Below are positions 1 to 64,000 of a stretch of DNA of 64,000 nt, in pieces (the first letter of the stretch is position 1; each line of letters opens with the position of its first letter). The notes under the pieces are model-generated. The model searched no databases and was not told where the DNA came from. It was given only the letters and a program-made list of their open reading frames with translations. Position numbers and translations under genes: made by a program. The DNA comes from an uncultured Chloroflexia bacterium (GTDB taxonomy: Bacteria > Chloroflexota > Limnocylindria > Limnocylindrales > CSP1-4): contig CAWHXD010000008.1 of the NCBI GenBank assembly GCA_963833225.1, forward strand, positions 512,001 to 576,000, given 5' to 3'.

Positions 1-2
1 AG

Positions 3-1771
3 GCGCTCGGCGGCGACCGGTGGCGCGCCTCGTTCAAGGTCGGGATCCTGGGCCGCCACGCGTTCACCGTGGCCGCCTGGACCGACGCGTGGGCAACGTG
101 GCACCGCGATCTCCGGAAGCGCCTCGATGCCGGACAGGACGTCGGCGTGGACCTCCAGATCGGCGCCGCGCTCGTCGATGGTGCCGCGAGCCGCGCCAGG
201 ACCGCCGGCGCCAGGGCCGACGCGAAGGCGCTCGAGAGCTGGGGGGCCGCGCTCCGCAGCGAGCACCATCGCGGCGATCGCGCCGGCCGGGCGCTCGACG
301 AGGTGCTGGACCGGTTGATGCGCACCCACGCCGACCGCACCCACGAGACGCGCTTCGAGCCCACCCTCGAGATCGCCGTCGAGCCGGAGCTCGCCCGCTT
401 CTCCACCTGGTACGAGCTGTTCCCACGGTCCGCCTCGCCGGACCCGAAGCGTCACGGCACGTTCAAGGACGTGGCCAAGCGACTCCCCTACCTCGCCGAT
501 CTCGGCTTCGACGTGCTCTATCTGCCGCCGATCCACCCGATCGGAACGACGTTCCGCAAGGGCCCCAACAACGCCACCCAGGCAGGCCCCGGTGATCCGG
601 GCGTGCCCTGGGGGATCGGCTCGCCCGACGGCGGTCACCAGGCGATCCACCCCGAGCTGGGCACGCTCCGGGACTTCCGCGCCCTCGTCGCCGCCGCCGA
701 GAAGCGGGGCATCGCCGTCGCGCTCGACATCGCCTTCCAGGCCTCACCCGATCACCCCTGGGTGGCGGAGCACCCGACCTGGTTTCGGCATCGCCCCGAC
801 GGCACGGTGCAGTACGCGGAGAACCCGCCCAAGAAATACCAGGACATCTACCCGTTCGACTTCGAATCGGTGGACTGGCCGGGCCTGTGGGCGGCGCTCG
901 AGGGCGTCTTCCGCTACTGGATCGCCCAGGGCGTCCACGTGTTCCGCGTCGACAACCCCCACACGAAGGCGTTCCCGTTCTGGGAGTGGGCCATCGGGCG
1001 CATCAAGGCCGACCACCCCGAGATCGTGTTCCTCGCGGAGGCGTTCACCCGGCCCAAGGTCATGTACCGGCTCGGGAAGCTCGGCTTCACCCAGTCGTAC
1101 ACCTACTTCACGTGGCGGACCCGGAAGGACGAGCTGGGCGAGTACCTCGAGGAGCTGTCCACGCCACCGGTCTCGGACTTCTTCGGGCCCAACTTCTGGC
1201 CAAACACGCCGGACATCCTCCATGCCTCGCTCCAGGAGGGTGGTCGTCCGATGTTCCAGGCGCGCTACGTGCTGGCCGCGATGTCGATGCCCAGCATCGG
1301 CATCTACGGCCCTGCCTACGAGCTGGGCGTCAACACGCCGCGCGAGCCAGGCAGCGAGGAGTACTTCGACTCCGAGAAGTACCAGCAGCGGACCTGGAAC
1401 CTCGACGACCCGGTGAGCATTGCCCCCCTCATCCGGCGCGTCAACGAGATCCGCCGCGACCACCCCGCGCTGCAGCAGACCGTCGGGCTGGCGCTCCAGC
1501 CAATCGACGACGAGCAGCTCATCGCCTGGTCGAAGCGGACGGACGACCGCTCGGACCGGGTGGTCACGATCGTGAGCCTCGACCCGGCCGAGGTGCGTCG
1601 GGCGACCCTCGAGCTCGAAACCTACGACCTGTGGCTCGACCCCGGGCGCCCGATCGAGGCCGAGGATCTGCTGACCGGCGACGTGGTCCGCTTCAGCGGC
1701 AACCGGCTGGAGGTCGAGATCGACCCGTCCACGATGCCGGCGAGGATCCTGCACATCCGCGGGCAGGCCTG

Positions 1772-1772
<1 letters not shown>
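3..1772 (+). CDS. glgE: Alpha-1,4-glucan:maltose-1-phosphate maltosyltransferase (5' end outside window)
   Basis: GH13 GlgE motifs [52 protein letters not shown]. Frame is open back to the window start. Confidence 0.95.
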
Positions 1773-5134
<3,362 letters not shown>

Positions 5135-5270
5135 GCCGACCGCCGGCGGGGATCGCCCAGCTGTCACCAGCCGCCGCGCCGCCCGATCATCGCGTACGCT
5201 GGGTCTCCACCCTCGTGACGGCATCGTGGGCGCACGGGCAACGACAGGGAGAATCGCAAACGGTGCACGG

Positions 5271-6329
5271 ATGATCGACGAGGAACCCTTTGGCGAGATC
5301 GCCGGGCGCCCGGCCCGGGCCTTCCGGCTCGACGGCGGGGGCGGGGTCGCGGCCCGCTTCACGGACTACGGCGCCCGCCTCACGGAGCTCCACGTCCCGG
5401 ATCGGGACGGCGTCACGGCCGACATCGTGCTGGGCTTCGACGACGCGGCGGCCTACGCCGCGTGGCCGGTGTACTTCGGGGCCACCGTGGGCCGATATGG
5501 CAACCGGATCCGGCGCGGGCGGTTCACCCTGCTCGGCCGGGACTACGAGGTCGACCACAACGAGGGCGAGCATCATCTCCACGGCGGCAGGCAGGGCTGG
5601 GACAGCCGGTTCTGGGACGCCCAGGTGGACGCGGGCGGCCGCTCGATCACCTTCCGGACCGCCAGCGCCGATGGGGAGATGGGCTTCCCGGGCGCCTGTG
5701 CGGTGCGCAGCACCTATGAGCTCACCGGGAGCACGCTGCGGATCACGATGGAGGCCGTGCCCGACGCCACCACCGTGATCAACATGGTCCACCACTCGTA
5801 CTTCAACCTGGCTGGGCACGCGTCGGGCACCGTGATGGCCCAGGAGATGCGGATCGCCGGCGACTTCTACACGCCGGTCGACCGCGACCTCCTGCCCACG
5901 GGCGAGATCCTCACGCTGGCCGGCACGCCGTTCGACTTCCTGGAGCGGCACCCCATCGGGCAACACCTCGAGGCGCTCGGGGCCGCGGCCGGCAACGCGG
6001 TCGAGGGAGGCACCGGATGGGACCACAACTGGTGCCTGCGAGGGCCCGGGAGCGATGGCCTCATCGAGGCGGCCGAGGTCCATGACCCGGCGTCAGGTCG
6101 CACGCTCCGGGTGCGCAGCACCGAGCCCGGCCTGCAGATGTACACCGGCGGCTACCTCGACGACCAGGTCGCCGGCAAGGGTGGGGCCCGCTACCGCCAG
6201 TACGGGGGCTTCACGCTGGAAACGCAGAAGTTCCCGGACTCGCCCCGGTTCGCCCACTTCCCGACGGCGACGGTGCGCGCCGGCGAGACCTATCGCCACG
6301 TGATGGTGCTGGACTTCTCCGCCGAGTAG
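5271..6329 (+). CDS. galM: Aldose 1-epimerase (galactose mutarotase)
   Basis: GRYGNRI, HHLHGG, HSYFNL, DHNW and FTLETQ motifs. Confidence 0.92.
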   Translation: MIDEEPFGEIAGRPARAFRLDGGGGVAARFTDYGARLTELHVPDRDGVTADIVLGFDDAAAYAAWPVYFGATVGRYGNRIRRGRFTLLGRDYEVDHNEGEHHLHGGRQGWDSRFWDAQVDAGGRSITFRTASADGEMGFPGACAVRSTYELTGSTLRITMEAVPDATTVINMVHHSYFNLAGHASGTVMAQEMRIAGDFYTPVDRDLLPTGEILTLAGTPFDFLERHPIGQHLEALGAAAGNAVEGGTGWDHNWCLRGPGSDGLIEAAEVHDPASGRTLRVRSTEPGLQMYTGGYLDDQVAGKGGARYRQYGGFTLETQKFPDSPRFAHFPTATVRAGETYRHVMVLDFSAE

Positions 6330-6380
6330 GGCCCGACGAGGGCAGGGAACGTCGCCGCTCCCGCCAGACGACCCGCGTCG

Positions 6381-6800
6381 CTACCCGACCGACGCGCCCA
6401 GCAGGGACAGGTCCGCCTCATCGCCGGAGAGCCCCCTCGTCACGTAGATCGCACGCAGGATGGCCGCCTCCGAGGCCGGATCGTTGGCCAGCTGCGACTC
6501 CTGGAGGCGGACCTGGTAGTCCAGCACCTCGCGCTGGCTTCGGACGCTGATGTACTCCCCAACCGCCATCGAGAACGCCCCCGCGAGCAGGCCCGCGATG
6601 CCGGCGATCAGCACGACGCCCGCGTCGTTGCCGGCGGCAGCCCCCACGCCCATCACGAGGGCGAGGTTGCTCACCAGGCCGTCCGACGCCCCGAAGACGA
6701 TCGGCCGCACGACCGTTGCGCCCGGCGTGTCATGCGGTCCGGAGGGCGTCACCAGCCGGGCGACGCGAGCGCGGGCGAAACGGAACGGTGACACGGGCAT
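6381..6800 (-). pseudogene. VIT1/CCC1 family iron/manganese transporter, internally deleted or truncated
   Basis: VFGASDGLVS and AGAFSMAVGEYISV motifs, but only 139 aa. The C-terminal TM helices are missing and there is no room for them before galM. Confidence 0.75.
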
Positions 6801-6816
6801 GCCGCCTGAGCTGCGG

Positions 6817-7296
6817 CTACTCCGAGATACCGTCGAGGTGCTTCTGGGCTTCGAACAGGTTCAACCCGCTGTCGATCAGGTCGAGCAGCGCCGCCATCGT
6901 GCGCTCCTCCTCGACCTGCTCCTCGATGAACCAGCCGAGGAACTGCAGGGTCCGGTTGTCCCCCGCCTCGCGGGCCGCGTTGGCCAGGGCCTCGAACTGG
7001 GCCGTGACCTTGCGCTCGCTCGCCTGGGCGACCTCGACGGCTGCCCGGGCCGAGCCGTAGGCGGTCGGCGCACCGCCCACCGGCGGGAGCGAGAACTCGA
7101 CCTCGTTGTCGATCAGGAAGCTGATGATCTTCGAGGCATGCTCGGCCTCCTCGGTCCCCTGGTCGTGGAAGAACTTGGCCCAGCCGCCCAGGCTCTCGCG
7201 GGCGAAGTAGAGGGAGATGCCCATGTAGGTCTGGTGGGCGGACAGCTCGCTTGCCACCTGGGCGACGAGGAGCTTGCGGGGGGCGTCGGCGATCAT
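6817..7296 (-). CDS. ftnA: Non-heme ferritin
   Basis: Ferroxidase-type motifs EL..H..Y, EEAEHA, FLGWFIEEQVEEE. GAGGAA RBS precedes ATG 7296. Confidence 0.9.
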   Translation of the reverse strand: MIADAPRKLLVAQVASELSAHQTYMGISLYFARESLGGWAKFFHDQGTEEAEHASKIISFLIDNEVEFSLPPVGGAPTAYGSARAAVEVAQASERKVTAQFEALANAAREAGDNRTLQFLGWFIEEQVEEERTMAALLDLIDSGLNLFEAQKHLDGISE

Positions 7297-7348
7297 CGGT
7301 GTGGTTCCTCTCGGCATGTCGGATGCATGAATCGTACGCGGTGCCGTC

Positions 7349-7639
7349 TCAGACCTCGCGCATGGTGTGCCCGTCGGGCTTCCGGCCGTGGCGGGCGGCA
7401 AGCTCCGCGACAACGGCCTCTGCCACCGCCGCCGCGTCACCGGGCCGGTCCGTCCACTCGGACCACGCGAAGGCCTCGAGATAGTCGTCGGTCCCGGCCA
7501 GGCCCTCACGCATGGTGATCCGGCTCACCTCCTGCATGAACCACCTGGGCATGGGCTGGTTGAGCGTCGCGCCGGCATCGTCGGCAACCTGGAGCTGGGT
7601 GGGAATGTCGCGCCAGGCGAGGACGCGGTAGCGGGCCAT
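7349..7639 (-). CDS. Virulence_fact (CvfC-like) small protein
   Basis: WRDIP.Q and GL.GTDDYL.AF.W pattern typical of this family. GAGGAGG RBS. Confidence 0.7.
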   Translation of the reverse strand: MARYRVLAWRDIPTQLQVADDAGATLNQPMPRWFMQEVSRITMREGLAGTDDYLEAFAWSEWTDRPGDAAAVAEAVVAELAARHGRKPDGHTMREV

Positions 7640-7680
7640 CTGGGCCTCCTCGGCTCGGGATCGGTTCTTGCGCGCTCAGA

Positions 7681-8211
7681 TCAGGCCGGGTCGGGCGCCA
7701 GGACGGGGTGGTCAAGACGTCGGGCCAGGTCGTCCTTCTCCGCGTCCGTGAGGTTCCGGTCCAGCACGGCGAGGTACTGCTCCTCCTCGGCGAGATGCAT
7801 CTTCAGCAGAGCGTGGAGCCGGTACAGCGCACGGCGCAGCTCCAGGCCCTCCATCTCGTTCCAGGTGCAGTGGTCCGCGTGGACCCGGTAGGTGCCCAGC
7901 TCCGCGATCAGCGACCGGACGATCTGGTGCTCCTCGCGCATCGGGGCCATGGTGTGGCGCGGGCCCATGATCGCTTCCAGCCGGTCGTACAGGACAGCCT
8001 CAACCGCGTCCTGGTGCGGCAGGTACTGGCCCGCGACGAACCCGTACTCCTCGTTGTACAGCGCGTGCAGCGCCTTGCACTCGACGCGACCCACCATCTC
8101 GGCGAGCGTGAGCAACCGGTCCACGTGCGGCATGAGCAGCGCGTGGTGGGCCTCGCTGGTGGCGCGCAGCGAGAGCAGGCCGGAGCCGGGGTGTGGGCGG
8201 GTGTCGGTCAC
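7681..8211 (-). CDS. Hemerythrin-domain protein
   Basis: HH, H...E..LY, M..EH and H...EE motifs. TAGGAT -10 box 6 nt before GTG (leaderless). Confidence 0.8.
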   Translation of the reverse strand: MTDTRPHPGSGLLSLRATSEAHHALLMPHVDRLLTLAEMVGRVECKALHALYNEEYGFVAGQYLPHQDAVEAVLYDRLEAIMGPRHTMAPMREEHQIVRSLIAELGTYRVHADHCTWNEMEGLELRRALYRLHALLKMHLAEEEQYLAVLDRNLTDAEKDDLARRLDHPVLAPDPA

Positions 8212-8227
8212 CCCGGCATCCTAGCCC

Positions 8228-8719
8228 CTATGCCCCGGCGACGGGGTGCGCAAGGGCAGCCGTGACCGCCTCGGCGACGTCCTCGGACACGCCGTGCTCC
8301 ACGATCCGCAGGTAGGCTTCCTCTTCCGCGATGTGCACTTTGAGCAGCGCGTACAGCTGGAACAGCACCCGCCGCAGGGCGAGCGTGCGCCCGAGCGTGA
8401 CCGTGCCAGCGTCCTTGTCGACGAGCGCTCCGAACTCCGCGACCAGGTCACGGATCCGTGCATGCTCGCGACGCATGGGCGCCATCGAGTGCCGGTTCTG
8501 GAACATCCGCTCCAGCTCCGGGTACAGCGCCCGCTCCGCGGCCTCCATGTGGGTCAGGAGCGTGCCGGCAAGGAACCCGCGCAGGTCCGCGATGCCCGCG
8601 AGGGCGCCGTCGGGCTTGGCAACCAGGAAGGCGTCCGCCATGTCCGGGATGCGGTTGACGCGCTCGAGCAACACCTCGTGGTGCGCGTGGGCGGCCTGGG
8701 GGAGAGTCTGCGAGGTCAT
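8228..8719 (-). CDS. Hemerythrin-domain protein (paralog of 7681-8211)
   Basis: HAHH, HMEAAE..LY, MRREH and HIAEEE motifs. ATGA overlap with the upstream gene. Confidence 0.82.
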   Translation of the reverse strand: MTSQTLPQAAHAHHEVLLERVNRIPDMADAFLVAKPDGALAGIADLRGFLAGTLLTHMEAAERALYPELERMFQNRHSMAPMRREHARIRDLVAEFGALVDKDAGTVTLGRTLALRRVLFQLYALLKVHIAEEEAYLRIVEHGVSEDVAEAVTAALAHPVAGA

Positions 8720-9946
8720 GCCTTGGCTCCTTCCTTGGGCTGGCGCGACAGGGCGACGAAGAACAGGGCCACGGGCCGGTACACGGCGTGGGCGAGCTTC
8801 ATGAACGGCGCCAGGAGCACGAGCTCCATCGCGACCGCGACATGGACCAGGAACATCCAGTAGCCCCAGACCGGAGCGCCGGGGAGATACAGCGCAAGCT
8901 CGATGGCGAAGCCGGTCACGGCAGTCACCCAGAGCAGCGCAAGCAGCAGCCAGTCCGCGGTCGTCGAGCTCCGGACGCTGCGGCTCGCGGCTCGATAGCG
9001 GTCGATGATCAGGACGGTGGCGCCGTACACCAGCGACGCGCCGGCGACCGTGCCCAGCAGGCGCACGGGGTACCAGATCGGCACCGGGGTCCCGGTCTCC
9101 TTGATCCCGACCAGGGCCAGGCCGTAGTCGAGGCCGGTGGCCGCGAGCAGTCCCAGGAAGCCCCACACGACCAGCGCATGGACCAGCCAGCGGCGGCGGT
9201 ACCAGGGCACGGCGGCCGCGACGGCGTCGGCCTCGCACTCATCCCGGAAGCGGACCTGGGCGAGCGACTCCCGCGCGATCGAGGACCACAGCGCGCGTCC
9301 GGTGCGGACGAGCGCCGCCCGGGAGCCCAGCACGGATCGTGGGCTCTCGCCCTCCCGGCGGGCGATGCCGCGGGCCATGGACGCGATCCCGACGAGGCCC
9401 GGCGAGGACGACGATGACCATCAGCCCGATGCCCAGGTTGTGGATGAGCTCGGACGGGATCCATTCGAAGATCGCGAGCGTGGTCTGGTCCATCGGGCCA
9501 CGCGCCGAGAGCATGAACGCGGCGAAGAACACCGCGAGCAGCACGGCGACCACGGTCGCAAGGACGGGCCGGGTGTACATCGTGGCGGCCAGCCGGGTGC
9601 GGTCATAGCTGGCGATCGCATAGCGGCGGGTCGCCGCCATGAACTCGGACGGGTCGGCCTGCGTGGGACAGGTGTCGGCGCACTCGCCGCACTGGTAGCA
9701 CGCCCAGAGCTCCTTGGAGCTCAGGAGCGCGTCCTTCATGCCCAGCTGCGCGTAGCGGATGATCCGCCTCGGGAACGTGCCGTCGGTCTGGGCCATCGGG
9801 CAGGTCGCCGAGCAGGTCCCGCACGAGAAGCAGGCGCTGATGTCGGTGGCGCCGTAGCGCTGGATCTCCGGGTACAGCCCCAGGTCCAGGCGGACGGCGG
9901 TGGAGGCGGCCGGCGTGGTGCCGGCGGGAATGGTGGTCGCGGTCAT
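8716..9946 (-). CDS. QmoC-like protein: HdrC-type 2x[4Fe-4S] domain plus NarI-like membrane cytochrome b domain (frameshift near 9399)
   Basis: CFSCGTCSATCP and CYQCGECADTCP clusters, then TM helices with His residues (WLVHAL, FLVHV, KLAHAVYRP). Removing one G at 9398-9400 joins ORFs 9239-9946 and 8716-9378. Confidence 0.8.
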
Positions 9947-10191
9947 CAGTGGTCCCGCCCGGTGGGCTCATAGAGGAAGTAGCCGTCAGCGTCGGAGCCC
10001 TTGATCTCCGCCAGCCATCCGTAGCGGCGCATGCCCATGACCCAGAACACGGTCTCGTGCGTCGGGGCATGGATCGCGTCGGCGATCTGGGGCACGGTGA
10101 GCGGGCCATCGGCGAGCGCGGCGAGGATTCTCGGGCGCATGACGGGCTCCTCGCGGATCACCTCGCGCGGGTCCCGGTTGGCGACAGGCAT
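9946..10191 (-). CDS. Small winged-helix-like protein within the hdr/qmo operon
   Basis: 81 aa with ILAALADGPLTVPQIADAI HTH-like pattern. Translationally coupled on both sides (TGATG). Confidence 0.7.
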   Translation of the reverse strand: MPVANRDPREVIREEPVMRPRILAALADGPLTVPQIADAIHAPTHETVFWVMGMRRYGWLAEIKGSDADGYFLYEPTGRDH

Positions 10192-12056
10192 CAGACGGGC
10201 ACCTCCACGAGGGCTTCGATCATCGAGGTGATCTCGAGGTCGGTGTAGCCGAGCAGGTCGATCGCGTTCTCGGGGCAGATCGGCACGCAGCCGCCACAGC
10301 CCTTGCAGCCGGTGGGGCTGATGACCGCAAAGTGCCGGTCACCCTCCTCGGCCATGGAGATCGCGTCGTAGGGACAGGCCGTGAGGCAGTCGCCGCAGGC
10401 CGTGCAGGCCTCTGGGGCCACGATGGCGACCAGCGGGTCGAGCTCGGTGAACCCCTTCTTGAGGACCGCCGCGCTCTGGGTCACGGCGGCGAGGCCGGAC
10501 ATGACCGATTCGGCGGACGTCTTGGGCCCCTGGCAGGTGCCGGCGATGAGCACGCCGTCCACCACGGTCTCGACCGGGCGCAGCTTGGGGTGGATCTCGT
10601 TGAAGAACCCGTCACTGCCCGCGGGGAGCTTGAGGATGTCCACCAGGCCCTGGTTCTCACGCGGGACCATGCCCGTGACCAGGACCACCAGGTCCACCGG
10701 AAGCGCAAGCTCCGTCCGCTCGGTGAGCAGGTCACGCACCGTGACGGTCAGCGTCCCGTCGGGCCCGGTGGCGACCGCGGGGGGCTCGTCGTTGTCGAAC
10801 TTGAGGAAGACCGATCCCCGGTCACGGGCCTCGGTGTAGAGCGGCTCGAACTTGCCGTACGTCCGCATGTCCCGGTAGAGGTGGTACTGGCGGATCGACG
10901 GGTCCAGGCCGGAGACCTGCACGGCCGTCTGCACGGTTGCCGTGCAGCAGAACCGGGAGCAGTACTCGTTCGCGCAGCCGGCCGTGCTGCGGCTGCCCAC
11001 GCAGTACACGTAGGCGACGCCGCGGACGGGCCGGCCATGCCAGCTGAGCGGGTTCCCGCTGGCTCCGTCGACCAGCGCCTTGAACTCGGATAGCGTCACC
11101 ACACCGTCGATGCCGTAACCGAGCTCGCCCTCGTCGGGCCGGTACTCGTCGAAGCCGGTGGCGACCACGATCGATCCGACCGCCACCTCGATGGTGCCCG
11201 AGCCCTCGCCGCCGATCCGGACGGTGACCCGGTAGTTGCCAAAGCTGCCGGCCTTGCCGACCAGCTCCGCGCCCGTGAGCACCGTGATCGCCGGCCGGCG
11301 TCGAACCTCGGCGACGAGGCCGTCGATCAGCTCGCTGCCCTTGCGATCGTGGGGGAACATCGAGCCGAAGCCACGGACCCAGCCGCCGAGCTCGAGCTCG
11401 CGCTCGACCAGGGTCACCTGGAGGCCGATGTCCGCGAGGCCGACGGCCGCGCGGAGCCCGGCGATACCGCCGCCGATGACCAGCGTGTGCGGGATGGTCT
11501 CGACGACCATCGGCTCGAGCGGGACGGTGTTCCGGGTGCGCCCGATGCCGGCCCTGACGAGGGCCGTGGCCTTGGCCGTGGCGCCCTCCGGGTCGTCGGT
11601 GTGGACCCACGAGCACTGCTCGCGGATGTTGACCTGGGTGTACTCGTAGGGGTTGAGGCCGGCGCGGGACGCCACGCCCCGGAACGTGTAGGTATGCAGC
11701 TTGGGCGAGCAGGACGCGACGACCAGGCCGTCAAGTCCGTTCGTCTCGATGTCGGCGGCGATGTCCTGCTGGGTGGCGTCGGAGCAGGCGAACATCGCGG
11801 TCCGCGAGACGACGACGTCGCCGTCGTCCCGGATGCCGTCGATGACCTTCTCCACGTCGACGTAGTCGCTGATGTTGCCGCCGCAGTGGCAGACATAGAC
11901 GCCGATCCTCCGGCCCGTCTGGACGCCCACGCCTTCGTTGTCGCCTGCGCGCGGTCGCTCACGCACGCCGGAAGTGCGCTCGCTCGCGTGCTCGGCTCCG
12001 CCTTGGCCTGGACGCCCGGCCGGGCCGACGAGGTCGATCCCCTGCTGCTCGCTCAT
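10191..12056 (-). CDS. hdrA: HdrA/QmoB-like flavoprotein (N-terminal HdrA domain, FAD domain, C-terminal ferredoxin)
   Basis: VYVCHCGGNI, NIREQCSWVH, IGGGIAG, YCSRFCC, HPKLRPVET, and two CxxCxxCxxxCP at the C-terminus. Confidence 0.9.
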   Translation of the reverse strand: MSEQQGIDLVGPAGRPGQGGAEHASERTSGVRERPRAGDNEGVGVQTGRRIGVYVCHCGGNISDYVDVEKVIDGIRDDGDVVVSRTAMFACSDATQQDIAADIETNGLDGLVVASCSPKLHTYTFRGVASRAGLNPYEYTQVNIREQCSWVHTDDPEGATAKATALVRAGIGRTRNTVPLEPMVVETIPHTLVIGGGIAGLRAAVGLADIGLQVTLVERELELGGWVRGFGSMFPHDRKGSELIDGLVAEVRRRPAITVLTGAELVGKAGSFGNYRVTVRIGGEGSGTIEVAVGSIVVATGFDEYRPDEGELGYGIDGVVTLSEFKALVDGASGNPLSWHGRPVRGVAYVYCVGSRSTAGCANEYCSRFCCTATVQTAVQVSGLDPSIRQYHLYRDMRTYGKFEPLYTEARDRGSVFLKFDNDEPPAVATGPDGTLTVTVRDLLTERTELALPVDLVVLVTGMVPRENQGLVDILKLPAGSDGFFNEIHPKLRPVETVVDGVLIAGTCQGPKTSAESVMSGLAAVTQSAAVLKKGFTELDPLVAIVAPEACTACGDCLTACPYDAISMAEEGDRHFAVISPTGCKGCGGCVPICPENAIDLLGYTDLEITSMIEALVEVPV

Positions 12057-14830
12057 GCCGGCACCAGCTCGATCTGGGGCAGGGGTTTCGAGCGTTCGAG
12101 ATGGGCGGCCACCTGGGCGACGGCGGCGCCGGCGTGCAGGATGGAGTCCGCGATGTCCTTGGCGCCCGAGGCGGCTCCCGCCACGTAGACGCCCGGGATG
12201 CTGGTCTGGCCCGGGTTCACGTCCTCCTCCGGCTCCGCCACCCACTGCCACTCGTCGAGCGCGAGCTCGCCGACGTTGAACAGCCGTTCGGCGTCCCTGT
12301 TTGGCTGGACGCCCACCGCGAGGACGACCAGGTCGTACTCGGCCTTGGTGATGGCGCCACCGTTCTCGATGTCCTCGTAGGTGAGGATCAGGTTCCCCTC
12401 GGGGGTCTCGGTGACATCGGCGACACGGCCCTTCACGTAGCTGGCACCCATCGCCTTCGCCTGCTCGTAGAACTCGTCATAGCGCTTGCCCGGCGCCCGG
12501 ATGTCCATGTAGTGGACGGTGACGTCGGCCAGCGGCAGCGCGCCCATCAGCAGCTGGTTCTGCTTGATGGAGTACATGCAGCAGAACCGCGAGCACAGGG
12601 GGTTGCCCACCGTCTGGTCACGTGAGCCGGTGCACAGGATGTAGGCGATCCGCTCGGGGACCTTGCCGTCGCCCGGGCGCAGGATCGTGTTGAACGGCCG
12701 GGTGGGCGCCAGGAGGCGGTCCATCTGCATGCCGGTGATCACGTTCTTGTAGAGGCCGTAGCCGTACTCCGGCTTGAGGTCGGCCGGGAACAGCTTGAAG
12801 CCGGTCGAGACGACGACCGCTCCAACCCGGACCTCGAGCTCCTCGTCGTGGGCGCGCAGGTCGATGCATCCATCGACGGGGCATGCGCTGACGCACTCGC
12901 CGCACTCGGAGCAGGTGGCGCAGTCGAGGCACCGGCCGGCGGCCCGGCGGGCCTCCGCCTCGGTGAGCGGGGCCTCGACCTCCCGGAAGTCGGCCGGGGC
13001 CGGCTGGAGGTCCATGCCATTGGGGGTCTCGGCAGCGATCGCGTAGGCCTTCTGGCGAGCCAGGACGGCCTCCTTGTCCACCACCGGGAGGCGGGTGTCC
13101 CAGTCGTCGAATGCCCGTCCCGACAGCCATGCGTCGATCTGGTGGGCGGCCTTCCGGCCCTCCCCCACCGCTCGCGTGATGTCGGTCGGCCCGTTGACCG
13201 CGTCGCCCGCGGCAAACACGTGCTCGACGGCGGTCTGGCAGGTTGCCGTGTCGCTCGCGAGTCGCCCGTTGGGCAGCACCGCAACCCGGTCGCCGAAGGC
13301 GGCCGTGTCGGGCTTCATGCCGATGGCGGCGATGACCAGGTCGGCCTCGAGGGTCACCGAGGAACCCGGGATGGGCTCGACGGACTTGCGACCGGAGGCG
13401 TCCGGCGCACCCAGGCGCATCGCGGTGCACCGCAGGCCGGCGACCGCGCCGTCGGCGTTGCCCACGATCTCGGCCGGGGCGACGAGGAGGCGGAACCCGA
13501 CCCCCTCCTTCTCCGCGTCGGCCGACTCCACGTGGTGGGCGGGCATCTCGTCGCGAGAGCGACGGTAGGCCACCGTCACGCTGGCGGCGCCGAGGCGGCG
13601 GGAAACGCGCGCTGCGTCCATGGCGACGTTGCCGCCACCCACCACGACGACCTTCTTGCCGGTCAGGCCCTCGTGCTGGCCGAGATTGACCTTGCGCAGG
13701 AAGGCGGCGGCGCCGACCACGCCCAGGCGATCCTCGCCCGGAACGCCCAGGTCGCTGTCGCGGTGGGTGCCGGTGGCGACCAGCACCGCGTCAAAGCCGT
13801 CGCCCTTGAGCGAGGACGGGTCGCTGACCGCGGTGTTGACGGCGATCTCGACGCCCAGCCCGGTGACGTTCTCGATGTCACGCTCGACGACCGCGTCGGG
13901 CAACCGGTAGCTCGGGATCCCCAGGCGGAGGAACCCGCCGGCGACCGGCGCCGCCTCGAACACCTTGACGCCGTAGCCCAGCCTGGCGAGCTGGAAGGCG
14001 GCGGTCAGGCCGGTAGGCCCGGAGCCCACGATCGCGACGCGCCGGCCGTTGGGCTCGGGGCGCTCCATGCCGTTGTCGCTGCCCGATGCGTCATGCGCAT
14101 CCGAGGCGTAGCGCTTGAGCCTCCGGATCGGGAGCGTTCCCTCGAGGCTGCCGCGGGTGCACTCGCCCTCGCACGGGGCGTAGCAGGCGCGGCCGAGGGT
14201 GCCCACGAGCGGGGTTGCGTCCAGCACCAGCCGGTACGCCTCCTCGTCGAGGCCGCTCCGGATGAGGCTGACGTACCCATGGGCAGAGATGCCGGCCGGG
14301 CAGGCGAACGAGCAGGGCGAGGTCCCCTGGCGGTCGATGACCGCCTTCTTGGGCACGGCCTGCGGGAAGGCGATGTGCGCCGCTCGTCGGGCGACCAGGT
14401 CGGCGTTGAACTGGTCGGGCACCGCGACCGTGCACGCGGTCTCGCACTTCTGGCAGCCGGTGCAGGCGTCGATGTCGACGAACCGCGCCTTGCGCGTCAC
14501 CTTGGCCGTGAACGTGCCGTCGGCCGCGGACCGCACCTGGTCGACGCGGCTGTACGTGTAGGGCGTGATGTTGTCGTGGTGGATCGTCGACGCCATCTTG
14601 GGCGTCGAGATGCAGGACGCGCAGTCGAGGGTCGGGAAGACCTTCGAGAGCAGGATCATCTTGCCGCCGACGGAGGCTTCCTTCTCGACGAGCAGGACCT
14701 TGTAGCCCATGTCCCCGAGCTTGAGGGCGGACTCCATGCCGCCGATGCCGGCTCCGATCACGAGGACGTCGTAGTCGAGCGCGGCCGGGGCCTCGTCGCG
14801 GGTGGCGCAGGTATCGGTCATGTCGGTCAC
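12053..14830 (-). CDS. HdrL-like protein: HdrA/QmoA core with inserted GltD/NfnL-type NAD(P)H oxidoreductase module
   Basis: HdrA parts GAGIGG, FPTLDCASC, CSRFCC enclose PCSFACPAG, GRACYAPCEGEC, GSGPTG, GGGNVAMD and YRRS. Start is GTG 14830 (GTGA overlap) or ATG 14821. Confidence 0.88.
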   Translation of the reverse strand: MTDMTDTCATRDEAPAALDYDVLVIGAGIGGMESALKLGDMGYKVLLVEKEASVGGKMILLSKVFPTLDCASCISTPKMASTIHHDNITPYTYSRVDQVRSAADGTFTAKVTRKARFVDIDACTGCQKCETACTVAVPDQFNADLVARRAAHIAFPQAVPKKAVIDRQGTSPCSFACPAGISAHGYVSLIRSGLDEEAYRLVLDATPLVGTLGRACYAPCEGECTRGSLEGTLPIRRLKRYASDAHDASGSDNGMERPEPNGRRVAIVGSGPTGLTAAFQLARLGYGVKVFEAAPVAGGFLRLGIPSYRLPDAVVERDIENVTGLGVEIAVNTAVSDPSSLKGDGFDAVLVATGTHRDSDLGVPGEDRLGVVGAAAFLRKVNLGQHEGLTGKKVVVVGGGNVAMDAARVSRRLGAASVTVAYRRSRDEMPAHHVESADAEKEGVGFRLLVAPAEIVGNADGAVAGLRCTAMRLGAPDASGRKSVEPIPGSSVTLEADLVIAAIGMKPDTAAFGDRVAVLPNGRLASDTATCQTAVEHVFAAGDAVNGPTDITRAVGEGRKAAHQIDAWLSGRAFDDWDTRLPVVDKEAVLARQKAYAIAAETPNGMDLQPAPADFREVEAPLTEAEARRAAGRCLDCATCSECGECVSACPVDGCIDLRAHDEELEVRVGAVVVSTGFKLFPADLKPEYGYGLYKNVITGMQMDRLLAPTRPFNTILRPGDGKVPERIAYILCTGSRDQTVGNPLCSRFCCMYSIKQNQLLMGALPLADVTVHYMDIRAPGKRYDEFYEQAKAMGASYVKGRVADVTETPEGNLILTYEDIENGGAITKAEYDLVVLAVGVQPNRDAERLFNVGELALDEWQWVAEPEEDVNPGQTSIPGVYVAGAASGAKDIADSILHAGAAVAQVAAHLERSKPLPQIELVPA

Positions 14831-15273
14831 CCCGCGGTCTTCACGGGACCGAGCGCGACCAGGGCGGTCGTGAACGTCACCATGTGCTTCGTGAATGGCT
14901 CGGAGCAGACCGAGCAGATGGCCGCCATGCGCAGGCGGTTGCCATCGATGCCTCGCTCCTTGAGCCCCTTCTGGGCGTCGGCCATGATCTTGCTCGAGCG
15001 CTTCGCGCAGTCGTGCAGATAGGCGCACTCGTCGCCATCGGAGGCCACGAACACGCCGTCAAAGCCGGAGTCGAACGCGTGCAGGATCCACGACGGCCGA
15101 ATGCCGCTGGTGCACGGGAGGCCGATCACGTTGACCCCGGGCGAGTAGTGCATGTGGGCACTGCCGGCGAGGTCGATACCGGGATCGCTGATGTTGTTGG
15201 TGGAGAACACGAGGATCCGGGGGACGAAGGTGTCTCCGGGAGCGTTCGGCTCCGTTGCGACGGGTGCGGTCAT
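14827..15273 (-). CDS. mvhD: MvhD/FlpD-family iron-sulfur subunit, atypical Cys pattern
   Basis: DLAG..HMHY.P, LPCTSG, AF..GFDGV and GID..RL fold signature. Sits directly upstream of the hdrA-like genes. Confidence 0.78.
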   Translation of the reverse strand: MTAPVATEPNAPGDTFVPRILVFSTNNISDPGIDLAGSAHMHYSPGVNVIGLPCTSGIRPSWILHAFDSGFDGVFVASDGDECAYLHDCAKRSSKIMADAQKGLKERGIDGNRLRMAAICSVCSEPFTKHMVTFTTALVALGPVKTAG

Positions 15274-15299
15274 CGACACATGGCTCCTGCGCAGGAGGG

Positions 15300-15340
15300 T
15301 GTCGCCGCGACGCTCCCCGAGGAGGCTCGTCGCGGCGACA
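15300..15340. terminator. Intra-operon GC-rich stem-loop between tusA and mvhD
   Basis: Perfect 13-bp inverted repeat TGTCGCCGCGACG (15300-15312) / CGTCGCGGCGACA (15328-15340). No U-tract. Confidence 0.5.
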
Positions 15341-15355
15341 TGAGGAAAGTGGCGC

Positions 15356-15616
15356 CTACTTGCCGCGCGTGACGAAGACGCGGTCGTAGCCGTCCGCCTC
15401 CAGCACGCCCATGAAGTCGTGGCCCACCTTGCCGGACCAGGCGCTGATGTCGTTCTTGGTGGCGGGGTCGGTGGACCAGATCTCGATCACGGAGCCGACC
15501 GGGACCTTGACCATGCTCTTCTTGGCCTCGAGGAGCGGGCCCGGGCAGGCGGATCCGCGGGCGTCGACGACGGCGGCGGCGGTGATGGTCTGGAGCTCGG
15601 CGACGGTGGTGGTCAT
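15356..15616 (-). CDS. tusA: TusA-family sulfur carrier
   Basis: VDARGSACPGP motif and STDP..KNDI.AW. Confidence 0.92.
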   Translation of the reverse strand: MTTTVAELQTITAAAVVDARGSACPGPLLEAKKSMVKVPVGSVIEIWSTDPATKNDISAWSGKVGHDFMGVLEADGYDRVFVTRGK

Positions 15617-15631
15617 GGCAGTTCGGTTCTC

Positions 15632-16000
15632 CTAGTAGGCGAGCGAGTTGGTGGCGGAGGTGATCTCGACGACGAAGCGGGCGGCCGCGACGACCTCCGC
15701 GCCCTCGACGAGCTCGTCGGGGGCGATGCCCCGGCTCTTGATGCAGGGGTTGCAGACGAGCAGCGCGGCGCCCAGCTCTCGCACGTCGGCGAGCAGCTTG
15801 GCGAGGGGCGGGAAGCCATCGGCGGAGACGGTCTCGGCCACGCCTTTCTTCATCAGCTCAACGCCGTCGGCCTGGAAGCCCAGGCTGACGGCCACGTCGG
15901 ACGCCAGGGCGGCGGCGGCCATCACGAACGGGATGGTGGCGTGCTCGGGATGGTCCGCCCCGTGGGTGACCATGAACACGAGCTTCTCTTGATCGGCCAT
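15632..16000 (-). CDS. DsrE-family sulfur relay protein
   Basis: THG.D.PE.ATIPF, DGV.L and VCNPC...RG motifs. AAGGAG RBS. Confidence 0.85.
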   Translation of the reverse strand: MADQEKLVFMVTHGADHPEHATIPFVMAAAALASDVAVSLGFQADGVELMKKGVAETVSADGFPPLAKLLADVRELGAALLVCNPCIKSRGIAPDELVEGAEVVAAARFVVEITSATNSLAY

Positions 16001-16031
16001 CGGCGGCTCCTTGTGCCTCGCGCCCGGCGGG

Positions 16032-16443
16032 CTAGATGAAGACGATCTGGCCGTCGTCGGCGGCCAGGAGGAAGGTGGCGATGCCGCCCGAGGCGTCCAC
16101 GAGGGGGTCGAGGGCGGTGACATCGATGCCCAGCGTGTCGAGCGACCCGGAGCACGCGAGGATCGAGAGCGATCCCGAGCTCCTTGGCCATCCGGAAGGT
16201 GTCCAGCCACGGGATCGCCTTGGTGCCGTTGACCGGGCGGCTGGCACCGTCTGCCGTCGAATCCCAGGCCAGGCCGTGGCTTTCCTCGAGGCGCTCCATG
16301 CGGAACGCGTCGAGCGCCCAGTACTGGAGCAGGATGTTGACCGGCCGGTCCATCGCCGCGGCGCCGGCCGCGAGCGTGGCGGCGGCGTGCAGCTTGTCGG
16401 CCGTACCGGAGAACAGGACGATGTTGAGAGGCGCGTCGCTCAT
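16032..16443 (-). CDS. DsrE2/DrsH-like sulfur relay protein (frameshift near 16175)
   Basis: IVLFSGTADK, YWAL.AF and AKELG, then in the +1 frame ILACSGS and GIATFL..A....IVFI. Extra G in GGG at 16174-16176. Confidence 0.78.
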
Positions 16444-16812
16444 CGGGTGGTCACCTGTGTGGCTGAATGGGTGGGGCGTGAGTCCGTCCTCGGCCGCGGC
16501 GAGGGTGCCCAGCGCGGACAGGCGCCGGACGATCACGCTCCGCATGAGGTCGCAGGCGGCGAGGATCTCGGGGTCGGCGAGGCGGTAGCGGACCGTTCGT
16601 CCGTCGCGAGTGGCGTCCACCAGGCCGGCGGATCGCATGGCGGCAAGGTTCTGGGAGACCGTGGCCTGCGGGAGATCCAGCGCGAGCGCCAGCTCCCGCA
16701 CCTCCATCGGGTGCTCACCCAGGAGGTGCACGATCCGCAGCCGGTGCGTCCCGGCGAGCGCCCGGATGAGTCCGATCTGGATCAGATCGATCTCGGTGAC
16801 GGGGTCGAACAC
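16440..16812 (-). CDS. ArsR/SmtB-family transcriptional regulator
   Basis: RALA..HRLRI, VSQNLA.MR.AGLV and RDGR.V.YRL motifs. As sequenced it reads in frame into the DsrE2-like gene, but a +1 correction would end it at an ATGA overlap at 16440. Confidence 0.85.
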
Positions 16813-16853
16813 ATGACTCCTTGCCGTACGGCTCAGTAACTGTCATGCATATC

Positions 16854-16872
16854 TATATGTTCTTGACATATA
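16854..16872. promoter_or_regulatory. Putative ArsR operator palindrome
   Basis: TATATGT-TCTTG-ACATATA perfect inverted repeat in an AT-rich patch ~40 bp upstream of arsR. Confidence 0.65.
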
Positions 16873-16969
16873 TAAGGTGCGGGCCGTCCGTCATGATCGG
16901 ATGGGTCAAGGGGCCCGGGCCAATTCCGGTGAGTCCCAGGCCCGTCGCGGGCACCGGGTGCGAGCTGTG

Positions 16970-17486
16970 TCAGCCGTCGAACGCAAACCAGCACAGCTCG
17001 TTGCGCCGCCGCTGGTCGTCGAGCACGAGATCCCGGATCTCGCGGGGGAGCTGGGCGCGCTGCCACTGGCACTCCAGGCGGCCGGCCGCCTCGCGCGTCG
17101 TCGTCGGGCGCTGCCGCTCGCGCCGCCCGGATCGCGTAGGCCGCGGCACCGAGCTCGTGGGCCGCCACATGGCCCACCGCCGCGGCCTGGCCGGCGGCGT
17201 ACGCGGCATGCCGTGCCGCCCCGCGCAGGTCCCTGGCCGCGGCGTTGGCATGGCCGGCCGCCGTGCGGGCCTCTCGCCACGGGATCTCACCCCGCGCCCA
17301 GGCACGCCCGAGGTCGATCGCCCGACGCGGACGGTCGTCGTTCGGCCGTGCCCGCTCGAAGTGGTGCAGCACGTGCTCCGCGCAGTCGGCCGCCCAGATC
17401 GCGAGCAGACGATGATCGTCGTCCTGGAGGCTCCCGCCGCGACGCACGGTGATGAACCGCGGATCCCGGATCTTGGGGAGGATCAC
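16970..17486 (-). CDS. Imm5-like domain protein (frameshift near 17098)
   Basis: WAADCAEHVL, DDRPRRAI and AAGQAAAV.HVAAH. C-terminus ECQWQRAQLP is in the +1 frame. Confidence 0.75.
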
Positions 17487-17543
17487 CAGTCTGCCCCTCT
17501 CCCCCCTGTGGCCGGGCCATTCGCGCCGCCCGGCTTCAGGCGC

Positions 17544-17876
17544 TCAGCTCGACGTGGTCTGCCTCGGCATCGCGACCCACTGGAGGTACAGCGCGTCGAA
17601 CTCGGCCACGAGTCGCCCGCGTTCCTTCATCACCGCGGCCCACTCGTCGAACGCCGACCAGCCGGCGTCGGTCAGCTCGTAGTCGCGGCGTGCCGGGCCG
17701 GTGCCCGTGGACCATGTCGATCGGACCTGCCCGACCTTCTCGAGGTCCCGCAGCGTCCGGTAGACCTGGCCGACATCCACGGCGCCGTTGGTGATGCCCA
17801 GGCCCGCGAGCTCGCCGACGATGCCATACCCGTGGGCCGAGCCGTTGGCCAGGAGAGCGAGGACGAACGGCTCCAT
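17544..17876 (-). CDS. PadR-family transcriptional regulator (true start may be upstream)
   Basis: HGYGI, G.VYRTLRDLE..G.V, PARRDYELTDAG. Confidence 0.85.
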   Translation of the reverse strand: MEPFVLALLANGSAHGYGIVGELAGLGITNGAVDVGQVYRTLRDLEKVGQVRSTWSTGTGPARRDYELTDAGWSAFDEWAAVMKERGRLVAEFDALYLQWVAMPRQTTSS

Positions 17877-18208
17877 CCAGCGGTGGTGGGAGCCGACCTG
17901 CGCCCAGCCGCGATGGACGGGCGCCCCATGGGAATCCCGCGCCGACGCAATGCCGAGGGTCGGGTCCGGCGCCGTTGCGTCACCAGGCGGGACCGGACTC
18001 GACCGGGGCGTGGCGGGCGGGTCCGAGGCGCCGGTGCGATCAGGCCCGGGTCCTGGTCCGCGTGGGACGGACGGCGCGGATCATTCATATGCCCGGAGCA
18101 TACGGCCGATCCGCAAGACGATCTCGATGCTCGCGCCCGGCGGCCGGCCGAAGAGGCACCGAGCCGCGACGGCTCCCGCGACGCCACCGAGGCGCTAGGC
18201 TCGCGACC

Positions 18209-20107
18209 ATGACCTCCACCGACCGGACCCTGGCCGCCATCGTCGACACGTTCGTCCCCGCGGCCGGAGGCTTGCCCTCCGCGAGCGACCTCGGTGTCCA
18301 CCACCGGCTCCTCGCCGAGGTGGATGCGCTGGACCGGCCCGCGCTCCGCCGCCAGCTCGATGTCCTGCTCGCAGCGCTCGGCAACCCGCTCGGGACGCTG
18401 GCCCTGGGTGGCATCGGCAGCGGGCTGCGCGGGTTTGCGGACCTCGGCCAGGAGGCGCGCGAGGCGTACATGCGACGCCTTGCCGCGAGCCCCGTGGCCC
18501 TCAAGCGGACGGCGTTCCAGGACCTCAAGCGGCTGTCCCTGCTGCTCGCCTATGGGATCGAGGACAGCCCGTGGCGTGCCACGACCGGGTTTGTCGCGCC
18601 GGTTCCGGACCCGGCTGACTTCAGCGCCGTGAGCGTGCGCACGCCACGCGCCGGCGAGGTCCTTGACGCGGACGTCGTCGTGATCGGGTCGGGTCCCGGC
18701 GGCGGCGTGACCGCGCAGGTGCTGGCAACGGCCGGGCGGAAGGTGCTCGTCCTCGAGCGGGCCGCGATGGTCACCGAGGATGGCTTCGGGGGGCCCGAGC
18801 TCGACGGCCTCGGCGCCCTGTTCCTCGACCGCGGCCTGGCGGCGACCAGCGATCGGTGGATCTCCATCCGGGCCGCATCGGCGGTCGGCGGCGGGTCGGT
18901 CATCAACTGGGCGTCCTCGCTGCGACCCTCGGCGGCGGTCCGCGAGGAATGGCGTGCGGCGGGAGTCGGCGATGACCTCGACGAGCACTGCGCGGCGATC
19001 GAGGCGGATATCGGGGTCAACTCCGACGAGAGCCCGCACAACGGCCCCAACGGCCGGCTCGCGGCTGGCCTCGACGCGCTTGGGCTTCCCTGGGAGACGA
19101 TCCCGCGCAACGTGCACGGCTGCGGCGACTGTGGGCCGTGCGCCGTGGGTTGCCGGCGGGGTGCCAAGCAGTCGGTGCTCCGCCGCTCACTGGCAGACGC
19201 GTGCGCCGGTGGCGCGGAGATCCTGGACCGCACCGAGGCCCTGCGGGTGGTCCTCGAGGGTGGTCGGGCCGCGGGCGTCGTGGCCCGGGTGCCGGGCGGC
19301 AAGATCACCGTGCGGGCCCCGATGGTCGCGCTCGCGGGCGGGTCGATCCTGTCCCCCGCCGTCCTCCAGCGATCGGGCATCGCCGGCGGTGTGGCGGGTC
19401 GCTCGCTCCACATCCACCCCGTGACCGCGGTCGCCGGCATCTACGACGAGTCGATGTCCCCCTGGTCCGGGGTCCCGCAGAGCGTGATGAGCGACGCCTT
19501 CGCGCATATCGACGGCGCGTACGGGTTCCGGATGGAGGCCGCCCCAACCCACCCCGGCCTCATCGCCACCGGCTTCCCCTGGTGGGACAGCGCCAGCCAC
19601 CACGAGACGATGACCCGGTGCGACGGGATCGCGGCGTTCCTCGCGATCGTTCGCGATCGGACGGTTGGCCGGGTCGAGGCCGAGCGCGACGGGAGCGTGA
19701 CGGTCAGGTACGCACCCGGCGCTGCCGACCGGGCGATGCTGCGCCTGGCGGCGCTCGAGCTGGCCCGGCTCCAGCAGGCGGCCGGGGCCGAGCGGGTGAT
19801 CCCGCTGGTGACGCCGCCGCTGGAGTGGCGGCGCGGCGAGGCCTTCGAGCCGTACCTCGAGGTCCTCAAGGCGCGGCCGATCATCTCCAACCGGGTGCTG
19901 CTGTTCACGGCGCACCAGATGTCCTCGTGCCGGATCGGGCTCGACCCGCGGACGAGCGTCGCGGATCCGGACGGCCAGGTCCATGGCGTCCCGGGCCTGT
20001 GGGTGACCGACTCGTCGGCCATGCCATCGGCCAGCGGCGTCAACCCGATGCTGTCGCTGATGGCCCTGGCCCGCCGGACCGCCACGCGGATGGCGGCGTC
20101 CGCCTGA
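18209..20107 (+). CDS. GMC oxidoreductase (long-chain alcohol oxidase-like)
   Basis: VVIGSGPGGG, VGGGSVINW, CGDCGPCAVGC, TAHQMSSC and GVNPM motifs. TAGGCT -10 box 7 nt before ATG. Confidence 0.88.
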   Translation: MTSTDRTLAAIVDTFVPAAGGLPSASDLGVHHRLLAEVDALDRPALRRQLDVLLAALGNPLGTLALGGIGSGLRGFADLGQEAREAYMRRLAASPVALKRTAFQDLKRLSLLLAYGIEDSPWRATTGFVAPVPDPADFSAVSVRTPRAGEVLDADVVVIGSGPGGGVTAQVLATAGRKVLVLERAAMVTEDGFGGPELDGLGALFLDRGLAATSDRWISIRAASAVGGGSVINWASSLRPSAAVREEWRAAGVGDDLDEHCAAIEADIGVNSDESPHNGPNGRLAAGLDALGLPWETIPRNVHGCGDCGPCAVGCRRGAKQSVLRRSLADACAGGAEILDRTEALRVVLEGGRAAGVVARVPGGKITVRAPMVALAGGSILSPAVLQRSGIAGGVAGRSLHIHPVTAVAGIYDESMSPWSGVPQSVMSDAFAHIDGAYGFRMEAAPTHPGLIATGFPWWDSASHHETMTRCDGIAAFLAIVRDRTVGRVEAERDGSVTVRYAPGAADRAMLRLAALELARLQQAAGAERVIPLVTPPLEWRRGEAFEPYLEVLKARPIISNRVLLFTAHQMSSCRIGLDPRTSVADPDGQVHGVPGLWVTDSSAMPSASGVNPMLSLMALARRTATRMAASA

Positions 20108-20117
20108 CGAGGTGCCG

Positions 20118-20840
20118 TCAACCGGCGACGAGCGCCGCGATCTCGGGGCGAAGGGCGGCGAGGTCGTCGTCAGCCGGGGCAAGCTCCTGCAGCTCCGGCT
20201 CCCCCGGCAGGGCGAGTCGCAGCAGCTCGCGCGCGGGATCGAGACGGCCCTCCAGCGCGTGGTAGCAGGCGAGGTTGTACCGGGCGAAGGCGGCCGACCG
20301 CGAGGGCCACCGGCCCCGCCCGACGGAGGCCTCCACCGTGGCCGCGAGGGCAGCCACGCGGTCCGACAGGTGCACGCGGGCAGCCACGGCCGGCAGGTGG
20401 GCCAGGTCGTGCTCCGGCCCGTTGCCGAGGGTCGTGCCCACGATCCGGTCCTGCGCGAGCGTCGCGTCGTCGGCGGCACGGATCTCGGTGATCAACAGGT
20501 CAGTGGCGGCATCGGCATCGGCGACGACCTGCTCCCAGGTCCAGCCGGCCCGCTCCGCGTGGATGGCCGCGTTCGTCGTGTCCGTCTCGGCCGCTGGCAG
20601 GTCGGGGCGGGGGTGCCCGTCGCGCAGCGCGGCCAGCCGCTCTGCGTGGTGACGCCGCCAGGCGGAGAGGTGCGCCTGGATGTCCTTGGCCGACCACCCG
20701 CCGCCGTCGGCGGGGGTGTCACGCTCCACCGGCCCGAGCGCGCCGAGAATCTCGCGCTCCGCGGCCCGGGCGTCGAGCAGCCCGTCGATCAAGCCCGCCC
20801 GCACGTCAGCCGGCGAGATGGAGGGATCGGTGTCGGTCAT
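20118..20840 (-). CDS. DinB/ClbS-like four-helix-bundle protein with C-terminal TPR-like segment
   Basis: WSAKDIQAHL and GPEHDLAH motifs, plus C-terminal YNLACYHA....DDDL. TACGAT -10 box 6 nt before ATG. Confidence 0.7.
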   Translation of the reverse strand: MTDTDPSISPADVRAGLIDGLLDARAAEREILGALGPVERDTPADGGGWSAKDIQAHLSAWRRHHAERLAALRDGHPRPDLPAAETDTTNAAIHAERAGWTWEQVVADADAATDLLITEIRAADDATLAQDRIVGTTLGNGPEHDLAHLPAVAARVHLSDRVAALAATVEASVGRGRWPSRSAAFARYNLACYHALEGRLDPARELLRLALPGEPELQELAPADDDLAALRPEIAALVAG

Positions 20841-20909
20841 CGCGGCATCGTAGCGCGCCGCTGTCGACGGCCGCACGGCCCCGAAACCCTGGGCCCGATG
20901 GCCCAGGAG

Positions 20910-20938
20910 TTGACGAGAATGCCGGTGACCGGCACCCT
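20910..20938 (+). promoter_or_regulatory. Sigma70-like promoter for the cys leader/cysE-cysK
   Basis: TTGACG-17bp-CACCCT, 6 nt before GTG 20945. Confidence 0.6.
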
Positions 20939-20944
20939 TGCGGC

Positions 20945-20989
20945 GTGGCGTCCTACCGGCTCTCCTGCGCGTGTCCTCGGCGGCGATAA
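20945..20989 (+). CDS. Putative leaderless cysteine leader peptide MASYRLSCACPRRR
   Basis: 14-codon uORF with two Cys codons at the predicted transcription start, upstream of cysE-cysK. The stop codon lies in the loop of hairpin GGCGGCG-ATAA-CGCCGCC. Confidence 0.6.
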   Translation: MASYRLSCACPRRR

Positions 20990-21153
20990 CGCCGCCTGTC
21001 CTGCGCGCGCCGCTCGTCGCCTGCGCCCGGCCCACCCGGCACTGAGGCCTGTGCCCCGGCCCCCACCTGTGGCCGCCTTCGCCTGACCACCTGGCCCCGT
21101 CCGGCGATCACGCGTTCCGCCCCCACCCCACCTACGAAGCTCCGGTGTGACCC

Positions 21154-22053
21154 ATGTCATCGCGTCGTTCCACCCATCCCGAGGCCATTCCGGGGACCGT
21201 CCCCGAGGCCCATCCGACCGACCTCGCCACCCTCGCCGCCCATATCGCCGAGGACGAGGCGGCCATGTTCCGCAAGCTGCCGGATCGCGACCTCGTCGCC
21301 GCGTTCACGGACGGGGTCGTGAACCTGCTGTTCCCCGACGGTCGTGATGCCCCGCGGACGCCCTCCGGGATCCACGCCGAGCTCGAGGCTCGATGCAACG
21401 CCCTGGTGCCGGTGCTCGCGCCGTTGCGCGACAAGCTGCCGGACACGCCAGAGCGCCTCGCCGCCGACTTCCGCGCCGGGCTGCCAGACATCCACGAGCA
21501 GCTGACCCTCGACGCCGAGGCGATCGAGGCCGGCGATCCGGCCGCCCACGGCACCGCCGAGGTCGTCCTCGCGTACCCGGGGTTCCTCGCCCTGGCCTAC
21601 TACCGGATCGCCCACGCGCTCCACCTGCGAGGCATCCCGCTGGTGCCGCGGATGATCGCGGAGATCGCCCACAGTCGCACCGGGGCGGATATCCACCCGG
21701 CGGCCCGCATCGGACGCAGCTGCTGCATCGACCACGGCACCGGGCTGGTGATCGGCGAGACCGCGGTGATCGGCGACACCGTCAAGCTCTACCAGGGCGT
21801 GACCCTCGGAGCCCTGTCGGTCAGCAAGCAGGCGTCGGGCACCAAGCGCCATCCCACGATCGAGGACCGCGTGGTGATCTACGCCAACGCCACGGTGCTC
21901 GGCGGCGACACCATCGTCGGGGCCGACTCGATCATCGGCGGCAACGTGTGGCTCACCCACTCGGTGCCCCCCAACTCCCTCGTCTACCACCAGAGCCAGG
22001 TCCGGGTCCGGACGACGGCCGAGGTTGCCGATCCCATCGACTTCGTGATCTGA
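21154..22053 (+). CDS. cysE: Serine O-acetyltransferase
   Basis: [30 protein letters not shown] and KRHPTIED motifs. Confidence 0.93.
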
Positions 22054-22064
22054 AAGGAACCACC

Positions 22065-22979
22065 ATGCCCTTCAACTCCATCCTCGAGGCCATCGGCAAC
22101 ACACCGCACGTCCGGATCAACCGGCTCTATGACCCCCGCGTCTCGGTCTGGGCCAAGCTCGAGCGCCAGAACCCGGGCGGCAGCATCAAGGACCGCATCG
22201 GGCTGGCGATGATCGAGGACGCCGAGAGCCGCGGGCTGCTCAAGGCGGGCTCGGTGATCGTCGAGCCGACCTCGGGCAACACGGGCATCGGGCTTGCGCT
22301 GGTAGCCGCGGTCAAGGGCTACCGGCTGATCCTGGTGATGCCGGAGTCGATGTCGATCGAGCGCCGCAAGCTGATGCAGCTGTACGGGGCCGAGCTCGAC
22401 CTGACGCCCCGCGAGCTGGGGATGAAGGGCGCGATTGCCCGGGCCAAGGAGATCGCCGAAGAGACACCGGGCGCCTGGATCCCGATGCAGTTCGACAACC
22501 CGGCCAACGTCGACGCCCACCGGCGGACGACGGCCGAGGAGATCGCGCGGGACTTCCCGGACGGGCTGGACTACATCGTCACCGGCGTCGGCACCGGCGG
22601 CCACATCACCGGCGTTGCCGAGGCGCTCAAGCCCCGCTGGCCGAACCTCAAGGTGTTCGCCGTGGAGCCGACGCTGTCGCCGGTCCTCTCGGGCGGCGCC
22701 GCGGGGCCCCATCCGATCCAGGGGATCGGGGCGGGGTTCATCCCGGGCGTGATGCGCACGGAGCTGCTCGACGGCATCGTGCTCGTGGAGGCCAAGGATG
22801 CGTTCGAATACGCTCGTCGGGCCGCGAGCGAGGAGGGCATCCTGATCGGCGTGTCGTCGGGGGCCTCGCTGGCCGCGGTGGCCCAGCTGCTGCCGCAGGT
22901 GGCCGACGGCTCCCGGATCCTCACCTTCACGTACGACACCGGCGAGCGCTACCTCTCCGTGGACGCCCTGTTCGGCTAG
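22065..22979 (+). CDS. cysK: Cysteine synthase A
   Basis: NPGGSIKDR (PLP Lys), [38 protein letters not shown]. Confidence 0.95.
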
Positions 22980-23164
22980 ATTCGCCCCGCCGGTCGCGTT
23001 CGCGCGACGCAGGCAACCGGTACGTTCGGCGCGCCACCCCATACGACGGTCCCGTGGCGCGCCGACGCAACACGTCGGACGATTCCCCAAGTTCCAATCT
23101 CCGGCGCGCGGCCCATGACGGGGGTCCCAGGACCGCGCACCAGCAGCAATCGGAGGACCGACGC

Positions 23165-23651
23165 GTGGACACCACCGGCATTCCTGAGCCGGCCGGCTGG
23201 GAGGACCCGCTCACCGGACTGCAGGGCCCCGACTTCTGGCGACGGTCACTCGTCACCGAGGTCGCCCGCAGCGCCCGGTACCGCCGCTCCCTCGCCGTCG
23301 TGATCGTCGAGGTCAGCGGCATCGAGGCGCTGGGTGAGCACGTGGGGCTGGGATGTCGCCCGACATGCGATCCACGAGGCTGCGCAGTGCCTGCGGCGGA
23401 CCTCACGGACCAGCGATCATTGCTCCCGCATCGGCCCGGCCCGCTTTGGCGTGGCGTTGACCGAGACGGACGAGATCGCGGCCATCAACTTCGTGGAGCG
23501 TGTCCGCGAGGCCGGTCCGCGTGCCATGCCCAAGGACTTCGACAGTCTCCGGTTCAGCTTTGGCTGGGCCAGCCCCAAGCAGGGCGAGTCCGCCGACGCC
23601 GTGGTTCGCCGCGCCGAGTCACGGCTGGCCCTGGAGCTCGCCGAGGCCTGA
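23165..23651 (+). CDS. Stand-alone degenerate GGDEF-domain protein (frameshift near 23339)
   Basis: DPLTGL, E.ARS.RY.R.L, R.SD...RIGPARF (degenerate A-site) and SFGWA. GGAGG RBS. The two halves are in adjacent frames. Confidence 0.75.
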
Positions 23652-23750
23652 TCCCGCTCCCGCTCCGCGGCCCGGCGTGCGGGCGCGACCGCCCAGCGTG
23701 CCCACGCGCGGTCACCCGTGAACCGAGCCGGTCAGCTCGAACCGCGGCGG

Positions 23751-25142
23751 TCAGCGCGCCGCCAAGCGCTCCGCGAGGCTGCGGCCGCTCGGAGCGCGAC
23801 CGGTGCGGGCAGACGACTCGTCGAGCCGCCCGATGGCCCACTGCGCGTAGCGGACACCCAGGTACCGGAAGGGCTCGATCTCCCAGTTCCGCGAGCGGTG
23901 GTTGACGATCGGCAGCCTGATGACCGGGTCGTCCCCGCCGGTGATGAGCTCGGTCAGGGTGCGCCCGGCCAGGTTGGTCGTGGACACCCCGTGACCCACA
24001 TAGCCACGGGCCGTGGCGATCCCGGTCGCCGGGTCGAACGCGACCGTGGGGTGCCAGTCCCGCGGCATCCCCAGCGGGCCGCCCCAGGCGTGGGTGAACT
24101 CCACGTCGCGGAGCACCGGGAACCACTCGCGAACGAAGCCGCGCAACTGCTCGTGGGTGGGGTCGTGCCGGTCGAACTCGGGCCGGATCGGTGACCCGAA
24201 GCGGTACGGCGCTCCGCGACCCCCAAACAGGATGCGGCCGTCCTCGGTGCGCGACAGGTAGTCGACGGAAAGGCGCGTCGAGGCCACCACCTCGCGGTTC
24301 GTCCAGCCGATCTCCGCCCACTGCGCCTCGCTGACAGGCTCGGTGAGCACGATGAGCGACCACAGCGGCACGAGCTGGCGATGGAGCTGGGGCAGCTCGG
24401 CAAGGTAGGCCTCGCCCGCGAGGACCACAACCCCGGCGCGGACGTCGCCCCGATCCGTGACCAGGGTCGCGTGGCCGGAGCCGTCCCGCGGCCGGAAGCC
24501 GGTGGCCGCCGTGCCCTCCGCGATTCGGGCGCCCATGCGCTCCACCACGCGGGCGAGGCCCCGGGTCAGCCGCCCCGGATGGACAACCGCCGCGTCGTCG
24601 GAGACGAGGGCCCGCAGCGCGCCCGCGATGCGGATCCGCTCGGCCAGCTCCGGGGCGTCCACCAGCCGGTACCGGTCGCCGAACCCGAACCGCTCGTACT
24701 CGCGGAGCGCGTCTTCGAGTGCAGGGATGCCCTGCGGTCCCCTTGCGACGATGATCTCGCCGCCCTTGTGGAACCCCGCATCGATCCCGGCCGCGTCGCA
24801 CGCGCGGCCCACCTCGTCGACCGCGTCGTAGGTCGCCTGCTGCATCCGTCGCGCCGCGTCGTCCCCGTGGAGACGGGCGAGCCTGGTCATGCTGATGTTG
24901 AGGTCCGGCGCGCACCACGCCCCGTTGCGCCCGGAGGCGCCGAACCCGGCGATCTCCCGCTCCACGAGCACGACCCGGAGGGCGGGATCGCGCTGGAGCA
25001 GGTAGAACGCGGTCCACAGCCCGGTCAGGCCCGCCCCGAGGATGGCCACGTCCGCGTCGGTGGAGCCGTCGAGCGGCGGACGCGGCGTGAGGTCGTCGCC
25101 CGCGTTCTCAAGCCAGAAGGAAACGGACGTGTGGTGGTTCAC
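23751..25142 (-). CDS. FAD-dependent oxidoreductase (DAO/PuuB-like)
   Basis: GAGLTG, GASGRNG, WGGPLG and GYVGHGV motifs. TACGAT -10 box 6 nt before GTG. Confidence 0.88.
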   Translation of the reverse strand: MNHHTSVSFWLENAGDDLTPRPPLDGSTDADVAILGAGLTGLWTAFYLLQRDPALRVVLVEREIAGFGASGRNGAWCAPDLNISMTRLARLHGDDAARRMQQATYDAVDEVGRACDAAGIDAGFHKGGEIIVARGPQGIPALEDALREYERFGFGDRYRLVDAPELAERIRIAGALRALVSDDAAVVHPGRLTRGLARVVERMGARIAEGTAATGFRPRDGSGHATLVTDRGDVRAGVVVLAGEAYLAELPQLHRQLVPLWSLIVLTEPVSEAQWAEIGWTNREVVASTRLSVDYLSRTEDGRILFGGRGAPYRFGSPIRPEFDRHDPTHEQLRGFVREWFPVLRDVEFTHAWGGPLGMPRDWHPTVAFDPATGIATARGYVGHGVSTTNLAGRTLTELITGGDDPVIRLPIVNHRSRNWEIEPFRYLGVRYAQWAIGRLDESSARTGRAPSGRSLAERLAAR

Positions 25143-25272
25143 GCCGCGATCGTACCCAGACGGCGGGGGCCCACGACCGGTGTTGCGGGCAGGGCAACGA
25201 TTCCGGCCGGCGACGGGAACGGCCGCCACCGAGTACGGTTGTCGCGCTCTCCCCGCTCAAAGGTGCCACCCC

Positions 25273-25650
25273 ATGACCGCAACCCCGACCAGCATCGGCG
25301 AGCTGTTCCGCTCGCTCGGCCTCACGATCACGATCCGCGCTGCCGAGGGCGAGGAGGAGGAGGCGTGGGCCTGCACCCTGACCCGCCCGGACGGCCGGAC
25401 CTACGAGATCGAATCTGTGTCGTTCTTCGATGTCGACCCGGAAACGGGCGAGGAGTGGATCGTGGAGCCCAGCCCATCACGCGTCCTGACGGTGCTCGCC
25501 GGGGGCGATGTCGAGGACGAGGACGGCGACGAGGACGGCGAGGAGACCGACAAGGAGGCCGGCAAGGAGGCCGAAGCCGCCGCGCGCGACTTCCTGGGCG
25601 ACGAGGCCTACGAGCTGCTCGGCGTGCTGGATGCCGAGGGTCTGGACTAG
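25273..25650 (+). CDS. Hypothetical highly acidic protein
   Basis: 125-aa ORF with typical codon usage, very D/E-rich. Confidence 0.7.
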   Translation: MTATPTSIGELFRSLGLTITIRAAEGEEEEAWACTLTRPDGRTYEIESVSFFDVDPETGEEWIVEPSPSRVLTVLAGGDVEDEDGDEDGEETDKEAGKEAEAAARDFLGDEAYELLGVLDAEGLD

Positions 25651-25666
25651 CCGGTCCCGTCGCCGG

Positions 25667-25960
25667 CTACTCGACCGGCTCCAGGTCCACGGTGCGGACG
25701 GTGCGCGCGCTCCCCGCCTCGGTGCGGACGACTGCCGCGGGGACGACCCCACCGGCCATGCGCTCGATCACGGCGGTCTCGCCGGCGTAGAGACCCGTCC
25801 CGAGGATCCGGACCTTGTCGCCGGGTGCCAGCCCCGAGCGCCCGTCGAGGGCCGCCCTGTTGATGGATACGCCCGTGGGAGGATTGATGTAGCCGGGTTC
25901 GGGCCGCGGGCCCGCCGACTTCTTGGGCGGGATGAAGACCCTGCGCTTGCGACCCGGCAC
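25667..25960 (-). CDS. Small KOW/SH3-like protein
   Basis: PGDKVRILGTGLYAGETAVI resembles a KOW motif. Basic N-terminus. GTG overlaps the TAG of a short upstream ORF. Confidence 0.6.
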   Translation of the reverse strand: MPGRKRRVFIPPKKSAGPRPEPGYINPPTGVSINRAALDGRSGLAPGDKVRILGTGLYAGETAVIERMAGGVVPAAVVRTEAGSARTVRTVDLEPVE

Positions 25961-26013
25961 TAGCGGGCCCAGCCGGCGCCGATGCGGCGCGTCATGCTCG
26001 TGGTCTGCGTCAT
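25960..26013 (-). CDS. Putative 17-aa peptide MTQTTSMTRRIGAGWAR
   Basis: GAGGTG RBS-like sequence upstream. Stop overlaps the next GTG (TAGTG). Confidence 0.35.
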   Translation of the reverse strand: MTQTTSMTRRIGAGWAR

Positions 26014-26112
26014 GTTCACCTCTTGCCGCCGGAACGAACGTCTGTCCGGCCTCGCGCGAGTGTACGCGAGAAGCGCCAACCTCCACGGCTGCGCGGTACG
26101 GCAAGGGCGGCT

Positions 26113-26400
26113 TCAACGGCCCTCGTGTCCGGCCTCCGCACCTGGACGGAGCGCGCGGGCGAGGGTCTCGTCGGACGGCTCCACGAGCACGTTGCCGTCC
26201 GGCAGCACGACGACCGGGATCGCGAGGTAACCGGCGTCGGCGAGCATCGCCCGGACCGCGGGGTCCGCGTCCCGGTCGATCCAGGTCCACGCCAGGTCGG
26301 TGGCGTCCAGCCAGCGCTTGGTGCGGCGGCAGTCGCCGCACCAGTCCGCGCCATAGACGGTGACGACGGTGGACACGGGGAGGGCGGACGGGTCGGGCAC
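26113..26400 (-). CDS. Glutaredoxin/mycoredoxin-like protein
   Basis: YGADWCGDC, IPVV and DG.VLVEPS motifs. Confidence 0.85.
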   Translation of the reverse strand: MPDPSALPVSTVVTVYGADWCGDCRRTKRWLDATDLAWTWIDRDADPAVRAMLADAGYLAIPVVVLPDGNVLVEPSDETLARALRPGAEAGHEGR

Positions 26401-26563
26401 GGGTCGATTGTCGAACACGGACGGGGACCTCGCAACGCGGGCGCTGGTCGCGACGGGGCGTGGCGAACCCACGGTCATCACGCGGGTCATCCGCAAACCG
26501 CCGGGGCCGCTAGACTCACGCTGGCGCCCCATTCGCCCACCTGCTCGTCGAAAGGTCACGCCC

Positions 26564-27772
26564 GTGTCGCTCCCGTCGCTCGCTCGCCTCCCTGCCCCGC
26601 CCGACCCGATCCTCGGCCTCGCCGAGGCGTTCCGCGGCGATCCGCGGACGGACAAGATCAACCTGAGCACAGGCGTGTTCGTCGACGCGACCGGGAAGAC
26701 GCCGGTGCTGCCGACCGTGCTCGAGGCCGAGCGACGGCTCGCGGCGGCCGAGGGCAGCAAGCTGTACCGCCCCATCGATGGCGACGTCGCCTATCGCGAG
26801 CTCGTGCGTGCCCTCGCCCTGGGCGCAGACCACGAGGCCGTGACGTCGGGGCGGGCGCTCGCGACCCAGACGCCGGGCGGGACCGGTGGACTGCGGGTTG
26901 CCGCCGACCTGCTGCGCCAGACCGGCTCGGGCGAGACGCTCTGGATGAGCGAGCCCACCTGGCCGAATCACCCCCAGCTGTTTGCCGCTGCCGGCTTCCG
27001 GATCCGGTCGTATCCGTACACGGACGCGAGCGGTCGTCGGATCGACGAGGACGCGATGCTCGGGGCCCTCGGCCAGGCCAGCCCGGGCGACATCGTGCTG
27101 CTCCACGGGGCGTGCCACAACCCTACCGGCGTGGACCCGTCGCCCGACCTGTGGCGGCGCATCGGGGACCTGGTGCAGGAGCGGCGCCTGCTGCCACTCG
27201 TCGACCTCGCCTACCAGGGGTTCGGTGACGGTCTCGACCAGGATGCCGCGGGCCTGCGCGAGCTCGTTCGGCCCGGGGCCGAGCTGCTGGTGTCCACGTC
27301 GTTCTCGAAGACCTTCTCGCTCTACGCGGAGCGGGTCGGGGCCATGATCGTGATCGCCGCCAGCGCCGCGGACGCCGCCGCGGTCCAGAGCCACGTCAAG
27401 ATCGCCATCCGGGTGAACTACTCCAACCCGCCGGCACACGGGGCGGACATCGTGCGCACCGTCCTCGCCGACGAGACGCTGCGCGCCGCGTGGGAGATCG
27501 AGCTGGCCGGCATGCGCAACCGGATCAACGACAACCGGCGCGCCCTGGTCGAGGCGCTCACCAGCCGCGCCATCCCTGGCGACTGGTCGGCGATCGCGAC
27601 CCAGCGCGGCATGTTCGCCCTGCTCGGGCTGACGACCGCCCAGGTCGCCCGCCTCCGGGACGAGTTCGGCGTGTATGTGGTCGGCAAGGGCCGGATCAAC
27701 GTCGCCGGCTTCACCACGGCCAACTTGGGCCCGTTCGCGGATGCCCTGGCGGAGGTGATCGCGACCTCCTGA
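26564..27772 (+). CDS. Aspartate/aromatic amino acid aminotransferase (AspC/TyrB type)
   Basis: PPDPILGL, QTPGGTG, PTWPNH, CHNPTG, DLAYQGF, SFSK and GRINVAG motifs. Confidence 0.92.
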   Translation: MSLPSLARLPAPPDPILGLAEAFRGDPRTDKINLSTGVFVDATGKTPVLPTVLEAERRLAAAEGSKLYRPIDGDVAYRELVRALALGADHEAVTSGRALATQTPGGTGGLRVAADLLRQTGSGETLWMSEPTWPNHPQLFAAAGFRIRSYPYTDASGRRIDEDAMLGALGQASPGDIVLLHGACHNPTGVDPSPDLWRRIGDLVQERRLLPLVDLAYQGFGDGLDQDAAGLRELVRPGAELLVSTSFSKTFSLYAERVGAMIVIAASAADAAAVQSHVKIAIRVNYSNPPAHGADIVRTVLADETLRAAWEIELAGMRNRINDNRRALVEALTSRAIPGDWSAIATQRGMFALLGLTTAQVARLRDEFGVYVVGKGRINVAGFTTANLGPFADALAEVIATS

Positions 27773-27947
27773 GCGGGTGGGCCCGGTCGTTCGGTCCGGC
27801 TAGGACTACCTGCCGATATCCCGGGGGCGGGCACGGGGCGATCCTAGCGGGGTACCCCTCCCCGGAGGACCGACACTGGCCGACACGCGCCCACCCGAGC
27901 CTGCAACCCCCGCCCTGACCGGCGGCGATGCCGCACGCGTCGAGACG

Positions 27948-30236
27948 ATGCGCGCGCTGCTCAGCATGCTCCCGGAACGCGTCGCGCAGTCCATCATGCC
28001 CGCGGGCACCACCCTTGACTCCATCGTGGACGCCCGGGTCACGCGACGGCTCTACCTGCGCCTCGTCGCCGCCATCACGATCGCCGCCGCGCTCGTGTTC
28101 GCCCCCTCGATGCTGGTCGCCGGCGTACCGCCGGACCGCCAGCTGCTGTTCCTCGGGGGCGTCGTGATGGCCACCCTGATCGTCTCGGCGTCACTGTTCG
28201 GCGCGCGCCGCGATTCGAAGCTGGCGCTCGTCACGGCAGCCATCGATGCCCTCGTCGTCGGCGGCCTCGGCCTGTTGATCGGCGGCTACTACCACTACAT
28301 CGGCCTCCTGTTCGCGCTCGTCGTCGTTGGCCATTCGAGCATTCACGGGTTGCGGGCGGGGCTGGTGATGGTGCTTTGCGGCACCGTCCTCGTCCCGTTG
28401 GCGCTTGCGAGCACAGACGGTGTCAATCCGGCGGACCCGCTGTTCGTCTTCATCTTCCTGGTCGGCATGACCGCGGTCACCCTGAGCCTCGACCGGCTTC
28501 GCGCCCGAGACATGACCGCGATCCATGCCAGCGAGACGCGGTACCGCGAGCTCGTCGAGCGCGTCCCGGCCGTCGTGTACACGGCCGACCTGGGGGTCGA
28601 GGGCGCGTGGCGGTACGTGAGCCCCCGCGTGGAGGCGTGGCTCGGGTTTGCTGCATCAGACTGGACGCAGGTCCCGGGGTTCTGGCTCAGCCGGGTCCAC
28701 CCCGATGACCGAGAGCTCGTCGTCGCCGACGAGGTGGAGACGTCTGCGGGTCCACCCGGGCGGACAAGCCTGATCGAGTACCGGATGATCGACCGCGGTG
28801 GCCAGACTCGGTGGGTACGCGACGAGGCCACGGTGATCGCGCCGGAGGACGGGTCGCCCGCCCACTGGAGCGGCTTCCTGGTCGACATCACCGAGCGCAA
28901 GGTCCTCGAGGACCAGCTCGAGCACCAGGCATTCCATGACCCGCTGACTGGCCTCGCCAACCGCGCCCTGTTCGCGAACCGGGTCGAGCATGCCCTGGCA
29001 CGCTCGAAGCGAAATCGCGAGTCCCTCGCCGTGCTGTTCCTCGACCTCGACGAGTTCAAGACCGTCAATGACGGCATCGGGCATGACGCTGGTGACGAGC
29101 TGCTGGTCGCGATCGGGCAGGCGCTGCAGGACTGCCTGCGCCCCATGGACACGGTGGCCCGGCTCGGCGGCGACGAGTTCGCGATCCTGCTCGAGGATCT
29201 GCCCAGCGCGGACGCGGCAGCCATGGTCGCGGACCGGATCCTCGAGGCCCTGTCGAGCCCATTCGTGGTCCACGGGCGGGGCGTGGAGATCGGCTCGAGC
29301 ATCGGGATCGCGGTCCCCACCGGGCGCAACGAGGACACCCGCGAGATGCTGCGCAACGCGGACAGCGCGATGTACGCGGCCAAGCAACACGGCAAGGGCC
29401 GGCACGAGACCTATGTGCCGGCGATGCACGCGGCCGCGGTGCGACACCTGGAGCTGACCGGCGAGATCCGGCGGGGACTCGAGCGGGGCCAGTTCCTCGT
29501 CCACTACCAACCCACGGTGCGCCTGGGTGACGGGTCGATCTCGGGCTTCGAGGCGCTCGTTCGCTGGCACCACCCTCGCCTCGGCCTCGTCCCGCCCGGG
29601 GTGTTCATCCGGACCGCGGAGGAGACGGGCCAGATCATCGCCATCGGACGCTTCGTCATCGACCAGGCGTGCCGCCAGGCTCGTGCCTGGCAGGATCTGT
29701 ACCCGGCGATGGCGCTGGCCATGAGCGTGAACGTCTCGGCGCGCCAGTTCCGCGACGAGTCGCTGGTCCCATCGGTCGCCCAGGCCCTGGCGGTGACGTC
29801 GCTTGACCCCTCGGCGCTCATCCTCGAGATCACCGAGAGCGTGGTGATGGAGGACTCCGAGGCCTCGCTCAACCGCCTGCTCGAGCTGCGGGCGCTCGGC
29901 GTGCGGCTCGCGATCGACGACTTCGGGACGGGCTACTCGTCGCTGAGCTACCTTCGTCGACTGCCCGTGGACGTGCTCAAGATCGACAAGGCGTTCGTGG
30001 ACGGGATCACGGGTGGCGGCCAGGGCCTGGAGCTGGCCCGGGTCATCGTGCGCATGGCCAAAACGCTCAACCTCGAGACCATCGCGGAGGGCGTCGAGGA
30101 GCCCAGCCAGGCGGCGGCGCTCCGTCGAATGGGCTGCGAGCAGGCGCAGGGCTTCCATTTCGCCCGCCCGATGGTCGCGGAGGAGGCGTCCAAGCTGCTG
30201 CTGGGCGGCCAGCGCCTCGAGGCCCGGGCCGGCTGA
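27948..30236 (+). CDS. Membrane PAS-GGDEF-EAL diguanylate cyclase/phosphodiesterase
   Basis: N-terminal TM helices, PAS (VHPDD), HDPLTGL, intact GGDEF, EAL, DDFGTGYSS. Confidence 0.93.
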   Translation: MRALLSMLPERVAQSIMPAGTTLDSIVDARVTRRLYLRLVAAITIAAALVFAPSMLVAGVPPDRQLLFLGGVVMATLIVSASLFGARRDSKLALVTAAIDALVVGGLGLLIGGYYHYIGLLFALVVVGHSSIHGLRAGLVMVLCGTVLVPLALASTDGVNPADPLFVFIFLVGMTAVTLSLDRLRARDMTAIHASETRYRELVERVPAVVYTADLGVEGAWRYVSPRVEAWLGFAASDWTQVPGFWLSRVHPDDRELVVADEVETSAGPPGRTSLIEYRMIDRGGQTRWVRDEATVIAPEDGSPAHWSGFLVDITERKVLEDQLEHQAFHDPLTGLANRALFANRVEHALARSKRNRESLAVLFLDLDEFKTVNDGIGHDAGDELLVAIGQALQDCLRPMDTVARLGGDEFAILLEDLPSADAAAMVADRILEALSSPFVVHGRGVEIGSSIGIAVPTGRNEDTREMLRNADSAMYAAKQHGKGRHETYVPAMHAAAVRHLELTGEIRRGLERGQFLVHYQPTVRLGDGSISGFEALVRWHHPRLGLVPPGVFIRTAEETGQIIAIGRFVIDQACRQARAWQDLYPAMALAMSVNVSARQFRDESLVPSVAQALAVTSLDPSALILEITESVVMEDSEASLNRLLELRALGVRLAIDDFGTGYSSLSYLRRLPVDVLKIDKAFVDGITGGGQGLELARVIVRMAKTLNLETIAEGVEEPSQAAALRRMGCEQAQGFHFARPMVAEEASKLLLGGQRLEARAG

Positions 30237-30334
30237 CGGAGCGGGCGCACAACGGACCGGCACCAAGCGCCGCAACCGGGCATCCTGAGGTGGGGCGGCC
30301 CGCCCGTGAATGTCGTCCCTCCGAGGTCCCCGTC

Positions 30335-31333
30335 ATGCGCGAGAGCAGCTTCTGGTCCACCCCTGTCCTGGCATCGGTCCTGCCCGTGGTTGCGGCATCG
30401 CGCCACGTCGCCACCAACAGCGACGAGATCGAACGGGTCGCGGACTGGCTGGCCTACGAGCCCTTCGGCTGGCCACAGGCCGTGCTGCCGTTCGAGATCG
30501 GCGACGATCCCGACATCCTGACCGACTTCCAGCTGTTCGTGAACACGCTCAACTTCGCGTTCAGCGACTTCGAGACGGGCGTCAAGTACGAGGCCGAGCG
30601 CGATGGCGCGCGGTGGTCCGACAGCGAGGGGATGCTCGCCAACATCCTCAACGCCCGCGACGCCGGCATCCCGCTGCTGACCGGCCGCTGGATGGCCGAG
30701 GCGACGCTCGCCGATGTCGAGGGGGTGTTCACCGGCTGCTCGATTCCGATGCCGATGCTCCCCGAGCGGACGGAGATCCTCAACGCCGTGGGCGCGGTGC
30801 TCGTGGACCGCTACGACGGCCGCTGGGCAAACTGGGTCCGCTCCTGTGCGCCGCGGATGTACGCGGGTGGCGACGGGCTCCTTGAACGGTTGCCCGAGGA
30901 GTTCCCCCGGTTCCGCGACATCAGCACCTATGACGGGCACGAGGTCCGGCTGTTCAAGCTCGGGCAGCTGGCCCTGTGGGGGATGCACACCGCGCACCAG
31001 GCGACGGGCCGCTTTGCCCTCGAGGATCTCGATGCCATGAGCGCCTTCGCGGACTACATCGTCCCGGTGGCCCTGCGGCTGATGCGGATCTTCGAGTACT
31101 CGCCCGAGCTGGAGCGCCGGATCAACGAGGGCGTGGAGCTGCCGCGAGACTCCGAGCAGGAGATCGAGGTGCGGGCCCACACCCTGTACGCCACCGCCGC
31201 GCTCACGGAGGCGGTCAACCGCCGCCGCCCGGCGGACCAGCAGCTGGTGATCCCGCAGCTGGACTACCGCCTGTGGAAGACGTACCACGCCACGTTCTGG
31301 CCGCACCACCTGACCCGCACGATCATGTACTAG
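30335..31333 (+). CDS. Queuosine salvage hydrolase (Qng1/DUF2419 family)
   Basis: LNFAF, FPRFRD, KLGQL, FADYIVP, EIEVR and LDYRLW...HHLTRTIMY motifs. Confidence 0.85.
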   Translation: MRESSFWSTPVLASVLPVVAASRHVATNSDEIERVADWLAYEPFGWPQAVLPFEIGDDPDILTDFQLFVNTLNFAFSDFETGVKYEAERDGARWSDSEGMLANILNARDAGIPLLTGRWMAEATLADVEGVFTGCSIPMPMLPERTEILNAVGAVLVDRYDGRWANWVRSCAPRMYAGGDGLLERLPEEFPRFRDISTYDGHEVRLFKLGQLALWGMHTAHQATGRFALEDLDAMSAFADYIVPVALRLMRIFEYSPELERRINEGVELPRDSEQEIEVRAHTLYATAALTEAVNRRRPADQQLVIPQLDYRLWKTYHATFWPHHLTRTIMY

Positions 31334-31349
31334 CCGGAGACGCAGCCCG

Positions 31350-31772
31350 ATGAAGCTGTACCTCGCCGGTCCCCTGTTCACGACGCCCGAGCGCCAGTGG
31401 AACGAGGCGCTCGCGGCACGACTCGAGGCCGCCGGCCACGAGGTCTTCGTGCCGCACCTCCACCCGCCTCGCGAACGGGCGGCCCGGACGATCTTCCTCA
31501 AGGACAAGGCGGGGATCGATTGGGCGGACGGCGTCGTGGCCATCATGGACGGCCCCGACCCGGACTCCGGGACGGCCTGGGAGTGTGGCTACGCGTTCGG
31601 CCTGGGCAAGCCGGTCGTCCTGTTCCGGAGCGATTTCCGGGCATCGGGCGACTCGACGGACATGCCCTACAACGCCATGCTCGTCGGGGCCGCCAATGCC
31701 CACATCGAGCTGCCGCTCGCCACCGAGGACCAGGCCGCGGCCGCCATCGTCGAGGCGCTCGCCGGTCTCTGA
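31350..31772 (+). CDS. Nucleoside 2-deoxyribosyltransferase / nucleotide N-glycosidase family protein
   Basis: YLAGPLF, DG.DPDSGTAWECGYA and YNAML motifs. Confidence 0.88.
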   Translation: MKLYLAGPLFTTPERQWNEALAARLEAAGHEVFVPHLHPPRERAARTIFLKDKAGIDWADGVVAIMDGPDPDSGTAWECGYAFGLGKPVVLFRSDFRASGDSTDMPYNAMLVGAANAHIELPLATEDQAAAAIVEALAGL

Positions 31773-31779
31773 GGCGCGC

Positions 31780-31836
31780 CGACCCCGCCGCGAGAGGCGG
31801 GCGACCCCGCCGCGAGAGGCGGGCGACCCCGCCGCG
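31780..31836. repeat. 22-bp tandem repeat (2.6 copies) of a hairpin-forming unit
   Basis: CGACCCCGCCGCGAGAGGCGGG at 31780 and 31802, partial at 31824. Internal CCCGCC/GGCGGG stem. Confidence 0.8.
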
Positions 31837-31865
31837 GAACGCCCGCGGTCTCGTACCATCGCGCC

Positions 31866-32759
31866 ATGAAGACTGGACTCGTGCTCCCGATGTCGGACGC
31901 GGACGCCCCCGGAGCGGGCTCCTGGCCGCGGATCCGCAAGCTCGCGTTGCTCGCGGAAGCGGGCGGGATCGACAGCCTGTGGGTCTACGACCACTTCATC
32001 TTCCGCGGTCTCGACGAGGAGGACGGCGGCATCCACGAGGCGTGGACCCTGCTCTCGGCGCTGGCGGCGGTGACGGACCGGGCGGCCCTTGGCACGATCG
32101 TGCTGGGCACCGGCTTCCGGCCGCCCGCGCTCACCGCGAAGATGGCGGCGACGCTCGATGAGGTGTCCGACGGCCGGCTCATCCTGGGGCTCGGCACGGG
32201 CTGGCACGAGCCCGAGTACCGCGCGTTCGGCTACCCCTTCGACCACCGGGCCGGCCGGTTCGAGGAGACGCTCCAGATCATCGTCCCGCTGCTCCGGGGC
32301 GAGCACGTGACGTTGGACGGCCAGTGGCACCAGGTGGAGGACGCCTTCCTGATCCCGCCGCCTCCCCGTCCCACGCGCCTTCCGGGCACGGTCCCCATCC
32401 TGATCGCGGCCAAGGGCGAGCGCGTCCTGCGGCTGACCGCCCGCTGGGCCGATGCCTGGAACACGGCCTGGTTCGGTCTTCCCGACGAGCGGTTCGCCGG
32501 GCGGCGCGCGGACCTGCGGGCCGCCTGCGAGGCCGAGGGTCGAGACCCGGGCACGCTCGAGGTCACCGTCGGGGTGTCCGTCGGCGAGGACGGGGCGTCG
32601 AGCCTGCCGCTGGATGCGGACGCGGTGGCGCGAGCCCTCGACGCGTGGCGCGACGAGGGCGTCGGACACGTCCAGGTCTCGCTGGGAAGCGTCGATGAAC
32701 GGACCGTGGAGGTGATCCTCGAGGCGCGCGCCCGGCACCTCGGCGAGACGGTTCCGTGA
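31866..32759 (+). CDS. LLM-class flavin-dependent oxidoreductase
   Basis: WVYDHF, AKMAATLD.VS.GRL.LGLG.GW and ADAWN motifs. TACCAT -10 box 6 nt before ATG. Confidence 0.9.
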   Translation: MKTGLVLPMSDADAPGAGSWPRIRKLALLAEAGGIDSLWVYDHFIFRGLDEEDGGIHEAWTLLSALAAVTDRAALGTIVLGTGFRPPALTAKMAATLDEVSDGRLILGLGTGWHEPEYRAFGYPFDHRAGRFEETLQIIVPLLRGEHVTLDGQWHQVEDAFLIPPPPRPTRLPGTVPILIAAKGERVLRLTARWADAWNTAWFGLPDERFAGRRADLRAACEAEGRDPGTLEVTVGVSVGEDGASSLPLDADAVARALDAWRDEGVGHVQVSLGSVDERTVEVILEARARHLGETVP

Positions 32760-33586
32760 CGGGCGCGCCCGGGGAGCCGCCGAACGAGCCCCGAGCCGTG
32801 CCGCCGGAGGAGCCGCTGCCCGAGCACGTCGCCATCAACCGGGCGTGGTGGGATGACGAGGCGGCGCGGTACGTCGAGCCTGGCGAGCGCGCGTGGCGGA
32901 CGCAGCCCGGCGACGAGGACTGGGGCATGTTCGACGTGCCCGAGTCGGAGCTGCGGATGCTCCCCGACGATCTCGCGGGCCTCGACGCGATCGAGCTCGG
33001 CTGCGGCACGGCGTACGTGTCGGCGTGGATGGCGCGGCGTGGGGCCAGGCCGGTGGGGATCGACAACTCCGCGAAGCAGCTCGAGACGGCCGCCCGCCTC
33101 CAGCGGGAGCACGGGATCGAGTTCCCGCTCATCCATGGGAACGCGGAACGGGTCCCCTACCCCGACGCCTCGTTCGACTTCGCGATCAGCGAGTACGGCG
33201 CGGTCCTGTGGGCCGACCCGGAGGCGTGGGTGCCCGAGGCCGCCCGCCTGCTGCGCCCGGGTGGCCGGCTCCACGTCCTGACCAACCACGTGCTCTCCAT
33301 CCTCGCGACCGCCGAGGATGCGGGCGACGACGACCCCATCGAGGAGCGTCTGGCGCGCAGCGCCTTCGGGCCGGCCCGCGTGGCGTGGCCGGACGGCAGC
33401 AGCGTGGAGTTCCATCCGTCGCACGGGGAATGGATCCGCCTGTTCCGGTCGGCCGGCTTCGAGATCGAGGCCCTGCTGGAGCCACAGGCGCCCGAGGGGG
33501 CCACGACCCGGTACGCCTGGGCGCCGTATGCGTGGGCTCGCCGGTGGCCGATCGAGGAGGTCTGGAAGGTCCGCAAGCGCGGCTGA
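32756..33586 (+). CDS. Class I SAM-dependent methyltransferase
   Basis: IELGCGTA, SFDFAISEYG and LLRPGG motifs. Confidence 0.9.
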   Translation: MTGAPGEPPNEPRAVPPEEPLPEHVAINRAWWDDEAARYVEPGERAWRTQPGDEDWGMFDVPESELRMLPDDLAGLDAIELGCGTAYVSAWMARRGARPVGIDNSAKQLETAARLQREHGIEFPLIHGNAERVPYPDASFDFAISEYGAVLWADPEAWVPEAARLLRPGGRLHVLTNHVLSILATAEDAGDDDPIEERLARSAFGPARVAWPDGSSVEFHPSHGEWIRLFRSAGFEIEALLEPQAPEGATTRYAWAPYAWARRWPIEEVWKVRKRG

Positions 33587-33668
33587 GCCGGGCGGTCGCC
33601 CGCCCGGCTCGAGGGTCCGCGGCTGGTGGCCCGGGGGAGTCGGCACCCAGGCTGGGTGGTCCGGCAGG

Positions 33669-34178
33669 TCAGCTTGCGACGTGGATCACCCGCTCGCAGT
33701 CGGCCGCCACGGTGTCGGTCGGACCGACGATCACGACATCCCAGCCGCGGCCACACGAGACCACGTCCGCCGCGTTGTCGTAGCCGACGGTGATGACGTC
33801 ATTGCCCGGGCCACCAAAGATGCGGTCACGGCCCCCACCACCGGTGATCGTGTCGCGGCCCTGGCCGCCGCGGATCCGGTCCGCGCCGCCGCCACCGCGG
33901 ATGACGTCCGGACCCGGGCCGCCGTAGAGCCGGTCGTCGCCCGCGTTGCCACGGAGCCGGTCCCGGCCGGCGTCGCCCCACAGCTCGTCATCGCCGGCGA
34001 GCCCGGTCAGCACGTCGTTCCCGGCCAGGCCGTGGATGACATCGGCCTCGGCGGTGCCTTCAAGCCGGTCGTTGTCCGGCGTGCCGTCGATGGTCGCGGC
34101 GAGCGTGGTCGCCGGGAGGGCGAGGGCCGCCAGCAGCGCCACCGCTGCGACTCCCCGCCGTGCAATGTGGATCGACAT
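33669..34178 (-). CDS. Secreted RTX/hemolysin-type Ca-binding repeat protein
   Basis: Signal peptide, about ten GGxGxDxUx nonapeptides, C-terminal CG.G.D...D....DCE. Confidence 0.85.
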   Translation of the reverse strand: MSIHIARRGVAAVALLAALALPATTLAATIDGTPDNDRLEGTAEADVIHGLAGNDVLTGLAGDDELWGDAGRDRLRGNAGDDRLYGGPGPDVIRGGGGADRIRGGQGRDTITGGGGRDRIFGGPGNDVITVGYDNAADVVSCGRGWDVVIVGPTDTVAADCERVIHVAS

Positions 34179-34386
34179 GGATCTGAGCCTCCGATTGATG
34201 GGCCCGGCCCCTCCGGGCAACACGCCAACCGTCGCGGCCGGGCCTGTGTGATGCCTGTGAACCAGCCACGAACGGGCGCACAAGCGGGCGCACGCGCCGG
34301 CAGGCCAAAACGGCTTGCATCGGGCGTCATGCGTGCCCCACCATGGGCCGAACGCGGTCGGGCCGAGACGAGGGAGACACAACCGC

Positions 34387-35388
34387 ATGACCATCGACAC
34401 GCCAGCCACCGGCTCAGCGGTTCCCGGCGAGGCTCGGGATCAGCGGCCGGTCGTCCTCGACGTCCGGGACCTGCGCAAGCGCTACGGCGCGATCGAGGCC
34501 GTCAAGGGCGTCTCGTTCCGGATCCACGAGGGCGAGACCTACGGGCTGCTCGGTCCCAACGGGGCGGGCAAGACGACGACGATCTCGATGGTCTGCGGGC
34601 TGCTCGCGAGCGACGCGGGCGAGGTGACGCTTGACGGCACGCCGATCGATGTCGGGGCGGTGGCGGCCAAGGCCGGCATCGGCTACGTGCCCCAGGAGCT
34701 GGCCATCTACCCCGATCTCTCCGCCCGCGAGAACCTCGTGTTCTTCGGCCGGCTGTACGGCCTGGGCGGGGCCGGGCTCAAGGCCCGGGTGGAGGAGGTC
34801 CTCGACCTGGTCGGGCTTGCCGAGCGTGGCAACGACCGCACGGACCGCTACAGCGGCGGCATGCAGCGCCGGCTCAACATCGGCATCGGGCTGCTCCACC
34901 GGCCACGCCTGCTCCTCCTCGACGAGCCCACCGTGGGCGTGGATCCCCAGAGCCGGAACGCGATCCTGGAGTCGATCGCGGCGCTCGGCCGGGAGGGCAT
35001 GGCCATCCTGTACACGACCCACTACATGGAAGAGGCGGAACGCCTGTGTGACCGGATCGGGATCATCGACGGTGGGGAGATCCGCGCGGAGGGGACCCAG
35101 AAGCAGCTGGTCACCCTCATCGGACAGCAGGAGCAGGTGCGGCTGACGCTCAACGGCGACGTCCTCGGGGCATCGCGGGCGGCGACCGCGGTCCCCGGCG
35201 TGACATCGGCAGGCGTGCTGGGCGACGTGCTCGAGGTCCTCACCGGCGACACCGGCCGCGTGCTGCCTCGGCTGCTCGTCGCCGTCGAGGGCGCCGGCGC
35301 CCATGTCCGGGGCGTGGAGCTCGTGGCGCCGGACCTCGAAGCCGTCTTCCTGCACCTCACCGGGCGCGCGCTGCGCGACGTCGAGTAG
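34387..35388 (+). CDS. ABC-2 exporter ATP-binding protein (LnrL/YfiL-like)
   Basis: GPNGAGKT, YSGGM, LDEPTVGVDPQSR and TTHYMEEAE motifs. Confidence 0.92.
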   Translation: MTIDTPATGSAVPGEARDQRPVVLDVRDLRKRYGAIEAVKGVSFRIHEGETYGLLGPNGAGKTTTISMVCGLLASDAGEVTLDGTPIDVGAVAAKAGIGYVPQELAIYPDLSARENLVFFGRLYGLGGAGLKARVEEVLDLVGLAERGNDRTDRYSGGMQRRLNIGIGLLHRPRLLLLDEPTVGVDPQSRNAILESIAALGREGMAILYTTHYMEEAERLCDRIGIIDGGEIRAEGTQKQLVTLIGQQEQVRLTLNGDVLGASRAATAVPGVTSAGVLGDVLEVLTGDTGRVLPRLLVAVEGAGAHVRGVELVAPDLEAVFLHLTGRALRDVE

Positions 35389-35403
35389 CGGGCGGGATCC
35401 GGC

Positions 35404-36607
35404 GTGCGCGTCATCCTGCTCGTCGCGGCGAAGGACCTGCGCCAGCGGATCCGCGATCGCACGGCGCTGCTCGTGTCCATCGTTGCCCCGCTCGGGCTGG
35501 CGGTCATCTTCAGCCAGCTGCTGGCCGGGACGTCCCACTTCGGGGCCGTCTACGTCGTCGCCGACATGGATGGCGGCGAGCTCGCCAGGATCCTGCGCCA
35601 GGACGTGCTCGGATCGCTCGAGAGCGACCCGGCGTTCACCATCACCGACGTCCCGACCGAGGCGGCTGCGCGTACCGCCGTCGAGGATGAGGTCGCCGAC
35701 GCGGCATTCATCGTCCCTCCCGGGTTCACGATGGCCATCTCGGCCGGACAGGCGGTGACCCTCGAGGTGGTCGGTGCACGCGATGCGGGTCTCGGGACCG
35801 AGGTGGCTCGGGCCTTGGCCCAGCGGTTTGGAGACGGGGTCGTGACCGTGCAGCTTTCGGTCGCCACCGCGAGGACGCTGGCCGGCGCGGCCGCGTCTCC
35901 GGGCGCCACGTCCGACCCGGCGCTCGATGGGCGGATCGTCGCGGCCGCCTCGACCGCGGCCCCGCCGGTCCGGATCGTGGACGACACCACGGACCTGCGC
36001 CAGCTTGCCCTCCCGACCTACTTCTCGGCGTCGATGGCCGATCATGTTCCTGTTCTTCTCGGCCCAGACGGGTCTGGTGAGCCTGTTCGAGGAACGGCGG
36101 CACGGAACCCTCGGGCGGATCCTGGCGGGGCCTGTCCGGCCGTGGACCGTGCTGGCGGGCAAGACGCTCGGCTCGTTCCTCCAGGCCACCGCCGCCATGA
36201 CCGTGCTGGTGATCGCCACCACACTGCTGATCGGGGCGGCGTGGGGACCACCGGTCGGCGTCGTGCTCATGGTCGGCGGTGCGATCACGGCGGCCATCGG
36301 GATATCGGCCCTGGTGATCTCGTTCACGCGCACCGCGGAGGCGGCCGGGGCCGCGAGCTCCGCCGTGGCCATCACGCTGGCCGTCCTCGGTGGCTCGTTC
36401 TCGCCGGCCGCGGCGCAGGCGCCGGACATCATGGCGACCGTGTCGCTGCTCACGCCGCACGGCTGGTTCCTGCGCGGCCTCGGTGAGATGCAGGGCGGCG
36501 GATCCGTCGTGGACGCACTGCCCGCCGTCGGGGTGCTGTTCGCGATGGGGCTGGTGACCGGGGTCATCGGCCTGCGACGGGCACGATCCGTGGTGCGGGC
36601 ACGATGA
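35404..36607 (+). CDS. ABC-2 exporter permease (frameshift near 36040)
   Basis: KDLRQRIRD N-terminus. C-half EERRHGTLGRI...GK...TPHGW is in the +1 frame after ATGGCCGATC. Confidence 0.85.
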
Positions 36608-37779
36608 CCGGCCTGACCAAGGTCGTCGCGATCGGATGGGCGAACCTGCTCCGCCAGGTCCGCGACCGGAGCGACCTGTTCTTCGTGTTCGTGCTGCCGA
36701 CGATCATCATCATCGCGCTCGGACTCCAGTTCGGCGGCACCTCCCGGGCGCGACTGGGGATCGTTGCCCCCGCCGGCGACACCGCGGCCGAGGAGCTGGT
36801 CACCACGCTCACGGCCGATGGGACCCGGTTCGACATCCGGCTGCTCACGGATGCCGCGACCCTCCGAGCAGAGGTCGAGCGCGGCCGGCTCGAGGCCGGC
36901 CTGCTGATCCCGGACGGGTTCAGCGCGGGGCTCGACGGGACGGGCACCGTCGAGGTCCGCTACCTGGGCACGACCGATTCGCTGACCGCCGGGCTCCGGG
37001 CCCCCATCGAGGCGGCCGTCGCGCAGCTTGGCGCGATCACCACGGCTACCCGGGTATCGGTGGCCGAGGGCCTCGGCACCCCGGACCAGGCCCGCGTCGC
37101 GGCCGTCGAGGCGTACGCGACTGTGCCCGGCGTCGAGGTGTCGGTGACGCAGGTCGGTGAGCCCGGGTTGTTCGCCGGGTTCTCGCAGTTCACCTTTGGC
37201 GCGTCGACCCAGCTGGTGCTGTTCACGTTCCTGACGTCGATGACCGCCGCCGGCCGGCTCGTGTACTCCAAGCAGCTCGGGATCTCGCGACGGATGACCG
37301 CCACCCCCACGTCGGCGTGGACCATCGTCGCCGGCGAGGCGCTGGGGCGGTACCTCGTCGCCGTCCTCCAGGCGGGCTACATCGTGGCCGTCACCGCCGT
37401 TGCGTTCAATGTCGCCTGGGGCGATCCATTCGCCGTCGCGGCGCTGATGGGCCTGTTCTGTCTCGTCGCTGCGGCCACTGCCCTGCTGTTCGGGGCCGTG
37501 TCGCAGAACGCCGACCAGGCCTCGTCACTGGGGGTCTTCGCGGGCCTTGCGCTGGGGGCGCTGGGCGGCTGCATGATCCCGTTCCAGATCATGCCCGCCG
37601 CGATGCAGTCGCTCGCCCGGCTGCTCCCCCACTCCTGGGCCCTGCTCGGGCTCCAGGAGCTGGTGACCACCGGCGAGGGCGTTGGCGCCGTGCTGCCGAA
37701 CATCGCGGTGCTCGCCGGGTTTGCCGTGGTGCTGATGGGCCTTGCCGGCTGGCGGTTCCGCAAGGCGATCACCGGGTAG
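36604..37779 (+). CDS. ABC-2 exporter permease
   Basis: RDR..LFFVFVLP, LGGCM.P and LPHSWA motifs. ATGA overlap. Confidence 0.9.
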   Translation: MTGLTKVVAIGWANLLRQVRDRSDLFFVFVLPTIIIIALGLQFGGTSRARLGIVAPAGDTAAEELVTTLTADGTRFDIRLLTDAATLRAEVERGRLEAGLLIPDGFSAGLDGTGTVEVRYLGTTDSLTAGLRAPIEAAVAQLGAITTATRVSVAEGLGTPDQARVAAVEAYATVPGVEVSVTQVGEPGLFAGFSQFTFGASTQLVLFTFLTSMTAAGRLVYSKQLGISRRMTATPTSAWTIVAGEALGRYLVAVLQAGYIVAVTAVAFNVAWGDPFAVAALMGLFCLVAAATALLFGAVSQNADQASSLGVFAGLALGALGGCMIPFQIMPAAMQSLARLLPHSWALLGLQELVTTGEGVGAVLPNIAVLAGFAVVLMGLAGWRFRKAITG

Positions 37780-37809
37780 CGCCGGACCGGGAGGGTGGCT
37801 TGCGCCCCG

Positions 37810-38235
37810 CCGGCACCGCCGCGGCGCACCCCGGGGGGGCGCCTGCCTCCCGGCACCGCCGCGGCGCATCCCTCGCCGGCCCAGGCGCACCCCTCGCCGG
37901 GCCGAGGCGCCCGTCTCCGCCGCACCCCTCCGCCCGCCCCGCGCAGGCCCGAAAGATCACCACCCGTGATCAACAACGGGAATTCCGCCGGCCCCTGGCG
38001 AGATCTCGGTAAGACGATCAGCAGTGGTGATCTTCTCGCGTGAATCGCCCCTCGATTCGCGTGAACCGGGGAGTCGGAGGCCTGCAAGCCCGTCGCTGAT
38101 CAGCAGTCGTGATCGTCTCGCGTGAATCACGGCCCCCGGCCGGGGCGTGACGGATCGAGGCCCGTGGTCGTGCCGCGGCCGCTCACGGCCCCCGGCCGGG
38201 GCGTGACGGATCGAGGCCCGTGGCCGTGCCACGGC
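37810..38235. repeat. REP-like repeat island with inverted motif pair and tandem duplications
   Basis: AAGATCACCACCCGTGATC (37953-37971) inverted to GATCAGCAGTGGTGATCTT (38016-38034). 31-bp near-direct copy at 38098-38128. 56-bp-period duplication at 38127/38183. 19-bp duplication at 37810/37850. Confidence 0.75.
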
Positions 38236-38260
38236 GGGGCGCGGCTCGAATCCGGGCCGC

Positions 38261-38289
38261 TTGCACCCCGGCGCCCTGTCGCATATGCT
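38261..38289 (+). promoter_or_regulatory. Sigma70-like promoter of the marR-ABC operon
   Basis: TTGCAC-17bp-TATGCT. Confidence 0.6.
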
Positions 38290-38326
38290 TCACGCCGCAT
38301 TGATCTTCTACCCAAGACAAAGGGCT

Positions 38327-38884
38327 ATGGACCGTCAGGCAACCCTCTCGCACATCCTCGAGGAGCTGGGCACGCACAGCCCGGCGCAGGCGATGCACAA
38401 CATGCGGCACTGGCCGGGCGGCCGCATGTCGCTCGTCCATCTCAACGTGCTGTTCATCCTCGAGGCCGACGGCCCGCTGCCGATGCGTGGCCTCGCCGAA
38501 GCGATGGACGTGAGCCAGGCGAGCGCGACCGGCATCGTGGACCGGATGGAGCAGCGCGGTCTGGTCGAGCGCCAGCGCGATGACGAGGACCGCCGTGTGG
38601 TCCGGGTCGCCATCACGGACGAGGGCCTGCAGCTGGTCGCGAGCATGGCCAACGAGCGTCGCGAACACCTCGTGCAGATGCTCGGCGAGTTCACCGACGA
38701 TGAGCTTGCCGCCTTCCTGACCGGTGCCCTCGCCATGCGACGGGCCCGGGAGCGCCTCTACGCGGCAGCCCACGACCCGGCCCACGACCCGGCGACCCGC
38801 AACCCAGGGGCCCACGACCCGGCGGCCCACGACTCGGCCCACCACCAAGACCCCAGGCCAGACCCGCAGGAGACGTCGCGATGA
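38327..38884 (+). CDS. MarR-family regulator
   Basis: ATGIVDRME.RGLVER.RD..DRRV..V.IT.EG motif. C-terminal AHDP repeats. Confidence 0.9.
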   Translation: MDRQATLSHILEELGTHSPAQAMHNMRHWPGGRMSLVHLNVLFILEADGPLPMRGLAEAMDVSQASATGIVDRMEQRGLVERQRDDEDRRVVRVAITDEGLQLVASMANERREHLVQMLGEFTDDELAAFLTGALAMRRARERLYAAAHDPAHDPATRNPGAHDPAAHDSAHHQDPRPDPQETSR

Positions 38885-40608
38885 TCCCCATCCTCCGCCG
38901 GTATCTCGCGCCGTACCGGTGGCCGATCGTGCTGGTGGTCGTGCTGCTGCTGATCCAGGCGATCGCCAACCTGTACCTGCCGGAGCTCAACGCGGACATC
39001 ATCAACAACGGCGTCGCCAAGGGCGACACGGACTACATCCTGCGCACCGGCGGCTTCATGCTCGTGGTCACCTTCGCGCTGATGATCGCCTCGATCATCG
39101 CCGTGTTCTTCAGCGCCAGGGTCGCGATGGGCTTCGGGCGCGACGTGCGCTCGGCGATCTTCCGCACGGTGGAGACCTTCAGCCAGGTGGAGGTCAACCA
39201 TTTCGGTGCGGCGAGCCTGATCACCCGCAACACGAACGATGTCCAGCAGATCCAGCAGGTTGTCCTGCTGGCGCTGAACATGATGATCAGCGCCCCGATC
39301 CTCACCGTGGGCGGCGTGATCATGGCCCTCCGCCAGGACGTGCCCCTGACCGGGATCCTGCTCGTGATCATCCCGATCATGACCGTGCTCATCCTGGTCG
39401 TGATGAGCCGCGCGATCCCGTTGTTCCAGGCGATGCAGCGCAAGCTCGACCGCATCAACCTGGTGATGCGCGAGAAGCTGACCGGCATCCGGGTGATCCG
39501 GGCGTTCGTGCGCACGGAGTTCGAGGAGGAGCGCTTCGACGTCGCGTCGCTCGACCTCATGGACACGGGCCTGCGCGTGAACCGCCTGTTCGCGATCACG
39601 ATGCCGGCCCTGATGCTGATCATGAACCTGTCGACCGTCGCGGTCCTTTGGCTCGGCTCCTACCGGGTCGACTCGGGCGAGATGCCGATCGGCAATCTGA
39701 CCGCGTTCCTGCAGTACATCATCCAGATCCTGTTCGCGATCATGATGGCGGTGATCATGTTCGTGATGGTCCCCCGTGCGGCCGTCTCCGCGGGGCGCAT
39801 CCGCGAGGTCCTCCAGACGGAGCCCTCGATCTTTGACCCGCCCACGCCCATCTCTCCCGAGCGTCGCGGCCGGGTGGAGTTCCACGACGTGGAGTTCCGT
39901 TATCCGGGCGCCGAGGAGCCCGTGCTCACGCACATCTCCTTCGTGGCCAACCCCGGTGAGACGACGGCGATCGTCGGCTCCACCGGCTCCGGCAAGTCCA
40001 CCCTGGTCAACCTGTTGCCACGGCTCTACGACGCCACCGGCGGCGAGGTGCTGGTCGATGGCGTCAGCGTCCGCGACATGGATCGCCAGGACCTGTGGCG
40101 CCGGATCGGCATGGTGCCCCAGAAGGCATTCCTGTTCGGTGGCACGGTCGGCAGCAACGTGCGCTACGGCGATGAGCAGGCAACCGACGACGAGGTGTGG
40201 CGAGCCCTCCAGATCGCGCAGGGTCGCGACTTCGTCTCGGAGATGGCCGAGCAGCTGGAGGCGCCGATCACCCAGGGCGGAACCAACGTCTCGGGCGGCC
40301 AGCGCCAGCGCCTCGCGATCGCCAGGGCGCTCGCGAGAAAGCCGGACATCTACGTCTTTGACGACAGCTTCAGCGCCCTCGACTTCCGGACCGATGCCCG
40401 CCTGCGGGCGGCAATCGGCCGGGAGCTGGGCGGAGCGACGGTGATCATCGTCGCCCAGCGCGTCGGGACCATCCTCCACGCCGACCGGATCGTCGTCCTG
40501 GAGAACGGCGGGGTCGCCGGGATCGGCACCCACGATGAGCTGATGACCACCTGCGAGACGTACCGCGAGATCGTCCTGTCCCAGGTCACCGAGGAGGAGG
40601 TCGCATGA
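38881..40608 (+). CDS. Heterodimeric ABC exporter subunit (TM287-like)
   Basis: TMD plus NBD with GSTGSGKST, VSGGQRQ and degenerate FDDSFSALD. Confidence 0.93.
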   Translation: MIPILRRYLAPYRWPIVLVVVLLLIQAIANLYLPELNADIINNGVAKGDTDYILRTGGFMLVVTFALMIASIIAVFFSARVAMGFGRDVRSAIFRTVETFSQVEVNHFGAASLITRNTNDVQQIQQVVLLALNMMISAPILTVGGVIMALRQDVPLTGILLVIIPIMTVLILVVMSRAIPLFQAMQRKLDRINLVMREKLTGIRVIRAFVRTEFEEERFDVASLDLMDTGLRVNRLFAITMPALMLIMNLSTVAVLWLGSYRVDSGEMPIGNLTAFLQYIIQILFAIMMAVIMFVMVPRAAVSAGRIREVLQTEPSIFDPPTPISPERRGRVEFHDVEFRYPGAEEPVLTHISFVANPGETTAIVGSTGSGKSTLVNLLPRLYDATGGEVLVDGVSVRDMDRQDLWRRIGMVPQKAFLFGGTVGSNVRYGDEQATDDEVWRALQIAQGRDFVSEMAEQLEAPITQGGTNVSGGQRQRLAIARALARKPDIYVFDDSFSALDFRTDARLRAAIGRELGGATVIIVAQRVGTILHADRIVVLENGGVAGIGTHDELMTTCETYREIVLSQVTEEEVA

Positions 40609-42614
40609 GCGGGCCGATGGGCCGCCCCATGGGTCCCGGCTCCGGCCGGCCCCGGCCCGGCAGCGGTCCCGGAAGCGGGCCTCCCCACATGGCGATGATG
40701 ATGCCCACCGCAAAGGCATCGAACTTCCGGGCATCGTTCATCCGGCTGATGCGCGAGCTCGGCCCGGAGCGGCTGCTGGTGGGAACGGTGTTCCTCCTGG
40801 GCGTCGTCAGCGTGTTCCTCGTGATCATCGGGCCCAAGATCCTGGGCGAAGCGACGAACGTCATCTTCGAGGGCGTCGTCGGCGTCCAGCTGGGCAAGAT
40901 CCCGGGCGTCGAGAACCTCTCGATCGACCAGATCGTCGCCGGGCTCCGCGCCCAGGGCCAGACCAACATGGCGGACATGCTGGCCTCGATGCCCAACGTG
41001 GTGCCCGGCCAGGGCATCGATTTCGGTCGCCTGACGCCCATCCTTGGGATCGTAGCCGGGATCTACGTGGCCAGCTCGCTGTTCAGCTGGGCCCAGAGCT
41101 ACATCATGGCCGGCGTCACCCAGCGGACCGTCTACCGGCTCCGTGGCCGCATCGACCACAAGCTCGGCCGGCTGCCGCTGGCGTACTTCGACCGCGAGAG
41201 CCGCGGCGACATCCTGTCGCGCGTGACCAACGACATCGACAACATCAGCCAGACGCTCCAGCAGAGCCTGACGCAGCTGATCACCTCGCTGCTCACCGTG
41301 GTCGGCGTGCTGATCATGATGCTCACCATCAGCCCGATCCTGGCGGCCATCTCCCTGCTCGCGGTGCCGGCCTCGATGGCCGTCGCGATGGTGATCGCGA
41401 AGCGGTCCCAGAAGGAGTTCGCCGCCCAGTGGGAGCGGACGGGCAACCTGAACGGCCACATCGAGGAAATGCACACCGGGCACGCCATCGTGAAGCTGTT
41501 CGGCCACCAGGACGAGGCGATCACCGAGTTCGATCGCCGCAACCAGGAGCTCTACCAGGCCAGCTACCGGGCACAGTTCCTGTCCGGGATGATCCAGCCG
41601 GCCATGACCTTCATCTCCAACCTCAACTACGTGGCGATCGCGGTCATCGGCGGTGTGCGCGTGGCCACCGGCACGTTGAGCCTGGGCGACGTCCAGGCGT
41701 TCATCCAGTACAGCCGCCAGTTCACGATGCCGATCATCCAGACCGCATCGATCGCGAACGTCCTCCAGAGCGCGGTCGCCTCCGCGGAGCGCGTGTTCGA
41801 GCTCCTCGATGAGCCCGAGGAGATCCCCGACCCGCGCCCCGCCACGGTCATCGTCGAGCCGGCTGCCGGTCGCGTGACCTTCGAATCGATCTCGTTCCGC
41901 TACGAGCCGGACAAGCCGCTGATCGACGATCTCTCGCTCGCGGTGGAGCCCGGCCAGACCGTGGCGATCGTCGGCCCGACGGGCGCCGGCAAGACCACGC
42001 TCGTCAACCTGCTCATGCGCTTCTACGACGTGCAGGGCGGCCGGATCACGGTCGACGGCATCGAGACACGCGAGGCAACCAGGGACAACCTGCGCCGGAC
42101 GTTCGGGATGGTGCTCCAGGATGCGTGGCTGTTCAACGGCACCATCCGGGAGAACATGGTGTATGGAGCCGAGGGCGAGGTCCCGGAGGAAGCGTTCCTC
42201 GCAGCCGCAGAGGCCGCCCACGTGGACCACTTCGTGCGGACGCTCCCCGATGCCTACGAGACCGTGCTGGACGACGAGGCCTCGAACGTGTCCGCGGGCG
42301 AGAAGCAGCTCCTGACCATCGCCCGGGCGTTCCTGGCCAACCCGCCGATCCTCATCCTCGATGAGGCGACGAGCTCCGTGGACACCCGCACCGAGGTGCT
42401 GATCCAGCGCGCGATGTCCAGGCTCATGAAGGGCCGGACCTCGTTCGTGATCGCGCACCGCCTGTCGACGATCCGCGACGCCGACATCATCCTCGTGATG
42501 AACGAGGGCAGCATCGTGGAGCAGGGCACGCACCAGGACCTGCTCGCGGCCAACGGCTTCTACCACGAGCTGTACGCGAGCCAGTTCGAGGAAGCGCTCG
42601 ACCCGGTGGCATAA
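40605..42614 (+). CDS. Heterodimeric ABC exporter subunit (TM288-like)
   Basis: TMD plus NBD with GPTGAGKTT, SAGEKQ, LDEATSSVD and AHRLST. Confidence 0.93.
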   Translation: MSGPMGRPMGPGSGRPRPGSGPGSGPPHMAMMMPTAKASNFRASFIRLMRELGPERLLVGTVFLLGVVSVFLVIIGPKILGEATNVIFEGVVGVQLGKIPGVENLSIDQIVAGLRAQGQTNMADMLASMPNVVPGQGIDFGRLTPILGIVAGIYVASSLFSWAQSYIMAGVTQRTVYRLRGRIDHKLGRLPLAYFDRESRGDILSRVTNDIDNISQTLQQSLTQLITSLLTVVGVLIMMLTISPILAAISLLAVPASMAVAMVIAKRSQKEFAAQWERTGNLNGHIEEMHTGHAIVKLFGHQDEAITEFDRRNQELYQASYRAQFLSGMIQPAMTFISNLNYVAIAVIGGVRVATGTLSLGDVQAFIQYSRQFTMPIIQTASIANVLQSAVASAERVFELLDEPEEIPDPRPATVIVEPAAGRVTFESISFRYEPDKPLIDDLSLAVEPGQTVAIVGPTGAGKTTLVNLLMRFYDVQGGRITVDGIETREATRDNLRRTFGMVLQDAWLFNGTIRENMVYGAEGEVPEEAFLAAAEAAHVDHFVRTLPDAYETVLDDEASNVSAGEKQLLTIARAFLANPPILILDEATSSVDTRTEVLIQRAMSRLMKGRTSFVIAHRLSTIRDADIILVMNEGSIVEQGTHQDLLAANGFYHELYASQFEEALDPVA

Positions 42615-42620
42615 GGCCTC

Positions 42621-42718
42621 GGCCCGGGCTCGCCGCGGGACTCGCCGCCCGACGCGGGACTCGGCCCTGGGCCCGGGCTCGCCGCGGGACTCGCCGCCCG
42701 ACGCGGGACTCGGCCCTG
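42621..42718. repeat. 49-bp perfect tandem duplication
   Basis: GGCCCGGGCTCGCCGCGGGACTCGCCGCCCGACGCGGGACTCGGCCCTG at 42621 and 42670. Partial third copy near 42740. Confidence 0.88.
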
Positions 42719-42800
42719 GGCCTGGCTGCGGCGGGCCTAGACTCGCCGCCCAACGCGGGACTCGGCGCCCAGCGGCCGCTGTCGGCCATCGGCCGCTGTC

Positions 42801-43088
42801 GGCCAGATTCAGGTGAGGTGCGCACGATCCGTCTCTTCGCGGCCGTTCATGGCCAGATTCAGGTGAGGTGCGCACTATCGCGTGCCGATCGCCCTCAGGG
42901 CGGCCAGATTCTTGCGAGGTGCGCCTTCGGCCAGCTACAGGCGGCCCAACACGCACTCCATCGGAATCTGGCCGCTTCGGAACCGCGGCGGCACAGGGCA
43001 TGAGCACGACCGCGGACCAGGTGGGCGCAATCCGTTCCCAGCGTCCGGCCAGATGCCCGCGGGATGCGCACCTGGTCTGAATCTGGCC
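42801..43088. repeat. REP-like array of GGCCAGATTC-N5-AGGTGCGC units
   Basis: Direct copies at 42801, 42851, 42902 and a degenerate one at 43047. Inverted copies end at about 42973 and 43088. Confidence 0.8.
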
Positions 43089-43118
43089 TGCTGCGCCCAC
43101 CCGGCGAGTGGATCCGCG

Positions 43119-43181
43119 GGGAACCGGGGTCGAGGCGGGAACCGGGGTCGAGGCGGGAACCGGGGTCGAGGCGGGAACCGG
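43119..43181. repeat. 18-bp tandem repeat x3.5
   Basis: GGGAACCGGGGTCGAGGC at 43119, 43137 and 43155, partial at 43173. Confidence 0.88.
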
Positions 43182-43364
43182 CTGTCGCCTGACCCGGAGG
43201 CCTGTCTGCCGGTCGGGACCCACGACCTGCCGCCTCAGGACCAGCAGCCCTTCCTGCTGATCCACGGCCGAACCACGATTGACTTGGAGCCTCGACCCGA
43301 GCATCGGCGACGGGCGCGGTGGGGCGACACCGCGCGGTGCCGCGGCAGACAGGGGTGTGGACGC

Positions 43365-44282
43365 GTGCCGAACCTGGTGATCGAGGCAACCGGCCTCACC
43401 AAGTCCTATGGATCGCGACGCGGCATCGAGGATGTCACGTTCGCGGTCGAGGAAGGCCGGGCGTTCGGCTTCCTCGGCCCCAACGGGGCGGGCAAGACAA
43501 CCACGATCCGCGTCCTGCTCGGGTTCCTGCGGCCAACCGGGGGCACGGCCCGCCTGTTCGGGGCCGACGCGTTCGCGATGGCCCCGAGCCTCCACGCGAA
43601 CGTGGCCTACCTCGGCTCGGACCCGGGGTTCCTCGGCGAGCTGACCGGCGCCGAGCAGCTGGACTACCTCGCGAAGCTCCGGGGCCTGCCGCGACGAGCC
43701 TGGGCCCGTCTCGCGGAGCGGCTGGAGCTGGATCCCACGGTCCGGATCCGCCGCCTCAGCCGCGGCAACCGCCAGAAGATCGGCGTCGTCGCGGCGTTCA
43801 TGGGCACGGAGCCGCTGCTCGTCCTCGACGAGCCGACCAACGGCCTGGACCCGCTCATGCAGCGCGAGTTCCTCGCCCTCCTCGCCGATGCCCGCGAGGA
43901 TGGCCGCACCGTGTTCCTCTCGAGCCACAACCTGGTCGAGGTCGAGCGGGCGTGCGACGAGGTCGCCATCATCCGTGACGGCCACATCGTCGAGATCACG
44001 AACGTCTCGGACCTCCTCGCTTCGCACTGGCGCTCGATCAACCTCGTGCTCGCGAGGCCGGCACGCGCCGCCGACTTCGAGCTGCCCAACGTCGAGATCG
44101 CCGCGCTCACGGGCCGCGAGGTCCACCTGATGGTCCGGGGCGACATCAACCCGCTGCTGGCGCGCATCGCCGCCCACGAGGTTGCCGACATCGCGATCAC
44201 GACCCCGGACGTCGAGGACCTGTTCCTCCGCCAGTACCGCGAGCCCGGCAGTCCCACGGTCCGCGAGGAGGTGCGGGCATGA
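43365..44282 (+). CDS. ABC transporter ATP-binding protein
   Basis: GPNGAGKTT, LSRGNRQK, LDEPT.GLDP and SSHNL.EV motifs. Confidence 0.92.
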   Translation: MPNLVIEATGLTKSYGSRRGIEDVTFAVEEGRAFGFLGPNGAGKTTTIRVLLGFLRPTGGTARLFGADAFAMAPSLHANVAYLGSDPGFLGELTGAEQLDYLAKLRGLPRRAWARLAERLELDPTVRIRRLSRGNRQKIGVVAAFMGTEPLLVLDEPTNGLDPLMQREFLALLADAREDGRTVFLSSHNLVEVERACDEVAIIRDGHIVEITNVSDLLASHWRSINLVLARPARAADFELPNVEIAALTGREVHLMVRGDINPLLARIAAHEVADIAITTPDVEDLFLRQYREPGSPTVREEVRA

Positions 44283-45073
44283 CCGCACTCCGGATGGAGC
44301 TGCGTCGCAACCGCTCGCTCGTGGTCGCGCTCGCGGTCGGCATGGGGGCATACGGCGCGATCATGGGCGCCATGTACCCGTTCATGGTCGAGAACGACGC
44401 CATCTTCACCTCCTACATGGAGGCGTTCCCGCAGGAGTTCCTGGCCGCCTTCGGGATGACCGGGGGGCTCAGCGATCCCGGCGTGTTCTTCACCACCTAC
44501 ATCGCATCGTGGCTGTGGCCGATCACGGCCGCTGCCGTCGCGCTGCTGCTGGGCACCCGAGTCGCCGTGGACCTGGACCGCGGCTTCCTCGACCTCCCAC
44601 TGGCCACGCCCGTGTCCCGGATCCGGTACCTGGCCGGGTCGATCGTCGGTCAGGCCGTCGCGATGGCGCTCGTCGCAGCCGCGACGGTCGGCGCGCTGTG
44701 GGTGGTCGGGATCGTAGCTGGCGCCGCCTTCGAGCCCGGGCGCTTCTTCCTCGCCGGAGTCATGTGCTGGCTCTTCGGGTGTGCCATCGCCGGCGTCACG
44801 ACCCTGTTCGCGGTCGCCACCCTGAGCCGCGGTCGTGCGGCCGGAATCGTGAGCGCCATCCTGATCGCGATGTACCTCGTGTTCGTGGTCTCCCAGATCA
44901 GCACCGACTGGTCGTGGCTTGCCCCCGTGAGCGCGTGGAACCATTTCCGGGCCACGGAGCTCATCGACGATGGCGTCCTTCCGGCCGGTGACGTCGCCCT
45001 GTTCACGGGTATCGCGCTCGCGGGCTGGGCCGCTGCGCTGGTTGCATTCCGAAGGCGGGACCTGGCCGCCTGA
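44279..45073 (+). CDS. ABC-2 family permease
   Basis: Six TM helices, G.LDL.LA.PVSR motif, ends FRRRDL. Confidence 0.88.
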   Translation: MTALRMELRRNRSLVVALAVGMGAYGAIMGAMYPFMVENDAIFTSYMEAFPQEFLAAFGMTGGLSDPGVFFTTYIASWLWPITAAAVALLLGTRVAVDLDRGFLDLPLATPVSRIRYLAGSIVGQAVAMALVAAATVGALWVVGIVAGAAFEPGRFFLAGVMCWLFGCAIAGVTTLFAVATLSRGRAAGIVSAILIAMYLVFVVSQISTDWSWLAPVSAWNHFRATELIDDGVLPAGDVALFTGIALAGWAAALVAFRRRDLAA

Positions 45074-45102
45074 CGCCCGCTCGCGCCGAAGCCGACGCGC
45101 GG

Positions 45103-47131
45103 CTAGGAGCTCCCCGGAGACGTCGCTTCCAGCACGGCGAGGATCTCGTCGCCGTATGCCTCGATCTTTGCCGGGCCCATGCCCTTGACCCGGCGCAGCG
45201 CCGCGAGCGACCGCGGCCGTGCCTCGGCGATGGCGGCCAGGGTCGCGTCGTGGGCGACGACATAGGGCGGGGTGGCGAGCGCCCGCGCCTTCGCCGTGCG
45301 CCAGCCACGGAGCGCCTCGTACACCGGATCCCCGGAGGCGCCGGGCCGGGTACGGGTGCGGGCCTCGAGCTCGGCGGCCTGGCCGGTCGGGGGCAGCTGG
45401 CGGATCCGGGTGCCCGGTCGCGGACGCAGGTCGAGCAGGAAGCGGCTCGGCTCGCGCTTGACCTCCCGGCCGCGGGTCTCGCGGCGTTCCGCCCACGAGA
45501 GCGCGAGGTGAGCGCGGGCACGGGTGATGCCGACATACAGCAGCCGGCGCTCCTCGGCAAGCGCGGCATCATCGTCCTTCGCCTGGCGGATGGGCAGGAT
45601 CCCCTCCTCCAGGCTGGGCAGGAACACCGCGTCCCACTCGAGCCCCTTGGCCCGGTGGTAGGTCAGCAGGTTCACGCCGTCGGCCGAGCCCGCCCGCTCG
45701 TGTGCCGCGCGGGCCTCCAGGTCACCGATCACGGCGGCCACGTCCGCCGCCGGGTCCCCGGCCACCAGCCCGTCGACGATCGCGACCAGGGTGTCCAGCG
45801 ACGCCTGGCGCTCGCGGGCCTCATCGCCCTCGGGAGCCGCATCCGCCTCCCAGCCGAGCGCTTCGGCCCAGCGGGCACGGATGGCGGCCGCCAGCTCGAT
45901 CCCGTGCGCGTCGATGGCCGGGCGTCGCAGCCCGATCACCGCCGCGCGAACCTCGGGCCGGTCGTAGAAGCGCATGCCCCGGACCTGGTAGGCGATCCCC
46001 GCGCGGGTCAGCCCCTCCTCGACCGGGGCCAGCTGGGCGTTCATCCGCACCAGGACGGCGATCTCCCCGGGTGCGATCCCCTCGTCGAGGCGGGCGCGGA
46101 TCCAGGTCGTCATCGCGGCCAGCTCCCGGGCCGCGTCCCGGTGCTTCGAGATCGTCGGCAGCGGGCCGTCGGGGCGCGTGGGGACCAGGCGCTTGGCACG
46201 CCCCTCGGCCGCGATCAGCCGGTTGGCGAGCTCCAGGACCTGCGGCGTGGACCGGTAGTTGCGGTCCAGCGGCAGCACGCGGGCGTCCGGCCAGCGGGTC
46301 GCGAACGAGGTCAGGAACGTCGAGGTCGCACCCGTGAACGTGTAGATCGTCTGGTCCTCGTCGCCCACGACGCACAGGTCCCGGCTGTCGGGTCCCAGCC
46401 ACAGCTCCAGGAGCCGCTGCTGGAGGGGGTTCGTGTCCTGGTACTCGTCCACGCTGAACCAGCGCTTGCGCGCGCGGACGGTCGCCGCGGCCTCGCTCGT
46501 CGGTCTCGAGCAGGTCGCCGGTCCAGAGGAGGAGGTCGTCGAAGTCGATCCGGTGCTGGCGGGCCTTCTCGCGCTCGTAGCCCCGATAGACACGGACGAA
46601 CAGGTCGGCAGGGATCGGCGGCTCGCGGCGGTGGCCCGTGGCCCCGGTCTCGTAGTCGCCGGGGGCGATGCGGCGCGACTTCGCCCACTCGATCTCGTCG
46701 GCGAGGTCCTTGGCGGGCGTGAACCGATAGTGCCCCGGCAGCTGGCGCGCGAGCCGGCTCACGATCAGCCCCTTGGAGTCGAGCAGGCCGGGAAGCGGTT
46801 CGCCGTCGTGACGGAGCGGCCAGAAGAACCGGAGCTGGCTCAGGGCATGGGCGTGGAAGGTCCGTGCCGTGACACCCGGCAAGCCGAGGGTCCTCAGCCG
46901 CTCGACCATCTCGCCCGCGGCCTTCTCGGTGAAGGTGACGATCAGCACCTGGTCCGCCGGGACGACGTCGGTCCCGATCGCGTAGGCGGCTCGCCGGCTG
47001 ATCACGCGCGTCTTGCCGGAGCCCGCGCCCGCGAGGATCGCGACCGGCCCGCTCGTGGCGAGGACGGCGTCTCGCTGCTCCGGGTCCAGGTCGGCGAGGA
47101 GCTGCTCGGGTTCGAGGCGCGTCCGGGTCAC
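45103..47131 (-). CDS. uvrD2: ATP-dependent DNA helicase UvrD2 with HRDC domain (frameshift near 46497)
   Basis: AGAGSGKT, VDEYQD, VGDEDQTIY, NYRS, YHRAKGLEW, YVGITRA and HRDC PPYVVAHD. The halves join on removing one base. Confidence 0.9.
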
Positions 47132-47208
47132 CGCCCGAGGCTAGCAGGGCTGGCTTTGGCGCGGCTTACGAACCGGGCGGGATGTGGTGCCAGGGGTTCG
47201 ATCGCGGC

Positions 47209-47751
47209 TCAGTGCCCCACGTTGGCCCAGTAGCGGCGCAGGCAGATGTCCGCTTCGTGCTCCGCACGAGCAAGGTCGTCGCGGCAGGCCTCGAGCCACG
47301 ACTCCGTGGCGAACAGCCACGCCAGCGCAAACGGCGGGAGCGCCATCACCACCCAGGTCGCGGCCGCCGCCGGATCCGCATCCGTGATCCGCGGCCAGAG
47401 CAGCAGCGCCAGCGCGAGGAGCAGGCCCACCGGCACCCAGCCGGCGATGATGAGGCTCAGCATGGCGTCGTCGCCGTCGATGTCCTTCGCGCGCTCCCAG
47501 GCACGCTCGCGCGCCTCGTCCGGTGGCCGCCCATGCAGCCGCTGCGATCCCCGGATCCAGGTCCCGTAGCCGAGAAGCAGGCCGAAGGCAGCCCAGGCGA
47601 TCCTGTTGCAGGCCTCCTCGCCCGGGTCCGCCACGAGCGGCCACAGGGCGAGCAGCACCAGGGCGCCCACGAGCGCGACGCCACGGCCCATCACGCCGGC
47701 CAGCGCCGCTCGCACAGGTGCCTCGACCGCGGAACGCGGGTCGCTGTCCAT
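47209..47751 (-). CDS. Hypothetical 4-TM membrane protein
   Basis: Hydrophobic segments. GACACT -10 box 6 nt before ATG. Confidence 0.65.
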   Translation of the reverse strand: MDSDPRSAVEAPVRAALAGVMGRGVALVGALVLLALWPLVADPGEEACNRIAWAAFGLLLGYGTWIRGSQRLHGRPPDEARERAWERAKDIDGDDAMLSLIIAGWVPVGLLLALALLLWPRITDADPAAAATWVVMALPPFALAWLFATESWLEACRDDLARAEHEADICLRRYWANVGH

Positions 47752-47809
47752 CGCCGGAGTGTCGGCCCTGCGCGATGCCATCCGCACGGGCCGATGGTGG
47801 TCCCCCGAC

Positions 47810-49144
47810 CGGGGCGGTTGGCCCGATCGCTACCCGCGTCCGCGCGGCCCGCACCGCAACCGAGCGTTCGCGCGGTGCCGCCGGTTGTCCGGTGGTCCGC
47901 GCGCCGGGCGCCGCCGGTGGTCCGCGCGCCGGCCCAACCGTCCGCCAGAGCCAACAAGTTGACCGCCGACCGAGGCGTTCGTCGGCCAGGACAGCTCCCC
48001 ACGGAACGAACGTGCCGCCCGCCGGACCAGGTGTCCGTTGCGCCCGACCGTTGATCCGGCGCGCGGCGCGGCAGCGGGACCGGACGCCGCGTCTCCCCGT
48101 CCCACCAGCCGACTCAGACGAGGAGGATGCCGCTGAGTGGCGGGATCCGACCCGCCCGCAGCGCTCGAGCCACAGCGGCGCCGTCGAGCGGAAACTGGGA
48201 CCGAAGAGCCTCGCGGTGTTCTGCGAGGATCCGGCGGTTGTGGGCCGTGTCGTTCACGACGAGGATGACGACCCCGCTGCCTGGATCGTCCCGCTGCTTG
48301 ATCGAGATGCGCCGCGAGAGCGCCTGTGCGTCGAGGATCTTCGACTCGCCCTCGATCGACGCCGTGGCACCCCCATCCGAGATCCGCCCATCCCACGCCC
48401 GAAGGTCGCCGGGAGCTGGGAGCGGAACCTCCCGCCTGAGCCGGAGCGGTGATCCGAGCATCGCGACGAAGCGATCCAGCAGAGCGAGCTGCGCCCGGTC
48501 CCGGATCCGCTCGCCCGATGGATACAGCGAGAGTGCCGGGGTCAGCCCAACCGCTCGAGCGGCGCGACACAGCAACTCCATCGGCGGGGCCGAAAGCTCG
48601 CGCCGGACCAGCCGGCCCCATCGTGAAGGCGAGACCCCGGCACGACGAGCGGCGGCGCTGCGGCTGATCCCGTGGATGACCCGTGCAGTCTCGATCTCGC
48701 GCACGGCGAACTCGACCAGGCGCCGAGCATCCTCGACACCCACGTCCATCGGGCGTGCTCGAGTTCCCATGGCGCAACCATGACAGGCGCCCGTCATCGC
48801 GGACTTATGCGGGCGGGCCCCAGGACTGCGGTGTCGTGCCCACGACCTGGCGCCTGGGGACCCTCCGCTCGACGATCTCGAGCTCGCCGCGCTCAGCGGT
48901 CCGTCCTCGCTCCTCTCAGCGGTCCAACCGTCCGCTCGGACCAACGTGCGTGCCGGTCATCGACCCGACCGTCACCTGAGCGCGGTCCTGAGCCATCAGA
49001 TGTGGCGCCGGGAGACGCAAACGTCGCCGCCGACCGACCGTTGAGCCGCGGGAGGAGGCGGAGGCGGAGGCGGAGGCGGAGCGGTGGGGGGGGAGCGACG
49101 GACGAAGCCGCGGGGCGGTTGGCCCGATCGCTACCCGCGTCCGC
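47810..49144. mobile_element. Putative inserted cassette bounded by perfect 34-bp direct repeats, carrying an HTH-nuclease-like gene
   Basis: CGGGGCGGTTGGCCCGATCGCTACCCGCGTCCGC at 47810-47843 and 49111-49144. Two degenerate 121-bp units at 47934-48054 and 48924-49044 flank the gene. Confidence 0.6.
48114..48770 (-). CDS. XRE-type HTH fused to PD-(D/E)XK-like (Vsr/DUF559-like) nuclease domain
   Basis: ARVIHGISRSAAARRAGVSPSRWGRL HTH, then REV...RAWD...IEGESK..DAQA putative catalytic pattern. CATGGT -10 box 6 nt before ATG. Confidence 0.7.
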   Translation of the reverse strand: MGTRARPMDVGVEDARRLVEFAVREIETARVIHGISRSAAARRAGVSPSRWGRLVRRELSAPPMELLCRAARAVGLTPALSLYPSGERIRDRAQLALLDRFVAMLGSPLRLRREVPLPAPGDLRAWDGRISDGGATASIEGESKILDAQALSRRISIKQRDDPGSGVVILVVNDTAHNRRILAEHREALRSQFPLDGAAVARALRAGRIPPLSGILLV

Positions 49145-50057
49145 CCACCAACCGGGCCATCGTCGTGAGCCTCCGGACCTCTCCGTCGGCCAGCTCGAGA
49201 TCGGCGGCCGCGACATTCTCCTCGAGTTGCTCGACCGTGCGGGCGCCGGGGATGGCGATCGTATTGGGGTGCGCGAGAACCCAGGCAAGCGACACCTGCG
49301 CAGGCGTGGCGCCGTACGCCGTCGCCACTTCCCCGATCACATCGCGGAGCGCGTCGATGCCCGGCCGCCGGCTGGCCATCCTGCCCTGCGGCCGCGCGAA
49401 CCGGCTGCTTCCGGGCATGGTCGTCCGACCCGCGAGCACTCCCTGGCCCAGCGGCGAGTAGGCCACCACCGCCCGCCCGTTGGCAGCCGCCCACGGGACG
49501 AGATCGTCGGCAGGTTCAGGAGCGGCCAGCGAGAACTGCACCTCGTTCGCCACGACGTGCCCCCGCAGGGCGCGTTCCGACTCCTGCCACTGGGCGAGCG
49601 TGAAGTTCGACACGCCGGCATGACGCACGATCCCCTCCTCCACCAGCGGCCGGACCGACTGCATCACGCGCCGCGCGGACACGAACGGGTTCTTCCAGTG
49701 GACGTAGAGCAGGTCGATCGCGTCGGTACGCAGCCGCCGCCGAGACCCGTTGACCTGCCAGGCGACGATCTGCTCGATCGGGGCGATCGGGGTGAACTTG
49801 GTCGCGACCAGGAGCCCCGCGCGGAGCTCGGCCGGCAGGGATGCCAGCGCCTCCCCGATGATCCGCTCGGAGCGGGCCGGGCCGTACCCCTCGGCCGTGT
49901 CGAGCATCGTGATCCCGAGCTCCGCTGCCCGCCGGATCAACGCAGGCGCCGTGACGTTGGCGTATTCCTCGCCGTAGCCCCACTCCCGGGTTCCCATCTG
50001 CCAGGTGCCCAGCCCGATGCGGGAGAGCCGCATCCCCTCGATCTCGATATAGCGCAT
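49131..50057 (-). CDS. Aldo/keto reductase
   Basis: GLGTWQ, DTAEGYG, VATK, IDLLYVHW, GVSNF, AYSPL and IPGA motifs. Confidence 0.93.
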   Translation of the reverse strand: MRYIEIEGMRLSRIGLGTWQMGTREWGYGEEYANVTAPALIRRAAELGITMLDTAEGYGPARSERIIGEALASLPAELRAGLLVATKFTPIAPIEQIVAWQVNGSRRRLRTDAIDLLYVHWKNPFVSARRVMQSVRPLVEEGIVRHAGVSNFTLAQWQESERALRGHVVANEVQFSLAAPEPADDLVPWAAANGRAVVAYSPLGQGVLAGRTTMPGSSRFARPQGRMASRRPGIDALRDVIGEVATAYGATPAQVSLAWVLAHPNTIAIPGARTVEQLEENVAAADLELADGEVRRLTTMARLVGGRG

Positions 50058-50131
50058 GACGGGAGTGTAGGTTCGATCGCCGAAGTGCTCTGTGACAGAC
50101 AGGTGGCACGGGCTCGCGCGATCATCACGCT

Positions 50132-50362
50132 ATGCACTGGCCGTTTCGGCGCCGGGACCCCGCTCCCGAACCACGCCGCCCCCACGCCCGCCCTGTCCTC
50201 CACGACCGTGTCGACGACGGCGTCTTCCCCGTGTTCGTGTGCTCCACGTGTGGCCGGACCGACCTGCCGGAAACCGGCGACTGGGACCCGCCGATCTGCG
50301 AGGAGTGCGACGCCGCCATCAACTTCGACGCGCTCACGATGGAGATGGACGACAGCGATTGA
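50132..50362 (+). CDS. Small CxxC-CxxC zinc-ribbon protein
   Basis: CSTC...CEEC in a 76-aa ORF with an acidic C-terminus. Confidence 0.55.
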   Translation: MHWPFRRRDPAPEPRRPHARPVLHDRVDDGVFPVFVCSTCGRTDLPETGDWDPPICEECDAAINFDALTMEMDDSD

Positions 50363-50391
50363 CTCATGAGGATGAGCCGTCTAGGCTCATC
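50359..50391 (+). promoter_or_regulatory. Leaderless TA promoter with operator palindrome
   Basis: TTGACT-17bp-TAGGCT, 6 nt before ATG 50394. GATGAGCC-N5-GGCTCATC inverted repeat overlaps the -10 box. Confidence 0.7.
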
Positions 50392-50393
50392 TT

Positions 50394-50660
50394 ATGACTA
50401 AGCGGTTGCAGGTTCTCGTCCCGGACACTGAGCTGCGCGATATCCAGCGCCTCGCCCGCCGCCGCCATCTGACGACGGCCGAGTGGGTGCGTCAGGCGCT
50501 GCGAGCCGCGCACCGGGCCGAGCTCGGCGCTTCGGCGGTTGACAAGCTCGCGGTCATTCGTCATGCGAGCGCCCATGCCTTCCCGGTCGGGGAGATCGAC
50601 TCGGTCCTGGCCGACATCGAGCGTGGCTACGCGGAGGCAGGGGTCGACGGGGAGTCGTGA
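50394..50660 (+). CDS. vapB: RHH-type antitoxin
   Basis: KRLQVL...T.AEWVRQAL RHH pattern. GTGA overlap with the PIN toxin. Confidence 0.8.
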   Translation: MTKRLQVLVPDTELRDIQRLARRRHLTTAEWVRQALRAAHRAELGASAVDKLAVIRHASAHAFPVGEIDSVLADIERGYAEAGVDGES

Positions 50661-51058
50661 CGGCCTTCGTCGACTCCAACATCCCGATGTACCTGGTCGG
50701 GGCTGAACATCCGAACAAGCACGCGGCCCGCGCGGCCTTGGAGCGTGCCGTTGCGGACGGCGAGCGCCTCGTGACCGATGCCGAGGTGATGCAGGAGATC
50801 CTCGATCGCTACACCGCGATCAACCGGCCTGCGGCCATCGACCCAGCGATCGAGGCCCTGCTTGGCGTGGTGGACGAGGTCGTTGCGATCGATCGTGAGC
50901 TGGTGCTCGCTGCGAGCCGCCTCGTTGCCCGGGTCGCGGGGCTATCTGCACGCGATGCGATCCATGTGGCGGTCATGCGCCGACACGGCATCGACGACAT
51001 CCTGACGTTCGATACCGGGTTCGATGTCGTGACCGGGCTCCGCCGCCGCCCTGCCTGA
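50657..51058 (+). CDS. vapC: PIN-domain toxin
   Basis: FVDSNI, QEI, SARDAIH and TFD.GFD motifs. Confidence 0.9.
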   Translation: MTAFVDSNIPMYLVGAEHPNKHAARAALERAVADGERLVTDAEVMQEILDRYTAINRPAAIDPAIEALLGVVDEVVAIDRELVLAASRLVARVAGLSARDAIHVAVMRRHGIDDILTFDTGFDVVTGLRRRPA

Positions 51059-51067
51059 CGGACCGAC

Positions 51068-52033
51068 TCAGGCCGTCGGGTTACGGATGAACAGGCGCAT
51101 CCGGCGCGGCGGGGGGTCGCGGCGCTCGCGGCCACGCCCCAGGCCGGCCAGCAACGCCAGGACCAGCAGGATCCACGGCGCCCCGCCCAGGAGGAGCTGT
51201 GCGACGACGCTCAGGAGGAGCTGTACGACGACGCTCAGCCAAGCGTCCTGCTGGCCCCCAAGGATGGGCAGGATCGAGACGAGGCGCGCCGCGATGAGCA
51301 CCACGCCCGCCAGCATCCCGATCGCCCAGGCGCGCCTCGGCCGTTGGCGAGCCTGGAACCCCACGAACAGCCGCACCGCCACGATGCACCACAGCACCGT
51401 GTCGACGGTGTACAGGAACAGGGCGGCGAGGTTCAGCCAGAACAACGGCTGCCCCAGCGCCGATCCCAACTCGTCGTCCTGGGGCAGGTAGAACGCTACG
51501 AGCCAAGCCCCCAGGATGACGCCCACCACGATGGCCGCTGCGAGCCGGGGCCTGCCGATGCGGGCACCGGCGTCGAGCATTCCGTCGGAGAGCGCCCAAA
51601 CCCCCGCGATCCCGATCACGCCCATACCCACCCTGAGCAGTCCAAGCGACAGCCCAACGGGCGACTCGAGGTCGAATGCGAGGTCGGTCGCCTCGAACAG
51701 CCACGTCTGCGCCAGCGTGACGGCGCCACCTCCGAGCACCTGCGTGGCGAGCAGCGCGGTCCCCCGGAGCAGCAGCGGCGTCCGCAGCCGCGCACCGGGC
51801 ACGCCCCACTCGAGCGCCGCGGGCAACGCGATGATCGAGGCGTCCGTGATGCTCCACCATGCGAGCCGCGCCACCTCGAGCCAGTTCCAGCTCCGGATGT
51901 CCCCCATGTCCAGAACGGGGCGTATCCCGTTCGCGAACCAGGCCGCGGCAACCACCAGCGAGACCCAGCCAACCCACGTGAGCGCCGAGAGGCTCGCTCC
52001 CGGGCCGCGCAGCTCGGGCGCCGGCACCCGCAT
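51068..52033 (-). CDS. Hypothetical multi-pass membrane protein
   Basis: About 8 hydrophobic helices. Short internal duplication LSVVVQLL/LSVVAQLL. Confidence 0.7.
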   Translation of the reverse strand: MRVPAPELRGPGASLSALTWVGWVSLVVAAAWFANGIRPVLDMGDIRSWNWLEVARLAWWSITDASIIALPAALEWGVPGARLRTPLLLRGTALLATQVLGGGAVTLAQTWLFEATDLAFDLESPVGLSLGLLRVGMGVIGIAGVWALSDGMLDAGARIGRPRLAAAIVVGVILGAWLVAFYLPQDDELGSALGQPLFWLNLAALFLYTVDTVLWCIVAVRLFVGFQARQRPRRAWAIGMLAGVVLIAARLVSILPILGGQQDAWLSVVVQLLLSVVAQLLLGGAPWILLVLALLAGLGRGRERRDPPPRRMRLFIRNPTA

Positions 52034-52120
52034 GGGACGCCGATGAACGATCGTGGCCACGCGGTCCCCTTCGATGACGGTGGACCTCGAGTGTAGGTCG
52101 CGACCGGCTGCCGATGGGAC

Positions 52121-54173
52121 CTATTCACCGCGCGGCGTCGCCACCGCCAGCGCGAACGGGAGCACGGGACCCGCGCCATGCTCGCGGAGGAGCGAACCCG
52201 GCCACGGTCAGCGTCCAGCGGGAGTCCACCAGGTCGTCCACGAGCAGGACTGGCCGCCGACGGACCGCCGCGGGGACCACCCCCAGCCGGGAGCGCGCGT
52301 TCGCCGCCTGCGTCGCGGAGTTGGCCATCGCGGACTGGGGCTTGCCATCGGCCGAGGTCAGACACGGCGCGAACGGGAGCGCCAACGCGCTCGCGAGCCG
52401 CCGCGCGAACGCCTCCACGGAGCCCGGACGGGCAGCGGACGGCACACACGTGACCCATTCCGGCATCGGGCTCGGACGCCATCGGCCGCGGATCACCTCC
52501 ATCGCCGCACCCGCGAGATGGTCCTCGAACCGCACATCCGGCCCGGGACCCGCCCGGAGCCCCCGGGCCACGTCCCTCCCCCACCCCGGGTCGCCCAGGA
52601 TGCACAGCGCCCGCCCGATCTCGTTGGGCTTCGCGATCTTGCCGCCCTCCGGCCACTGCCGCCGCGGGTCGATGGCCCGCACGTCCCGTCGGAGGTATGC
52701 GACCGCCTCCTGGACCAGCGCCGGCGACACGGACCGCGGCCAGCGGACCCCGCCGTCGTTCGCGCAGTGCCCGCAGTCGGCGGCCGAAGGATCGTTGAGC
52801 AGCCGGCCCAGGAACGCCATCCGGCAGCCATCGGTGTCGACGTAGTCGCGCATCGACGCCAGCTCCCGCCGCCGCGCCTCCAGCACGCCCGCCACCCACG
52901 CCTCGTCCTGCTCCCAGGGCTCAGCCGTCCGGACGAAGCGGCCGCGGTCGCGAGCCACCGCGCCGTCCACCTCGAGCAGCTTGAGCGCCTTCTCGATCTG
53001 GCCGTACGGCAGGTTCACCGATGCCTGGAGGGAGCGGATCGTGGCCGAGTCGGTCGCCTCGAGCGCCGCCAGGATCTCGCGCATCCGCGCCGCCGGCGGG
53101 AACGCCGTCGCGAGGAAGTACTCCGCGATCGCGTCGTCCTCGCGCCCCGACAGCAGGATCCCGAACGCGTTCTCCACCGCGCGCCCGGCCCGGCCCACCT
53201 GCTGGTAGTAGGCAATCGGCGACCCCGGCCGCTGGTAGTGGACGACGAACCCGAGGTCCGGCTTGTCGAAGCCCATGCCCAGGGCCACCGTGGCCACCAG
53301 CGCCTTGAGCCGGTTCGCCAGCAGGTCCTGCTCCAGCGCCTCGCGCTCGGCCGGGTCCATGTCCGCGTTGTACGGCTGGGCGTCGATCCCCTGCCCGCGC
53401 AGCCAGCCCGCCACCCGCTGCGTGTCCGCGACCGTGAGGCAGTAGACGATCCCGGCCCCGGGCATACCGGGCAGGTGCTCCGCGAGCCAGGCCAGGCGCT
53501 CCGCCTGGTCCCGGAGCGGGATCGCGTCGAGGTGGAGCGTGTCGCGCGCCAGCGGCCCCCGGATGACGGACACGTCATCACCCAGCTGGCGGGCCACGTC
53601 CTCGACCACGCGATCGTTCGCCGTCGCCGTCGTTCCGAGCACCGGCACGTCGGGGCCAAGCGACGGCAGGAGGCGGCCGATGCGGCGGTAGTCCGGCACG
53701 AACTCGTGGCCCCAGTCGCTGATGCAGTGCGCCTCGTCCACCACGAACATGCCGATCGAGCGCCGGATTCCGGGCAGGAGGCGGGCGTTGAAGTCCGCGT
53801 TCGCGAACCGCTGCGCGGACACGAACAGGACATCGATCCGGTCCGCCGCCAGGTCATCCTCGATCGAGGCCCAGTCATCGCGGTTGGCCGAGTTGATCGT
53901 CACCGCGCGCAGGCCCAGGCGGTCCGCCGCCTCGATCTGGTTGCGCATCAGCGAGAGGAGCGGGCTGACCACCAGCGTGGGGCCGTGTCCCTGGTCCCGG
54001 CGGACCCGGGTGGCGATCCAGTAGACCAGCGACTTCCCCCAGCCCGTGCGCTCCACCACCAGCGTCCGCGAGCCGTCGCGGACCACCGCCTCGATCGCCT
54101 GACGCTGGCCTTCGCGGAACGCCGCCCCGGGGCCGAACATCGTCTCGAGGTGGGCGCGGATGGCGTCGGTCAT
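52121..54173 (-). CDS. recQ: RecQ-family helicase with C-terminal PRTase/ComF-like domain (frameshift near 52199)
   Basis: RTGWGKS, VDEAHCISDWGH, TATA, LGMGFDKP, QQVGRAGR, Zn motif and LLVDDLVDSRWT. +1 correction gives GSLLREHGAGPVLPFALA with stop at 52121. Confidence 0.9.
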
Positions 54174-54272
54174 CGAAGGAGTATGCGGCCGACGCGGGTG
54201 GGGGCCGCTCCGCGGGTCCATGCATCCGCTCGGCCATCTTGCCAGCAACCCAGCATCCTGTATGCTCGGGCG

Positions 54273-54527
54273 ATGAAGGTGACCCTCGACATCGACGCAG
54301 ACCTGTACCGCTCGCTCAAGGTGGAGGCGGCTCGCACCGATCGGACCGTGCGCGAGATCGTGACCGACGCCATCTCGGACTGGCTCGAGAACCGCGAGGA
54401 GGCCGAGGATCGCGCGTCGGCGGCCGAAGCGCTGGAGGAGTACCGGCGGGACGGCGGGACCGCGGCGGAGGCCTTCTTCGAGCACCTGGCGGCCGAGACG
54501 AAGGCGACGTACGGGTCGGACGGTTGA
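54273..54527 (+). CDS. RHH-like antitoxin
   Basis: KVTLDID..LYR.LK..AA...T pattern upstream of RelE. TATGCT -10 box within an AGCAT-N5-ATGCT palindrome, 6 nt before ATG. Confidence 0.8.
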   Translation: MKVTLDIDADLYRSLKVEAARTDRTVREIVTDAISDWLENREEAEDRASAAEALEEYRRDGGTAAEAFFEHLAAETKATYGSDG

Positions 54528-54802
54528 AGCCGGGCGGTCCTCCGTACAGGGTGGACCTCTCCCCCGCCGCGGCCAGGCAGCTCCGCAGGCTGCCGCCCGG
54601 TGAAGCCGCGCGCCTCCGGGGACCGATCCTTGCCCTTGGCCTCGAGCCGCGACCACCGGGCGCCACGAAGCTCGTGGGGAGTGATTGGTGGCGGCTTCGC
54701 GTGGGCGACCTGCGCCTCATCTACGCGATCGATGACGAGCGGCACCTCGTGGTGATCCTCCGCGCGGCGCGCCGCAACGAGGGCACCTACCGGCGGCCGT
54801 AG
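54524..54802 (+). CDS. relE: RelE/ParE-family toxin
   Basis: Y.V...P.A.RQL..L, PRP.G..KL and WRLRVGD.R.IY motifs. TTG overlaps the antitoxin stop. Confidence 0.87.
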   Translation: MKPGGPPYRVDLSPAAARQLRRLPPGEAARLRGPILALGLEPRPPGATKLVGSDWWRLRVGDLRLIYAIDDERHLVVILRAARRNEGTYRRP

Positions 54803-54845
54803 CCAGGTTCGGCAACGCCCCGGCGGGCGACCCCCTCTGCCGCGG

Positions 54846-55223
54846 TCAGGCCCCGACGGTCTTCACGCCGTACCGGGCGAACACCGGGTCCCGGGTCACG
54901 ACGACCCCACCGACACGCTCGGCCTGGGCGACCAGCATCCGGTCGAACGGGTCGCGGTGATGCGGCTCGAGGCCACCCGCATGGACACCGTCGGCTGCCG
55001 TCACGGGAAGCTCGGCGAACCCGGCCGCTTCGATCGCCTCGACCAGGGTGGGCGGTGCTTCCAGCTTGCCAAGAGCCCGCTTGATCGAGATCTCCCACAC
55101 CGTCGCCGCACTGACCAACACGTCGTTCGCGGGGTCCGCGATACGCGTCCGCGCCTCCGTGCTCAGCCCGGCGTCATCCGCCAGCCACCAGAGCAGTGTG
55201 TGCGCGTCCAGCAGCAGCTTCAT
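54846..55223 (-). CDS. vapC: PIN-domain toxin
   Basis: LLDAH.LLW, WEI.IK, HRDPFDRML.AQA and TRD motifs. Confidence 0.92.
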   Translation of the reverse strand: MKLLLDAHTLLWWLADDAGLSTEARTRIADPANDVLVSAATVWEISIKRALGKLEAPPTLVEAIEAAGFAELPVTAADGVHAGGLEPHHRDPFDRMLVAQAERVGGVVVTRDPVFARYGVKTVGA

Positions 55224-55459
55224 GCCTCGAACGCATCGAGCAGGTCAGGCGGCGTCTCATCGAAGTCCGGAGCGATGCGGACGAACCCCCGCCACAGCCC
55301 CGGCTCCCGGCGCCGTGTCCGCGCTGCGAGCGGCACGAGCCGCGCCACCGGTCGGCCGGCACGGGCGATGAGGATCTCCTCGCCCGCCTCCGCTCGCTCG
55401 ACGAGGCGCGACAGGTGGGTCTTCGCCTCGTGCATGTTCACGAGGTCCGGCATGGGCAT
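55220..55459 (-). CDS. Phd/YefM-family antitoxin
   Basis: NMHEAKTHLSRLV...GEEI.IAR.G.PVARLVP. Start at 55459 or 55453. Confidence 0.9.
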   Translation of the reverse strand: MPMPDLVNMHEAKTHLSRLVERAEAGEEILIARAGRPVARLVPLAARTRRREPGLWRGFVRIAPDFDETPPDLLDAFEA

Positions 55460-55478
55460 CGACTCCCGACTGGCGGTG

Positions 55479-55502
55479 GACTTAGTCCGACTTAGTCTAG
55501 TC
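55479..55502. promoter_or_regulatory. Tandem palindromic operator for the Phd-VapC module
   Basis: GACTTAGTC twice (55479-55487, 55489-55497), overlapping a minus-strand TAGACT -10-like box. Confidence 0.6.
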
Positions 55503-55577
55503 ACATGCACTGCCGTTGGCAAGACTGGACGAGGCGGGATCAGGCGGAGAGCCCGGGCTGGGAGAGGCGAGCGGCCG

Positions 55578-55739
55578 CTATCTACGCCCAATCCCGGATT
55601 GTGCCGCTCCGATCGCGGCTCCAATGACGACTCCCACGCCGATCCCGACTCCCGCGTTGTCGGTCGCAACTCCCATGGCCGCACCGATCACGATGCCCAT
55701 GGCCACCCAGATCCCCATGACCTTCGATCGCTTGTCCAT
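55578..55739 (-). CDS. 53-aa glycine-zipper membrane protein (not in ORF track)
   Basis: MDKRSKVMGIWVAMGIVIGAAMGVATDNAGVGIGVGVVIGAAIGAAQSGIGRR. TATGCT -10 box 7 nt before ATG. Confidence 0.7.
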   Translation of the reverse strand: MDKRSKVMGIWVAMGIVIGAAMGVATDNAGVGIGVGVVIGAAIGAAQSGIGRR

Positions 55740-55803
55740 GAGGGGGAGCATACGTCCGGTCCGCCGGGCGCCGGCATCGCGCCGGCGCTACACGACCTGC
55801 GGC

Positions 55804-56736
55804 TCAGCCGCTGCCCGTGATCCGGTCCCAGGCCTCCTGCATCAGCTGCGGCGTGGCGGTGCCCGGGATGTGGGATGAGCCGTTGGCGAGCCGGTCGATG
55901 CGATCGTCGCCCTCCATCGCGTGCATCGACTCCTCGGGCGTGTGCCAGCCCGAGAGGTCCCGCGCCTGGCGCGTCACGCGCATCATCCGGCGGAAGATCG
56001 TCCTGTCCGGCTCGGTACCCCACTTCGCTTCCTGGGCCTCGTTGGTCGGCTGGTCGCCCTCCGGGCGCATCGGCGCCGGGAGCCGGCGCTTGAACGCCGC
56101 CCAGGCCGCCGCCTGCGCCTGCTCCACCGTGGCGCCCGTGAAGTCGTCGCCCGCCGCCATCGCGTTGATGACCGACTCCACGCGACCCCTCGTCATCTCC
56201 CACGCGCGGTCGGTGTCGGCCACGTGCTCGTTCTCGCCCACGAGCAGCTTCGCCGACCAGTCCTCGGTCACCTCCAGGATCTGGTTCCCGCGACCGTACT
56301 TGCCAATGCGATGGCGGCCCGGCGCCGGCCACCAGACCTCGTGGTGCGGCGGGGTGAGGTGGACGCTCCCGGGCTTCACGTGCCATGTCGTGTCCACCTG
56401 CTCCGTGTGCGCGATGCGGAACAGCGGCGCATCGGCCCCATAGCTGGTGCGCGTCAGGCCGCGGTTGCCGGGCCCGCTCGCGTCCATCAGGGCTCGGAGG
56501 CCGCCGGGCGGCGGCTGCTGGCGGTCCGTCCGGGTGAAGCCCAGGAGCTGGGCCGTGGCCGCGTTGCCCGCCGAGGCCTGGAGGTCCGCCGCGAGCCCGA
56601 TCCGCGACCCGAGGTCAAGGTCCGACGCGGCTCCGGCGCGGGCCGCCAGACTCGCGGGTACAGGGCGCGGCGAACGATGGGCGCCGGCCAGCGGCTCCTG
56701 GGCGTCGAGACGCCGAGCGCGGGTGCTACCGCGCAT
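55804..56736 (-). CDS. Hypothetical protein with LQxxAGNxA motif
   Basis: About 310-aa ORF with normal codon usage and N-terminal LQASAGNAATAQLL. Start uncertain (56736 or 56763). Confidence 0.65.
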   Translation of the reverse strand: MRGSTRARRLDAQEPLAGAHRSPRPVPASLAARAGAASDLDLGSRIGLAADLQASAGNAATAQLLGFTRTDRQQPPPGGLRALMDASGPGNRGLTRTSYGADAPLFRIAHTEQVDTTWHVKPGSVHLTPPHHEVWWPAPGRHRIGKYGRGNQILEVTEDWSAKLLVGENEHVADTDRAWEMTRGRVESVINAMAAGDDFTGATVEQAQAAAWAAFKRRLPAPMRPEGDQPTNEAQEAKWGTEPDRTIFRRMMRVTRQARDLSGWHTPEESMHAMEGDDRIDRLANGSSHIPGTATPQLMQEAWDRITGSG

Positions 56737-56797
56737 CACGTCGGAGTCGTTCGAGGGCGACAACGACGTCGTCGTCGAGCGTCACGGTCCTTCTCAT
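56726..56797 (-). pseudogene. Truncated CopG/VapB-type antitoxin relic
   Basis: MRRTVTLDDDVVVALERLRRDAR-stop, coupled (TGATG) to the DUF2442 gene. Confidence 0.55.
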
Positions 56798-57126
56798 CAG
56801 TGCGCCCGGTCCCAGGACTGGCGCCGATCGACCGGAGGCCGGGGCCGCAGGACGGCGGCAGGTCGTCGGTCTTGCTCGTCCGTCGGGGTTGGACCGTCCC
56901 AGATCAGCGTTTCCGGGGCGATGTCGAGCTCGCCCGGCCACACGAGCGTCCCGTATTCGACCCTGACCTGGGCGAATAGGTCGTCGTCCCGAGCAAGCTG
57001 CCCCAGGAGCGGACCATCCAGCAGCGCGGACAGGTCGCGTTCGACCTCCGTCCCGTCTGAGAGGGTGAGGCGAACGCGTCGGCCGTGGATCGGCTGAACG
57101 GCGCGGATCTCGATCATGTGCGTCAT
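56797..57126 (-). CDS. DUF2442-family protein (DhiA-like antitoxin)
   Basis: L.LSDG.....DL, F.QV.V..GTL.WP..LDIAPETL pattern. Confidence 0.85.
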   Translation of the reverse strand: MTHMIEIRAVQPIHGRRVRLTLSDGTEVERDLSALLDGPLLGQLARDDDLFAQVRVEYGTLVWPGELDIAPETLIWDGPTPTDEQDRRPAAVLRPRPPVDRRQSWDRAH

Positions 57127-57127
57127 G

Positions 57128-57385
57128 CTACTCAAGCGGTGCAATCGGCTCCAGCGGCAACTGGTCCCGTGCCCGCTGCCAGTCGTCCGTCAGTGCGCTA
57201 CGGTGGAGCTCCGCCCAGGATCGAACAAGGGCCAGCGCTCGGGGCGGCAATAGACCAGCCAGGAGCATTCCGTCGACGGTGATCGACGCACGATCCTCGC
57301 CGTACCGCGCGAGGAAGTGCGGCGGCGGATGGTCGTCATAATTGGTGGTGATCACGATCCCGTAGAAACGGGCGACTTCCGGCAC
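57128..57385 (-). CDS. DUF4160-family protein (DhiT-like toxin)
   Basis: P.VARFYGIVI...DH.PPHF, G.LP.RAL.LV..WA..H...L..DW and IAPL motifs. Confidence 0.88.
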   Translation of the reverse strand: MPEVARFYGIVITTNYDDHPPPHFLARYGEDRASITVDGMLLAGLLPPRALALVRSWAELHRSALTDDWQRARDQLPLEPIAPLE

Positions 57386-57442
57386 GGTGGCCACGGTAGA
57401 GGCCGTCGCTCACCTGCCGCTTGCCAGCGCCTCCTGCCGAGA

Positions 57443-58306
57443 TCAGTCTCCCGCGACCAGCCGCTCCACGTCCCCGCCCACGTTGTCGATCCGGTACAGG
57501 CGCGTCTGCGGGTGGAGCATCGAGCGCAGCTCATCGCTGACCTCGGGTGATCCCCGATCGATTCCCTCCGCGAGGAGCTCCACCGGGAGCACGTGCCCAA
57601 ACCCGTCCTCGATCCCCAGGTCCAGGCGGTCCCATCGATAGCTCCCGGCCACGCGGAAGACCGACAGCTTGCCCCACACCGGCAGGTGCGGCGCCAGGAC
57701 GAGATCGTCGACCTGGACGCCGTCCGGCTCGGCTGTCCGCATCCGGAGCGACCGCCGGGCGAGCTGCTGCTCGTCACTGAGCGGCTTGTCGCGGCGGATC
57801 CGCTCGGCGATCACGTCGAGGTCCTGGCTGTCGTCCCAGCCCCAGCCCTGGCGCAGGTTGCCCTTCGCCGCCTCCGACCAGATCAGCTCCCGGCGCCCGG
57901 GGCTCGTGCGCATCACCCAGTAGTGCCGACCCGTGACCCCCGGCAGCCCGTGGATCTTCCTGGCAAGGGTGACCGACTGTGGTCGCTTCGTCGCTCGCCC
58001 GCCCCTCGACACCACCCCCAGGCCCTGGAGCGCGACATCGATGTCGCCCCCGACCCCCGGTGCCAGGTCCTCGCGATCCACCGCCTTGAGCTCCGCCACG
58101 ACGGCATCCCGGTTCTCGGCGTCGCGCCCGATCCGCTCCAGCACGCGCACCGCGAACGCCGCGAGCCGCGGGTCCGCCAGCCAGTCGGTCAGCTCATCGA
58201 TCGCGGCCTCCCCGTGGGCGGCGATCGAGTCGCGGAGCTCGATGCGATCGAGCGGGTCGGCGGTGCGCGCGCGTTCAAGCAGCTGGTCGAGAGCGGAGGA
58301 GTCCAT
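57443..58306 (-). CDS. Hypothetical protein: helical N-terminus plus EVE/PUA-like C-terminal domain
   Basis: C-terminal HYWVMRT...LRQGWGW..SQDL...DLVLAP...Y.W...GH.LPV resembles DNA-recognition domains of Mrr-type restriction proteins. Confidence 0.6.
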   Translation of the reverse strand: MDSSALDQLLERARTADPLDRIELRDSIAAHGEAAIDELTDWLADPRLAAFAVRVLERIGRDAENRDAVVAELKAVDREDLAPGVGGDIDVALQGLGVVSRGGRATKRPQSVTLARKIHGLPGVTGRHYWVMRTSPGRRELIWSEAAKGNLRQGWGWDDSQDLDVIAERIRRDKPLSDEQQLARRSLRMRTAEPDGVQVDDLVLAPHLPVWGKLSVFRVAGSYRWDRLDLGIEDGFGHVLPVELLAEGIDRGSPEVSDELRSMLHPQTRLYRIDNVGGDVERLVAGD

Positions 58307-58692
58307 GTGACAAGTATCTACCTGCACGGAGGCGGGTGCTGAGGGCGACGCCGCCTTGTTGCGGTCTGCGGGCTACCGGCCGGGTCCGGCGCAAGTCATC
58401 GGTGAGAGCGCCACCCTGCCGTGGGCCTTGGCGTCGCCGCTCATGTCGAACACGCTGGGACCACACCCTTCTGACCGCTCGGCTCAGCCGGCGTGAGGAG
58501 TCTCACTCCAATCCCACCACTCGCGGGGACGCTCCTGCCTGCGGTCGACGTGCGCACTCGGTTCGAGTCAGCCGGTCGGCCAGGGAAGCCCTGATGGCCA
58601 TTGACAGACGCTCGATCCTCGCCCAACCGCGCTGCAAGCGAGACGGGGGTGACCCAAACGAGCGTAATCCGCGCTTCCCGGACTATGTACCG

Positions 58693-59139
58693 CTACAGGC
58701 TCGCCTTGCGTCGTCTTTGGGCGATCTCGAAGGCCAAGGCGCCGGCACGGACCGTCGCGTGGGGACGGATCTCGTGTTCCCAGATGATGATCGTCTCGAT
58801 TCCAAGTCTCTCGAGCTCCGCTTCGGCGCGACGGTCTCGCTCAAGGTTCTCCTCGAACTTCTGTCGCCAGAACTCAGCGTTCGCCTTAGGCTCGGGGAGA
58901 CGACACATCGAACACCGATGCCAGAAGCAACCATGGAGGAAGACGGCGAGGTGGAGGCGTGGGAAGTACATGTCCGGTCGACCGGGAAGTCGAGGTTGCA
59001 CACGGTAGCCGCGAATTCCGGCAGCCCATGCCGCCCTACGAAATCCAAGTTCCTGACGTGAGGTGGATCGGGTAGCGCGCATGGTTGCCAACGCGTTGGC
59101 TGAGCTTGGAGCGGGCCGTGCCCTACCCGATGACATCAT
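58693..59139 (-). CDS. vsr: Very-short-patch repair endonuclease
   Basis: LPGRPD, FLHGCFWHRC, N.EFW..K..N.ERD and IWEH motifs. Confidence 0.92.
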   Translation of the reverse strand: MMSSGRARPAPSSANALATMRATRSTSRQELGFRRAAWAAGIRGYRVQPRLPGRPDMYFPRLHLAVFLHGCFWHRCSMCRLPEPKANAEFWRQKFEENLERDRRAEAELERLGIETIIIWEHEIRPHATVRAGALAFEIAQRRRKASL

Positions 59140-60567
59140 CCGACGGCTTCGCGATCCCAGAACCCTGCAGCCCCGTCGACAGCCCCGTGATACCCGCGTC
59201 GGCCGCCATCCGGATTGCGAACACGGGCCCAGCCTGCTCCACGATCGCCCGTGCCAGCCAGCCGACCTGCGGCACGACCACGGCGTTGCCGAACTGTCTA
59301 TACGCTTGGCGAGAGCTGTGGGGAACGACGAAAGCCCGCTTCAGGTGCGGCGGTACGAAACCCATCAAGCGAGCACACTCTGCTGGGGCTAGGCGGCGGC
59401 AGGGAGCTTTGCCCTCTTCCTGCATCTCCTCGGGCAACCGGATGAGGATCTCGGCACCGTCCTTGTAGTACCGAGCACTGAGCGTCCTAGTTGGCCTTCC
59501 CATCGGCGCGATCGAGTATCCGAAGCCGTTTGACTGAGCTTCGTGCCATGCCCTGTGCTTCTCCAGCGCCGCCCAGACTCCCGGCGTCAGTCGGTGGGTT
59601 TCCAACACATCTCGGTCGTGCTCAGGAACTCTTCGGACAGGCCGACCACGCGAGACGGTGACTCGGGGAACTCGAATGGCCGATCGAAGAGGTCGCGCCT
59701 CAAGGCGACAATGAATACTCGTCGCCGATCCTGAGGGACCCAATGCTTGCCGCTGATAACACGATGCTGCACCCAGTACCCGCTCCGGATGAGTCGACGC
59801 CTGATCACCCGGAAGGTCCGGCCTTTATCGTGCGACTCCAGGTTCCGAACGTTCTCGAGAAGAAGTACGGGCGGCATGACGTCAAGGCGCGCTGTCCTCC
59901 CCAGGAGTCGTTCCCCTTCCCTCGCTAGGGCGACCTCGTATGCGTCGGACTCCGTGGCTTCGCGCTCGAGCTCCTTTTGCTCGAGGTTCCACGGGCCGCC
60001 GATGAGGCGGACGATCTCGAAGAAGAGGTTGCCTGAGACTGGGTCGTGGAACCCATGAGACCTCTTGACGAGCTCCTCGTCCACTGTCTGGTTGGCCGCC
60101 CTCAGACTCTTCCGCTTCAGATCCTCCTTCTTCACAACGCCAGCGAGACTGAACGGCTGACAGGGGAACCCCGCCGCAAACAGGTCGTACGCACCGAAAT
60201 CCTCGGTTTCGACGTCCTGCACTCTCAGAGGCTCCACAGCGTTCCAGTTCGCGCTGTACGTGCGGCAGGCAGGCACGTCCTTCTCGACCGTGAACACGCA
60301 GCGGCCATCGGCCATCTCCAGACCAGCACGCATTCCCCCGATCCCGGCGAATACGTCGACGAAACGGAACCTTGGCTGCAGAGATGGTGTGCTCAGGTCG
60401 ACCGTGCGTGCCGGATCGGCGGGCTTGAGGGCTCGGGCCACCACGGCGTCCACATTCACCTGCCCAGGATACTGCGTGGAGGTGACTGACGGGCTCCTGC
60501 GCGTCGCCCGGACGGCGACGATGCGTCCCGGAGCGACTGAGCCACGAATCTGCCCACTACGACCCAT
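59123..60567 (-). CDS. dcm: C5 DNA cytosine methyltransferase, Dcm/EcoRII-like (frameshift near 59622; start uncertain)
   Basis: FAGIGG, GFPCQPFS, LENV and PQDRRRV, then TRTLSARYYKDGAEILI, ECARLMGF and QFGNAV in the adjacent frame. Confidence 0.88.
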
Positions 60568-62614
60568 CGTCCTTCGGTAACTTGAAACCGAGGCGAACTG
60601 CTTCTGTGAGGATCCTCTCGGCCTGGATGGCTTGTTTGAGAGATGGGCGCTTGCCCGCGCCCGCCTGCTTCCCGAGACTGAATGCAATCCCGCGTTGCCA
60701 CCCTTGCAGGTTGTTGGTTTCCTTCGCCCAGTGGGAGAGAGCGAGCCATGTCTGGGCGGGGATCGCCACCACTCGGTCGATGAGTTCCGTCTCCTTCGGA
60801 TCTGTGTAGTCGCCTAACACGCGCGGTTGGCTGCCCACGCGACCAGCGGGCAGGAGGAGGCTGGCCGGAAGTGATCCAACCGCCGAGACAGTCAGATCCA
60901 ACACGGCTTCCCAGCACTCTCTCTTCTTGGACCACTCCGTTACGTTCCCACCGCGCGGAGGGTTCGTGATGACGGGATGAACCGCCGACGCAATCGAGGA
61001 AGTGGCGGTCTCCAGCTCCGGCGCGAGCCGTTGCAGCTTCCAGATCTGCCCAAGATCCAAGCGCTGGGCTGTGGCGTTGCTCAGGTAGGCGACCGTATAG
61101 GCGACGATGTTCGCTCGGTATCCGCCGAATCGCAGTGCAGACACCAGCCGCTCCGTCTGCCGGAAGAGGATCGCCTTTGCGATGAGGCGCTGGAAGTACT
61201 CCTCGGTAACATCCACCTTGCCGCGATCGGCCAGCCGGACCGTGAAGTCGCGGAAGTTCTTCTCAGCGCCAAGGCTGACAACATGCGGTAGCGAGGCCCA
61301 GGCGTTCTCAAACTTCGCGACATCGGTCTTCGAGAACTTCTGCGCGGCGGGATGTATCGCCTTGAATGCACGTTGACGCCCAGGCGTGCCTTCTCTGGCC
61401 ATGGCGTCCGCGTATTGGCCCCGAGCACGCTCGTAGAACCATCGGGTCTGGCGCTGCGTTCCGTCAGCGGCAGGAGCCCAAACGGTGCGTGACAACTTCT
61501 CCAACTGAACGTGGAACGGGTCGTTCGCCGAGAAGTCGGCCTCGTTGACACGGTTCTGGCTGTTCGCGAACCTGGTGATGTTCGGGACGAAGTCGTCGAT
61601 TTGAGCCGGATCGACAACCGTGACCTTCGCGGCGACCGCCAACCGTGACAGATCGGCGCCATCCTTCCGCTTTGCGGCGTGGATGGATGCTGTCGTCTGC
61701 CCGCCGTTGACAATCTGTAGATCATCGAGGGCGCCGATGCCGCGGCTCCCGTCCGCCATCTGGTCGAGACGGAGTCGTGCCGCGGTAACCGAGACGCCGT
61801 TGTTGTAGGCGAGGAAGTGCGCTGGTTCCTCGAGAATCGTGGTCCGGATTCCCTGATTCACCTTTCCTCGAGCCTGGAGGAACGACCTCACGTTCCTCTC
61901 CAACAGGCGCGGGCCGTATTCGTCGTAGATATCGGCGAGCACCTCCCCGGGGATCACAGCCAAGTAGGCCGTGTACTCGCCATCGCCCTCCCCAGCCGTG
62001 ACGCATGGCAGTGACCGGCCATACCTTGCGGAGAAATCGATTGAGATCGGCTCGCGGGCGGTGCCTGATGTCACGGCGCGATGAACACGCCTGAGATCCC
62101 AGACGTGGTACGAGATCTCGAGGTCGTCCTCGAGATCTCCCTTGAGGACATCCAAGGTCGTCAGGCCGTCCGTCACGAAGAAGAGGCGGAGTGAGCGGAT
62201 TCCACCTCCCAGGGCGTGTATGGACTGCGCCATGTCGAAGGCCGGCGAGGCTTCTTCAAGGGTACGGAACAGCCCTTCGCGCGACCGTCGGTAGAACTCG
62301 CGAAGTCGATTGAATGCGGTGCCAACGTCGCTCCTGGGAACAGTGACGGGCGGCTCGGATCCCGTGTACCTCGTGACGAGCAGGTTGAGCACGGCGAGCT
62401 CCTCGTCGACGCTGTATCCACTCGCCTCGAGTCCGCGCGTCTGGTAGAAGCACGCTTCTGCGTCGTCGATCTCACCGACGTCCGCAAGGACTCCGATCAT
62501 CCACCTGGTGAACTCGTCCGACAGAATGGCGCCATCTTCGGCCGCATCCGCCGCCGCCAGCACCTCCTGATGGACATCGACGGCGAAGGCGTCGATATCC
62601 TCGTCAGTTGTCAC
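60557..62614 (-). CDS. AIPR-family protein
   Basis: RLLERNVRSFLQ, FLAYNNG, QIVNGGQTTAS, NSQN and WFYERARGQY motifs. Confidence 0.92.
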   Translation of the reverse strand: MTTDEDIDAFAVDVHQEVLAAADAAEDGAILSDEFTRWMIGVLADVGEIDDAEACFYQTRGLEASGYSVDEELAVLNLLVTRYTGSEPPVTVPRSDVGTAFNRLREFYRRSREGLFRTLEEASPAFDMAQSIHALGGGIRSLRLFFVTDGLTTLDVLKGDLEDDLEISYHVWDLRRVHRAVTSGTAREPISIDFSARYGRSLPCVTAGEGDGEYTAYLAVIPGEVLADIYDEYGPRLLERNVRSFLQARGKVNQGIRTTILEEPAHFLAYNNGVSVTAARLRLDQMADGSRGIGALDDLQIVNGGQTTASIHAAKRKDGADLSRLAVAAKVTVVDPAQIDDFVPNITRFANSQNRVNEADFSANDPFHVQLEKLSRTVWAPAADGTQRQTRWFYERARGQYADAMAREGTPGRQRAFKAIHPAAQKFSKTDVAKFENAWASLPHVVSLGAEKNFRDFTVRLADRGKVDVTEEYFQRLIAKAILFRQTERLVSALRFGGYRANIVAYTVAYLSNATAQRLDLGQIWKLQRLAPELETATSSIASAVHPVITNPPRGGNVTEWSKKRECWEAVLDLTVSAVGSLPASLLLPAGRVGSQPRVLGDYTDPKETELIDRVVAIPAQTWLALSHWAKETNNLQGWQRGIAFSLGKQAGAGKRPSLKQAIQAERILTEAVRLGFKLPKDDGS

Positions 62615-63615
62615 GCGGATGCTCCGCGCACGCGCGCCGCGAACTCGGCGAAGTCGACGGCGAATGGCCTGATCGCATCGATGGTGATCCCGTACGTGAC
62701 ATCACCAACGCCATCCGGGAGATCCGCCTCTGTAAGCCGCGGAAACCCGTCCCCAACAATCGCGCAGAGCGCCCATCGGACAGCGTACGAGGTGTCCGAG
62801 TACAGGTGCGCGTGCTCATCGAGGTACCCAGCATCTATCAGCAGGTCCTCAAACTGCGCCCTCGCCTCCGTGTGTTCCGCGAGATCGGCTCGCAGCGCAT
62901 TGACCATATCGACGAGAGACGGGTCGCCCCCGGATCGAGGTTCGAGGGCAACCACAACCAGCCCGAGGACATCAATCCCGGTGGACTGAAGCTGCCGCTC
63001 ATTGGCGATACGGACTGACGCTGGGGCGGTCTGACGAGTTGTCTTCACCTCTGCGGCCCATCTACCGAGTTGGAAGTCCTGTACGCCCGGCTCCGGACCG
63101 CGCCACGACTTGACCCCATCAAGCGCTCCGACCGCCGTGATCACCTGTTCGCGGAGATACCAGAGTTCGCCGAATAGGCCCGACTGAGCCTCCGGAGACA
63201 GACCATCCGGTGATGAGCGCTCCAAGAACCGTTGCCAATGAGTTAGTCGAGCGGCAGCCGCTGACACCACGCTAGGTGGTTCCGTCATCCCGCCCAGCGC
63301 CTCCAAAACGTCATCCGCCAGGTGAGCGAAGATCTCGTTGTGTTCGCGGGATCGCGTGGCAATGGAAACGGTGGGTCCCCGTGACCCAACGGCGAACGGT
63401 GCCTCCGAAATCTCGAGGCCCCGGAGGCGTAGGTCGACCAGTGGTCTCACCTCCACATCGGACGCGAAGGCAAACGTCAGCATGCGGCACCCCGAAGGCT
63501 CGGCGACGGCGATGTAGACCTCGGCCGCACAGTCGACCGGTAGCAAGGATCGAAGATGGCCAGGATCACGAGGTGCGGCCCTCTCGAGCTCGGCCCAGCG
63601 TTCCTGCAGCGTCAT
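62611..63615 (-). CDS. PD-(D/E)XK motif protein (DUF4420)
   Basis: GLFGEL, W.GP...QDF, EVKTT and I.NERQL motifs. Confidence 0.88.
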   Translation of the reverse strand: MTLQERWAELERAAPRDPGHLRSLLPVDCAAEVYIAVAEPSGCRMLTFAFASDVEVRPLVDLRLRGLEISEAPFAVGSRGPTVSIATRSREHNEIFAHLADDVLEALGGMTEPPSVVSAAAARLTHWQRFLERSSPDGLSPEAQSGLFGELWYLREQVITAVGALDGVKSWRGPEPGVQDFQLGRWAAEVKTTRQTAPASVRIANERQLQSTGIDVLGLVVVALEPRSGGDPSLVDMVNALRADLAEHTEARAQFEDLLIDAGYLDEHAHLYSDTSYAVRWALCAIVGDGFPRLTEADLPDGVGDVTYGITIDAIRPFAVDFAEFAARVRGASA

Positions 63616-63998
63616 AGCTGGTTCTCCCAGCCGTACTCGGATGCCCAGTAGACTTGATTCGCCGCGTACTCGATCTCCTTGTCAGAGCTGGCCTTCGGGA
63701 AGCTAATGGCGAACCCGAGTACTGGTCCGATGCGGTCCTCGCCGGACTTCACGGCGAGCGGATAGAGGAGCAACAGGGCTCGCTCCCGGGCTCGCTGCTC
63801 CCGGACAGCCCACCCAATCGGCACGGTTGGCTCGCGTGTACCTTTTCCAGCCGCGCGCCAGCTCTCGATCGTCCGCTCAACGGCCCTAGCTCGCTCCTCC
63901 TCGGAGAGATCAAGGGTCTCGTCGCCCGGGCTCACGACCCGTCGGATCGTCAGATTGGCCGCGTCAACGGCAATCCCTTCGCGTTCGACAAGTCCGAC
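63612..63998 (-). CDS. C-terminus of Z1-domain protein (5' end outside window)
   Basis: SP.DE..DL, R....LLLLYPL, GFAISFP and Y..N.VY tail. Lies directly upstream of DUF4420-AIPR. Frame is open to the window end. Confidence 0.72.
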   Translation of the reverse strand, partial: VGLVEREGIAVDAANLTIRRVVSPGDETLDLSEEERARAVERTIESWRAAGKGTREPTVPIGWAVREQRARERALLLLYPLAVKSGEDRIGPVLGFAISFPKASSDKEIEYAANQVYWASEYGWENQL

Positions 63999-64000
63999 AC

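Follow-up and report, generated by a model that had tools for sequence, protein, structure and literature searches.

Organization of the locus

The DNA analysed here (the window) is a 64,000-nucleotide stretch from the genome under study, that of an uncultured Chloroflexia bacterium whose 3.89-Mb assembly, denoted G000, is 86% complete. Between an aldo/keto reductase gene and a membrane-protein gene the window carries a small gene, whose product joins an XRE-type helix-turn-helix (HTH) to a domain with a PD-(D/E)XK nuclease fold. A palindromic repeat lies on either side of this gene, and a 34-bp direct repeat encloses the whole (Table 1). The membrane-protein gene likely starts at the ATG at 47751, its reading frame being open to a GTG at 47787; it has homologues at 11 related loci, and the upstream GCCGACACTC is conserved. 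Short tandem repeats comparable to those in Table 1 adjoin the palindromic modules in relatives as well.

Table 1. Features of the locus, in window coordinates
Feature	Position	Strand	Evidence
Membrane-protein gene (downstream neighbour)	47209..47751	-	ORF list; weak DUF4131 match only
34-bp direct repeat, left copy (membrane-gene side)	47810..47843	.	window and assembly search
Short tandem repeat, two 19-nt cores at 25-nt spacing, abuts module	47889..47932	.	repeat search
F1 palindromic repeat, copy downstream of HTH gene	47931..48057	-	nhmmer E 1.9e-22; R1 model E 7.5e-21; alignments A2, A4
XRE-HTH + PD-(D/E)XK-fold gene, 218 aa	48114..48770	-	profile search, alignments, AlphaFold2 model
CGCATAAG motif, 34-41 nt upstream of HTH gene start	48804..48811	-	read from sequence
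F1 palindromic repeat, copy upstream of HTH gene	48921..49047	-	nhmmer E 6.5e-24; R1 model E 3.0e-19; alignments A2, A4
(GGAGGC)n short tandem repeat, between module and right 34-bp copy	49051..49084	.	sequence
34-bp direct repeat, right copy, holds reductase stop and last 11 coding bases	49111..49144	.	sequence, ORF list
Aldo/keto reductase gene (upstream neighbour)	49131..50057	-	Pfam PF00248 Aldo_ket_red, E 1.3e-57

The 34-mer CGGGGCGGTTGGCCCGATCGCTACCCGCGTCCGC is exactly duplicated, as a sequence-only reading of this DNA had reported, and its right copy does take in the end of the reductase gene. There are no further matches in the window at up to 3 mismatches, none of 100 shuffled sequences gave two matches, and the entire assembly holds exactly 2 copies. 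The 1267 bp between the copies contain one supported open reading frame, the HTH gene, whose GC3 is 0.78 compared with 0.90 in the neighbours. Also in agreement with the sequence-only reading, neither the ORF list nor profile searches revealed a DDE, HUH, tyrosine or serine recombinase inside the unit. No tRNA or tmRNA gene was found in 40000-56000, and an Rfam search of 47000-50000 at E<=1 returned 3 chance-level matches, all below gathering scores.

A family of palindromic repeats

The two modules beside the gene had been described as units of exactly 121 bp with common ends. These ends are real: the window has CCAACCGTCCGC at 47934 and 48924 and nowhere else, and CCGACCGTTGA at 48044, at 49034 and at one further, unrelated site. 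Family alignments, however, give a module length of 126-127 bp, and the modules are not private to this locus. Matching in 79 of 141 columns of a gapless alignment, both are copies of a 127-bp imperfect palindrome with the ends GGNYCAACSGTCSG ... CSGACSGTTGRRCC, which we denote F1. G000 holds F1 at 8 loci (124-127 bp, 7 of them full length), spread singly over 3 contigs without arrays. A model of the family (R1) matches 41 of 70 genomes of the genus, with at least about 49 matches, both strands counted, in each of G006, G013, G014 and G046 and 30 in G056; the strict F1 pattern is present in 6 of 61 genomes, and a reversed-pattern control in none. The inverted ends measure about 14 bp in F1 and about 30 bp in F2, a second family described below. 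Repeat copies are intergenic, several of them lying between convergent gene ends.

The suggestion that the modules are structured RNAs was not supported. RNAalifold found no consensus structure in 9 F1 copies (-11.4 kcal/mol, covariation term -0.27), and with 28 copies the energy was -1.77 kcal/mol and the terminal stems alone were paired; single-strand fold z-scores of -0.11, +0.22, -2.06 and -1.14 likewise point to no clean hairpin.

On the plus strand the modules end in G(C/T)CCAAC ... GTTGA(G/T)C, close to the RYYYAAC ... GTTRRRY that terminates integron attC sites, a resemblance that would make the gene a cassette in an integrase-less cluster (CALIN). We reject this identity as almost certainly wrong, given that the best G000 match to the integron integrase model TIGR02249 reaches 83.6 bits against a cut-off of 265, and that the copies are solitary, fixed in length at 127 bp and devoid of a clean hairpin (z-scores -2.1 to +0.2).

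Paralogous genes with repeats of their own

G000 has five paralogs of this kind, the HTH gene at the present locus included. The second, on contig C14, has another palindrome, F2 (148-150 bp, 22 loci in G000), on either side, and so does its orthologue in G013. The third has an upstream palindrome, F3, of which 2 further copies exist, while flanking repeats are absent from 2 of the 5 paralogs. The copy numbers of F1 and F2 in G000 (8 and 22) are low next to those of classical REPINs. The sequence-only reading had proposed that each paralog might carry its own modules and direct repeats: modules are indeed present at 2-3 of the 5, whereas long flanking direct repeats occur at 0 of the 4 other paralogs.

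The pattern recurs in other genomes. Upstream and downstream flanks match each other (at least 40 nt, E<=1e-3, BLAST) at 13 of 54 homolog loci, drawn from related and therefore not independent genomes, compared with 2 of 158 shuffled pairs; BLAST-detectable twin flanks are missing at the remaining 41. In G086 the gene has twin 146-bp flanks with 9 further copies, and in G087 the flanking repeat has 1-2 further copies. The F1 model itself matches 18 of 108 homolog flanks at E<=1, and one when the flanks are reversed. The twin-repeat architecture is general and extends beyond the single locus. Since all genomes of the genus hold paralogs of the gene, co-occurrence of gene and repeat load cannot discriminate between explanations.

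Insertion of repeats at new sites

The behaviour of F1 is that of a small, non-autonomous mobile element: its copies are dispersed, and some insertions are confined to single lineages. Among four solo copies examined, two are specific to G000 when relatives with matching flanks are compared, and one is shared with G013 and G008 only. The copy at C7:129673 lies within a roughly 300-bp insertion that is missing in G008, G013, G024 and G006; G008 and G013 match its flanks at 91-95% identity and have 3-21 bp between them, compared with 323 bp in G000. The copy at C14:48006 is missing in G024 and G008, the copy at C8:581147 is common to G000, G013 and G008 and missing in G014, G024 and G006, and for C7:213275 both G013 and G008 have a module in the orthologous position as well, the comparison with G024, G014 and G006 being ambiguous.

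The junctions of these insertions are untidy. They bear extra DNA, short tandem repeats or local copies, and no fixed target duplication abuts the ends at any of the 7 F1 or 21 F2 copies inspected; the extra DNA beside a G000-specific F1 insertion has no second copy anywhere in G000. Of 19 solo F1 copies, 2 have long direct repeats (41 bp at 95% identity and 68 bp at 91%, shifted controls giving 12-16-nt matches only); among the F2 loci (0 of 22) and their controls (0 of 88) there were none. We considered such repeats as a general hallmark of the insertions and rejected this in view of these counts and of the other paralogs. Because of the untidy junctions and the lack of a fixed target duplication, spread by cutting and repair fits better than transposase chemistry. 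This mode of spread had been proposed for the 1.3-kb unit as a whole; it suits the repeats, but not a unit that is present once and stays in stable synteny in at least 6 species.

The repeats could instead be ordinary miniature inverted-repeat elements (MITEs) moved by an unrelated enzyme, unassembled or extinct, that came to lie at HTH genes through joint duplication or a preference for such spacers. The families occur widely across the genus irrespective of what the locus holds, as the R1 counts in G046 and G056 illustrate, twin flanks are missing at many homolog loci, and in an assembly of this completeness another transposase could be missed. The pairing is nevertheless family-specific, F1 going with this gene, F2 with the C14 paralog and other families with the genes of G086 and G087, and shuffled flank pairs seldom match. 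Neither the HTH protein nor the 86%-complete G000 assembly yielded a Y1/HUH transposase, and gene-bearing units were the only larger elements observed to share these ends. We therefore regard an unrelated mobilizing enzyme as distinctly unlikely. A non-systematic look for a DDE parent element with F1 or F2 ends found none; the only longer units with such ends were those of the HTH-nuclease genes.

A resident gene and a duplicated junction

While the repeats move, the gene does not. The module-gene-module unit occupies the same position between the same neighbours in at least 6 species, identified by HMM in G000, G013, G006, G014 and L079 and by eye and flank BLAST in L081; in G004 and L114 the gene is at the same site without clear modules. 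The junction of reductase and membrane-protein gene is empty in G024, G001 and G005, so that the search for an empty site in relatives, suggested by the sequence-only reading, was successful. The tree of the same-site genes is an unresolved polytomy in which (G000,G013), (G006,G014) and G004 stand separate, the 1.3-kb unit is single-copy in G000, and the sites of its paralogs are syntenic across the genus. We conclude that the HTH gene is a resident, vertically inherited and sedentary gene, and that the 1.3-kb unit is not the mobile entity it had been taken for.

The 34-bp repeat, which had been interpreted as the target-site duplication or att core of the unit, has a different meaning. In the main haplotype of the closest relative (G013:C6 and C79) the unit is present without the reductase-side copy, so that the repeat does not belong intrinsically to the ends of the unit. 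G013 and G008 retain 31 of the 34 bases of the left copy, the right part of which has its homologue in the empty site of G024, in the sequence upstream of the membrane-protein gene. The repeat is a duplication of the junction between the reductase 3' end and the membrane-gene upstream region, made when DNA inserted there. That the two copies are perfectly identical is probably a recent state, for which subsequent conversion or re-duplication offers the best explanation in G000; present-day mobility of the 1.3-kb unit does not follow from the repeat.

These data bear on two further explanations. According to one, the whole unit is an active, transposase-free selfish element and the 34-bp repeat its target-site duplication, as the bracketing by a perfect repeat, the empty sites and the GC3 below that of the neighbours might suggest; paralogous F1-gene-F1 and F2-gene-F2 arrangements moreover imply at least one earlier copying event that involved an entire unit. 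We consider this reading very improbable, in light of the single copy in G000, the site filled in at least 6 species, the syntenic paralogs lacking long flanking repeats, the G013 haplotype without the reductase-side copy and the rarity of long repeats at solo insertions. Of 22 candidate public runs (best word share 0.33), four were compared as Logan contigs; these contained no excision joints, at a depth of 2-4 and with none spanning the unit, a coverage uninformative on excision, circles and habitat. According to the other explanation, the 34-bp pair represents attL and attR of a decayed integrative element that entered the reductase 3' end and lost its recombinase. Duplication of a gene 3' end including the stop codon is the classical footprint of such elements, and is what is seen here. 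This origin is highly improbable, since neither a recombinase nor its remnant lies between the repeats, all filled relatives hold the same small unit only, and similar long duplications accompany two solo 127-bp insertions, which leave no room for a recombinase; no larger element with an integrase was present at the site in comparisons of 14 loci and of 60 loci. Conspicuous as it is, the 34-bp repeat is a by-product; the signal that matters is the pair of modules, which attracts less attention.

The HTH-PD-(D/E)XK protein

Residues 29-80 of the protein match HTH_31 (28.2 bits, cut-off 27), and PDB profile searches match the protein to SinR, HipB and C proteins (E 7.8e-6 to 1e-3). The nuclease fold predicted for the C-terminal part is borne out by an AlphaFold2 model (pLDDT 88.9), which has an alpha-beta-beta-beta-alpha-beta core (helix 92-103, strands 111-116, 125-131 and 136-142, helix 148-161, strand 167-172). 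In VIA-align comparisons of residues ~90-218 the best match is an XisH-like chain (2okf) at Z 9.4, a middling score by the tool's own note, which gives 7-8 as the typical best Z of models that Foldseek does not clearly match; 1y88 (8.9), NucS (2vld, 7.9) and Card1 and Can2 (7.3-7.5) follow. No named nuclease family was recognized: Pfam gave nothing beyond the HTH at E<=0.1, including no match to XisH, NCBIfam and PADLOC gave 0 hits and PHROGs the HTH only. The gene adjoins the reductase and membrane-protein genes rather than xisI or xisF. Homologues at E<=0.001 number more than 357, and matches in the ESM Atlas fall in Chloroflexota clusters only.

The E...D...E pattern noticed in the sequence-only reading is supported by the invariance of E114, D127 and K158 in both family alignments; E142 is invariant only in that of 33 sequences (A3) and E140 only in that of 8 sequences (A5). 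These acidic residues and K158 are kept across paralogs that are 40-60% divergent, and in the 8-sequence alignment no loss of catalytic residues is peculiar to paralogs without repeats. Position 144 varies between K, R and H, and position 142 between E, I and V. The lysine of the canonical (D/E)xK motif is thus not conserved, and the domain may lack cutting activity.

Upstream of all 5 paralogs and of the genes in relatives, a CG(Y/R)TAAG-like motif is found at the corresponding place. Judged from its sequence and placement, this motif (CGCATAAG here) may be a promoter or operator. It raises the possibility that the protein is solely a transcription regulator, its nuclease-like domain serving in oligomerisation or ligand binding and the palindromes acting as composite operator or insulator sites of a regulon that includes the gene itself. 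The clear XRE HTH, the conserved motif ahead of every paralog, the syntenic stability of the genes, the missing catalytic lysine and the intergenic location of the repeats would all suit such a role. Operators, however, are not expected to be fixed elements of 127 or 150 bp with inverted ends of ~14-30 bp, to sit between convergent gene ends where there is no initiation to regulate, or to appear as clean lineage-specific insertions between flanks that are 91-95% identical, and a pure regulator does not account for an acidic triad and lysine retained in such divergent paralogs. A purely regulatory function is possible but, in our assessment, unlikely.

A proposed gene-repeat partnership

We propose that the locus represents a pair resembling REPIN-RAYT systems, in which a resident HTH-nuclease gene is associated with its own non-autonomous palindromic repeats, and we assign this reading a probability of roughly 0.5. 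The pairing of gene and repeat is one that we infer from their relative positions. To our knowledge, REPIN-RAYT systems are the only well-described example in which a resident enzyme maintains long-lived repeats that pass on vertically, and they depend on HUH chemistry. In the proposed partnership the protein would recognize, by its HTH, the CAACGGTC-type motif that the termini have in common, probably with a dimer sitting on the inverted ends, and the nuclease-like domain would then nick or cut at the repeat ends. Repair could copy, move or maintain the repeats, each gene paralog keeping a repeat family of its own; the HTH protein, rather than another enzyme, would thus be the agent of binding, cutting and movement.

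More tentatively, and at less than even odds, Limnocylindrales-type Chloroflexota may have arrived independently at a second lifestyle of this kind, their resident HTH-PD-(D/E)XK genes each maintaining and spreading a family of 127-150-bp palindromes by cutting and host repair. Sequence-specific cutting followed by host repair would account for the absence of target duplications and for the disorder at the junctions, where extra DNA, short tandem repeats and, now and then, local duplications of 34-68 bp, the 34-bp repeat among them, could all be products of such repair.

If true, the REPIN-RAYT lifestyle would have a convergent counterpart built on an HTH-guided protein of restriction-endonuclease fold, the many homologues that pass as "XRE regulators" in this abundant uncultured lineage would gain a function, and a compact sequence-specific DNA-binding nuclease would become available whose candidate target, the ends of the repeats, is already known. 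Should the protein do no more than bind, the gene families and the repeats paired with them would still constitute a natural code for HTH specificity.

Comparison with known systems

Like an integrative element, the locus has a direct repeat that restores the 3' end and stop of a target gene; it differs in having no recombinase, a tiny insert, and a repeat that is missing from the main haplotype of the nearest relative. The resemblance to MITE-like bacterial repeats such as ERIC (127 bp), Correia/NEMIS and RUP is closer, as F1 and F2 are non-coding, 100-150 bp long with inverted ends, intergenic, often at gene 3' ends, and polymorphic for presence at orthologous sites. In contrast to MITEs, F1 and F2 show no short fixed target duplication, and no parent DDE insertion sequence was seen.

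Two families are of interest for the protein. XisH, the fdxN-element excision controlling factor, provides the best structural match of the C-terminal domain (rmsd 2.8 over 104 residues); the xisH gene is described as required for excision of a DNA element, and the role of its product as unclear (PMC4874684). Our protein shows no sequence-level match to XisH (Pfam E<=0.1) and has no XisI or XisF partner alongside, and XisH lacks the HTH fusion. The Rpn/YhgA-like proteins (Pfam Transposase_31) are presented in PMC5350276 as PD-(D/E)XK proteins, long annotated as transposases and connected with RecA-independent recombination. The HTH protein has no sequence match to them. We know of no flanking repeat families for Rpn. 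Our literature search, which covered Limnocylindria repeats and PDDEXK proteins together with miniature inverted repeats, found no description of such a system.

The closest parallel is with REPIN-RAYT systems. As portrayed in PMC3337134, these consist of a short, vertically inherited gene, each type of which is present once, flanked by dispersed intergenic palindromes, with a repeat type for each gene type and no target duplication; they are also treated in PMC3116915 and bioRxiv 10.1101/2021.07.10.451892. Here the protein combines an XRE-HTH with a PD-(D/E)XK fold instead of being an HUH/Y1 enzyme, and without an HUH/Y1 (IS200/IS605-like) enzyme the locus is not filed as a member. The repeats are also longer (127 or 150 bp) and have weak hairpin potential, copy numbers are low, and insertions bring extra DNA. 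The likeness lies in the architecture: the gene is flanked by members of a dispersed palindrome family, it is single-copy per type and vertically inherited, and each gene type that bears repeats has its own, F1, F2 and F3 accompanying three paralogs in G000 and others those of G086 and G087.

The locus and its 34-bp repeat

The sequence-only reading had described a perfect 34-bp direct repeat framing 1267 bp with one credible protein, the right copy containing the end of the reductase gene, and all of this was borne out (see table). The two copies differ by 0 mismatches, no third match occurs in the whole window at up to 3 mismatches, and the 3.89-Mb assembly of the window's own genome (G000) holds exactly 2; two matches appeared in 0 of 100 shuffles. 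The only supported gene inside the pair is that of an XRE-type HTH protein (hereafter the HTH gene).

Features of the locus and of related sites (window positions, or contig:position in G000)
Feature	Position	Strand	Remarks
34-bp repeat, left copy	47810-47843		membrane-gene side; exact match to right copy
34-bp repeat, right copy	49111-49144		reductase side; includes reductase stop and last 11 coding bases
HTH gene	48114..48770	-	HTH_31 domain, residues 29-80
Aldo/keto reductase	49131..50057	-	Pfam E 1.3e-57
CG(Y/R)TAAG-like motif of HTH gene	48804-48811	-	read from sequence
G000 paralogs	C14:92664, C19:343795, C19:877568, C7:559325		each with a CG(Y/R)TAAG-like motif upstream
F2 repeats	C14:91758-91906, C14:92714-92862		bracket the C14 paralog
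Short tandem repeats	47889-47932, 49051-49084, C7:129600-129670		adjoin F1 repeats
UvrD-like helicase	45103-47131	-	two long overlapping ORFs, 45103..46593 and 45821..47131
Cys-rich ORF	50132-50362		76 aa; precedes VapBC-like pair
VapBC-like toxin-antitoxin pair	50394-51058	+	RHH_1 ORF (E 8e-4) overlapping PIN-domain ORF (E 1.1e-17)

Reductase, HTH gene, membrane gene and helicase follow one another in this order on one strand; the split helicase ORF points to either a frameshift or an error in the assembly. The HTH gene is present at this site in G000, in the related genomes G013, G006, G014 and G004, and in three further genomes (L079, L081 and L114). The empty site expected in relatives does exist, in G024, G001 and G005, where the reductase is followed directly by the membrane gene (spacing 65 bp in G024). 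G003 and G021 lack the HTH gene at the site and the membrane gene as well, and other DNA occupies the junction in G002 and G022 (L025 and L024; a different ~600-bp ORF on the opposite strand), G018 (1.4 kb) and G017 (3.3 kb). Genes have thus been gained and lost repeatedly at this junction. By neighbour-gene identity the occupied genomes group as the nearer ones, G024 being the sole empty near genome, a distribution that fits one old gain; "same-site gene" here means the same position, and the tree does not establish orthology of all. The four paralogs in G000 each stand alone between housekeeping genes, with synteny conserved across the genus, and long flanking direct repeats were found at none of the four.

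The membrane-side copy of the 34-mer is old: 31 of its 34 bases are preserved in G013 and G008, and its right part is homologous to the DNA that precedes the membrane gene at the empty site. The copy on the reductase side is not shared by relatives in general. In G013 (contigs C6 and C79) the reductase terminates with GGGTAGGGTCCCGAGG, akin to the ends in G006 and in empty G024 and only ~57% alike to the 34-mer in our own alignment; in a third G013 haplotype (C7) the repeated stretch, of ~27 nt, is a partly different one, and in L079 and G004 all that remains before the membrane gene is a faint TAGGGG.CC trace. From this comparison, the reductase-end duplication probably arose together with the insertion, then was lost by decay in most lineages and renewed in G000. 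Were the duplication old, 34/34 identity would be expected at a chance of ~0.04 (our estimate, given that the left copies of G000 and G013 diverge by 9%). The 34-mer is not the terminus of any currently mobile unit. The proposed view of a 1.3-kb segment that moves as a whole, with the 34-mer as its target duplication, is not upheld: the gene is sedentary. Contigs from public runs, at a depth of only 2-4, showed no excision joint and no piece spanning the segment.

In the assembly of the closest relative, G013, four contigs (C6, C7, C79 and C19; L013, L026, L027 and L028) carry 3-4 versions of the locus with differing reductase 3' ends, the C7 reductase being read in three frames, which points to a strain mixture or a duplicated region.

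A dispersed repeat family on both sides of the gene

The modules flanking the HTH gene, first taken as 121-bp twins, are real (ungapped alignment, 79/141 columns), with their ends at the two places reported and one end motif also at one unrelated site; they measure 126-127 bp and belong to a dispersed family, F1. An end-motif search of the locus and relatives in common orientation yielded ten 126-127-bp units in five loci, whose profile found 7 full copies in G000 and, on iteration, 8 loci; none of the further copies adjoins a paralog of the HTH gene. F1 ends read GGNYCAACSGTCSG ... CSGACSGTTGRRCC, and the halves are inverted images of each other (49-57% identity). A sequence-only model built from 28 copies matches 41 of 70 genus genomes, with at least ~49 matches (both strands counted) each in G006, G013, G014 and G046, 33 in G008, 30 in G056, 4 in G004, 1 in G024 and none in G001. 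The suggestion that the modules are structured RNAs found no support: no consensus fold emerged for F1 copies, and single-strand folds of one strand did not surpass those of shuffles, while the other strand surpassed them only slightly.

F1 copies are intergenic, several lying between convergent gene ends. Short tandem repeats (6-73-nt units, 2-5 copies) adjoin almost every copy examined, including those of L013, L015, L016, L079 and L081, and in G014 the entire upstream module is duplicated with a period of 231 bp.

Mobility of the repeats

Four solo F1 copies of G000 were compared with five relatives (G008, G013, G024, G006 and G014). The copy at C7:129673 lies inside a ~300-bp insertion whose flanks are 91-95% identical to G008 and G013; at this site the stop codons of the convergent genes are 13-31 bp apart in G008, G013, G024 and G006. 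The copy at C14:48006 is absent in G024 and G008, that at C8:581147 is common to G013 and G008 only, and the fourth comparison was ambiguous in G024, G014 and G006. These patterns show that F1 is, or was, mobile.

Additional DNA and short tandem repeats come with the insertions, and in some cases nearby sequence has been copied as well. At C14:48006 the 3' end of the neighbouring gene recurs as a 41-44-bp copy, 18 nt away from the repeat, and in G006 at ~842 kb (L036:1418-1779; 842.7 kb) a solo F1 between two convergent genes is bracketed by a duplicated GC-rich, terminator-like hairpin region (64-68 bp, 91% alike). Duplications of this length are unusual, occurring at 2 of 19 solo F1 copies and at 0 of 22 F2 loci (shifted controls gave only 12-16-nt matches or none). 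The lineage-specific insertions have untidy junctions, and no target duplication abuts the F1 or F2 ends inspected. An unrelated transposase may have moved these palindromic repeats; against this reading stand the family-specific bracketing of the genes described below and a search of the G000 assembly that returned no Y1 transposase. No integron integrase was found there either.

Twin repeats around the gene family

F1 lies on both sides of the same-site gene at similar distances in G000, G013, G006, G014 and L079, and as diverged copies in L081; none was found beside the same-site genes of G004 and L114. The expectation that paralogs have modules of their own held in part. The C14 paralog is bracketed by a second family, F2 (148-150 bp, ~30-bp inverted ends, sharp boundaries; CGGGCGCCCGGCGCCCCAACGG ... 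CCGTTGGGGCGCCGGGCGCCCG), which has 22 loci in G000 including this pair and shares a CAACGG core with the F1 ends. Its G013 ortholog has both F2 flanks, that of G014 one and that of G024 none. The C19a paralog has a palindrome upstream with two further copies, and repeats are lacking at two G000 paralogs and two same-site genes.

Among homolog loci with enough flank, upstream and downstream flanks were alike at 13 of 54, versus 2 of 158 shuffled pairs, in genomes that are related to each other and many of which are incomplete MAGs; 13 is a lower bound, because the test misses the diverged pairs of G000 itself. The other 41 show no detectable twin flanks. G086 has twin 146-bp flanks (78% alike) with 9 more chromosomal copies, and G087 twin flanks with 1-2 more. 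From the locus counts of the two families (8 and 22) and a genome of 3.9 Mb, we put the chance that a given gene has such copies within 300 bp on both sides at ~1e-6 to 1e-5. Twin repeats are the general feature of the gene family.

The HTH-nuclease-fold protein

The HTH gene has more than 357 homologs, mostly of 218 aa; named ones are annotated regulators of "Candidatus Limnocylindrales", and by their titles 60 of 60 reference-genome loci are from Chloroflexota MAGs. Every family member inspected has a CG(Y/R)TAAG-like motif, in many cases doubled, 20-45 nt ahead of its start codon; this may be a common promoter or autoregulatory site.

AlphaFold2 (33-sequence alignment, pLDDT 88.9) predicted an HTH at the N-terminus and an a-bbb-a-b domain at the C-terminus. 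Foldseek returned weak rows only; with an exhaustive structural aligner, residues 94-218 matched the XisH-like chain 2okf first (Z 9.4; rmsd 2.8 over 104 aligned residues); next came AF1548, NucS and the nuclease domains of Card1 and Can2. By these matches the modelled domain has a PD-(D/E)XK fold, as first proposed. Both alignments (33 and 8 sequences) keep E114, D127 and K158 without exception, whereas E142 is invariant only in the former and E140 only in the latter. Catalysis is plausible but unproven, as the residue at the place of the canonical lysine varies. No nuclease, defence or phage family matched the protein at the sequence level, and it may be a regulator only.

Discussion

The observation behind the sequence-only reading is confirmed and its interpretation partly supported. 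From the position of the gene between the repeats, we infer that the HTH-nuclease-fold protein acts on its own repeats. It would recognise the ends of its repeat family through the HTH, the nuclease-like domain would nick or cut there, and host repair would then copy or move the repeat.

We found no description of such a gene/repeat pairing in the literature searched. XisH, the top fold neighbour of the C-terminal domain, is described in PMC4874684 as required for the fdxN element to be excised, its role being unclear; this likeness is a lead, not a test. The architecture, a resident gene bracketed by its own dispersed repeat family, is that of REPIN-RAYT systems as outlined in PMC3337134. Those systems, however, are defined by an HUH enzyme, which is absent here; the present one would therefore work like a REPIN-RAYT system without being a member of that class.
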